This document shows, in pieces, positions 1 through 39,708 of a DNA stretch of 39,708 bases. Each line of letters opens with the position of its first letter. Within the stretch, counting starts at the first letter, position 1. This DNA comes from a virus. Taxonomy: Duplodnaviria > Caudoviricetes. Below the pieces are notes generated by a model. It was not told where the DNA came from. It ran no database searches and saw only the letters and a program-made list of their open reading frames with translations. A program made the translations under genes and the position numbers. Where the stretch lies: positions 1 through 39,708 of IMG/VR virus record IMGVR_UViG_3300037470_001284; one strand, given 5' to 3'.

Positions 1-504
1 ATGAAAGCATGTACAGTTTGCGGACTCCTTAAAGATGGCAGTGACTTTTATTTTAAGAACAAGGCAGCTGGTAAACTTCATTCTCAATGTAAGAACTGCT
101 ATACAGTCAAAAGAAAGTTATTTGCTGAGGAGCATTACAAAAAATATGGTGACGAGTATCGTTTAAGGACAAGACAGAGAAAAAGAGCCATTAAAAGATT
201 GCGTCAAGAGCAAATAATTGCTTATCTCAGAGATAAAAAGTGTGAAGTTTGTGGTTTTGCAGATATCAGGGCGCTAGATTTTGATCACATTGATCCACAG
301 ACAAAAAGGTTCGGAATTGCTCGCGCACTTACGAATTGTTACGCATGGGAAGAAATCGAGAAAGAGATTAAAAAATGTAGGATATTATGCGCGAACTGTC
401 ATAGAATAAGAACTGCTAAACAATTTAACTGGAGAAAATGGCACCTTGGCGGAGTGGTTACGCGGAGCTCTGCAAAAGCTCATACACCGGTTCGATTCCG
501 GTAG
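1..504 (+). CDS. HNH endonuclease-like zinc-binding protein
   Basis: CxxC pairs; CEVCG...LDFDHIDP...KCRILCANCHRIRT HNH motif; 3' end runs through tRNA-Cys. Confidence 0.75.
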   Translation: MKACTVCGLLKDGSDFYFKNKAAGKLHSQCKNCYTVKRKLFAEEHYKKYGDEYRLRTRQRKRAIKRLRQEQIIAYLRDKKCEVCGFADIRALDFDHIDPQTKRFGIARALTNCYAWEEIEKEIKKCRILCANCHRIRTAKQFNWRKWHLGGVVTRSSAKAHTPVRFR

Positions 505-513
505 GTGCCTCCA
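440..513 (+). tRNA. tRNA-Cys(GCA)
   Basis: GGCACCT/AGGTGCC acceptor stem, GAGCT-CT-GCA-AA-AGCTC anticodon arm, GGTTCGATTCC T arm, encoded CCA. Confidence 0.95.
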
Positions 514-535
514 ATTAAAGTGTAAATTTGAAAAT

Positions 536-621
536 GGGCGAGTGCTGGAATAGGTAGACAGTCGTGACTTAAAATCACGTGACCGATGGTCGTGAGGGTT
601 CGAGTCCCTCCTCGCCCACCA
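536..621 (+). tRNA. tRNA-Leu(TAA)
   Basis: GGGCGAG/CTCGCCC acceptor, CGTGA-CT-TAA-AA-TCACG anticodon arm, long variable arm, GGTTCGAGTCC, CCA. Confidence 0.95.
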
Positions 622-692
622 AAATTTGAGCAGTTAAACCACTTTGTGGTAAAGCGAAGGCAGACTAAGTTTAAAATTAAAAGAGGCAGCAT

Positions 693-1031
693 ATGGACGC
701 GCTACAGCTTGGCAAAAAGTATAATTTAGATGAAGTAGATAAACAGTTGGGTGAAAATTATTGGTCGCCTGTAGACGTAACTGAGATTAATGATTGGGTT
801 TTGCGGGCTGCAGCGGTAAAAGGAGAGTTCCACTGGCATACTCACGAGGATGATGAATTCTTTTTGGTATATAAAGGTAAGATTACTATTCAAACAAAAA
901 ACGGAGACGTTGAACTTTCGGAAGGCGAAGGCTACGTCGTGCCAAAAGGCGTAAGGCACTGCCCGATTGCTAAGGACAGGGCTGTAGTACTGCTGCTGGA
1001 GCCTAAAAAAGTAAATACAAAGGGTGATTAA
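693..1031 (+). CDS. Cupin domain protein
   Basis: GEFHWHTHEDDEFFLV...GEGYVVPKGVRHCP cupin motifs. Confidence 0.9.
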   Translation: MDALQLGKKYNLDEVDKQLGENYWSPVDVTEINDWVLRAAAVKGEFHWHTHEDDEFFLVYKGKITIQTKNGDVELSEGEGYVVPKGVRHCPIAKDRAVVLLLEPKKVNTKGD

Positions 1032-1076
1032 TCTAAATTGCGCGATCTAACCAAACCCAAGACGAGTTATTAGGAA

Positions 1077-1451
1077 TTAATCGGCCTGGCTGGCCATTTG
1101 TGCAAACTGATCGGCCTGGGCATTGAGATCATTAATGTGACTTATCTTTTCTCTAACCATGCGATCGACATTAGCCTTTTGTTCGTTTAAAGCGCGCTCA
1201 ATCTCTGCTTTCTCTTTCCGAAGCTCATCAATATTCCTCGTGATTGCAACTTTTAAATGATCGTCAAGCTCCCTGCTCAACAAAGCTGCACTTTTTCTTT
1301 GTATTTCATCTTCTATGCTTGATATCCGGCTTTTTATCTCCTGCTCATGAATGACGAGATCGCTTCTCATTTCGTCAGCCTCGCGCCTGCGCTCCTGAGC
1401 AGCGCTCCTTAGTTGTTCTGCAGCAATTTTTAGATGGGATCCTATAGGCAT
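1077..1451 (-). CDS. Hypothetical coiled-coil protein (start re-called at MPIGSH, 124 aa)
   Basis: Heptad-rich charged sequence; GGGG RBS-like sequence upstream; the longer ORF start crosses the tRNA fragment and terminators. Confidence 0.6.
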   Translation of the reverse strand: MPIGSHLKIAAEQLRSAAQERRREADEMRSDLVIHEQEIKSRISSIEDEIQRKSAALLSRELDDHLKVAITRNIDELRKEKAEIERALNEQKANVDRMVREKISHINDLNAQADQFAQMASQAD

Positions 1452-1550
1452 AATCGTCTGACCCCCTTTTTGGATTAGGTGCTGAAAGATTACCACGCTT
1501 GAACGCTTGGGTTCTGTTAGCAATTTAACAAGCGCAAGGGAGAGCCCTCC

Positions 1551-1588
1551 AAAAACAAAAAGCCCGCCTTGAGGCAGATTCTTTGTTT
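1551..1588 (-). terminator. Imperfect intrinsic terminator downstream of short tRNA-Val 3' remnant
   Basis: AAACAAA...TTTGTTT stem with T-run on the minus strand. Confidence 0.5.
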
Positions 1589-1607
1589 GGTGGATGATGA
1601 GGGACTC
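1588..1607 (-). repeat. Second, shorter copy of tRNA-Val 3' end (relic att site)
   Basis: TGGTGGATGATGAGGGACTC matches 1758-1777 at 19/20. Confidence 0.7.
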
Positions 1608-1721
1608 TACCTGCCGGAAAATGAAAAAAATTTGCCAGGGCAACCCCGCTCCTATGGTCGCGGGGCTAAAGGCGGGGATTGCCACCGGCAATCCCGTTCG
1701 AGCCCCAGCATAAACGCCTTG

Positions 1722-1759
1722 CAGCAAAAAAGGACTCCAAAGAGAATCCTTTTTTGCTG
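1722..1759 (-). terminator. Intrinsic terminator after tRNA-Val 3' fragment
   Basis: CAGCAAAAAAGGA...TCCTTTTTTGCTG inverted repeat. Confidence 0.7.
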
Positions 1760-1803
1760 GTGGGTGATGAGGGACTCGAACCCCCGACCCTCTCGGTGTA
1801 AAC
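1758..1803 (-). other. Prophage att site: 3' half of tRNA-Val(TAC)
   Basis: Minus strand GTTTACACCGAGAGGGTCGGGGGTTCGAGTCCCTCATCACCCACCA; no matching 5' half or D arm upstream; next to the integrases. Confidence 0.8.
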
Positions 1804-2010
1804 ACGGTGCTTGGCCTCTGTTGGCCGCGCACCACATTTGACCTTTAGGGGTCGGTGGTTCGAATTGTCCATGTGCACCCACGAATTTTTATTTTATCAT
1901 TCGAGGTTGCTTTCATACTACCAAAATTCGCTTCTAAAGTCAAGTTATATGCACAAAACCACCCTATGAGACGCTAAGTATAGCGTAGCTGCCACACTTA
2001 GCGCCCATAC

Positions 2011-2985
2011 CTAACCCCGATACACGCTTCGCCGGAAGTATTTGTGGTAATTTTCCTCGATATGCCGGTCCGTCAGCTGCAAGTACCGCATCGTGGTGTC
2101 GATATTCCGATGCCCTAGCAGTTTTTGCAGGGTACGCACGTCCATTCCGGCCCGCAGCGCAGTAATTGCGTAGGAGTGGCGCAGCTGGTGGGGATGCATG
2201 CCCTCAAGTCCGGCTTCCGCAAAGCGGGCTTTTATGCGATCTCGCACCGCACACTTGCCGTATTTGAAGTTTGGATGGTTGTAGTGGTGCTGGATCGGCT
2301 GGAACAGGTACTCTTTGCCCGATCGGTACTCTTCGTGCATGTGGCCGGCCAGAGCATCAGCCAGACCGGAAGTGATAAACACCACCCGGTCCTGTTCGCC
2401 TTTGCCGCGCACCTGAACCTCTGAGCCTCGTACATCGTCGCAGGCCAAGCTGACCAGCTCACCGATGCGTACGCCACTCTCGTACAGCGTGGCGATCATC
2501 AGGCCATCCTGTTTGACTTTGCACTGACTGACGACTCCGGCGATTTCTTCGGCCGTAAAAGTCTCAATGCGCGGAGCTGGCACGGCCACCCTCCGCACCA
2601 TCGACCAGTCGAACTGCATCTCAACGTCATGGTAGGTCTGGCAAAACCAGAAGTACGAGCGCAGGATTTGCCGCTCAGCCTGAATTGTCGCCGGCTTTTT
2701 GTCTACGCCCCGGGCAATAAGGTGCTCGTCGACCATTTGAATGGTGAGCTTGCGTACATCACTTATGCCGAAGGTATCGAAGAAAGCCATCAGAATGTAC
2801 TTGCGGTTTTTGTACGTAGACACCGCCACGTTCTCGACCTTTTCGATATACACCAGATAGCGTTTCAGCAACTGGTGCGGATCCACTACCAGCGGTTGTT
2901 TGGTTTTTGGTTTGGTCACTTGGTACCGGGCTGCGACTGCCTTGGGGCCAAGCTTCGTTGGGTTCAACAAAACTGCGTTAGACAC
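2011..2985 (-). CDS. Tyrosine recombinase/integrase (XerC/D-like)
   Basis: SGVRIGE, VRGKG, HPHQLRHSYA, LGH...TTMRY catalytic residues. Confidence 0.93.
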   Translation of the reverse strand: MSNAVLLNPTKLGPKAVAARYQVTKPKTKQPLVVDPHQLLKRYLVYIEKVENVAVSTYKNRKYILMAFFDTFGISDVRKLTIQMVDEHLIARGVDKKPATIQAERQILRSYFWFCQTYHDVEMQFDWSMVRRVAVPAPRIETFTAEEIAGVVSQCKVKQDGLMIATLYESGVRIGELVSLACDDVRGSEVQVRGKGEQDRVVFITSGLADALAGHMHEEYRSGKEYLFQPIQHHYNHPNFKYGKCAVRDRIKARFAEAGLEGMHPHQLRHSYAITALRAGMDVRTLQKLLGHRNIDTTMRYLQLTDRHIEENYHKYFRRSVYRG

Positions 2986-3012
2986 TGTTATCTCTCTTTC
3001 TCCACCACCCGG

Positions 3013-3861
3013 TTAAGCCGTTACCGGCATATATTTTTGGTAAGTCGTACTGAGCTGGTTATCCATCAGGTGCAGATAGTTCTCGGTAATGGACACGCTG
3101 GAATGACCCATGAGCTCTTTTATCACCATCGTAGGCGCTCCGCGGTCCAATAGCGTCGTTCCAAACGAATGGCGAAGCGAATGCGGGTAGAAGTTTTTAT
3201 ACCCTGATCTGTAGAATGGCTGGCGCATGATGCGGCGGACTTGATCAATGCTCAACGGTTCACTAGGATTTATAGGCGACGGAAAGACATATGCTGTGAT
3301 GCCGTGCTCAGTGATCCATTTGTGCAGAAGCTTGCCAGTAGGTTGTGTAACGAACGTCTGGCGCAATTTTCTGCCTTTGCCGATTATCCTGATCGCGCAT
3401 CCGCATATGTTTTCCGCGTTTAGATTTGCTACCTCACTAATCCGCATTCCCGAGTCGAAGGCAAGGGATATCAGCAACCGCTCTCTGGTAGATGAACGGC
3501 GCTTGGCCCTGGCTATTTCATCAGGAGTAAAAAACACCCTCCGCGGCGGATCCTCCTCAACCTTGGGTATCAAGGCGATGCGGATTGCCAAAGGGTAGTC
3601 CATATCTTTCAAGAACCTGAGCATTGCGATGACGTGGGCTGTCCGGGTGTTTACGCTCCTGCCACTAACACCTCGCCGCAATTGCTCTTCGATCCAACTG
3701 TTGTAGCGTTTATTCGTTAGATCGCTAATCGTGTTTATTTTGGTCGCTTGCTTGAAAGTTTTTAGAATGTATTGTTTACTTCTCATCGTCTGAACTGTCA
3801 TCCGACGGTTGTAAAGGCAATAATTCAAGTACTCACCCACCTGTTTATCTATGGGCTTCAT
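3013..3861 (-). CDS. Tyrosine recombinase/integrase (XerC/D-like), second copy
   Basis: SGMRISE, IIGKG, PHSLRHSFG, MGH...ITENY; start re-called at MKPIDK. Confidence 0.93.
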   Translation of the reverse strand: MKPIDKQVGEYLNYCLYNRRMTVQTMRSKQYILKTFKQATKINTISDLTNKRYNSWIEEQLRRGVSGRSVNTRTAHVIAMLRFLKDMDYPLAIRIALIPKVEEDPPRRVFFTPDEIARAKRRSSTRERLLISLAFDSGMRISEVANLNAENICGCAIRIIGKGRKLRQTFVTQPTGKLLHKWITEHGITAYVFPSPINPSEPLSIDQVRRIMRQPFYRSGYKNFYPHSLRHSFGTTLLDRGAPTMVIKELMGHSSVSITENYLHLMDNQLSTTYQKYMPVTA

Positions 3862-4035
3862 GGTGAAAATTCCCTCTCTCCCCACCTTTTAAGACTGATA
3901 GACCCACCTTTTGATCTACCGAGCGCTCGAAAGAAAGGCATATAGCCATTTCACCAATTGGTAACCTTAACTATAATCTGTTAGGGTGATAGACCAAACC
4001 ATAACCAGCTTAGTTTTGCAAGTGAGCGTCGGCCT

Positions 4036-4209
4036 ATTTTTTTGTATTACTACTAAGTCTTATTTCTTATATATATATAGCGAGTGCCAATTCGCACTAT
4101 GGTTCAGAGGTCGGGCATCGTGCCAATTCGCACTATGAAAAAGGCGTTTACCACAGGTTTCTACACAGAAATCGGGCAGTTCTCCACAGAAAACATGACG
4201 TTATCCACA
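4036..4209. other. Putative replication origin: AT-rich tract, two 18-bp direct repeats, DnaA-box cluster
   Basis: GTGCCAATTCGCACTATG at 4084 and 4120; perfect TTATCCACA at 4201; variants at 4147, 4159, 4180; (TA)n tract at ~4068-4079. Confidence 0.6.
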
Positions 4210-4273
4210 AGCACTTTGCGATAGAAAAGCCCAGTCTGTTACAACTGGGCTAGAGATCCCCACCAAAAGCGAG

Positions 4274-4594
4274 CTAGAGTTTGGCAAAATCAATAACAAT
4301 CCGAAACCTTATAGCAGGCCTCAGCCCGCCACGGATCGGCTCAGTTTCGATTATCCCTTTCTTTTCCAATATCTCCCTGATGCGGCGCTGCTGATAACGG
4401 CTCAGGCCAGTGTCATTTTCAAGTTCGGTAGAGTCTTTGGTGATCCAGCCGTCAGTATCGGCATGGTGGCGCTCGTAAAACTGCAATTGAGCATAGAAAT
4501 AACCGGCCTGTACGTTGCCGTCAAGCATGCGTACAACCTCAGGAGAGACCGGAATGGCCTGCTTAGAGCGAAGCCTCACCCGTTCTCTACCCAT
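4274..4594 (-). CDS. Winged-helix DNA-binding protein resembling the N-terminus of phage replication initiators
   Basis: GWITKDSTELENDTGLSRYQQRRIREILEKKGII pattern; start re-called at MGRER. Confidence 0.6.
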   Translation of the reverse strand: MGRERVRLRSKQAIPVSPEVVRMLDGNVQAGYFYAQLQFYERHHADTDGWITKDSTELENDTGLSRYQQRRIREILEKKGIIETEPIRGGLRPAIRFRIVIDFAKL

Positions 4595-4690
4595 CAAATA
4601 CCCTCGCTTTAGTGAGGCTGTCCTAAAAGCAAGCAGCCTCAAACCATTTATTGGCTGAGACTGCTTTTATCACTCCGGAAAATTACTGTC

Positions 4691-4719
4691 AGTATAGCAT
4701 ATAAGAGATGGTTTTACAA
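4691..4719 (-). promoter_or_regulatory. Sigma70 promoter for the wHTH gene
   Basis: TTGTAA-17 bp-TATACT with TG extension, followed by a leader hairpin at ~4625-4668. Confidence 0.65.
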
Positions 4720-4729
4720 TATGCAGCCT

Positions 4730-4748
4730 AATAATCCTTACACGGCAT
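4730..4748 (+). repeat. Shufflon crossover site 1
   Basis: AATAATCCTTACACGGCAT. Confidence 0.9.
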
Positions 4749-5117
4749 TTAGCAGAAGCGTTCTTTAGGGGGCGTTTGCAAGCCGATACTACCGATTCTG
4801 TCTTTACCGGGTATATGCTTCAAATGGGCTGGGGACAGATTGCAGGTAATGGTGGTGCCGTAGTTTCTGAAACGGTTACATTTGACGAGGAATTTTCAGC
4901 CACTCCCGTAATAATAATGAGCTTAGTAGGTAAAGATTCGACTCCACCAGCTACAGTGATAGACGACCTTTCCGAAACCACTGCCGCAATTTACGTACCA
5001 CGAGCATTATCCCCTACGGCTTCAAACTTTTCAGCCGAAATAAGAATAGAAGGAGGTGCTTCGCTAAACGCCTCACACAACTATGGCTACTTTTGGCTGG
5101 CGATAGGAGCTGTCTAA
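4731..5117 (+). other. Silent C-terminal cassette A (128 aa; gp53/H-type-lectin-like tail fibre tip domain)
   Basis: Frame opens IILTRHLAEAFFRGRLQADT...; LQMGWG...VTFDEEFSATP...YFWLAIG; no convincing start of its own. Confidence 0.8.
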
Positions 5118-5154
5118 AGAACTAATGATGTATGAGGTGTAATGGTTTATCCCT

Positions 5155-5673
5155 CTAGTCGCACCCGAATACGATTATTCTCGAACCCGCAGCAAAGTTA
5201 TTTGCGCTCGTCATTGCGTCAATGTGTGTTATCTGCCCTGAGTCGGCCCATGTTCCCGAACCTCCATCGGGTAACGCTGGTGCAGACTCTACGCCAGTAG
5301 CTCCACGTATACACCTTGAAAATGTACGTTTGTTGATTGTCTCGAAGTTATTTATGTCTACGATGACATCCGCTATCGTTGTTGAAGCTAATAGGGCTTG
5401 AAGAAGTCGTTGCGGTTGTCCTAACACGGCTGGTGGTGTTAGCGTCAGTTGCATCAACACGCCATGCATAGTTATTGGTAGGTCAATGTGACCCGCCCCC
5501 GTGAGCTGCGCCACTATAACTATTATCAAGAATTTTACGGCCGGGAGGTCTGGTATTGACATAGTAGACTCGCTCCCAGGCGACGTATAGGTAGCTAGTT
5601 TCCGGAATGTGGAGTCGCTTGCTAACTTCCCCGCCTCTACTGAGCCGTCTGCATAATGCCTTGTAAGGATTAT
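5155..5673 (-). other. Silent C-terminal cassette B (172 aa, beta-rich)
   Basis: Frame opens IILTRHYADGSVEAGKLASD... and is continuous with ORF 5155-5562. Confidence 0.8.
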
Positions 5674-5674
5674 T
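5656..5674 (-). repeat. Shufflon crossover site 2
   Basis: AATAATCCTTACAAGGCAT (1 mismatch); 38/39 bp identity with the site 3 region. Confidence 0.88.
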
Positions 5675-5685
5675 CAGTGGCTCGC

Positions 5686-5738
5686 TGTTATAATAGGGGT
5701 AATGACGCGGTTGCATTGAAGCAGCCGTGTTTTTATTT
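5686..5738 (+). promoter_or_regulatory. Late-type promoter plus leader hairpin (copy 1)
   Basis: TGTTATAAT, then ACGCGGTTGC-ATTGAA-GCAGCCGTGT-TTTTATTT. Confidence 0.7.
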
Positions 5739-5749
5739 GAAAGGATCCT

Positions 5750-6358
5750 ATGGGTAGCCGAGATAGAGATGTTAGAAACTACGCAGTACCGGTTCGCGGT
5801 GCGATTTGGGGCCACAATTATAACGATCTGACTGAGAATAACCTGCAGGCTGGCTCCTGGACGTCGTTTAACGGCGGTGGCCATAGCGACATCGCACCGT
5901 TTTTCTTTGATTATCGAATAGGTTTTGGTAGTTTTGAAAGCCCGACGCCGGCCAAGATATGCCCGATCAGGATACTGCAGTCTCACTTTGGCGAAGTTGT
6001 GGAGTGCTTTGTTGATTTGCGCATGGTAGTTGCTAGCGGCGACTCAGATCTTACATTGAAACTAGCTGTAGGTCGCTTTGAGCCCGACAGTCTCAATAGG
6101 GTGATGAATTACACAAACGAAGAAATAAAACAGTCGTGGCGCATTATACGAGGTTCTGACACGCCTTTGAGTGTTGCCGACGGTGTCATTATGGCTGACG
6201 TTATAAATCTGCTGCCGGCCATTCCCAAATACGGCGACCCAGAGCACAGAGAAGACGCTTTTGTCCTGATCTTGGCATTCAATAAAGTGCCGACTATCAC
6301 CGGAGACTTTAAGTTTGAGTATCTGAATATCCATAACAGCGTAACAGGGGTACTATAA
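5750..6358 (+). CDS. Hypothetical protein (possible virion protein)
   Basis: 202-aa ORF with AAGGA RBS behind a late-type leader. Confidence 0.7.
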   Translation: MGSRDRDVRNYAVPVRGAIWGHNYNDLTENNLQAGSWTSFNGGGHSDIAPFFFDYRIGFGSFESPTPAKICPIRILQSHFGEVVECFVDLRMVVASGDSDLTLKLAVGRFEPDSLNRVMNYTNEEIKQSWRIIRGSDTPLSVADGVIMADVINLLPAIPKYGDPEHREDAFVLILAFNKVPTITGDFKFEYLNIHNSVTGVL

Positions 6359-6909
6359 TGGCGGAATCACGGCGACAAAAGGGATTCCCGGTAGGTCAGA
6401 TCAAAGGCTCAGATTGGGCTTGGGAGCCAGGCTGCGGCGGCGTCGGCGGCGATGGCGCCTGCATACCGGCGGCCGACTTCCGATACCTATACTGGGAAAT
6501 AAAAGTAAACCCATTCTCGCGCTTCAATAAGTTTTTACTGCTCCACAATGACTTCTTCCAGGTTCGGGCCGATGATGGCCCGGCAGAGGGCTGCGACCAC
6601 ACATCAGGCACTCAGGTTGCCTTTGATTTGCTGCTGAGTTACAAGGCACCTGTAAATGATGTGCTCGATCCTGAAATGGTCACTGGCGGCATAACAGTGC
6701 CAAATGACGTTACGTTGCCTTACGATCTAGAGTTTTTGGGGTCCGAAGTCGAGGGCGAAAACATGATACCGCAGCCGATCAGTTCTGACTACGAGCGGAA
6801 AATATGGGCGGTGGTTGATATGTATCAGACAGGCCACATGATAAACGGCCTGCCGGCTAACTCTAGAGTAATGGATACGAGTGATATTGACTGGGAGGGT
6901 CACCCATGA
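6358..6909 (+). CDS. Hypothetical protein
   Basis: 183 aa, translationally coupled (TAATG). Confidence 0.7.
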   Translation: MAESRRQKGFPVGQIKGSDWAWEPGCGGVGGDGACIPAADFRYLYWEIKVNPFSRFNKFLLLHNDFFQVRADDGPAEGCDHTSGTQVAFDLLLSYKAPVNDVLDPEMVTGGITVPNDVTLPYDLEFLGSEVEGENMIPQPISSDYERKIWAVVDMYQTGHMINGLPANSRVMDTSDIDWEGHP

Positions 6910-7418
6910 GCAGAACACGACATCAAGAGTTTACTTATCAGTATAAAAACACCAGTGTTAATAACGCCGGTTTCTGTGGTTTTAACCCACGAAACCGTAT
7001 TTACATGCCAGCAGAATTGATAGAAATCAAGAGTTTATGGGTTCATATTTGGGCGCAGTATGACGTTTCTACTCCAGTAGAGCGCAGGCGATTAGACTGG
7101 GTGGGTGGTCAACCTCAAGTAAAAACAGTGCCAAACCCAGACTTCCCAGGATTTACCACGCTCGCGCCAGCTGAGGAGCAGCCAAATATGATATACATTG
7201 GCCAAGAAGCCGACGAGAACCGATACGTTGATGTGAAGGTCGACCTGACACGTATCCTCGACAAAATACCGGTTAATGAAGGAGGATTCGCTTTTTCACA
7301 ACCGTTTATTGATGTCCATGTCGTCAATAATGGCCTGTTAGCCGCATCAGAATATAGCGCAGGAGTAATTTTATTATGGAAAACAGACTTCACTTATACT
7401 ACCCGGGGAATACAGTAA
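6906..7418 (+). CDS. Hypothetical protein
   Basis: 170 aa, ATGA overlap with the previous gene. Confidence 0.7.
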   Translation: MSRTRHQEFTYQYKNTSVNNAGFCGFNPRNRIYMPAELIEIKSLWVHIWAQYDVSTPVERRRLDWVGGQPQVKTVPNPDFPGFTTLAPAEEQPNMIYIGQEADENRYVDVKVDLTRILDKIPVNEGGFAFSQPFIDVHVVNNGLLAASEYSAGVILLWKTDFTYTTRGIQ

Positions 7419-7486
7419 AAGCGCCACATCCAGGCAGGAAGCGAAAGCGTAAGATTTCACGCCAGCCAAAGGAGCGGCCACTGTAC

Positions 7487-7792
7487 ATGACCAAAGCCTT
7501 GCCACACGTTAAAAAGACCGTGGCAACTAGTAAATGCGTATGGTGTGATTATCCTTTTGGGCAATATATGGTGGTTTGTCTGCACTGTTTCAACTGCCAG
7601 TACTGCGGCTTTTTGTCTAAAGGCAATATGGGTCACTGTATGAACTGCGATAACCAGGTTAACGACGAAATAGCCAACACGGGCCAAGTCTTGAGAGCTC
7701 AAAAACAGGCCGAAGGCTTGCGTACTGGCAAGATGCGACCCCACTTCTATAAAAAAGGTCACAGAAAGCGGCGTGTATCTAGAATCCGTTGA
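7487..7792 (+). CDS. Basic zinc-ribbon protein (four CxxC); start uncertain
   Basis: CVWC, CLHC, CQYC, CMNC; AAGGAG upstream; stop codon abuts site 3. Confidence 0.6.
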   Translation: MTKALPHVKKTVATSKCVWCDYPFGQYMVVCLHCFNCQYCGFLSKGNMGHCMNCDNQVNDEIANTGQVLRAQKQAEGLRTGKMRPHFYKKGHRKRRVSRIR

Positions 7793-7810
7793 ATAATCCT
7801 TACACGGCAT
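7792..7810 (+). repeat. Shufflon crossover site 3
   Basis: AATAATCCTTACACGGCAT. Confidence 0.9.
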
Positions 7811-8218
7811 TATGCAGACGGCTCAGTAATCCCCGCTAAAAGAAGTGGCGGGGTCGCTATACACATATTATCAGGAGCCTCTGACCTCAATACTACGGGC
7901 GAGAAGGAGGTTACAGGGGCAGGTTTCGCCCCTTTATCAGTCGAGTTTTTCGTACTTCCAACCGCCTCAACAACTGCGTCAATCTTAGGTTTTGGCGCTA
8001 TGACTGCTAGTGCTCAATTCTATGTAACTGGTGCTTCCTCTTCCGCCCCAGCTTTCGGTCGTAACAGCTCTAGCTCTTCGTGTATCGGATTTGTAATACC
8101 GGGTTCTTCAACCCCAACCCTACTTTGCTCACGTGTCAGCATGGACGAAGATGGATTCACTATAAATGTAGACTCAGCCTCAAGTTCTTTCAATGTGGCT
8201 TGTGTAATGCGCCGCTAA
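7793..8218 (+). other. Silent C-terminal cassette C (141 aa, beta-rich)
   Basis: Frame opens IILTRHYADGSVIPAKRSGG...TTGEKEVTGAGFAP... and is continuous with ORF 8000-8218. Confidence 0.8.
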
Positions 8219-8410
8219 AGGACTAACTGTGACAGAACTATCCGAACTGGCCCCAAACGTAGCAATCGTAGCCTTTTTTTGGGTTTTTTGTGGAAGGCTG
8301 GCACAAAGTTAGTAGAGCCATTGTGCTCGTGCTAAAATTAGAGTAAACGTGTGTTCTGTGCCGGGCCATTCAGGTGCTCCCGGCGCTGAGCACATGTTGT
8401 TGTAAATCTG

Positions 8411-8469
8411 TGATATAATAAGCATTAGCGAACGCGGTTACGGAAGTAGCCGCGTTTTTTATTTGCAAA
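8411..8469 (+). promoter_or_regulatory. Late-type promoter plus leader hairpin (copy 2, lysis operon)
   Basis: TGATATAAT, then AACGCGGTTAC-GGAA-GTAGCCGCGTT-TTTT. Confidence 0.75.
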
Positions 8470-8504
8470 TATAAATTAATTAATAGGGTACAAAGCAGTG
8501 AGGG

Positions 8505-8813
8505 ATGGCCAAAGAAGACATGGAACACACGACTCCAACCAAGGATGAAATCAAGCTTATCATCGACAACTCGCTTCTCGAACTTGAGAAGCGTATGACT
8601 AAAAGCCTTGGCGAATCGTTATCTGAGCAAAACAGGATGTATATGGACAACATTCTGTCGCTATCTGAAAGGGTTACAAAGATTGAAAGCCGGCAAGACC
8701 GGCAAGACGAAAGAATTAAAGGTTTCAAGGGTCTGATCGCAACGATTGCGGCCGCATCGAGCGTAGTAGCAGGTTTTTTAGGGTTTTTAATAAGCCAAAT
8801 AACTCAAAGATAA
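8505..8813 (+). CDS. Holin-like/coiled-coil protein with C-terminal transmembrane helix
   Basis: Coiled coil followed by GLIATIAAASSVVAGFLGFLI; directly upstream of the endolysin. Confidence 0.6.
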   Translation: MAKEDMEHTTPTKDEIKLIIDNSLLELEKRMTKSLGESLSEQNRMYMDNILSLSERVTKIESRQDRQDERIKGFKGLIATIAAASSVVAGFLGFLISQITQR

Positions 8814-8823
8814 GGAGGCACCT

Positions 8824-9831
8824 ATGATCAAGGGAATAGACATATCAAGACACCAAGGCGCAGTTAATCACGACGCCATAAAACGTGATGTAGACTTCGC
8901 TATTATCCGCGCCGGCTATGGAGGCGGTGGCTTAGATGATCAGTTCACGCGTAATCGTAACGGACTAAGGTCCCGTGGCGTACCTCTAGGATTTTACTTT
9001 TTCGCTTACCCTGGGCGTAGCAGCGGACGCCAGCAAGCTGAGGAATTTCACCGTATCGTTGGTAATCTAGCTCCCGGTGAGTTCATAGCCTTGGACATCG
9101 AGAACGAAACTACCTATGGCCGCCGCTTAGTGCCAAGCGATGTACAATGGTCGCTTGAATTCTTGCAACGCTGCGAACAGCTATTTGGTGTCAAGCCACT
9201 GGTCTACATGGACGGTGGTGTAAAAAGTAGCTTCAACTGGCAGTCAGTGGTAAATGGCAACTATGGACTTTGGATAGCCCACTGGGGTCGGAATAACGGA
9301 AATGTCGATAGCGAGCCAAATGCAGCACCTTGGCCATTCTGGGCAATTCACCAGTACACGAGTAAGGCTAACTTGGGCGGTATTCACCTGGTTGACGCTA
9401 ACCTATTCAACGGAACTGTGATTCAGCTTAAGAAGTATGGCAAGCAAGGCGGCAGTGCTCCGGCTCCTAAGCCTGCGCCGAAACCACAGCCCAGCAAGCC
9501 AGCTGGTGGCACGTATACAGTCAAAAAGGGCGAAACACTCAGTAGCATTGCTCCGCGCTTAGGAACGACTTGGCAAGCCTTATATGCGCTCAACAAGTCA
9601 GTAATTGGTGCTGACCCCGACTTGATCAAGCCCGGGCAGGTCCTGCGGCTGTCGGGCGGCCCTGCTCCTTCGATTAGTGATCAATACTATGTTGTGAAAA
9701 AGGGCGATAAGCTGAGCAAGATAGGTCCGCGGTTTGGCACGCCTTGGCGCACTATCTACAACTGGAATAAATCAGTAATTGGCTCGGACCCTAACAAGAT
9801 ATTTCCAGGCCAAAGATTAAGAGTTAAGTAA
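8824..9831 (+). CDS. Endolysin: GH25 muramidase with two LysM domains
   Basis: GIDISRHQG, ALDIE, WIAHW, HQYTS, VDAN; P-rich linker; YTVKKGETLSSIA and YVVKKGDKLSKI. Confidence 0.93.
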   Translation: MIKGIDISRHQGAVNHDAIKRDVDFAIIRAGYGGGGLDDQFTRNRNGLRSRGVPLGFYFFAYPGRSSGRQQAEEFHRIVGNLAPGEFIALDIENETTYGRRLVPSDVQWSLEFLQRCEQLFGVKPLVYMDGGVKSSFNWQSVVNGNYGLWIAHWGRNNGNVDSEPNAAPWPFWAIHQYTSKANLGGIHLVDANLFNGTVIQLKKYGKQGGSAPAPKPAPKPQPSKPAGGTYTVKKGETLSSIAPRLGTTWQALYALNKSVIGADPDLIKPGQVLRLSGGPAPSISDQYYVVKKGDKLSKIGPRFGTPWRTIYNWNKSVIGSDPNKIFPGQRLRVK

Positions 9832-9841
9832 GGAGGAAGTA

Positions 9842-10078
9842 ATGTCAGTTTCACAAGTATCAGCAGAACAATGGAAGAAGGTACTAAAGGCGCTCTACTA
9901 CAGCGCAGGATCCGGCTTTTCAGCCGGTTTTATGCTTGCTTTGGCTGGTGTAATCCAATCAGGTGAAATAGACCCGATACAAGCGCTGCAAACTGCCGCA
10001 GTTGTTGGCGGTGCTGTCGGTGCTCTTAACAGCCTTGCGGTCACTATCAAGCAACTGTTCACCCCAGCAGAGGAGTAA
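9842..10078 (+). CDS. Putative holin (two hydrophobic segments)
   Basis: 78-aa hydrophobic protein after the endolysin, AAGGAGG RBS. Confidence 0.65.
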   Translation: MSVSQVSAEQWKKVLKALYYSAGSGFSAGFMLALAGVIQSGEIDPIQALQTAAVVGGAVGALNSLAVTIKQLFTPAEE

Positions 10079-10095
10079 AAGGATGGCGCCGGCTT

Positions 10096-10254
10096 ATGCG
10101 TAAGACGAAATTCTGGAAAGGTTTTGTTACAGGCATAATAGTCGGCGCTATCGCAATGTACGTAGGTTTGTGGCTGCATGCTGGCTATAAGCTGACCACT
10201 ATCTGGCCCAAAGTATGCCCGAGCTGCTACGAGGAGCCGATCGATGGAAATTAG
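10096..10254 (+). CDS. Small membrane protein (52 aa)
   Basis: Hand translation MRKTKFWKGFVTGIIVGAIAMYVGLWL...CPSC; below the ORF-track cutoff. Confidence 0.5.
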   Translation: MRKTKFWKGFVTGIIVGAIAMYVGLWLHAGYKLTTIWPKVCPSCYEEPIDGN

Positions 10255-10459
10255 CCCAAACCAACATACTCAGCCTATGACCGGCAAACGCCGCATCGAA
10301 TTCACGATGGCGATGATAGATGAGGTACTTGCCGAAGAATCTATAAAGCTAGAGGAACTGAAGCAAGTCGTCGAAGAAAACGGCACTGAGCTAACCGAGG
10401 AACAGCTGATATTTGGCTGGTTTGCGAACTTTAGGCAGGCTAACCCGGATGTCCATTGA
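10244..10459 (+). CDS. Hypothetical protein
   Basis: 71 aa, GAGGAG RBS. Confidence 0.55.
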   Translation: MEISPNQHTQPMTGKRRIEFTMAMIDEVLAEESIKLEELKQVVEENGTELTEEQLIFGWFANFRQANPDVH

Positions 10460-10542
10460 GCGGCTGTGTTTGAAATGTCATAGGCGGATAAAGCCAGGCA
10501 GCAAGCTTAAAATCTATTGCCAGTGTAGTGGCGTCATTAGTC

Positions 10543-11121
10543 CTAAGCACCAATAAAAGCAATAGCAATAAAAGTATTACTAGCACCATTGCCATCCGTA
10601 CTAGCCGAGGAGGTTGCCGTAGCCTTTATCTCTTCGCCTGCGTTCAAAAAAACAATATCGGCAGTGCTAATCCTTGGGTCGCTTCCAGCGCTAGAACCTA
10701 CGGCTGTGGCAAGGGCAACGGATACGCCATTGACACAAATTCGTAAAATTATCTGTTCAGCATCGCCAAGATTAGACGAACTAAGGTTGGCGTTAACGTG
10801 GTAATAGCCCGTTACTGGTGCTGTGAATCTCCCAGTAGACGTATTGAAGTTGCCACCTAAGTCAAAATCCTCTGTATCAAAGACGATGTCAGCTTCCGTG
10901 CTATATGTAAATGCACCAGCCCTGTGCGCCCTACAGGCTATTGTTGCCGCCAGCTTCTCCGAACTCACCTCGCTATCACCGATATGCCGTGTAAGGATTA
11001 TTCCATCGCCTAACGCCTCGCCAGTGTTAAATCCGGCTTCGTTGGCCGTCATTTGATTGAGCTTCGTAGCGGTGATCAGCTCGTCCGTTACCCAAGTTAC
11101 TTCAACAAATGTGTCTGGCAT
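10543..11121 (-). CDS. Expressed shufflon gene: 40-aa constant N-terminus plus C1q-like cassette D (putative receptor-binding/tail fibre protein)
   Basis: IVFDTEDFDLGGNFNTSTGRFTAPVTGYYHV C1q signature; TWVTDELITATKLNQM phage tail N-terminal motif; internal IILTRH site. Confidence 0.85.
   Translation of the reverse strand: MPDTFVEVTWVTDELITATKLNQMTANEAGFNTGEALGDGIILTRHIGDSEVSSEKLAATIACRAHRAGAFTYSTEADIVFDTEDFDLGGNFNTSTGRFTAPVTGYYHVNANLSSSNLGDAEQIILRICVNGVSVALATAVGSSAGSDPRISTADIVFLNAGEEIKATATSSASTDGNGASNTFIAIAFIGA
10984..11002 (-). repeat. Shufflon crossover site 4 (expression site)
   Basis: AATAATCCTTACACGGCAT on the minus strand at codons 40-46. Confidence 0.9.
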
Positions 11122-11663
11122 TATTTGACCCTCACCACTTCAAACGATTCAAACCGCTCAACCGGTCGGCCGTCTTTATCGACGTATGATCCGTAATTAG
11201 CTTTCTTCCTGGCACTGGCCTGGGATATCCGCACCTGTGATTCAAGCTGTGACCGCTCAAATGGGCTCAAGGATCGTAGGGGCGGGTCAGCTTTTACAAT
11301 CTGCTTGGATCCTTTGGCCACAACCATCTTCCGTTCTGGTACAACACCCTTCTCAAAAGCACTCAGTCGAGTGTCATTGCCGCAAGCGCACTCGTAGCCA
11401 ACCATCTTGTGGCGGTTGTCATTAACATCAAGGCGCCGCCTAGTGGTGAAGAACTGGTCCTGATAGCCAAAAATGTTTCGTGAGCCGCTTTCACGATCGA
11501 TAGTAGCGTGTTTTTGCTGCGCAGGCGCTACCTCAACGGCAATAACGTGGTTGTTTTTAAGACAACGCACAAAATATACCTCTGGGTACTGGCTACCATA
11601 GAACTCAGCCATGGCTTTGAGTTCAGATTCAGATTGCTTAGGTGGCTTGGCTCTTACTGGCAT
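11121..11663 (-). CDS. Hypothetical protein, possible Zn-binding; start re-called at MPVRAK
   Basis: AAGGAAG RBS; CLKNNH...CACG; stop coupled to the RBP start. Confidence 0.65.
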   Translation of the reverse strand: MPVRAKPPKQSESELKAMAEFYGSQYPEVYFVRCLKNNHVIAVEVAPAQQKHATIDRESGSRNIFGYQDQFFTTRRRLDVNDNRHKMVGYECACGNDTRLSAFEKGVVPERKMVVAKGSKQIVKADPPLRSLSPFERSQLESQVRISQASARKKANYGSYVDKDGRPVERFESFEVVRVK

Positions 11664-11671
11664 AATCTTCC

Positions 11672-11728
11672 TTTGCAAATAAAAAACGCGGCTACTTCCG
11701 TAACCGCGTTCGTTGCCCATATTATACC
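11672..11728 (-). promoter_or_regulatory. Late-type promoter plus leader hairpin (copy 3)
   Basis: GGTATAAT; 11672-11712 is a perfect 41-bp inverted copy of 8429-8469. Confidence 0.75.
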
Positions 11729-11800
11729 TCACGCGCTGAATATAGACAAAAACACTTAACCTTTACTTAACTGGTGTTTTTTGTTATAATGCACCTTGAA

Positions 11801-12511
11801 ATGATTAACAAAACGCGGTCTTGGTTCAAAACAAAGAGTTTGTATGCAAAAATCGGAATTTCGGCAGCTGCAATGGTGCTTATATCAACACCGGTGTTTG
11901 TTGCCGCTATGAGTGCGCAGAACAATCCTGATCAACATCAGTCGGTTGTCAATGAAAGCACTGCAAAAGAAACGGAAAACACCTCTAACGATCAAGAGGA
12001 AGTCACTATAAACGAGTCTTCACCAGTGGTAAATGAAACAGAGACAAATGATGAAACACAAAGCGAGAGCACTGGTGAAGGCTCACAAAGCCAGTCAACT
12101 CCGCAAACCGAGCCGCCAGTACCTACTTACACCGATACCTATCCTTGGACTGGCAGCTGCGGTGGCATCGATACCTGGGGCCTTACAAAGTGCCAAAGTA
12201 CCAGCTATACGGCTTGGAAGGTAAACGAAAAGTATGGCAGTATGCTGCCTTGGGGTATGACCAGCCCGAACGGCGATGCAAAGAATTGGCCGACTCACGC
12301 CGACAATTCCAGTATTCCGCGCGGCACTACGCCTAAAAAGTACTCCGTAGCTGTGAAATTCAATCAGCCAAGTGGCCTGACAGCGTGGGTAGAAGCTGTT
12401 GACGGCAATAAAATCACGGTCAGTCTGTACAACTGGGGCAGCAACCAGGCCTACAAGCTATTAGAGAACGTCGACGCTTCATACTTCGACACCTACATCT
12501 ACTTCAACTAA
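11801..12511 (+). CDS. Membrane-anchored CHAP-like protein with substituted catalytic residues (moron)
   Basis: N-terminal TM, acidic S/T/E linker, QSTSYTAWKV...GDAKNW...GLTAWVE...SLYNW; own TGTTATAAT. Confidence 0.8.
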   Translation: MINKTRSWFKTKSLYAKIGISAAAMVLISTPVFVAAMSAQNNPDQHQSVVNESTAKETENTSNDQEEVTINESSPVVNETETNDETQSESTGEGSQSQSTPQTEPPVPTYTDTYPWTGSCGGIDTWGLTKCQSTSYTAWKVNEKYGSMLPWGMTSPNGDAKNWPTHADNSSIPRGTTPKKYSVAVKFNQPSGLTAWVEAVDGNKITVSLYNWGSNQAYKLLENVDASYFDTYIYFN

Positions 12512-14109
12512 AGCGCCACGTGGTCGGGCCCGTCGGTTTTCGAGTGCCCAACCCGAGCGTAAACTTTTTGCTCAAATTCCTCAAGATAGAGCTTTTGCTT
12601 GATATTCGCATTGACGCCCATAAATAATTCCATGCCCATAACATTGCAAGTTTTGGTTTCTTCGGTATCCAGTACCTCTACCTCTACTGGGTCACCAAAC
12701 TGCATATGCGGCACCACGAAGTTGTCGACATTTAGCCGACCATGCGCGTTGGAGAAAATATCTACCAGCAGCCATGCCATGGTATTTGCAGTGGCAGTAT
12801 CTTGGATCAGGCTGTTTTCAATCCTAAAGACCTCTTTGTTGTTGTCGGGGTTAAGCCCATAATCCTCAATGCTGACAGGTCGTTCCTGAATATCGCTTTT
12901 TACGGCCGTAACCTTTGCCGGCTGGCCGAACAGTCGTATTTTTGTGATGTAAATCGGCATGCTAGGATGGCTGTTGGTGAAAGTCATGCGGTATGTGTCG
13001 CCAAAATTGAAAGTGCTGGCCAGATCGACGTACTGGGCGCCGGGATTGGCACTGCCATCCTGAGCCATGTTAGTCGAATAGCTGGAGCCGCCATCAGATT
13101 CCGATACATGCACCGGATCCTCAACGCTTATGGCCAGGAAAGGCCCTAAATCGTCCTGAAAGTTGGCAAAAATGTCTTTGCTGCCGCCCGGCGGTATCAA
13201 AGTCTGGTCGCTGGCATCGCTGAGCTCATACAGCACGTTGAATGCCGCCGGTTTGAACGGCTTGGCGATGGTTATAGCACTGTTGATGATCGGGGCGGAT
13301 GAAAAATCTATATCTTCAAGGTTTGAGTAGGTAAAGGACCACAACGGATCACGATCACCGATTAAATGTAGCCGATTCCAGCCCTTTATGATGCCGTCCT
13401 CGTCGGCAAACAGGATATACCCCTCAGCCTCGCAACCTTCCTGGAAAATATCGGTCACGTAGCGATCCTTAGGCATCAGGTAGCCGATCGGCAGCTGCAA
13501 ACTGGGCTCCAAGTCGAACTGATCCTCAGCAAAGCCCTGTTCCAGCAGTAATTCTTCAATAATTTCGTGCCAGTACTTGTCGACAAAGGCACTCTCGTCG
13601 CTTTTTACGGTGCTCAGATAGGTCATAGCGTCAAAGGCGCGTAGTTTAACTAGTCGTTTGTTCAAACCGATTTCCGGACGGTCTGTGTAGCCGGTAAACA
13701 GCTTCACAAATTCACCCTGATAGCCGACACTCAGTTTCACCGGTCGATCCGGCAGGGCAACGTAGGCGCCAATGTCTTCGTCAAAGTCCGGCATAAAGCG
13801 CTTGGTAGTGTTATTTAGCGTGATTTCGGCCTGGGCCATGATGACACCCCACGGCCGATTGCTGATTTTCCGAGTTACTCTGAAATTTTGTACATAAGCA
13901 CTCTCGTTCTGATAATCGTATTTATCAAAAAAGGCGATAGTGTCGCCAGAACCTTTTACCTTATCGGGTCCGTCAACAAACGAATGGCCGACTTGAGCAA
14001 ATTTTGCGTCCTCAGCAATATTTTTGAGCCAGGATATCAAGAAACCCCACTGCGGCGTCTTTACCGAGGCTTCTACGTTGTCTTCAAATTGTGAGCTGAC
14101 AGTTTGCAT
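12508..14109 (-). CDS. Minor tail protein (tail hub/tip-like)
   Basis: 533 aa after TMP and Dit-like gene; LFTGYTD, LRAFDAM, LFADEDG, SIEDYG patterns. Confidence 0.7.
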   Translation of the reverse strand: MQTVSSQFEDNVEASVKTPQWGFLISWLKNIAEDAKFAQVGHSFVDGPDKVKGSGDTIAFFDKYDYQNESAYVQNFRVTRKISNRPWGVIMAQAEITLNNTTKRFMPDFDEDIGAYVALPDRPVKLSVGYQGEFVKLFTGYTDRPEIGLNKRLVKLRAFDAMTYLSTVKSDESAFVDKYWHEIIEELLLEQGFAEDQFDLEPSLQLPIGYLMPKDRYVTDIFQEGCEAEGYILFADEDGIIKGWNRLHLIGDRDPLWSFTYSNLEDIDFSSAPIINSAITIAKPFKPAAFNVLYELSDASDQTLIPPGGSKDIFANFQDDLGPFLAISVEDPVHVSESDGGSSYSTNMAQDGSANPGAQYVDLASTFNFGDTYRMTFTNSHPSMPIYITKIRLFGQPAKVTAVKSDIQERPVSIEDYGLNPDNNKEVFRIENSLIQDTATANTMAWLLVDIFSNAHGRLNVDNFVVPHMQFGDPVEVEVLDTEETKTCNVMGMELFMGVNANIKQKLYLEEFEQKVYARVGHSKTDGPDHVAL

Positions 14110-14112
14110 ACG

Positions 14113-14457
14113 CTAGACCTCCCGAATGGTGACGGTTAGCGGCACCATCAGCGAACCTCCACGGATGAAGTCATCCTCGTTAAAGTCGATAATGCCAGTA
14201 AATTCCAGTGTGCCGCCTGAGACATTACTTTCGTCGTTGACGTAATCTACCGGTGCTGCCGCATCGTACAAAGCTTTTATGAATTGGTAGGTTGCCGGCT
14301 TGGCGTTGCGGATTCTGAACACCGACCGCTTTTTGCTAGGGTGCTGGTTGCGCTGCCGCGTGCCATCGATAGCATGAGTGTCGGTCTTGATTTGTTCGGG
14401 GTTTTCATTTAACTCCGAAGGCTGCTGTGGTATAGGGTTGCTATCTAGAGTAATCAT
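14113..14457 (-). CDS. Putative distal tail protein
   Basis: 114 aa directly after TMP, ends LTVTIREV. Confidence 0.55.
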   Translation of the reverse strand: MITLDSNPIPQQPSELNENPEQIKTDTHAIDGTRQRNQHPSKKRSVFRIRNAKPATYQFIKALYDAAAPVDYVNDESNVSGGTLEFTGIIDFNEDDFIRGGSLMVPLTVTIREV

Positions 14458-16253
14458 GGCCGCAAGCTCCCCATTTGATCTATTTTCAATCCCTGTGCTC
14501 TCAACTGCCGCACGATGCTCTGCGCCATAGATGTCGATTGCTGTTCAGTCCAGTCAGTGCCGTCGTTTTGAACAGTTACGTTGACGTTGAAGTTATAGGT
14601 GTCGCCTCCGCTACCCTTGGCCATATTCAGCTTGCTTAGAGGTATGACGGCCTCGCTTTCACCGCCTTCACCGGCAACAATCAGGCGCCCGCCCGGTGTC
14701 GCCGGCACGATACCACCTTCTGCCAGCCGGGGGATACTGATCTCGTTTATCTTGCCTATGTTAACTTTTGGTATTTTATTAATAAGGTTTATCGCGCCGT
14801 TTATAAGCCGGATAAATCCATTGACGGCACCCTCGGCGATACTTAAAGCACCATTAATAGCGCCCTTGACCGCGCCGCCAACCGCGTTACCGATTGCTCT
14901 ACCGATGTTGCCAAACGCTCGGACTACTGTGTCCCATACGCCCTTAAAGAACCCTCCGACACCGCTGAATATGGCTTTTATGCCGTTCCAGGCCGCCCTG
15001 AATAGAGCCTTTATTTTGTCCAGGTTAACCATTATCAGCAGCACGGCCATGCCGATTGGTCCTGTTAATATTGCTAACAACAGGGGCCAATTAATCTTAA
15101 TCCAGTTCCACACTGTACTGAATATGGCACCGACGGCACTGACCGTCTTGCCGACGATGTTGAATTTTATCTGCAGGAATACTAATACACCGATAATGAT
15201 TATGATTACAGCCGCCACAGCGAAGAAGATGGCTGATATCGGGCTAGCGGCAATTGCGAAACCAATTGCTGCGACCTTTGCGACTACGAACATTGCCGTA
15301 AGGGCTCCGACTGCGGGCACGAAGTTATCAATGAGAGTCTGCGCGACCTCTAAAAGTGTTTCCTTGTTGTCTTTCAGCCACTGGGTTAAGCTCTCGACAG
15401 CCTTGGAGAATTTATCAAACAGGCCGCCCTCTTCAACTATGAGTCCCAGTTCCGGATCTACCTTTACCCCAAGTAGGGCCAGGCCAAGATTACGGATGGT
15501 ACCTTGCAGGCTGATCATCCGGTTTTTGAACGTTTTAGACTGCTTGTCGATAGCGTCCGCGGGTATGAATCCGGCCATTGCGGCACTGAAGTCCTGAGCC
15601 GACACTTTGCCATCTTCAATCAGTGCCTGCGCGTCTTTGATTGATACGTTAAAGTGTTTTGCAATCACCTGACTGACTGGCACAAAGTTGTTGGTCAACT
15701 GCAGCACCTCTTGACCCATTAGTTTGCCTTTAGCCTGCACCTGACCATAGGCCAGAGCTAGAGAGTTAAGGTCGGCGCCATTAACGATAGAAAAGGTGCT
15801 CAACGTCTTCATCTCTTCAACGACTTTGGTAATGTCAACACCGTAGCCAACCAGTATCTGAGCCGCTTTTGAGGCGTCAGGGAACGCAATCGGCTTGCCC
15901 AGCGTAAATTGATACAACTCACCCAGGGCTGTCTGGGCAGCGTCGGTTGAGCCGGACATTGCGCTCATACGTGCCTGGGTGGTTTCCAGCTCGCCGGCCA
16001 GCTTTATAAATGAACCCAGGCCTAATGATGAGGTCGCTATGAATAAGGCCGCTTTTTTGGCAAAGCTGGCAATCGTATCAGCAACACTGCCAAAAGCATT
16101 GCTCGCCTCACGAGCAAAATTCTTGAAAGTACTGCCGCCGCTGCTCCGTACCGTGCTGGCCGCGCTCTTCATGCCGTTGGCCATAGCCTTCATAGCACTC
16201 TGAAACTGAGCGGGGTTGGCGCGAATTACAATTGTTACATCTTTATCGTTCAT
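14454..16253 (-). CDS. Tail tape measure protein
   Basis: LALAYGQVQAKGKLMGQEVLQL tape-measure motif, W/F repeats, IPRLAEGGIV...GEGGESEAVIPL. Confidence 0.92.
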   Translation of the reverse strand: MNDKDVTIVIRANPAQFQSAMKAMANGMKSAASTVRSSGGSTFKNFAREASNAFGSVADTIASFAKKAALFIATSSLGLGSFIKLAGELETTQARMSAMSGSTDAAQTALGELYQFTLGKPIAFPDASKAAQILVGYGVDITKVVEEMKTLSTFSIVNGADLNSLALAYGQVQAKGKLMGQEVLQLTNNFVPVSQVIAKHFNVSIKDAQALIEDGKVSAQDFSAAMAGFIPADAIDKQSKTFKNRMISLQGTIRNLGLALLGVKVDPELGLIVEEGGLFDKFSKAVESLTQWLKDNKETLLEVAQTLIDNFVPAVGALTAMFVVAKVAAIGFAIAASPISAIFFAVAAVIIIIIGVLVFLQIKFNIVGKTVSAVGAIFSTVWNWIKINWPLLLAILTGPIGMAVLLIMVNLDKIKALFRAAWNGIKAIFSGVGGFFKGVWDTVVRAFGNIGRAIGNAVGGAVKGAINGALSIAEGAVNGFIRLINGAINLINKIPKVNIGKINEISIPRLAEGGIVPATPGGRLIVAGEGGESEAVIPLSKLNMAKGSGGDTYNFNVNVTVQNDGTDWTEQQSTSMAQSIVRQLRAQGLKIDQMGSLRP

Positions 16254-16484
16254 CTTCTGTTAACCCTCCGGTTGAGCTTGTCTTCTTCCTCCTTACGGAG
16301 CCGGGATTCCACGTCGCGCCTAGCCAGAATTGCCCAGATAAACTCCTCCGGCTGGTCATCGTATTCATAGATGGTCCAACCGTACTCTTTGCAAATAAGC
16401 GCCTCAGTAATGATGTCAGGAACCTGCCCGACGCCACGCCTGAGCGCCCGTTCATACGCTAGGCACCATCCTTCGATTTTTTTT
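16250..16484 (-). CDS. Tail assembly chaperone GT extension (-1 frame)
   Basis: Start-less open frame IEGWCLAYER...CKEYGWTIYEYDDQPEEFIW...; TGA overlaps the TMP ATG; A8 slippery run at 16477-16484. Confidence 0.8.
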
Positions 16485-16839
16485 CGGCCGCTTTGGCATC
16501 CCCTCCCTTCTCAAAGATCCTTTGGGCGGCGGCCTCGACGGCTTCCATGTCCTCTTCGTATTCCGAATCGAGCATGGCGTCATAAGGGTTTTCGCTGACA
16601 CCGTCGTAGGAGATGAGCAGCCGCCGGACCTGTTCTGTAGTAACAGCGACCATATTTTCACCGGCCATTTTGATTTTTACTTTGCCCTCTTCAAGACCAT
16701 CAAGGTCTTCTGGAGCAACTTCGGTGCCTTTAAGAGCGATCCGCCTGATAGCTTTGCGGTCCTTGTTTTTGACGAACGAACGCAGTACTGCTTCGCCACC
16801 GCAACCGGGTAATTTGATAGTAACTGGTGCTTGTGCCAT
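16459..16839 (-). CDS. Tail assembly chaperone (gpG-like)
   Basis: Lies between tail tube and TMP; ends in GAA AAA AAA slippery site. Confidence 0.8.
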   Translation of the reverse strand: MAQAPVTIKLPGCGGEAVLRSFVKNKDRKAIRRIALKGTEVAPEDLDGLEEGKVKIKMAGENMVAVTTEQVRRLLISYDGVSENPYDAMLDSEYEEDMEAVEAAAQRIFEKGGDAKAAEKKSKDGA

Positions 16840-16855
16840 AGTTAATTACTCCTTC

Positions 16856-17839
16856 CTAGATGTAGGTATATTTATTGATCAATATCGCTTTAATGGTGTC
16901 TTCGAAGTCTGATTTATCCAGCAGCATAGAGAAGTTCAACGTCTCGGTTGAGATGTCGCTCAGGCCACGGGCCGGTTCATGCGAATCGAAGGCAACTTGT
17001 GAGAAGTCAAAGGTTAAGCTGGTTGGAGTGGGCGTAGAGCCGGCAAGATTGTTGCTGTCTATCAGAGCGAAACGCATAGCTTTGACAGTGTCGTTCAGAT
17101 CAAGCCCTCTGTAAGTGGTGTCGGAGTACAGCTTTTCAATGGTGCCAGTTACTTCAAAATCGGTGTTGTTGATTTCACCATAGGTGTCACCGCTATCCAT
17201 TGTTTGCTGAGGCGAAAGAGTTTTGGTGAACGTCAGACTAAAGCTCTTGATTGTGGTGAGAGCATCTGCGGTATCCAAATCCCCTAGAGCGTCGTCAATG
17301 TACAAGGCTGCCATCTTCGGCAGGAACTCACTGTCAACGATATAAGCAGGCGTGTTGCTACCAGACTGCGACTTAGCAGACTTGATAGCCATCTCGATCT
17401 TAGGGTAGTCATCCGGCGCCCAAGTGATGGTAAACGATTCGATCATTCCAAACGGAAAGTCGAGATCCAAGTTAGGGTCTTTGACGGCTAATGTCGCGCT
17501 TAAATGCTCGTTATCGTCCTGTAGTGCAAAGTCATACTGCCAAGCGCCATCTTCTATGTCCGTAGCGTCTGGCAACTGTCCAAAAACAAGCGCCAAAAAG
17601 TAATAGAGGCCTTTGGCATACATTTTGCCCGAAATCGAGCCATCGCCCTCGATCAAGGTGTTGATTTTTTCATTGTTTTTTACGATCGTGCCGTGGGCAG
17701 ATTCGTTGTATAGGGGGCTTGGCGTGTCCTTGAGGCTGACATCCAAATGTGGGTACCAATAATCGGGCGTCTGTGGCGTACCGGCCTCATCCTCAATGCC
17801 GATACCTACCGCAACCCTTCTTCCTGCAAAACGTGCCAT
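16856..17839 (-). CDS. Major tail tube protein
   Basis: 327 aa, GRRVAVGIGIE..GT, beta-rich; synteny. Confidence 0.8.
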   Translation of the reverse strand: MARFAGRRVAVGIGIEDEAGTPQTPDYWYPHLDVSLKDTPSPLYNESAHGTIVKNNEKINTLIEGDGSISGKMYAKGLYYFLALVFGQLPDATDIEDGAWQYDFALQDDNEHLSATLAVKDPNLDLDFPFGMIESFTITWAPDDYPKIEMAIKSAKSQSGSNTPAYIVDSEFLPKMAALYIDDALGDLDTADALTTIKSFSLTFTKTLSPQQTMDSGDTYGEINNTDFEVTGTIEKLYSDTTYRGLDLNDTVKAMRFALIDSNNLAGSTPTPTSLTFDFSQVAFDSHEPARGLSDISTETLNFSMLLDKSDFEDTIKAILINKYTYI

Positions 17840-18013
17840 CTACTTTTCCTCCTTGTCTTTATTTGCTTTTTTAGCCAGTTTGACCGCCTCGCGCGCGTTG
17901 TCGGCCTGGACAGTCTTTTTCAATGACGGTACGTAAAAAGTCGGCTTCTCTTGCTTCTGAGAAGTGGTTTTTTCTTCCTGTTTGACTGGTTCCGACTGCT
18001 TTTTTTCGCTCAT
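17840..18013 (-). CDS. Small hypothetical protein
   Basis: MSEKKQ start with GAGG RBS. Confidence 0.55.
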   Translation of the reverse strand: MSEKKQSEPVKQEEKTTSQKQEKPTFYVPSLKKTVQADNAREAVKLAKKANKDKEEK

Positions 18014-18027
18014 CTTGACCTCATTCC

Positions 18028-18119
18028 TTTGCAAATAAAAAAACGGCTCCCTGCGAGCCGTGTATTAAATAGAAAAACGCGGCTGCAAGACAACCGCGTT
18101 TATTGCCCTAATTATAGCA
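18028..18119 (-). promoter_or_regulatory. Late-type promoter plus two tandem leader hairpins (copy 4, tail operon)
   Basis: TGCTATAAT; AACGCGGTTG-TCTTG-CAGCCGCGTTTTT; ACGGCTCGCAGGGAGCCGTTTTTTT. Confidence 0.75.
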
Positions 18120-18167
18120 CAAAAGCTTCGTGATATAATCTAGAGTAATTTGAAAGGAGGCGAGAGG

Positions 18168-18623
18168 ATGAAAAACGTCCTATATGTGCTCATCGGAGTG
18201 TTGGTTTTACTGATTATCGGAGGCATTTTAGCCGCAAACAGCGATAAAAACACTAAAAAAGAGCGCCAAGCGATAACCGAGAAAGTCGCAATTACACACG
18301 AATCAATCAGATCGGACGCCGGCGCGGAGGAAATCGAGTACAAATTTATCATAAAAAATGATGGTGATCAGGCCTGGACTGGCACTGCGACCATCAAACT
18401 CTACGGTACCAGCCACAATTCAGAGATGGATGAGAGCTTTACAACCGATCAATTAACACTTGAACCCGGTCAATCAACAGAGGTAACACACAAAACAGCC
18501 CAGCTGCCGCGATCACAAGGCGGAGTATGGGAAACTTACGTATACTCGCTGTCGGTTAGCAACTACGACGGCTCAGACGAATACAAAGACCGAAAACCAC
18601 TATCAGACAAGGTAGAAGAGTAG
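18168..18623 (+). CDS. Membrane-anchored Ig-like protein (moron)
   Basis: N-terminal TM; YKFIIKNDG...LEPGQS motif; own TGATATAAT and AGGAGG; opposite strand to its neighbours. Confidence 0.75.
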   Translation: MKNVLYVLIGVLVLLIIGGILAANSDKNTKKERQAITEKVAITHESIRSDAGAEEIEYKFIIKNDGDQAWTGTATIKLYGTSHNSEMDESFTTDQLTLEPGQSTEVTHKTAQLPRSQGGVWETYVYSLSVSNYDGSDEYKDRKPLSDKVEE

Positions 18624-19127
18624 TTATAATCCCGGCCTCAGCTGCTCGTGCCTTACGTTTACTCTGATAAGCATCTCTGACGTGATTATTCCTTTGCCGC
18701 GGGGTATGGAATCGGGCTCAACTTCGGTAATACTGCCTACATCAATCCAAAGATTAGACGCCAGTTCCTGGTTTTTACGTAGTGCGCCCATGATGCTGTT
18801 GCTTAAGATGTCAAACGTCTCCGAATCACGGCCTATAGCAAGCCCTGTGGCCCGCATATGAGCAGTTGCGTTGAGTCCTTGGTAAAAATCTTTGGTCATA
18901 TCCACTACGACATTTATCATCACCCTGAGCGTAGTACCAATTTCGCCACCGGCGGTATCCATCACGCCTTGGTAGTCATACGTAACAAAGACCATCGGCT
19001 TTGCCAGCTGGGATTTGTTAACCACGCCCGGATCACTGGTATTGTAGCGGCCTTTGAGCTCGGCCGGTCCGTCAGCCTCCAAAACGTCAATAATTTTGCG
19101 TAAAATCGGGTCGTCGTAGTGTGCCAT
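18624..19127 (-). CDS. Putative tail completion/terminator protein
   Basis: Size and synteny between neck genes and tail tube. Confidence 0.5.
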   Translation of the reverse strand: MAHYDDPILRKIIDVLEADGPAELKGRYNTSDPGVVNKSQLAKPMVFVTYDYQGVMDTAGGEIGTTLRVMINVVVDMTKDFYQGLNATAHMRATGLAIGRDSETFDILSNSIMGALRKNQELASNLWIDVGSITEVEPDSIPRGKGIITSEMLIRVNVRHEQLRPGL

Positions 19128-19129
19128 GG

Positions 19130-19555
19130 CTAATTCCCCTCGATTATGTAGCGTTGAATGAATCTAACGGCCTCTCGGCGCTGTTTTTCGCCGATCGCCA
19201 TCATAATACGCCTGGGCATTGTCTGGCGCGGCGCTTTACTCTGGTGGTACTTGAAGATGTCACGCGGATCTACGTTGCCAATTTCTGTATAGTCACGGCC
19301 GACTTTTGAGCGGAAACTGCCGCGCATTACGCCAGTCTGTTCAAGTATGGGCCAGGGGTACGCTCTTTTGCGAGGCTTCCAGCGTCCCCATAGGCTGCCT
19401 CTGCCGGCAAAGTTGGTGTCTATGTCCTGTAGCATCATTCTGGCGATGTTTTGAAAGGGCGTGCTCAGATTCCGAACCTTACGCCCGGCAATTTCAAACA
19501 TACTAACGACTTCTTGATCGCCTTCTACCTCAAAAGATACCTGATACTGTGCCAT
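19130..19555 (-). CDS. Phage virion morphogenesis protein (Mu gpG-like)
   Basis: NFAGRG..WGRWKP...ILEQTGVMRGS...YHQ...MPRR. Confidence 0.8.
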   Translation of the reverse strand: MAQYQVSFEVEGDQEVVSMFEIAGRKVRNLSTPFQNIARMMLQDIDTNFAGRGSLWGRWKPRKRAYPWPILEQTGVMRGSFRSKVGRDYTEIGNVDPRDIFKYHQSKAPRQTMPRRIMMAIGEKQRREAVRFIQRYIIEGN

Positions 19556-20286
19556 CAGCAGAACTCGCAATCGCTGTTAGGTTTCTCACCCTCTTCGAAT
19601 TTACCGAAAAGCTTACCATCGCTATCTGTCTGAAAGGCGCCAAGACTGGCGCTGTCAACGTCAGCATCTTGATCTTCGCCGCAAACACCGCCTTTCTTTT
19701 TGAACATGGCCAGCATACCGGGCTTTTTCTCGCCATCGCCCATGACCAGCTTGTGTTTGACGAAGCCGTCCTTGGACGTGCCCTCGGTGTCCTGGTTAAA
19801 GCCGTAGTCACGGATCAGCAGATATGCGGCAGCCAGCAGCCGGCAAAGCTGTCGAACGGTAGGATTTGGCAATTTTTCCTCGTTCTGAACGTCGTAATCA
19901 TAAGGAGCACACGGATCTACAGCTTTCATAGCCAGATTTATTTCGTCCTGGACCTCGTCACGGAGCTGTGAAACGAAGCTCAAGGCAATGGGGCTGTACC
20001 GGTAATCAACCAGTACTTCGTCGTTTGCCTCTGGCGCGGTTTCAATCTCAATCGTGCCGTTTTGCGCGTCAACGTTCACAACTGTGGCCGGCGTGCCGTT
20101 AACCAGCACTAGAACATCGGCAATAGTTATCGAATCATCATAATTAACGTCAGTTAGGGGCTTGTTGTGGGTGGTAAAAAGCTTGTTGGAGCCGTCAATT
20201 TCGCCATACGGAGTCTCGCCAAGCACTCTGTGGCTTAGCCCTGCCTCTTCCAGAATGCCTTGCAGTGTCTCGTATGCCGCGGCCAT
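19555..20286 (-). CDS. Head-tail adaptor (Mu gp36-like) with inserted beta domain
   Basis: DEINLAM...PY...PTVRQLCRLLAAAYL; N-terminal GEIDGSNKLFT...APEANDEVLVDY domain. Confidence 0.6.
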   Translation of the reverse strand: MAAAYETLQGILEEAGLSHRVLGETPYGEIDGSNKLFTTHNKPLTDVNYDDSITIADVLVLVNGTPATVVNVDAQNGTIEIETAPEANDEVLVDYRYSPIALSFVSQLRDEVQDEINLAMKAVDPCAPYDYDVQNEEKLPNPTVRQLCRLLAAAYLLIRDYGFNQDTEGTSKDGFVKHKLVMGDGEKKPGMLAMFKKKGGVCGEDQDADVDSASLGAFQTDSDGKLFGKFEEGEKPNSDCEFC

Positions 20287-20303
20287 CGGGCGCTCCTAAC
20301 TGG

Positions 20304-20834
20304 TTATTTTTCTTCCTCATCGCCACCTTCGGAGCCGTCGCCCTCGTCAGTGGTTTGCTCTTCGTCAGAGTCTTCGTCGCTGCTATCATCGCTTGCCGGG
20401 CCGCCCTTGCTGTCAGCAGGGTCGTCGTTGCCGTCCTGATCGCCGGCCGGATCGCTATCTTCGCCCTGAGGGTTCAAAATAGCGTTAACAACGTCTTCTT
20501 TTTTGCCTAGCTCTTCGGGCTTTTCGACGCCTTCTTTTTTGGCAAGCTTGTTGAGCTTCGGGCGGGTTTTCTTCATAAGGCGGTCAAAATCGCTTTCAGG
20601 GTCTGTAGGCGCTTCATCACCGCCAGCGTTGCCGGCATCGCCACCTTCGGAGCCGTCGCCCTTATATTTTTCTACTGATAAATGTTGGTCAGCTTTTATA
20701 GCTGCCAGCTGCTCGTCGGTCAATTCACCAACGTAGCCATGAACACGATTAACAACCACACCGGCGCGAATGCGTTGATCGGCAAAAACGCCAGCCGGGA
20801 ATTGTACGGTTACTTTATATTGCTGTTTTGACAT
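20304..20834 (-). CDS. Mu-like capsid-downstream protein (HI1506-like plus helix-extended-helix), acidic tail
   Basis: RAGVV...ELTDEQLAAIKADQHLSV; LNKLAKKEGV...KKEDVVNAIL. Confidence 0.6.
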   Translation of the reverse strand: MSKQQYKVTVQFPAGVFADQRIRAGVVVNRVHGYVGELTDEQLAAIKADQHLSVEKYKGDGSEGGDAGNAGGDEAPTDPESDFDRLMKKTRPKLNKLAKKEGVEKPEELGKKEDVVNAILNPQGEDSDPAGDQDGNDDPADSKGGPASDDSSDEDSDEEQTTDEGDGSEGGDEEEK

Positions 20835-20912
20835 GATTCGATCCTTTCGCCTTGATTATTAATGATCAAGCCTAGAGGGCTTTAGCAGCACCCCTAGTGG
20901 CCTGAGCACTAA

Positions 20913-21794
20913 CTAGTTGGATACAGCACCAACAATTAGTTGGTGATTACCGAAGCCGGAGTTGTGCCGCGCGCGGGTACCCCAGGTGAAGATATCCTTG
21001 TCGAATGCACGATCGCTGGTCAGGTCGGTCTTGGCAACCAACGCGATTGGAACGCGAATCTGCATTATGAACGGCAGGATACCTTGGCTAAGGTCAGCCA
21101 ACGCCCACTGCTTATCGGTCAAGCTGAGGTAAGGCAGCTCGACAATTTCGTAAGCTTTGTAGTGAGGGTTGGAAGAACCGTCGCTCAGGTACTGGCGGTT
21201 AACCAGGTTACGAGCAGCAGCCCGGTTGTAAGGGCCAACGATCAAGTGAGTACCGCGGTAACCCAGCGGTTCGCCTTTGTCGTCCACCTGACCGGCCAAA
21301 AGCAACTCAGCGGCATCGACACCATCTCCATCCAGGTCGTCGGTACCTAGGTCGTTGTCACCAGTCGGGTGATCGTTGTCGAAGAAGTTCTCGCCGTCGA
21401 AGATTGGCGTGGTAAATCCGAGCTTAAATGTTTCGGCAATTAGCTTGGTGTAGGCCTGGGCTGCTTTGGTAGCAAGTCCAGTTACAGCCAGCATGATTTG
21501 CCCGGTCCGATCATCTTCGATATGATCGCGGTCAACATCGAGTGTCGACTCAAATTTCTTGTTGGTAATCTCGTAGCTGAAGCCAGTTAGAGAGCCAGGG
21601 CGGCGCTCGTCTTTGAACTCCCGCAAGTTTGGCACGGCGCCAAGCCATGCGTAATGCTCACTGGCGTTTTTACTGCTAACAGGCATTGCGATTTTCTTCC
21701 AAGTATCGGCGTTAACCGCACTCTTAAATCGTTTCTGCCACGTAACATTGATGTTCGTTTCTAGTCCTTGTAAGACTTCTTTTGTGACTATCAT
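20913..21794 (-). CDS. Major capsid protein (Mu gpT-like)
   Basis: YAWLGAVPNLREF, ITNKKFESTLDVDRDHIEDD, DGENFFDNDHP. Confidence 0.93.
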   Translation of the reverse strand: MIVTKEVLQGLETNINVTWQKRFKSAVNADTWKKIAMPVSSKNASEHYAWLGAVPNLREFKDERRPGSLTGFSYEITNKKFESTLDVDRDHIEDDRTGQIMLAVTGLATKAAQAYTKLIAETFKLGFTTPIFDGENFFDNDHPTGDNDLGTDDLDGDGVDAAELLLAGQVDDKGEPLGYRGTHLIVGPYNRAAARNLVNRQYLSDGSSNPHYKAYEIVELPYLSLTDKQWALADLSQGILPFIMQIRVPIALVAKTDLTSDRAFDKDIFTWGTRARHNSGFGNHQLIVGAVSN

Positions 21795-21815
21795 ATCAAT
21801 CTTTCCTTTCTACCG

Positions 21816-22244
21816 TTATGTGGTTGTATCAACTACTATTGAGCTTGCGTTACGGTTCAGGTGTACCCGAACTTGCGTGACTGAAACCAGTCCGACAATG
21901 ACTCCAATCGGCACACGATCCGCTGCCGAGGTTACGTGGACTGTTTGATCGTCCGTGACAAATGCGTTCTTGCCGACATCACCCTGCACGGCAGAGCCTT
22001 TGTCCAGGGTGACAATACCCTCACGCCAAACGCGCACCTCTTTGTCGCCGGCAGAACCGCCAGAGTTGTCGACCGTTTCTGCTGCGATACCGGCAAATGC
22101 TTCGTCAGCGTCGCCAACATCGGCATAGCCAGAACTGTTGAACGTTAAAATTGCACCCTTGAAAACTTTTACTGCTGCAAGAGAAACAGCGACGAGCTCA
22201 CCATTTTGGCGTTCATCGTCTTTTACGGCTGTTAAATCTGCCAT
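21816..22244 (-). CDS. Head decoration/capsid cement protein
   Basis: GIAAETVDNSGGSAGD...DVGKNAFVTDDQTV; lies between protease and capsid. Confidence 0.7.
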   Translation of the reverse strand: MADLTAVKDDERQNGELVAVSLAAVKVFKGAILTFNSSGYADVGDADEAFAGIAAETVDNSGGSAGDKEVRVWREGIVTLDKGSAVQGDVGKNAFVTDDQTVHVTSAADRVPIGVIVGLVSVTQVRVHLNRNASSIVVDTTT

Positions 22245-22259
22245 ATTTCAATCCTCCTG

Positions 22260-23447
22260 TTATTTACTTTCCTTTTGCGATTTTTTGTACTCGGCGACTT
22301 CCTCAGGGGTATTGCCAAAGTCTTCACCGATCGACTTTTCCTCGTCGGTTAGATTGACATCGTCGTCATCTTCCTCATCATCGTTGTCCGCACCTTCCTC
22401 GCTGAGATACTTGCCCTTAGGCACTTTCTCAAAGAGTTCCGATAGGAGAACGCTAACAGGTTTCTCTTTACCATCCGAAAGCTCAATTGTGGCTGAGCCA
22501 TTGGACTTGAGGGCAATAAATGCGTCTTTCTGGGCTGGAACGATCTTGCCCTCGCTAAGCAATCGTTCGTATTCGGCATTGGCTTCATTTTCGGCTAGTT
22601 TTTGCTCACGCTCAGCCAGTTTCGCTTCCTTGTCCGCGAGCTCTTTAGCTTTGGCTTCTTTTTCTTCGTCTGACAGATCTTCGTCGTCTTCGGATGCAGG
22701 CGGCGTAGCGTCAGCAATTTGCTTGGTAACGGCTTCTACCTGGTCCTCAGGCACTTCAACCTCAGCACCGACAGCTACTTTGACTTCTTTTTCCTCGCCA
22801 TTTTCGGTGTACTTTACAGCAACCTCAAAATCACGATCACTTTTAACTTTAGTCATAACGGATTCCTCCTCTTCGTTATTGTTATCTTCTTTGGCTTCCG
22901 TACTATCAGCGAACAGTACTGCCGCGCTTGAACTGTCGGATAAGGCGGCCTCAAACTGTTTCATGCCTTTGATATATGGATCCGTTAACAAACCAATGTG
23001 CTTAAGCACCGGACCGACCCATTTACCGGTCTTTTTATCCTGATAATCGTCGTCGTAAGCCATGCTCACATCCGGTAAAAGCTTGTTCTCGATTTTCTCG
23101 GCTGTTTCGGTTTCGCGGATTTCAATAAGTCCATAAAGTCCGTCATCACGCGCTTCAAGCTCTACCAGCTCGCCTTTGTTATGCTCAGCAAGCTCGGCAG
23201 GCGTTTTCGGATGGCCAAGCGGCACAGGTACATACCCTTTAACGCCGGACTTAAAGTTTTTAACAACCCTTTCAGCCCAAGACTTGTCGTGCTTCATCGG
23301 ATCACTGTGGCCGCGCGGGTCTTCCCAATCGCCATAAGGAGTTAGCATTTTCCAGAAACGCTTAAACTTGCCGTCATGTTCGGCAAGCTCGACATAGTCG
23401 TCTTTAACGACTAGCAGGTAACTGGCAGTTTTATGTTTTTTAGACAT
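22260..23447 (-). CDS. Prohead protease/scaffold (Mu gpI-like)
   Basis: PLGH, LEARDDGLYG, DVSM, VLKHIGLLTDPYIKGM; acidic scaffold C-terminus; start re-called at MSKKHK. Confidence 0.85.
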   Translation of the reverse strand: MSKKHKTASYLLVVKDDYVELAEHDGKFKRFWKMLTPYGDWEDPRGHSDPMKHDKSWAERVVKNFKSGVKGYVPVPLGHPKTPAELAEHNKGELVELEARDDGLYGLIEIRETETAEKIENKLLPDVSMAYDDDYQDKKTGKWVGPVLKHIGLLTDPYIKGMKQFEAALSDSSSAAVLFADSTEAKEDNNNEEEESVMTKVKSDRDFEVAVKYTENGEEKEVKVAVGAEVEVPEDQVEAVTKQIADATPPASEDDEDLSDEEKEAKAKELADKEAKLAEREQKLAENEANAEYERLLSEGKIVPAQKDAFIALKSNGSATIELSDGKEKPVSVLLSELFEKVPKGKYLSEEGADNDDEEDDDDVNLTDEEKSIGEDFGNTPEEVAEYKKSQKESK

Positions 23448-23461
23448 GTTTTCCTCATGAC

Positions 23462-23545
23462 AAAAACGGCTACGTCCAGCAGCCGTTTTTACCAATAAAA
23501 ATAACGCGGCTGCATGTAACCGCGTTTGTTAAGGGTATTATAGCA
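23462..23545 (-). promoter_or_regulatory. Late-type promoter plus two tandem leader hairpins (copy 5, head operon)
   Basis: TGCTATAAT; AACGCGGTTAC-AT-GCAGCCGCGTTATTTTT; AAAAACGGCTG...TAGCCGTTTTT. Confidence 0.75.
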
Positions 23546-23570
23546 CAAGCATTGGAAAACTTGTAAAGCG

Positions 23571-26318
23571 CTATATCAAAGGGCCATCAACGCCGCCGGC
23601 AACATCGGGCAAGCCGGTAACGTCCGGCAGAGCGGTATCAATAGCGCCGCTGACGATTCTGCGAATCAATACCCATATACAACGGCAGCGGAAGTGTATA
23701 GGCGTCTTCCACTTGGTGCGTTCCCACTCTTCGCGGGTAACAACCTTGCCGTCCAGGTCCCGGCAGATCGGGCAGATGCGATCGTCCAAGAGTCCCGAGT
23801 ACTGGAACAGGTCGTCATCCTTAGCTTCGCGCTCAAACACGTCGTTGCGGCCGTTATTAACGCCTTGAGAGATGATAGAACTGGCAGTTAAGCCAAGTTT
23901 ATCTGCAATCCAAGTCCCGAGCAGGGCGGCAAGCAGCTGCCTAAACCGCTGTTCCGGCGTCAGTTCTTCTTCGTCATCCTCTTCTGCCAACTGCCGGGTG
24001 CGTTTCGCCTTCAGAATCTCAGCCCGGATCAGATTTTTCAGGTCGTCTTGCTGCTTATTGACGATAAAGTTTGTTAATTCCTGCATACCGGCCAGTTCTT
24101 TCTTGCCGGTCGCCGGCGCCTTGACCTTCAACTCGTCAGCTGCGCCGGTTTTAGCGTAGTTATAGGCGTTTTTGATGGCGTTTATCAGTGTCTGTTCGTA
24201 TTTTTTAGGTAATTCATAGGTGAAGGAGTCCGCGTCGCTTTTGGCGGCTCTATCAACTATGGCCGTTATGTCTTTTTCTATAATTGGCTGCGCGGTATCA
24301 ATGAAATCCTGCTCCATTTTGTTCATGCGCTTTTCGATATCGGCCAGCCTGACAATCTTTTCCGCCTCGGTAAGCGGCCGCCACCATTGCTGGTCGTTCA
24401 ACTCTTTACCGTCGCCATCTTTTGGCTTGTCGCCGTAATTTACGCCAGTTACCTTAACAGTCTTGCCGTTATAGTGCTCAGACAGTGCCTTAACCCATTT
24501 ATCAATGACGGCTTGGTCGTTTTTGACATAGGCGAGAGTAATGTGTGGCTGGTAATCAGTATAGGTATTGACATGCGGTAGTTTGGTAAGCTCATCGTGT
24601 GCCTTCAAAAGCTCTGGTGTTGGCTTGACGTGGGCCACAATCGGCACCGCGTCGTCACCACTGTCAAACGAACCGACGCGCTCAGTGGTAACTTCTGATA
24701 TATCAATGTCTTCAAGCAGCTGGTCCACCTGGTCTTTGAACTCATGTGCGCTCTTCATAAGGCCAAACAGCAGCGTTACATGGGGTACTTCTTCGGCGGG
24801 AACATTGCTATAATCCATTTCGGTGTCGCTCAGATCGGCCTTAGCATTATCAACGTACTTCAGAACATCAAGCCGCTCGACGTCGAGCATGACGCAGCCA
24901 AGTTGTGACGTATCGATGCCCAGCGATTCAAGCACAGCGTTGTCGCTCAGAAATTTATCGCCGTTTCCGGCACGACCTCCGTTTTTCTTATCATTGGCCC
25001 TTCTAAACTCTTTATTTTTATCTTCGGCTTCCTTTTTCAAACGTTTTTCGCGTTCTTTTTTGAGCTTAGCGAGGTCGATTTCCAAGCGTCCGGCCATGGA
25101 CTTTTCAATGCCTTCGGCCATTTCGTTGCTGACGCGGTCTTTCTTCACTAGCTGCATAAATGCTTCTTTGATAGCTTTAACTGCATCACTGGTCAGATCG
25201 TCAAAGTGGAACTCAGGGTAATGCTGGTCCGGGAAGTTCAAATCAATTAGGTCGGCGATAAGGTACTGGTTGATATGTTCCTCGATTTTAGTCATAAGGC
25301 CTTTTAAGGCGATCATAAACATGTCTGACTGGTCAGCGCTCAGCGCGTAGGACCCGACATTACTGCTCTTGCCCTGTGAGCCAAGCAGCAGGAATGGTGC
25401 CAAGAACACCCGGGCCATTTCCGAGTTCTGTCGCTCAATCGAAGCGCCCATATCCATACGCCCATCAGACGTAAGCGGTTCGACATCCCAGCCATAGGGG
25501 ATGGAAGCCACTGGCCGGACTTCTCCCAGCTTAGCGAGTGCGACCAACGCCTTATTGCGAGCAGATTTACCTTCTTTGCCAAGAGCCCCGCTCTCAGTGC
25601 GTTTCAGAAGTTTTGGAGTGATTGCGTAAGCCTGTGCGGCGATGCTATCTAGGTACTCCAGCCGCCGTTTTTTGTCGTATTTCACATAAGCCGATCGGAA
25701 CGCACTGCGGCCATAAAGGAAACTGCGGGATTTGCCATAGGTGAATAAGAATGTCTTGTAGGCGGCAATCGTTACGTCTTTGTATTCGCCACCATAATTG
25801 ACACGCTGCACGGCGCCGCCATAACCGCCATCCTTGCTGCGCTTCAGCGTGATACCTACGCTGTCGCGGTTAGCGAGCTTTTTATAAACATATTTGCCGT
25901 CCTCGATCTTATAGACCTTTTCAAAAAGCTGGAATCCATCCACCGTAGAAAGCAGCAATTGGTCCAGAAACAGACTAAACGGAGTGTCCATACCGCCTTT
26001 GTGCGGCGGTTCCAGCAAGTTCTTGCGCGTAAAGTTAGCTTGGGTTTCGTCGGTATCGTCTTTGTCAGCGTTAATGTGGTGGGTGGTGGCCAGAATAGGC
26101 AGTGTAACGATATTAAACAGCGCCTCAGCCGTGGTATCGGTATCAATCATCTTGCGATAGTTTTCGATTGAGACCTTGTCAGCGCGAGCCTCTTCGTCTT
26201 TGAAGCCGGTAAACACTACATCGCCGGCAACACCAATCTCACTGGTCAACCCAGCTTTTGAGCTTTGTTTGTCTGCCGGTTCTTTGCTGCGTCGTTTGAA
26301 GATATCTAGTATTGCCAT
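23571..26318 (-). CDS. Portal (Mu gp29/DUF935-like) fused to a 2H phosphoesterase (Acb1-like) and a MuF head-morphogenesis domain
   Basis: GFQLFEKVY, GSYALS..QSDMF, INQYLI..LIDLNF; PHVTL and PHITL; DDRICPIC..LDG, PIHFRCRC. Confidence 0.88.
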   Translation of the reverse strand: MAILDIFKRRSKEPADKQSSKAGLTSEIGVAGDVVFTGFKDEEARADKVSIENYRKMIDTDTTAEALFNIVTLPILATTHHINADKDDTDETQANFTRKNLLEPPHKGGMDTPFSLFLDQLLLSTVDGFQLFEKVYKIEDGKYVYKKLANRDSVGITLKRSKDGGYGGAVQRVNYGGEYKDVTIAAYKTFLFTYGKSRSFLYGRSAFRSAYVKYDKKRRLEYLDSIAAQAYAITPKLLKRTESGALGKEGKSARNKALVALAKLGEVRPVASIPYGWDVEPLTSDGRMDMGASIERQNSEMARVFLAPFLLLGSQGKSSNVGSYALSADQSDMFMIALKGLMTKIEEHINQYLIADLIDLNFPDQHYPEFHFDDLTSDAVKAIKEAFMQLVKKDRVSNEMAEGIEKSMAGRLEIDLAKLKKEREKRLKKEAEDKNKEFRRANDKKNGGRAGNGDKFLSDNAVLESLGIDTSQLGCVMLDVERLDVLKYVDNAKADLSDTEMDYSNVPAEEVPHVTLLFGLMKSAHEFKDQVDQLLEDIDISEVTTERVGSFDSGDDAVPIVAHVKPTPELLKAHDELTKLPHVNTYTDYQPHITLAYVKNDQAVIDKWVKALSEHYNGKTVKVTGVNYGDKPKDGDGKELNDQQWWRPLTEAEKIVRLADIEKRMNKMEQDFIDTAQPIIEKDITAIVDRAAKSDADSFTYELPKKYEQTLINAIKNAYNYAKTGAADELKVKAPATGKKELAGMQELTNFIVNKQQDDLKNLIRAEILKAKRTRQLAEEDDEEELTPEQRFRQLLAALLGTWIADKLGLTASSIISQGVNNGRNDVFEREAKDDDLFQYSGLLDDRICPICRDLDGKVVTREEWERTKWKTPIHFRCRCIWVLIRRIVSGAIDTALPDVTGLPDVAGGVDGPLI

Positions 26319-26334
26319 GGTTTCCGATCCAATT

Positions 26335-26383
26335 AAAAAACGGCTACGAGAAACGTAACCGCGTTAATACTGCCATTATAACG
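26335..26383 (-). promoter_or_regulatory. Late-type promoter plus leader hairpin (copy 6, portal)
   Basis: GTTATAAT; ACGCGGTTACG-TTTCT-CGTAGCCGTTTTTT. Confidence 0.7.
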
Positions 26384-26401
26384 CAAAAGGGCCCTAAACT
26401 G

Positions 26402-27970
26402 CTACCAATCCTCATCATCGTCGTCCTCGTAGGTTGGGTTGCCGCGTTTGTAATCGCCTGCCGTTTCCGCTTCGTCGTCATCGGCAAGCATGCCGTCGAC
26501 CAGCAGCATGCGGATAGCATAAACCAAAGCGTCCACCATATCGTCGTGGCTGGCGTTCGGGAACTCGACAAGCTGATCGTACAACGCCTGGCCATTCCGG
26601 ATCTTCTTGACGATGAAAATCCGCCCGGCTTCAAAGAATCGCGCAACCGCGAGCAAACGCCGCACTTTGTCTTTATCGGCTTTCAACCCGACCGTAGGCA
26701 GTCCGGCCAGCAGTTCCTTAAACACAAGCTCAAGCACGCCATTTTCAACGCCGATAGCGTTCGGCTCAAAGACAATATTAAGGTCCTCGATTTCTTTGGT
26801 GTTCCTGGCTGGCGATAGGCGCCTGTTGCCGACAGCCCGCACATAGATGTTTCCGTCGATACCAAGCGAGGCCACGATCTTGCCGGTCGGGTCGGCCGTT
26901 TGTTTTTCACTCGCCGCCGGGTCCACGGTCAGTACAGTGGCTACCAGGGCGTCGTCCTGCGGCACCTCTCTCGCGTCGCACCACTGTATCCAGTCGGGCT
27001 GTATGATAGCGTCTTCTTCGTTGATCGGCTTGTTCTGCCGCTCCTGAGCAAAGGCCAGCGAGCCGATGAATTTCCAGCCGTTCTTTTTACAGAGCACCGG
27101 ATTGTCCCGGATGGCTTTCAGGTATTCTACAGATTCATGCTCCGGCCAAAGCGCGTACTCGCGGCCTTTCTTGTCGGTATTAAGGGCAACATATAGCCGG
27201 GTGTGCCACGACTCGAACATCTCGTTGTTCTTGATGATGTTGTTAAGCAAGCTGTCGTGGTGCAATATCGTGCCTATTTTTATTGCCCGGCCCCCCTCTT
27301 TTTTAAGCGCGCCCAATGCCGCCTTGGTCAACCACCTTTTAATCTTCTTACGCTGCTCGGCGCTGGCTACCTGCTCGTCGTTTTCAAGGTCGTCAAAAAT
27401 CAATAAGTCCGGCCGGTGCTCCCGATGGCGCAAACCTCGAACTTTCATGCCATAACCGAGAGCCACGACCTTAATGCCGGTGCTGGTAACAAAATCGCCG
27501 TCTCGCCAGTAATCGCCGGTCAGATCACCGAATAGCCACCGGATTATAGTGTTACCTTCGAATTCGTCTTTTAGGGCATTCACGAACTCTACCGACTGGC
27601 TATATGTGTCGCTGATAACAATAGGGAAGTGTACCTTGCGGAAGCAGACCGCCCAAAGCAGGTAGTCGTGACAAACCAGCGTCGATTTAGCATGACCACG
27701 CGGCGCAGCAAAGCCCACTAGAGGCAATTCAGGGTTGCTGATGTCGCCTAGGATCTCACGATGGAATTCGGGCGTCTCCAGCGGGTGATAGTTAGGGCTG
27801 ACAAACCACGCAAACAAATGGATGTTTTCGCGGCGCTCAAATATAGCCAGCAGCAGCTCGCGCAGTCGCGGTTTATTGTGCTTGTATCGCTCGCAAAGCC
27901 GGGTAATATCAGCTCTGGTGATATTCGCCAAAGAGGGCCTCGTCCAGCTCTTTTTCTGTAACTGGGACAT
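26402..27970 (-). CDS. terL: Terminase large subunit
   Basis: APRGHAKST Walker A, LLIFDDLE Walker B, IGT, VDPA and HDDMVDA nuclease motifs. Confidence 0.93.
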   Translation of the reverse strand: MSQLQKKSWTRPSLANITRADITRLCERYKHNKPRLRELLLAIFERRENIHLFAWFVSPNYHPLETPEFHREILGDISNPELPLVGFAAPRGHAKSTLVCHDYLLWAVCFRKVHFPIVISDTYSQSVEFVNALKDEFEGNTIIRWLFGDLTGDYWRDGDFVTSTGIKVVALGYGMKVRGLRHREHRPDLLIFDDLENDEQVASAEQRKKIKRWLTKAALGALKKEGGRAIKIGTILHHDSLLNNIIKNNEMFESWHTRLYVALNTDKKGREYALWPEHESVEYLKAIRDNPVLCKKNGWKFIGSLAFAQERQNKPINEEDAIIQPDWIQWCDAREVPQDDALVATVLTVDPAASEKQTADPTGKIVASLGIDGNIYVRAVGNRRLSPARNTKEIEDLNIVFEPNAIGVENGVLELVFKELLAGLPTVGLKADKDKVRRLLAVARFFEAGRIFIVKKIRNGQALYDQLVEFPNASHDDMVDALVYAIRMLLVDGMLADDDEAETAGDYKRGNPTYEDDDDEDW

Positions 27971-28508
27971 CTAAACTCAGCTCCTTATTCTCGGTTTTTA
28001 TTGGTCCGCCATCGTCGCCGGTCACTTCTTTGCGGGTGCTGAATTCATCCTTGACCCGGCGCTCAAGCCACCACATTGCGACTCTCTCGTTGCCTTCAAA
28101 GATCTTCTGCGCTATAACCTCACGGGCCCTAAAGCCGAGTTTGACGCGCGCTTGGTCCATTTTGTCGGAAAAGTCGGTGTCTTCTTTGAGCCAAGCATAG
28201 TAAGTGTCGCGGTTGATACCAGCGTATTTGCATGCATCCGTAACGCTCAGGCCATTGTTGAAAGCAGCAACTAGCAATCCGACTACATTTGGCGTTTTTT
28301 TCTTTGGCGGTCCTAAATTGGACTTACGCTTTGTGCCGCTGCGCTTCTGGCCGTGCGGTTTCCGGTGCACTTTATTCCAGTGGGCGGTTATAGATCCTTT
28401 GGCTTTAGCTTTGTAGTCGCAGCCTTTTTCATCACAGATAAACACACTGGGATCCGGCTGTTTCTTATTTTTACCGGGATTCCCGGCCTTTTTAGATTGC
28501 TTCGCCAT
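27909..28508 (-). CDS. terS: Terminase small subunit with N-terminal C2H2-like finger
   Basis: GLSVTDACKYAGINRDTYYAW HTH, WWLERR, EVTGDDGGPI; start re-called at MAKQ. Confidence 0.8.
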   Translation of the reverse strand: MAKQSKKAGNPGKNKKQPDPSVFICDEKGCDYKAKAKGSITAHWNKVHRKPHGQKRSGTKRKSNLGPPKKKTPNVVGLLVAAFNNGLSVTDACKYAGINRDTYYAWLKEDTDFSDKMDQARVKLGFRAREVIAQKIFEGNERVAMWWLERRVKDEFSTRKEVTGDDGGPIKTENKELSLDVPVTEKELDEALFGEYHQS

Positions 28509-28527
28509 TTCCTTTGCCCCTTTCGAC

Positions 28528-28581
28528 AATAAAAAACACGGCTGCCTTGCAGACAACCGTGTTCCTTGGTCTAATTATACC
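28528..28581 (-). promoter_or_regulatory. Late-type promoter plus leader hairpin (copy 7, terminase)
   Basis: GGTATAAT; AACACGGTTGTC-TGCAA-GGCAGCCGTGTT-TTTT. Confidence 0.75.
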
Positions 28582-28834
28582 CTAGACCGTTAACACCTAC
28601 TTAAACTCAATCTCAAAGCTTGTCGTAAATAATAGGAAATAGGTCTAAAATTTCCATAAAATTTTTTAAGCGTTCGTCATTTCTTACGGTTGTTTCTTCT
28701 ATGAATCTTAGCTATTTCCTGAGTGATGAGGGCTTCAATATCCTCAGCCAACAAATGCCTGACACGGTTTACCGAGCCTTGGTGGGTTTCGCGGGTGATG
28801 TATTTGGCTGCTATGTTATTGCTTTTGATAGGCA

Positions 28835-29200
28835 TTACTTACCCTCCGATTCTTTCTTCTTAGCTCCCAAGATTGAGACTATATTTTTTAATTCTTTCTT
28901 TCTGCCTGACAATTCGAGTAAATTCATATCAAGCTCGTAGGCGGTTTCGGGGAGTGATAGTTGCTCATATCTTGACTTTGTAAGCTCCAGCAGTTCATTT
29001 AAGAGGGCGGTGCGTTCGGCTTCGTATAGTTGTACAAATCCTTTTTCTAGGGCAGAAAATAGCTTTCCAGTAAGTTCATCATTCTCAACGTTTGCTACTT
29101 TCAGAATCGGGTCTAATGCTGCGTGATGTAAACGGTTGATATGCTTTCTCAGCTCATTGTTCATTTTACTAGCTGGTGTGGTCATTTTTGGCGTATCCAT
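28835..29200 (-). CDS. Hypothetical protein
   Basis: 121 aa, GAGG RBS. Confidence 0.55.
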   Translation of the reverse strand: MDTPKMTTPASKMNNELRKHINRLHHAALDPILKVANVENDELTGKLFSALEKGFVQLYEAERTALLNELLELTKSRYEQLSLPETAYELDMNLLELSGRKKELKNIVSILGAKKKESEGK

Positions 29201-29275
29201 AATAGTACCTCGCTTATTGTTATTGTTTCGTAACCTTGCTTCAGCAATTCCATTAGGCGTTTTTCTGCGTATCTT

Positions 29276-29530
29276 TTACTCATTCTGATCTCCGTTATTG
29301 CTGCTGTCTGGGTTTTGGGGCGAAGCAAAATACTTATCAAAGCAATTTCTATTACAGAAATACAGGGCTTCTGGAAATTCCGGCCATCCCATCCATTCCG
29401 TTACCGCTCCACCGCCAGGCTTATGAGGCATAGCTTCCGATTTTACGACAATCCGGTAGTCCATGCTTGAACCGGTGTAACTAATATCCCTATCACAAAG
29501 ATCACAGTTTATAGTTGCAATTTTACCCAT
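29276..29530 (-). CDS. Hypothetical Zn-binding protein
   Basis: CDLC...FCNRNC. Confidence 0.6.
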   Translation of the reverse strand: MGKIATINCDLCDRDISYTGSSMDYRIVVKSEAMPHKPGGGAVTEWMGWPEFPEALYFCNRNCFDKYFASPQNPDSSNNGDQNE

Positions 29531-29737
29531 CTACTCAATCTCCTTGTCTGGGGTTTGGGACGGGGTATATCCAGCCTTTTTATAAATCATTTTGCCATTA
29601 CGTTTAATGTACTTTAAGTCGTGCATAACAGCGGAGTAGACAAAACGGGGTATCCACCAGCGATAACTAAAGCCAAATTCGGTAGGCTTTCTACTGGCCA
29701 TTATCCAAGTGCTGTTATAAGTTCTGATTTTTCCCAT
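29531..29737 (-). CDS. Hypothetical protein
   Basis: Abutting operon gene with GGAG RBS. Confidence 0.5.
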   Translation of the reverse strand: MGKIRTYNSTWIMASRKPTEFGFSYRWWIPRFVYSAVMHDLKYIKRNGKMIYKKAGYTPSQTPDKEIE

Positions 29738-29998
29738 CTACTCATCTCCTCTCTCTTCTGAAGTTATAGTTTGGGTAGTCTCCAGCTCCTCCTGAGTGCG
29801 GATAATCTGCCGTTCGAACTTCTGATTCTTCCCGTTTTGGCCGATCCCGAACCAATAAGCATTCAATTCATAGTTGAAGAATTCTTGTCCGCCATGGTTC
29901 AGGCGGTAAGTCAGGGCTACGACCTCAGCTTCAGCGTCGCCCCCATCAACTTTTACTTTGAGCTTTTGGCCTATGCTGTAGTTGTTGTTGATTTTCAC
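29738..29998 (-). CDS. Hypothetical protein
   Basis: Abutting operon gene, GTG start. Confidence 0.5.
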   Translation of the reverse strand: MKINNNYSIGQKLKVKVDGGDAEAEVVALTYRLNHGGQEFFNYELNAYWFGIGQNGKNQKFERQIIRTQEELETTQTITSEERGDE

Positions 29999-30059
29999 TT
30001 TTTACCCCTCTCAACCTTCTTAAACTCTTCTCTTGTGGTTTGTCTTGCGGTGTGGGTGG

Positions 30060-30629
30060 TCATAGCTGTATGTTCTTTCTATAGATTAGTTTTATGAGCA
30101 GTCCTTCTAACAGTTGTAGGTATTCTTTTTCTCCTAGTTGCGGTAGCTTTTTACACCTCTTGGTAAACTTATGCGTAAGGTAATAGCTTTTCTCGTCGTC
30201 AGGATTATTGCGAGTCTGCCAGCTACCATTCGGTTTTTGGACTATGTCAATCTCAATTAATCCTATTTCTGGAGGTAGCTCGCTTGGCTTGATAATTCCG
30301 GCGGGGGCGACAAAGTAAAAAACTCTGCAATACTTTAGATACTCCCGCCACTTTTTATCAGCCAGAAAATCAGACCTAGATACTTTTATTTCGTAACCGC
30401 GAGTTTCTCGATTCCAGCGACTAAAATAGAACAAGTCAAGCCTTCTGGCCTCACCGTAAGGGCAAAACTCGGAGACTCCTACGTCAAGATTGCCGTTGAA
30501 GCCCGTACTGCGTAGGTACTGCAATATATCCTCAGCGTTAATTTTAATACCATCTAGCTCTACTGTTTCGTCAACATCGTCACTATAAGGATTGTTTTTA
30601 ATTAGAACTGTTTGCGTGTCCTTACTCAC
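30060..30629 (-). CDS. MmcB-like PD-(D/E)XK nuclease-family protein
   Basis: RRLD...GYEIKVSRSDFLADKKW..YLKYC..FYFVAP. Confidence 0.8.
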   Translation of the reverse strand: MSKDTQTVLIKNNPYSDDVDETVELDGIKINAEDILQYLRSTGFNGNLDVGVSEFCPYGEARRLDLFYFSRWNRETRGYEIKVSRSDFLADKKWREYLKYCRVFYFVAPAGIIKPSELPPEIGLIEIDIVQKPNGSWQTRNNPDDEKSYYLTHKFTKRCKKLPQLGEKEYLQLLEGLLIKLIYRKNIQL

Positions 30630-30650
30630 TTCTTCCTCCCCTTCTTACAG

Positions 30651-30923
30651 TCATTTTTTAATTCTTTGTTTATGTTCAATAGTTTTTTGCTCCAAGAAGT
30701 CCGCGACGTAGCGCATGAACTCCCAGTCGGAAATACCTGGTGTGTCGACCTCGTAAACGTACTTCCGCCACGCTCCGTGCCAACTGATACGTCCGCAATC
30801 GTGATCAGGCTGCATGATATTGATTACCTGCCAGATGTTAGTCAAACCAGATTTAGACTTGCCGATAAGTTGGAACTCTATGAACGTTTCAATTGGCTTG
30901 TGGCCCATGCGCTGTCGACTCAT
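30651..30923 (-). CDS. Hypothetical phage protein
   Basis: GRISWHGAWRKY; coupled to its neighbour. Confidence 0.6.
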   Translation of the reverse strand: MSRQRMGHKPIETFIEFQLIGKSKSGLTNIWQVINIMQPDHDCGRISWHGAWRKYVYEVDTPGISDWEFMRYVADFLEQKTIEHKQRIKK

Positions 30924-31213
30924 TACTGGACTTCCTCATATGTGGCCTCAAAAATATCCGGCTTACAAGGGTAAAATTCACCCTTGACGCCCCTGATAAC
31001 ATAATCGCCTGAGGATATGTTCAGGGAGCCTTCAGGCGTCAGGATCTGGAAAGTTTTATAGTCCACGGTGTATCTTGGGTTTACACCGTTGCGCTCTAGC
31101 CAACGGCGAACCTCAGCACCATTCTTTAACCCATCATAACGCATGGCTTCAATTACTATTATGCCCGGTTTTTTGCGGTACTGTTTTACGCTACTCATTG
31201 CCGTCCTCGACAA
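30923..31213 (-). CDS. Conserved phage protein (YRKKP...GEFYPCKPDIF family)
   Basis: Recognisable widespread phage motif; start may be the second Met. Confidence 0.75.
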   Translation of the reverse strand: MSRTAMSSVKQYRKKPGIIVIEAMRYDGLKNGAEVRRWLERNGVNPRYTVDYKTFQILTPEGSLNISSGDYVIRGVKGEFYPCKPDIFEATYEEVQ

Positions 31214-31225
31214 GTATGCTTGTTT

Positions 31226-31435
31226 TCATTCTATGACCTCCGCGATCGCGGTAGTCTTGGCTATTTCAGGCATCCGCTTTGCCGCACGTATGGCGCTACT
31301 ACGGCGGGTGTAACCCTCGCTTTGGCAGACTATTTCGCCGTTTTTACCGACCAGGCGCCAGTACCACTGCGGCTTGGAGCCTTCGCCAGCGTTTTTGTCT
31401 ACTGAAGTTTTGAAAATTTGATATTGAGCGACCAT
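31226..31435 (-). CDS. DUF1508/YegP-like protein
   Basis: WYWRLVGKNGEIVCQSEGYTRRSSA. Confidence 0.85.
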   Translation of the reverse strand: MVAQYQIFKTSVDKNAGEGSKPQWYWRLVGKNGEIVCQSEGYTRRSSAIRAAKRMPEIAKTTAIAEVIE

Positions 31436-31453
31436 CTCACTCTCCTTTCCTGA

Positions 31454-31891
31454 TTACAGTGGCAAAATCTGCTGTTCTTTCAGCTCTTTGCCAACCTTAG
31501 CTGTTACGTCGATTTCATGTGCTGTATGATCCAAGTTCACGCTGCGTTGCTGCCACTTAGCCATGAACTGCAGCAACAGACGACTCAAAGCTTTCTGGCC
31601 TGCCTTGAGTTTCACTCGGGCAGTGCTGGCACTATCTTTGAGGTCGTTAAGTTCTTGATTACTGATTTCGGCCTGCTGAAGCCGCTTGCGGGCAACCTCT
31701 AGCTGGCCCTCAAGATCGGCAACAGTGTCGAACTCCGGTAATTTTTCGCGGACCTCGGCTATCTTAGCCACGATTTTATCAACCTCGACCTTGTTGCGGG
31801 CCACTTCGCGCGATTCTTCTGCTATCTGTTTCTGGTGGTGTTCCTTGGTCTCGGCGGGCTGAACCTGAGCCGTTACTGCCGCCCCGATCAT
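31454..31891 (-). CDS. Hypothetical coiled-coil protein
   Basis: 145 aa, ATGA overlap. Confidence 0.6.
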   Translation of the reverse strand: MIGAAVTAQVQPAETKEHHQKQIAEESREVARNKVEVDKIVAKIAEVREKLPEFDTVADLEGQLEVARKRLQQAEISNQELNDLKDSASTARVKLKAGQKALSRLLLQFMAKWQQRSVNLDHTAHEIDVTAKVGKELKEQQILPL

Positions 31892-32142
31892 TTACGTGCC
31901 TCCCAAGCTTTCTTACGCACATTTTGTAGCGCTTCGTAAAAAGTTTTTATATTACCTTCGACGTTGTCGTTAAAGAAGTCGTCACCCAGGCGGCGGCCGG
32001 TTTCATGATCCAGCTGAAATTCAAAGAAGGTTACGCGGCGACCCTGCTTGTTTGTGCCGGGCTCAGCATGCACTATGTCATGCCCTTGAGTTTCTATGTA
32101 GGCTGCGATGCCCTGATGTGATGTTCGATAGTTTCGTTCCAT
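31888..32142 (-). CDS. Hypothetical protein (DUF5659-like)
   Basis: YRTS..GIAAYI..QGH...RVTFFEF. Confidence 0.55.
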   Translation of the reverse strand: MERNYRTSHQGIAAYIETQGHDIVHAEPGTNKQGRRVTFFEFQLDHETGRRLGDDFFNDNVEGNIKTFYEALQNVRKKAWEARK

Positions 32143-32190
32143 TGTATTGTCCTTTGTTAATTAGCTTTAATTAAGGCGAATTCGCCAGAT

Positions 32191-32349
32191 TTAGAGAAAG
32201 TGGTTTGCTAGCTTAATAACCGCCCAAATGATCAGCGCCAAAATGCCAACCGATAACAGCACGGCTGCTGTCCCCATGACCATCGCTAAGCGGTTGACCT
32301 TATTAATTTGCTGAATCTGCCTGTCAAATTCTTTATCAAAATCGTGCAT
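32191..32349 (-). CDS. Small membrane protein (52 aa)
   Basis: Hand translation MHDFDKEFDRQ...LLSVGILALIIWAVIKL; AAGGA RBS. Confidence 0.55.
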   Translation of the reverse strand: MHDFDKEFDRQIQQINKVNRLAMVMGTAAVLLSVGILALIIWAVIKLANHFL

Positions 32350-32401
32350 TTATCTTTCCTTTGCTTAGAGTTTGTAAATGTGCGTTCAGGTGCTTGTCAG
32401 T

Positions 32402-33211
32402 TCATTGCTTACCTCCTTGGCTGAATAGGGTGTTATGTTCAAAATTGGTCCATAGGACCTCGGTGCGCGGACGTGCTCCATCGGCAAACGTGCCACGTTT
32501 GGTGCGATTCCAGTCCTTATAAAGCTCACCGTAAAGGTCGCTGGAGTAGCCGGAGAGTACCACTTGGCCCTTAACGCTTCGCAGTATTTCGGCTAGCTCT
32601 GTGTGTTCACTGTCAGGCATCTCGTACAGATATCGCTTCTGCCCGGTCCTTGTGCTGTGAACGTATGGTGGATCAACATAAAAAAGCGTGTTTGGTGAGT
32701 CGTGCTGCGTTATGACTTGACGGTAGTCTCGGCATTCAATTATTACACCTCGCAGCCGCTCAATCAGGGTATCTAAAACGTCGGCGTAGTTACGCCAGTC
32801 GTGCGCCGGCGTGGTGCCATTGCGGTGAGCATTGGCTCGAAATCCAGACTTGTGCCTAATTGAGTCGGATCCAAAGCCCATAAAGGACTTGATTATTGTA
32901 CGGCGGGCTTGCTCAATCTGATCGGCTGCCGGTTCGCTGGCTTCCTCAAATTCAATGCGCGAAAATGGAGTGAGGGTTAGCAAGCGCTTTAACGCGGGTC
33001 CGTTATCGCGCATCTGCAGAAACACGTTGTACACTTCGGCGTCTAGATCGTTATACACCTCTGCGTAGCTGCGGGGCTTCCGAAGAAGTACGCCGGCACC
33101 ACCACCAAAAGGCTCGACATAGATCTTATGATCAGGAAAGTGCGAGATGATCCAAGGCGCAAGGTTCCACTTACTGCCGTGATATCGGAGTGCTGGGCGG
33201 GCAGGTTTCAT
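32402..33211 (-). CDS. DNA adenine methyltransferase (Dam/D12 class)
   Basis: YHGSK, YVEPFGGG, YNDLD, VDPPY. Confidence 0.93.
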   Translation of the reverse strand: MKPARPALRYHGSKWNLAPWIISHFPDHKIYVEPFGGGAGVLLRKPRSYAEVYNDLDAEVYNVFLQMRDNGPALKRLLTLTPFSRIEFEEASEPAADQIEQARRTIIKSFMGFGSDSIRHKSGFRANAHRNGTTPAHDWRNYADVLDTLIERLRGVIIECRDYRQVITQHDSPNTLFYVDPPYVHSTRTGQKRYLYEMPDSEHTELAEILRSVKGQVVLSGYSSDLYGELYKDWNRTKRGTFADGARPRTEVLWTNFEHNTLFSQGGKQ

Positions 33212-33465
33212 CGCTTTGCCTCCGATTCAAACTTATATTTCGCTATTGGCATAGCACGCCTACCGTTGCCAAAAGAGCCATGCGCTATGCCAGTTGGTGC
33301 GTCACGATCAATAACTACGCGCCCCTTGACATCCAAAACGTCGTTGTAAAGCTCCTCGGCAACGTCCCGCACGATTGCGTCAGCACGCTCGCTAGGCATC
33401 ATGCTGTCGAGAGTACTGATTAGCCGATCGGCCATGTCTTTGACTGATTTACGTGTGGCGCTCAT
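33208..33465 (-). CDS. Hypothetical protein
   Basis: 85 aa, GGAGG RBS, ATGA overlap. Confidence 0.55.
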   Translation of the reverse strand: MSATRKSVKDMADRLISTLDSMMPSERADAIVRDVAEELYNDVLDVKGRVVIDRDAPTGIAHGSFGNGRRAMPIAKYKFESEAKR

Positions 33466-33490
33466 TTATTTGCCTCCAATTGCTGTTCGG

Positions 33491-34090
33491 TCATCGCACT
33501 GCCTCCAGCGCCTGTTTATAAGCAGTTTGTACTTCCATAAATGCATGATCGTCGCCACCCTTATCAGGATGGTGTTTATGGAGCATCTGCTTGTGAGCAG
33601 CTTTGATCACCTCAATGCTGGCATTAGGCGAAACTTCTAGCACTTCATGCCACGGCCGTACAGTCTGTGGCGTAACTATCACACTCTCAGGTAATGCCTT
33701 AAACCCACGGAATGCAGCATTTACCATCTCTTTAGCACCCCAACGCTCTAAGCCGCGCAGGGCTTCTATGGTCTTCCTTACAGCTTGTAGATTGTCCTTG
33801 ACTGTTGACCACTTATCGCAGGGGACACACTGTTGCTCGCCGTTCAGCGTGAAGTAAACCGCCACGCCTTTGTCTGCAGGCTCTCTACTATCAGCGTAGG
33901 GCAGCCCATCTCTCCGCAAAACAAAATTACTTGATATAACTACGCCAGTCGCGCCTAATAATCTAAGTTCCTTAAGTAACTGATCTCTTGCACGGCCAAA
34001 AGGCGTACCGAATTGTGCGCGTTTTGGGTACTCGGTGCGAGGCCAGCTCTGCGGCCACTGTAATGGATAAGCTTCAGTCATCATATTCAC
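33491..34090 (-). CDS. Phage protein with C-terminal DnaJ (J) domain
   Basis: YPLQWP..WPRT N-terminus; WHEVLEV...HHPDKGG. Confidence 0.88.
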   Translation of the reverse strand: MNMMTEAYPLQWPQSWPRTEYPKRAQFGTPFGRARDQLLKELRLLGATGVVISSNFVLRRDGLPYADSREPADKGVAVYFTLNGEQQCVPCDKWSTVKDNLQAVRKTIEALRGLERWGAKEMVNAAFRGFKALPESVIVTPQTVRPWHEVLEVSPNASIEVIKAAHKQMLHKHHPDKGGDDHAFMEVQTAYKQALEAVR

Positions 34091-34698
34091 CGGTTCGCCT
34101 CCATAAATGCTCGAGCAAATTTAGGCGCCGTAATCGCCCGGATGTCGGCTCTGGTAAGTTTAAGATGCGCGTACTTGGCTGGCTTTTTTGGTGACGCCCA
34201 TTTCTGCCGTTCAAAAGCAAGCGGATTCGACACAGTTGGCATGGGCATATTGAAGTAGCCCCATAGGTCCGTAAACTTCACATGTTTGTCGCCATACTCC
34301 CAGCCCCGAAAATAGCGGGTTGGGTTGCCCAGGAATTGCCGTAGCAAGCCCATCGGGTTTTCGAGCACCCAAAACTTGATCTTGCTATCCGGTGCCGATC
34401 GAGCAGCCCACACGATATCCATGCATGCCCTAACTACTCCTAGTGCTCCTTCAAAATCGCGCGGTGTCTTAGCAGTCGATCGGGCGCGACTGAACATGGT
34501 GCAGGGTGGTGCAGCAAGAACTCCATAAATATCACCTGTTTCTATCGGCTCAATCACTTCGGGATAGCGTCGCCAAAGCCTGACATCAAACTCGGGCAGT
34601 GTTATAAGCCGGACGTCATAGCCACGTTTTTTGTATGGTTCGCTCCAGCTACCGGTACCGCCACAGAGATCCAGTATTATCTTACTGCTGTTCTTCAT
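34087..34698 (-). CDS. Short DNA cytosine-5 methyltransferase-like protein
   Basis: LDLCGGTGSW, PPCT, LENP motifs. Confidence 0.8.
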   Translation of the reverse strand: MKNSSKIILDLCGGTGSWSEPYKKRGYDVRLITLPEFDVRLWRRYPEVIEPIETGDIYGVLAAPPCTMFSRARSTAKTPRDFEGALGVVRACMDIVWAARSAPDSKIKFWVLENPMGLLRQFLGNPTRYFRGWEYGDKHVKFTDLWGYFNMPMPTVSNPLAFERQKWASPKKPAKYAHLKLTRADIRAITAPKFARAFMEANR

Positions 34699-34994
34699 GC
34701 TTTGGCCTTTCCCGGCATAGCTACATGATTATCACGAAGACTGCCTACAACTCCGCAACCAGGGCAGATGTCGTTCTCGATGGTTATTACGTCTGAAGGC
34801 GCCTCGCCCTCCCAGCCACAGCCGGGCCCGCCTTTACCGTCGCTGCACTCCATGATATAAGGTTGGCCGCCAGGATGCGTCCAGCAGTGCTTTTCTGGGT
34901 TCCATATCAGACCCCGATCGCACCATGAGCACTCACGTTTGGTTACAGCAGGCACGAAAGCTATCTGCTTACCATGATTGTCGCCGGCTATCAT
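34695..34994 (-). CDS. Hypothetical Cys-rich protein
   Basis: CSWC, CGW, CPGC. Confidence 0.55.
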   Translation of the reverse strand: MIAGDNHGKQIAFVPAVTKRECSWCDRGLIWNPEKHCWTHPGGQPYIMECSDGKGGPGCGWEGEAPSDVITIENDICPGCGVVGSLRDNHVAMPGKAKA

Positions 34995-35131
34995 GCCTCC
35001 TCCTCGTCCGTTGCCCGATCCAGAAAAGTCGGATCCGTAAGCTTGGCCAGCTGGCGGTTAATAATCCTCCGGCGCTCATAAGCCAGGTAAATGCCGGTGA
35101 AAAAGTCGTGTATTTTACGTATAAGTTTCAT
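34991..35131 (-). CDS. Small hypothetical protein (46 aa)
   Basis: AAGGAG RBS; MKLIRKIHDFF...; ATGA coupling to the next gene. Confidence 0.45.
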   Translation of the reverse strand: MKLIRKIHDFFTGIYLAYERRRIINRQLAKLTDPTFLDRATDEEEA

Positions 35132-35337
35132 TTAGGTGCTCCTTTTCGTTGTTAAAATAGTCTTGTCTCTTCAGTGGGTTGGCAGGAGTTTTCCATGTGT
35201 GCACATGGGGGTGGGGTTTAGAAGGTGCAAGGTGCGTTTTTGGGTCCCACCCTAAAACGCGGTTCTTGCCAACCCGCAAAAGAGGCAAAACTCTATACAG
35301 GTCAGCTAGAGGGTCGTTGCATATGCACCTCTTTCCA

Positions 35338-35679
35338 TCAGTACGGCCACCCCTGCGCCATCCGGTAATCGCGGTCAATTTCCGCCCGGTCGCGTGCAGC
35401 CTCTTCCTCCTCTTGCTCAAGACGTGCGCCGATATTTATCAGCTCCAGATTAATGTCGACCTCATTAATCACCATCGCCTCATAAAACCAGTCGCCAAGG
35501 TCGAATCGATCGCAAAATGCGCTTGCCGCTTCTTCGGTGTGTTCCGGCAGATTATCGACGAGCTCGCGCAGCTCCCACGAACCCAAGTCGCAGATGACGT
35601 GATCGTCAATGACCTGAACCAGAGACTTAGTTTTGTGATTTATGGTTTTCATCGTCGCCTTCCTCAACCACGTAAACAT
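35338..35679 (-). CDS. Hypothetical acidic protein (start probably MKTINH)
   Basis: ORF in the early operon. Confidence 0.55.
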   Translation of the reverse strand: MFTWLRKATMKTINHKTKSLVQVIDDHVICDLGSWELRELVDNLPEHTEEAASAFCDRFDLGDWFYEAMVINEVDINLELINIGARLEQEEEEAARDRAEIDRDYRMAQGWPY

Positions 35680-35830
35680 GGGCTGGCAGCTTGCCGCGGT
35701 TGCGCTTTCTGTACTTCTCTACCTCGCTCTGATTAACGATGTGTTTGACGCTAAACATCGGCCTGGGAAATCTTTGGCGCTTGGTTTCGTCAACCATATA
35801 GATAGTTTTTTCGTTAGGCTTCTTGACCAT
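35627..35830 (-). CDS. Hypothetical protein
   Basis: GAGGAGG RBS; overlaps its neighbours. Confidence 0.5.
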   Translation of the reverse strand: MVKKPNEKTIYMVDETKRQRFPRPMFSVKHIVNQSEVEKYRKRNRGKLPAHVYVVEEGDDENHKSQN

Positions 35831-36476
35831 TTATGACCTCCTCCTCTACGTAAACCCCACCAATGTTAAAGGCCATCCTTATAGCGTTGGCTTCGGCGCA
35901 TTTGGCCAGCATTACCCGTGGCATAACCTTCCAGTTTCTAATCGGCTGGCCATCCTTGGTTTTCTGGAACTCCTCTAAATAGGCCGTGTATTCGCCGACC
36001 TTTACGGCGTCGTTCTTGTCGCTGAATCGTCCATAGACCTCTACTGTTGCGGTAGTGATTTTCCCATCATCTCTTTCCTCAAAAACCGCCTTGCCGGTAT
36101 AGGCATAGGTTGGGTTTTTCGACCTTCGAGCAAGCGTGCGCAGACCGTGGATACTGACAATAGGTTCAAGTTTCTCGATCCACTGACCGGCAACGTTTTG
36201 GCGCTGGTAAACCGCGTAAATTTCTTTCCTAAGAGGATTGAGGCCGTATTGCTGACAAACAAGCAGGAAATACGCTAGATCTTCCGGCGGACGTAATACA
36301 CCCATTTTGTCGACACCTATCAGATTTCGGTGGATATTGCCAAGCAACCGTTCTTTGTTCTGACCCGCACCCCACTCGCCGATATAGCTGGTTATCTTGC
36401 TATAAGCGCTCTGTGCGGCAGTCTTCCTCGATTTTTGTGTTATCTCGCTTGTGGGTTTTTTATTATCGTTATCCAT
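35814..36476 (-). CDS. Single-strand annealing recombinase (RecT/Bet family)
   Basis: CQQYGLNPLRKEIY, SIHGLR..ARRS, W..MPRVMLAKCAEANAIRMAF. Confidence 0.88.
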   Translation of the reverse strand: MDNDNKKPTSEITQKSRKTAAQSAYSKITSYIGEWGAGQNKERLLGNIHRNLIGVDKMGVLRPPEDLAYFLLVCQQYGLNPLRKEIYAVYQRQNVAGQWIEKLEPIVSIHGLRTLARRSKNPTYAYTGKAVFEERDDGKITTATVEVYGRFSDKNDAVKVGEYTAYLEEFQKTKDGQPIRNWKVMPRVMLAKCAEANAIRMAFNIGGVYVEEEVINGQEA

Positions 36477-38278
36477 TACGAACTCCTCTCAATTGGTGCG
36501 AACACCTGGACTCTGACCGGACTGACCTTGCCACTGCCAAGGTAGAGCATGTCGCCTTTGCCTAGCAGTTTCTCACCACCAGACTCGTCCAAAATGATGT
36601 CGCTGTTACGCGCTGTAGCTACGCGCAAGCAGGCCTTAACGGGACAGTTCGCCTTGATAATCGGCGCGACAATATCGGCGCTTGGCCTCTGCGTAGCAAT
36701 GATTACGTTGATATTGGCTGCCCGCGCTTTCTGGAGCAGTCGGGCAAGGTTCCGCTCAATGTGAGCGGCTTCTTCTTTGGTAGCACCCATAACTAGGTCG
36801 GCGTACTCGTCAATGATGAGTACTTCGCGCCTGCCGTTCTTAACATGGTCTCTGTAGCGTCGCTCCATCATCTGAACAAGTTTTTGTAGCTTCGCAACAG
36901 CTTCCTCGCGTTCAGTAACCACGTTGACATTGCCACCGTCCAAATCGACGAAGTCAACCATCTTGCAGTCAACGACTGTAACCTTACAATTCAGACTCTG
37001 GATGATGTTACGTAGGAACACCGACTTGCCAGATCCGGTTTGACCGCCAACGAGCATATGCGGCATTTTGTCGATGTCGTCGTAAACAACTTCGTTCATG
37101 GTCGTAACACCAATCGGCACTTTCGTGCCAGTCAGCTTGCCGCTGAATTTAGGGAATGTCTGCTCCTTGGGAACTTCAATGCCGACGGTTTGGGTGCCGT
37201 AGATCGGCGCGATAACACGCACTGCACCCGATCCAAGTGCCAGCGCCAGGTCATCATCCATAGTTGTTAGCTTGGACATCTTCACGCCTCGGTTCGGCTT
37301 AAGCATGTAGGTTGTAACAGCATTGCCCTCGACTGAGCTGTTAATCTTGCCACCGACCCCGAACTCCGCGAGCTTGGCCATAATTCGGTCTATCTCCGAG
37401 CCGTTATCGGTTGCCACATCTTCCGCAACGTGGGTGTTTACCGGGGCATGCTTTTCGCGCCTTTCGGTAGTGTGGACAGTGCGGATACTGACACCTTCCA
37501 TCTGTGCCATGATTTCCATGCTCCGGGCGCCATTCAGCATGTCGCTGGGGTTAGGGAAGTACTGGGCGTTGGTATTATCCACGTAGTCGCTCACGGCTTT
37601 TACGAGCCGGCCCGATATGTCGTTGGCATCGTCAATTGCCTTACGGCTCAACACATAGTCTTTGATTTGCTTTTGGCCATCCTGATTAATCGACTTCTTG
37701 ATTTCTGCGAAAGTAAATTTGCTAACAGGCTTCCCATACTTATGCTCGGCAAGAAGAGTGTAGAGCCAGGCCTGCATCAGGTATTTGTAGTTTTCCTGCT
37801 CTTCATCGGAGTAACTGGTTACACTCTTGAAGTCGACGATTTCCAGCGTTTCACCCATGTCCTGAACTAGATCAATGTAGGCTTTAAGCGGAATCTTTTT
37901 GTTGAAGATCGAAAGATTGGCCTCAATCTTATCCTCGACATTCAGCTTACCGGCATAGCTCGGTAATTCGTTGACGACAGTGGTACTCAACTTCTGATAG
38001 ACCGCCAAGATTTTGTCTCGGCTACCGGTTTTGCCGTAGTCGATCTCATAATCAGCGGTGTTTTCGATCTCACCAAGCCCGGACTGAATAGCCACCTCAA
38101 TGGGTTGGCCCTTCAGCCGCTCCTCGATCATTTTATGAATAGCTCTACCAACAACCATGGCCGGTGAAGCCGGGTCGTCATAAACCTTGGCTATGTAGCG
38201 TTTTTTGAATTGTATTTGGTTATTCAAAAAGCAGATGATCGCTGAGTGCGACAGTGTAATCCGTTCATAATCTGCCAT
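36476..38278 (-). CDS. PD-(D/E)XK nuclease fused to FtsK/SpoIIIE motor domain
   Basis: LSHS..., GRAIH, YIDLV...IVDFKS...Q..Y; IGIEVP-like VGIEVP, PHMLVGGQTGSGKS, IIDEYADL, ATQRPS, LLGKGDML. Confidence 0.9.
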   Translation of the reverse strand: MADYERITLSHSAIICFLNNQIQFKKRYIAKVYDDPASPAMVVGRAIHKMIEERLKGQPIEVAIQSGLGEIENTADYEIDYGKTGSRDKILAVYQKLSTTVVNELPSYAGKLNVEDKIEANLSIFNKKIPLKAYIDLVQDMGETLEIVDFKSVTSYSDEEQENYKYLMQAWLYTLLAEHKYGKPVSKFTFAEIKKSINQDGQKQIKDYVLSRKAIDDANDISGRLVKAVSDYVDNTNAQYFPNPSDMLNGARSMEIMAQMEGVSIRTVHTTERREKHAPVNTHVAEDVATDNGSEIDRIMAKLAEFGVGGKINSSVEGNAVTTYMLKPNRGVKMSKLTTMDDDLALALGSGAVRVIAPIYGTQTVGIEVPKEQTFPKFSGKLTGTKVPIGVTTMNEVVYDDIDKMPHMLVGGQTGSGKSVFLRNIIQSLNCKVTVVDCKMVDFVDLDGGNVNVVTEREEAVAKLQKLVQMMERRYRDHVKNGRREVLIIDEYADLVMGATKEEAAHIERNLARLLQKARAANINVIIATQRPSADIVAPIIKANCPVKACLRVATARNSDIILDESGGEKLLGKGDMLYLGSGKVSPVRVQVFAPIERSS

Positions 38279-38294
38279 TAAGTTTTATTCCTCT

Positions 38295-38723
38295 CTACTT
38301 CTTGACCGGTACGTTTTCGTAAAACAGCTTGAAACTGCTCAGCGCACTACGTGGTTCTGACTCTTTGGCCTCCAGGACGGTAGCCCTGTCGACGAAATAC
38401 TCGTACAGCTCCAGATAGACCAGGAACAGCAAAATGATGCTACCTACGATCTGATAGAGCGGTAGAAGCGTTACGAAATCGACTCGTGGCAGCTGCCAGA
38501 GTGCGACGCCAGCTATCAAAAAGCTGACCTTCAAAATCAGAAAAGTTATACCGAAAAGTGGTTTAGTTACTTTACGTATTGTTAAGTTCTCCTTTGTGTT
38601 TTGAGTTTTTGTTGTTTTACTTGCACGCTGTTTGCCTCCAACCTTGCGGTTAGAACCAGGCAGCGCAGGTGCTTTTTTGGCATTTTTGCTCATCTTTAAC
38701 CTCCTTTGTGATTGACTAGTCAC
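38295..38723 (-). CDS. Membrane protein with two TM segments (start probably MSKNAK)
   Basis: Basic N-terminus and two hydrophobic segments. Confidence 0.6.
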   Translation of the reverse strand: MTSQSQRRLKMSKNAKKAPALPGSNRKVGGKQRASKTTKTQNTKENLTIRKVTKPLFGITFLILKVSFLIAGVALWQLPRVDFVTLLPLYQIVGSIILLFLVYLELYEYFVDRATVLEAKESEPRSALSSFKLFYENVPVKK

Positions 38724-38724
38724 T

Positions 38725-38800
38725 TGGTTGCGGGTGCCGGGATCGAACCGACCTTGGAGGGCTTATGAGACCCTTGAGTTCACCAGAACTCTAACCCGAC
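38725..38800 (-). tRNA. Phage tRNA with CAT anticodon (Met/fMet-like, imperfect acceptor stem)
   Basis: GTCGGGTTAGAGTTCTGGTGAACTC-A-AGGGT-CTCATAA-GCCCT...GTCGGTTCGATCCCGGC-ACCCGCAACCA, 76 nt. Confidence 0.8.
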
Positions 38801-38901
38801 ACGTCAGGCTCCAGCTTCACGCCGACCTCATAACTAACGTCGGTTGGTTTACCGAATCAGCACGAAGTTCCTGCAGCCCTCAAGCGACTAGTCAATGTGT
38901 T

Positions 38902-39087
38902 GCTTGGACAACTCCGCTAGACAGCCGATTCATCGGCCACCCAGCCTAGCTTTGTTTTCCGATATACCTTTGTTTTTCGTGCCTCACTAAGAGGCGAGGT
39001 GGAGTTTTGGGAGGTGTGTTTACACATGGATATGTGTTGTGAAAGGTACAAGGCCCAGGTGCCAATGCCTAACGGAGTTGTCCAAGC
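38902..39087 (-). ncRNA. Candidate structured non-coding RNA
   Basis: 22-bp closing stem (39066-39087 with 38902-38923) whose two mismatches are both G-U pairs on the minus strand; internal hairpins. Confidence 0.35.
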
Positions 39088-39090
39088 TAA

Positions 39091-39708
39091 TTACCACAGG
39101 ATTCCTTCGACCGCGTACCACGCTGTCCAGTTGCCGCGCTCCTGATAAATGCGGAGGGCGTACTGCGCGTTTTGGTGCGGGTCGCTCCAGTCACCGCCTG
39201 AGAAGAAGTGAGGGTGAGCTTTATCGTTGATCTGGAAACATCCATAATCGCGCGATCCATCATAGTTGTAGCCAACGCTACCATCTGACCTAAGCGGTCC
39301 AACTTGATCGGCTTTAAGTGATGATTCCTTCTGAGCAACGAGCCGCGCACCGGACTGCAAGTTTGCAGGCCACACTGCGGCTATCGCTTCCTCACAGCTG
39401 CCTTTTGGCGCCTGTGGGGTCGCTTCCGCCACCCTCGCCGGTGGCCGAAGCTTTACTACCTTGAGTTCAGCTATAGGTTTTAGCTTTCCGGGCTCGATTG
39501 GTTCGAGCTCGGTGAACTCTTGAGGCTTGTTAAAGGGCTCCTGTGGTTCTGGATGCGCCGGTTCCGGCGGCTGTGCGAACACGAGAGCTAGAACCGTCAC
39601 AATCGTGTAAAGCAGCAATCTTTGGGTACGAATAAATCGGATCCTCCGATTAAGCTCGATCGGTGTTCCGTTACGCAGTACGGGGACCGGGCTGGTGGCT
39701 GCTCCCAC
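39091..39708 (-). CDS. Membrane-anchored lytic transglycosylase (SLT/lysozyme-like); start uncertain at the window edge
   Basis: KESS catalytic Glu, DYGCFQIN, DP..N..YA..IY, W.AW; N-terminal TM. Confidence 0.8.
   Translation of the reverse strand: MGAATSPVPVLRNGTPIELNRRIRFIRTQRLLLYTIVTVLALVFAQPPEPAHPEPQEPFNKPQEFTELEPIEPGKLKPIAELKVVKLRPPARVAEATPQAPKGSCEEAIAAVWPANLQSGARLVAQKESSLKADQVGPLRSDGSVGYNYDGSRDYGCFQINDKAHPHFFSGGDWSDPHQNAQYALRIYQERGNWTAWYAVEGILW

Follow-up and report, generated by a model that had tools for sequence, protein, structure and literature searches.

A probable four-site shufflon exchanging the tips of a likely phage tail adhesin, with lysis genes inside its invertible DNA

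Does a short repeat that recurs inside and around a small phage gene mark a set of exchangeable protein tips, and if so, which enzyme would exchange them? We examined this question in a 39,708-nt caudovirus record (IMGVR_UViG_3300037470_001284; "the window" hereafter denotes this whole stretch of DNA), a prophage whose host is probably a Saccharibacteria (TM7) bacterium. The original prediction had placed four 19-mer sites in it, one of them within a 192-aa gene and encoding IILTRH after codon 40, and all of this was confirmed in the sequence. The 19-mer occurs at 4730-4748 (+), 5656-5674 (-, one mismatch), 7792-7810 (+), and 10984-11002 (-), i.e., twice in each orientation; its first base is the third base of codon 40 of gene 10543-11121, and codons 41-46 encode IILTRH. 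No further copy was found in the window with ≤3 mismatches allowed, while 0.01 copies would be expected by chance and 0 of 100 shuffles reached four. Identity among the sites includes third codon positions and stops abruptly at the 5' edge of the 19-mer, so that 19 conserved bases follow variable upstream flanks. Among 154 registers tested for a dyad, an 11-6-11 arrangement was the best (matches in 27 of 44 arm pairs, a level that 3 of 1000 permutations reached), which defines the sites as follows:

4721-4748, plus strand: site A, with an 11-bp left arm, a 6-bp spacer, and an 11-bp right arm (shared 19-mer at 4730-4748)
5656-5683, minus strand: site B, with one mismatch, read in the sequence as synonymous (CGG to AGG), and an in-frame TGA immediately before the site
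7783-7810, plus strand: site C, with an in-frame TGA immediately before the site
10984-11011, minus strand: site D, the expression site within gene 10543-11121

Downstream of these sites, the IILTRH frame runs without a stop for 128 codons in A, 172 in B, 141 in C, and 152 in D, and the reading frames thus bear out all four in-frame fusion products proposed earlier (168, 212, 181, and 192 aa). The remaining two frames of the cassettes are shut within 0-63 codons. A frame open for ≥128 codons starts at 8.2% of random positions in the window, so three out of three would occur by chance with a probability of ~6e-4. The variable cassettes are only 15-22% identical to each other:

4731-5117, plus strand: silent cassette A, 128 codons, gp53/H-type-lectin-like tip
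5155-5673, minus strand: silent cassette B, 172 codons, unnamed viral domain family
7793-8218, plus strand: silent cassette C, 141 codons
10543-10983, minus strand: cassette D, the tip at present joined to the gene, C1q domain
10984-11121, minus strand: constant N-terminal 46 codons, with homologues at 49-61% in relatives
11121-11731, minus strand: conserved 180-aa gene upstream, with a promoter-like element; the tip gene likely belongs to this transcription unit

The tip folds originally suggested held for two of the four cassettes. For A, the AlphaFold model (pLDDT 74 with 21 sequences) matched H-type lectins, phage tailspikes, and pyocin fibres in Foldseek (E 2e-4 to 8e-4), and 13 of the 21 aligned members matched PF21882; for D, PF00386 was found above cut-off together with PHROG 746 (minor tail protein). 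Cassette B instead falls in an unnamed viral family (Atlas feature score 0.95; TM about 0.8 to viral hypothetical proteins), with no Pfam or PHROG match and no homologue among GenBank phages or collected loci. Cassette C was left unplaced, with no family match, no homologue in collected loci, and a single-sequence model (pLDDT only 33) useless for fold. The cassettes had also been described as lacking convincing starts, which fits C, where the first in-frame start would yield just 72 aa; B does have a possible start, an ATG at codon 38 that is preceded by GGAG about 10 nt upstream and begins the Atlas gene call. In its middle, cassette B looks irregular, since an open stretch in a second frame overlaps it there, and an internal frame disturbance is suspected. 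Taken together, the adhesin-type folds predicted for A and D and the position of the gene within the tail module point to a likely tail adhesin whose tips may bind receptors. In other lineages, the constant regions match head/virion proteins as well as minor tail proteins, and the tail location is thus not certain.

The proposed pairing of convergent cassettes (A/B and C/D) must be revised in that C and D are not adjacent, with 2.3 kb including lysis genes between their tips, and in that sites B and C enclose four conserved genes. The invertible DNA therefore includes both a lysis cassette and a four-gene operon, each with its own upstream promoter-like element, which the first reading had not noticed:

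5686-5743, plus strand: promoter-like element before the four-gene block (TATAAT, hairpin, T-run)
5750-7792, plus strand: four-gene passenger block, conserved genes of 202, 183, 170, and 138 aa
8409-8469, plus strand: promoter-like element before the lysis genes, 41 bp identical to 11672-11712
8505-10459, plus strand: lysis cassette with a putative holin, a GH25-LysM endolysin, a putative second holin, and a 71-aa gene

The endolysin matches PF01183, PF01476, and PHROG 291, while the holins, labeled from position and hydrophobic stretches alone, have no family match. Homologues of the four-gene block (35-57%) are kept in the same order in four related loci (L001, L002, L004, and L091), yet its proteins gave no family match over cut-off and no named family or solved relative; a profile of the 202-aa gene run over 401 genomes of the class recovered G001 and one weak match. 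Because a generic promoter scan was at chance level (11 found vs 10.4 expected), we counted only the repeated element as promoter evidence. Promoter-like elements precede both passenger blocks in L091 as well.

Comparison with related phages provided the main evidence for inversion. L091, an orthologous Saccharibacteria prophage, has six sites with an identical 11-bp right arm and six in-frame tips, and its blocks stand in a third order (lysis, then four-gene block, both forward). Where the window and L091 encode the same residue, they use the same codon in 9 of 10 cases across the site, compared to 6/14 farther upstream in that gene and to 143/361, 66/158, and 45/114 for three further genes, suggesting that the site is under DNA-level constraint. 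In L001, L002, and L004, one tip precedes the four genes, all on one strand, with no inverted in-frame repeats; in these three loci and in L091, the constant-region homologues are joined to unrelated tips. One flip between the outer sites turns the window order into that of the shufflon-less relatives, so the present state may be one inversion away from the ancestral gene order. Alternative orientations, which the original prediction expected in related prophages, were found both in L091 and among near-identical relatives: all four arrangements are represented in 24 of 25 three-site loci (10/8/5/1), a constant gene block in another phage group points forward in 2 of 10 informative loci and backward in the other 8, and L034 and L036 (88-94% identical) differ by an inversion that ends in a site and carries endolysin and holin. 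Breakpoints in these rearranged relatives fall within the sites. These near-identical pairs come from lineages other than that of the window; their sites differ in sequence and their recombinases are 37-44% identical, and flipping of the window itself is deduced from related phages only. Searches for a second genome of the same phage found none: the exact 19-mer had 0 matches among viral contigs, and int2 (see below) as a single query found no locus. The constant region as a query matched only itself, and alignment of the upstream 180-aa gene returned nothing in genome contigs.

Two tyrosine recombinases are encoded next to the shufflon, beside a putative attachment site:

1758-1803, minus strand: 3' half of a tRNA-Val-like sequence, read as the likely prophage attachment site
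2011-2985, minus strand: int1, 324-aa tyrosine recombinase (PF00589), adjoining the attachment site
3013-3861, minus strand: int2, 282-aa tyrosine recombinase (PF00589) with a complete catalytic set

The two enzymes are 26% identical, lie 27 nt apart on the same strand, and end 20 (int2) and 23 (int1) residues after the catalytic tyrosine; the catalytic set of int1 is also complete. int2, which combines an N-terminal SAM-like domain with PF00589, lies 0.87 kb from site A, shares 60% identity with the enzyme encoded next to the L091 six-site shufflon, and falls within a seven-row clade of shufflon-bearing phages in a tree built by a quick method from 64 hand-chosen rows (three host Xer rows dropped as too short, shufflon labels from our own detector). 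Its branch is long (0.79 vs 0.13 for L091), which could mean relaxed selection. Shufflon-like repeats were detected at 48 of 110 int2-family loci, the 48 being redundant and including some chance matches, and at 0 of the 8 closest int1 loci. Overall, int2 is the likelier invertase and int1 the likelier integrase. No serine recombinase (PF00239) was found among the 53 window proteins scanned, the window lacking the prophage right end, and no serine invertase in the complete relatives G407 and G408; a plasmid search with int2 returned generic integrases only, and G402 and G403, the two complete genomes among the three shufflon-less relatives, had no PF00589 or PF00239 match. An integrase is normally found at the same place as the int2 homologue beside the tips. 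The tRNA-Val label is a reading of the anticodon loop for which ARAGORN and Rfam made no such call (Rfam reported two tRNAs only), and a TTACAC match there was rejected, being the anticodon loop itself.

We thus consider it probable (roughly 0.8) that the locus is a site-specific inversion system, or shufflon, that swaps four unrelated tips onto the 46 constant N-terminal residues of a likely tail adhesin, most likely via int2; the multi-site inversion originally claimed is supported by synteny, the six-site orthologous locus, and the rearranged near-identical relatives. In the proposed mechanism, int2 would bind the two arms that flank an asymmetric 6-bp spacer (a right arm of 11 bp, which is conserved, and a left arm loosely symmetric to it), exchange strands within the shared 19 bp, and flip the DNA between oppositely oriented copies, joining one of the four tips to the constant region. 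Tips C and A would be one inversion away and B two, with 16 arrangements reachable. The lysis cassette and four-gene block would turn along with the segments, and would presumably stay expressible because each has its own late-promoter-like element. The expressed tip would then set the surface sugar or protein recognized by the virion, and may thereby shift host range, as originally proposed.

The strongest competing explanation, to which we give roughly one chance in five, accepts the shufflon but assigns it to int1, to an int1/int2 pair acting as XerC/XerD, or to a host Xer enzyme, with int2 merely an old integrase. The site shape is indeed dif-like, the layout of dif being 11-6-11, the two genes are close neighbors, most int2-family genes come without shufflons, and in G407, G408, and the G001 prophage the lone tyrosine recombinase could be needed for integration. 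However, L091 has the same arm yet no int1 orthologue, none of the close int1 loci has such repeats, int2 is intact despite int1 now lying beside the attachment site, and the site sequences vary between phage lineages, which is hard to explain by a single host enzyme. A bolder possibility, which we hold tentatively and below even odds, is that one armless tyrosine recombinase serves as both integrase and invertase in Saccharibacteria phages, and that the window captures a split of these jobs, its shufflon having absorbed lysis and late genes as self-promoted modules reordered at each flip. This is based on the complete shufflon-bearing G407 and G408 and the L091 prophage, where searches found no other recombinase. 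If correct, a newly gained int1 (tRNA-Val site) would integrate, and int2 would be kept, fast-diverging, as a dedicated invertase. Genomes with a single recombinase hint at how an invertase could evolve from an integrase. When attachment regions were compared with shufflon sites in four phages, no likeness above shuffles emerged (in the best cases, 23 and 35 of 300 shuffles scored equally well), so a dual-function enzyme would have to read two unlike targets.

Returning to the int2-driven shufflon, we checked junctions in contigs of two runs. In X1, probably the source, single contigs at a depth of 5.5-6.5 span all four sites with no alternative junction, and X2 gave scattered 150-220-nt pieces only; alternative arrangements, part of the original expectation, were thus not seen in these contigs at about 6x but occur in relatives. 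One candidate joint (8469 to 11600) was rejected, as it arises from the 41-bp promoter repeat and from where the stretch was cut. A once active system now frozen in this prophage, with the D state fixed, would fit the uniform contigs, the long int2 branch, and the odd middle of cassette B, but is improbable given that each of the three silent cassettes keeps its frame open, the site copies agree at 18-19/19 positions, both recombinases retain a full catalytic set, and contigs at about 6x drop rare forms and cannot reveal minority arrangements. We consider it very unlikely that the repeats are leftovers of tip genes gained by homologous or illegitimate recombination, the cassettes being stand-alone genes or pseudogenes without programmed inversion: the repeat does encode a conserved peptide, cassette B has its ATG with a possible ribosome-binding site and Atlas neighbors that include 140-162-aa stand-alone proteins, and L007 has tandem complete tip genes without sites, but identity ends sharply at the 19-mer edge even at third codon positions, orientation is balanced, the layout recurs in L091, relatives' breakpoints lie in sites, and cassette C has no start for a full-length product.

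Tail-fibre tips are switched by inversion in phages Mu (Gin) and P1 (Cin) and in p15B (Min), all through serine recombinases; the window would share the tip switching but not, among its 53 scanned proteins, the enzyme class. These three systems are named in PMC6109161, which describes the Rin shufflon of Bifidobacterium prophages, a published host-range switch in which a tyrosine recombinase swaps tips, and hence the principle is not new. The likeness first drawn to R64 pilV, Gin, and Cin is apt for the C-terminal swap by inversion, but Rin is the closest known system, since the recombinases here are armless and lack the C-terminal domain of Rci. As far as the available portions of PMC6109161 and PMC8778435 describe them, Rin and the Eggerthella lenta clade 1 prophages share with the window a constant N-terminal part, an in-frame short asymmetric repeat inside the gene, dissimilar C-terminal cassettes (about 6-30% identity vs 15-22% here), and, at the distal end, an XerD-like tyrosine recombinase that is armless and distinct from a second one; int2 is Xer-sized, as is Rin (PMC6109161), and H-type-lectin tips are common to the window and the Eggerthella prophages (PMC8778435). 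They differ in repeat length (11 or 8 bp vs 19 bp inside an 11-6-11 dyad, the sequences being unrelated), in the constant part (168 vs 46 aa), and in being described as tandem, whereas passenger genes with promoter-like elements, 4.4 kb in all and including those for lysis, lie among the window cassettes (PMC6109161, PMC8778435). Instead of a Rin-type tandem run from constant gene to recombinase, two passenger blocks and one small gene intervene; the probable host also differs, and several relatives have one recombinase only. Like R64 pilV as presented in the accessible part of PMC11852207, the window has 19 conserved bp readable as a 7-bp core and a 12-bp right arm, a left arm that varies, copies of the site in both orientations, a probable C-terminal domain swap, and a distal recombinase; unlike in R64, the target would be a phage virion protein rather than a pilus adhesin, the best dyad register is 11-6-11, and int2 and int1 end 20 and 23 residues past the catalytic tyrosine, where Rci has an extra domain. 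Multi-cassette inversion of a tail-fibre C-terminus is also reported for a BV01-like Phocaeicola phage (PMC13596623, preprint) and for FR-phi (PMC13418256), where the isoform sets infectivity; the portions of these sources at hand describe compact loci (1.7 kb in BV01-like) without passenger operons, and FR-phi, unlike the window, is driven by a gin recombinase.

Systems of this kind seem common in Saccharibacteria phages; a literature search found no paper on them. Saccharibacteria are tiny epibionts whose phage receptors are, to our knowledge, little known, and these loci offer a ready adhesin-domain library for probing the cell surfaces of these epibionts or of their host bacteria. Because lysis genes lie inside invertible DNA, deletion between direct sites would remove lysis or the four-gene block. 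How an armless tyrosine recombinase inverts without deleting is raised as an open question in the available text of PMC6109161, and is directly testable with a 282-aa enzyme without Rci's extra domain. Finally, one small gene separates the shufflon from int2, with homologues (49-51%) at the equivalent place in L091, L011, and L012:

4274-4582, minus strand: small HTH, replication-initiator-like gene (PHROG 428/9773)

All four copies of the 19-mer, i.e., site A (4730-4748, +), site B (5656-5674, -, one mismatch), site C (7792-7810, +), and site D (10984-11002, -), lie where the original prediction had placed them, with no extra copy in the window at ≤3 mismatches and 0.01 copies expected by chance. 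The IILTRH frame of gene 10543-11121, which now carries tip D, stays open for 128, 172, and 141 codons after the other three sites, giving the predicted in-frame products of 168, 212, 181, and 192 aa already proposed; the remaining frames behind these silent sites end within 63 codons. Since frames are open for 128 codons at 8.2% of random window positions, the chance of finding 3/3 silent frames open is ~6e-4. An in-frame TGA immediately precedes sites B and C, as it does three of the five silent sites of L091, the orthologous prophage locus. Among 154 registers compared, the top dyad was 11-6-11 with an asymmetric spacer and arm pairs matching at 27/44, a score equaled in 3/1000 trials with left flanks swapped for random window DNA. 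Within the middle of cassette B (5380-5500, -), a second protein-like open stretch runs in another frame, and a local frame disturbance is possible.

L091 carries six sites, with the window's 11-bp right arm and a spacer different at one or two positions, and six in-frame tips (107–160 codons) in three convergent pairs, one matching PF21882 over the cut-off and another C1q. Across the site region, 9/10 same-residue codons are identical between window and L091 versus about 40% elsewhere, which points to selection on the site DNA itself. Overall, we consider this a real shufflon as a structure (probability about 0.95), and the full mechanism, in which a phage tyrosine recombinase, most likely the 282-aa enzyme, would invert DNA between the sites and thereby exchange the tip, likely as well at somewhat lower confidence.

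Alternative arrangements, proposed as a check in related phages, were found in other lineages. Three sites of a sequence other than the window's occur in 25 of 40 viral loci examined, 24 of which cover all four possible arrangements (10, 8, 5, and 1 loci), the remaining one having divergent cassettes. A further group comprises 12 loci: the block with the constant gene is reversed in 8 and forward in 2, and the other 2 do not cover it. Loci L034 and L036, at 88–94% identity, are distinguished by an inverted stretch that has its end within the site and includes an endolysin and a holin. These rearranged lineages have sites at the equivalent peptide position and homologues, 37–44% identical, of the window's 282-aa tyrosine recombinase int2. 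For the window's own phage, contigs at depth 5.5–6.5 across all four sites show the present state only, the second sequencing run being too sparse to show site arrangement. In two other lineages (L037:6300-8100, L046, L015/L018 versus L093:7050-8400), the constant gene and its upstream gene lie inside the invertible segment, and the constant gene flips between fixed tips. Two-site tip switches also stand 0.7–6 kb upstream of other tyrosine recombinases (L185-L229, about 3700-7000; L070:4887-5598), with junction peptides of the KIDF/SIDF type.

The sites and frames of the proposed cassette layout held, but that layout had missed two passenger blocks, both oriented against the main late direction: four genes (202, 183, 170, and 138 aa) between sites B and C, and, separating tips C from D, a lysis cassette whose endolysin is of the GH25-LysM type. 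L091 has both blocks forward, the lysis cassette first and the four genes after it, an arrangement two inversions away from the window's. Three shufflon-less relatives were counted (L001, L002, L004; L003 is apparently the phage already represented by L004, and L008 is a fragment). All three have, on one strand throughout, the hub, a 180-aa gene, the constant region with one tip, the four genes, and then lysis-type genes; the tip differs in each, and no inverted in-frame repeats were found. A single outer-site inversion converts the window into this gene order. L007, a distant relative, shows a non-inverting route to two tips: two complete tip genes in tandem (10429-11558), which lack sites and both have an N-terminal part of their own. 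As D is directly oriented with B, and C with A, exchange between direct sites would remove the lysis or four-gene blocks, and the enzyme must therefore avoid it.

Each passenger block is preceded by an element consisting of a TATAAT box, after about 8–10 nt a 9–12-pair hairpin, and then a T-run. Its seven copies in the window each stand before a late gene block:

5686-5743, +, promoter-like element starting the four-gene passenger block
8409-8469, +, promoter-like element starting the lysis passenger block
11672-11731, -, promoter-like element before a late gene block
18062-18121, -, promoter-like element before a late gene block
23488-23547, -, promoter-like element before a late gene block
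26329-26385, -, promoter-like element before a late gene block
28527-28581, -, promoter-like element before a late gene block

L091 has three copies, including one before each of the same two passenger blocks. We infer that the element is a promoter, perhaps a late one combined with an attenuator or operator; it had no match in Rfam. The 202-aa gene adjoins the tip gene directly in L001 and L002, leaving no space for the element. No copy was found in L001, L002, L004, or L007, and absence in these relatives therefore dates nothing.

Two tyrosine recombinases, 26% identical, could drive inversion: int2 (3013-3861, -) and int1 (2011-2985, -). In a quick tree, int2 falls in a clade of 7 rows (support 96), all shufflon-bearing (window, L091, L011/L012, L034/L036/L078), and int1 groups with L177-L179, which have no shufflon. 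Shufflon-like repeats lie upstream in 48/110 int2-family loci, a redundant set including the window and scored by a crude detector with some chance hits, and in 12/70 loci from the int1 alignment, all 12 only 24–29% identical to int1. We regard int2 as the probable invertase, although its position is typical of an integrase too and its branch is long. The complete shufflon-bearing genomes G407 and G408 hold one PF00589 gene each and no PF00239 gene; genome G001 encodes, besides the single PF00589 gene of its prophage, another on a separate contig. Neither family was matched in the two complete genomes among the shufflon-less relatives. A tRNA-Thr sequence follows the recombinase in L091 and L034, and this recombinase either serves both integration and inversion or leaves one of the two to a host enzyme. 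Likeness between attachment regions and shufflon sites did not exceed that of shuffles.

Genes for the tape measure, a 114-aa product, and a 533-aa tail protein precede the tip gene, whose product is likely a tail adhesin, a head or collar fibre being possible. Tip D is C1q-like, as first suggested, and the gp53/lectin-like assignment of tip A agrees with a predicted fold (pLDDT 74) resembling H-type lectins and phage tailspike and pyocin fibre domains. Tip B resembles unnamed viral proteins, part stand-alone and part longer; homologue search and fold prediction left tip C unplaced. By analogy with FR-phi, of which one isoform alone was infective (PMC13418256), tip exchange would switch host range.

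Taken together, the system is a variation on an already known shufflon type. Its working mode is like that of the Rin shufflon, most of whose features are found here, but Rin's compact tandem layout is absent. The proposed likeness to the R64 pilV shufflon fits in the 19-bp site description, the 19 conserved bp being also compatible with the sfx 7+12 description with a variable left arm (PMC11852207), but not in Rci enzyme type, as the extra C-terminal domain is absent. The system is not of the serine type. Literature searches, with subscription journals mostly outside coverage, returned nothing relevant on shufflons or inversion in Saccharibacteria or Patescibacteria, and the titles and abstracts obtained dealt neither with lysis genes as passengers nor with one enzyme acting as both integrase and invertase.

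In this 39.7-kb virus record, the genes for terminase, Mu-like portal, protease, capsid, tail tube, and tape measure lie on the minus strand, and the left end holds a putative integration point:

1758-1803, tRNA-Val-like sequence, 3' half, preceded by two tyrosine recombinases, likely attachment site

DNA to its left, with tRNA-Cys and tRNA-Leu, is probably host DNA. The host is probably a member of Saccharibacteria: Saccharibacteria or Nanosyncoccus appears in the titles of 68 of the 80 best genome loci in the int2 alignment search, and the prophage with the L091 locus, whose head, tube, and hub proteins are 65–75% identical to the window's, sits in a genome so titled. A second, degenerate tRNA 3'-end copy (1588-1616), 170 nt from the attachment site, is perhaps the scar of an earlier integration, and ARAGORN alone predicted a tRNA-Met-like gene at 38725-38800. 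Inserted in opposite orientation to the tail genes, a gene at 11774-12511 (+) encodes a CHAP-domain protein that carries a hydrophobic anchor at its N-terminus; it is absent from L001, L002, and L004 and conserved in L091 (42%). The portal (23571-26318, -) is fused with two domains, a Mu F domain and a 2H-phosphoesterase domain of the 2'-5' RNA ligase family, the latter giving a weak Acb1 anti-CBASS match under the cut-off (E 2e-4); the shorter L091 orthologue (731 aa) seems to lack part of this fusion. Finally, a 600-aa fusion of PD-(D/E)XK nuclease and FtsK ATPase (36476-38278, -) adjoins the RecT gene.
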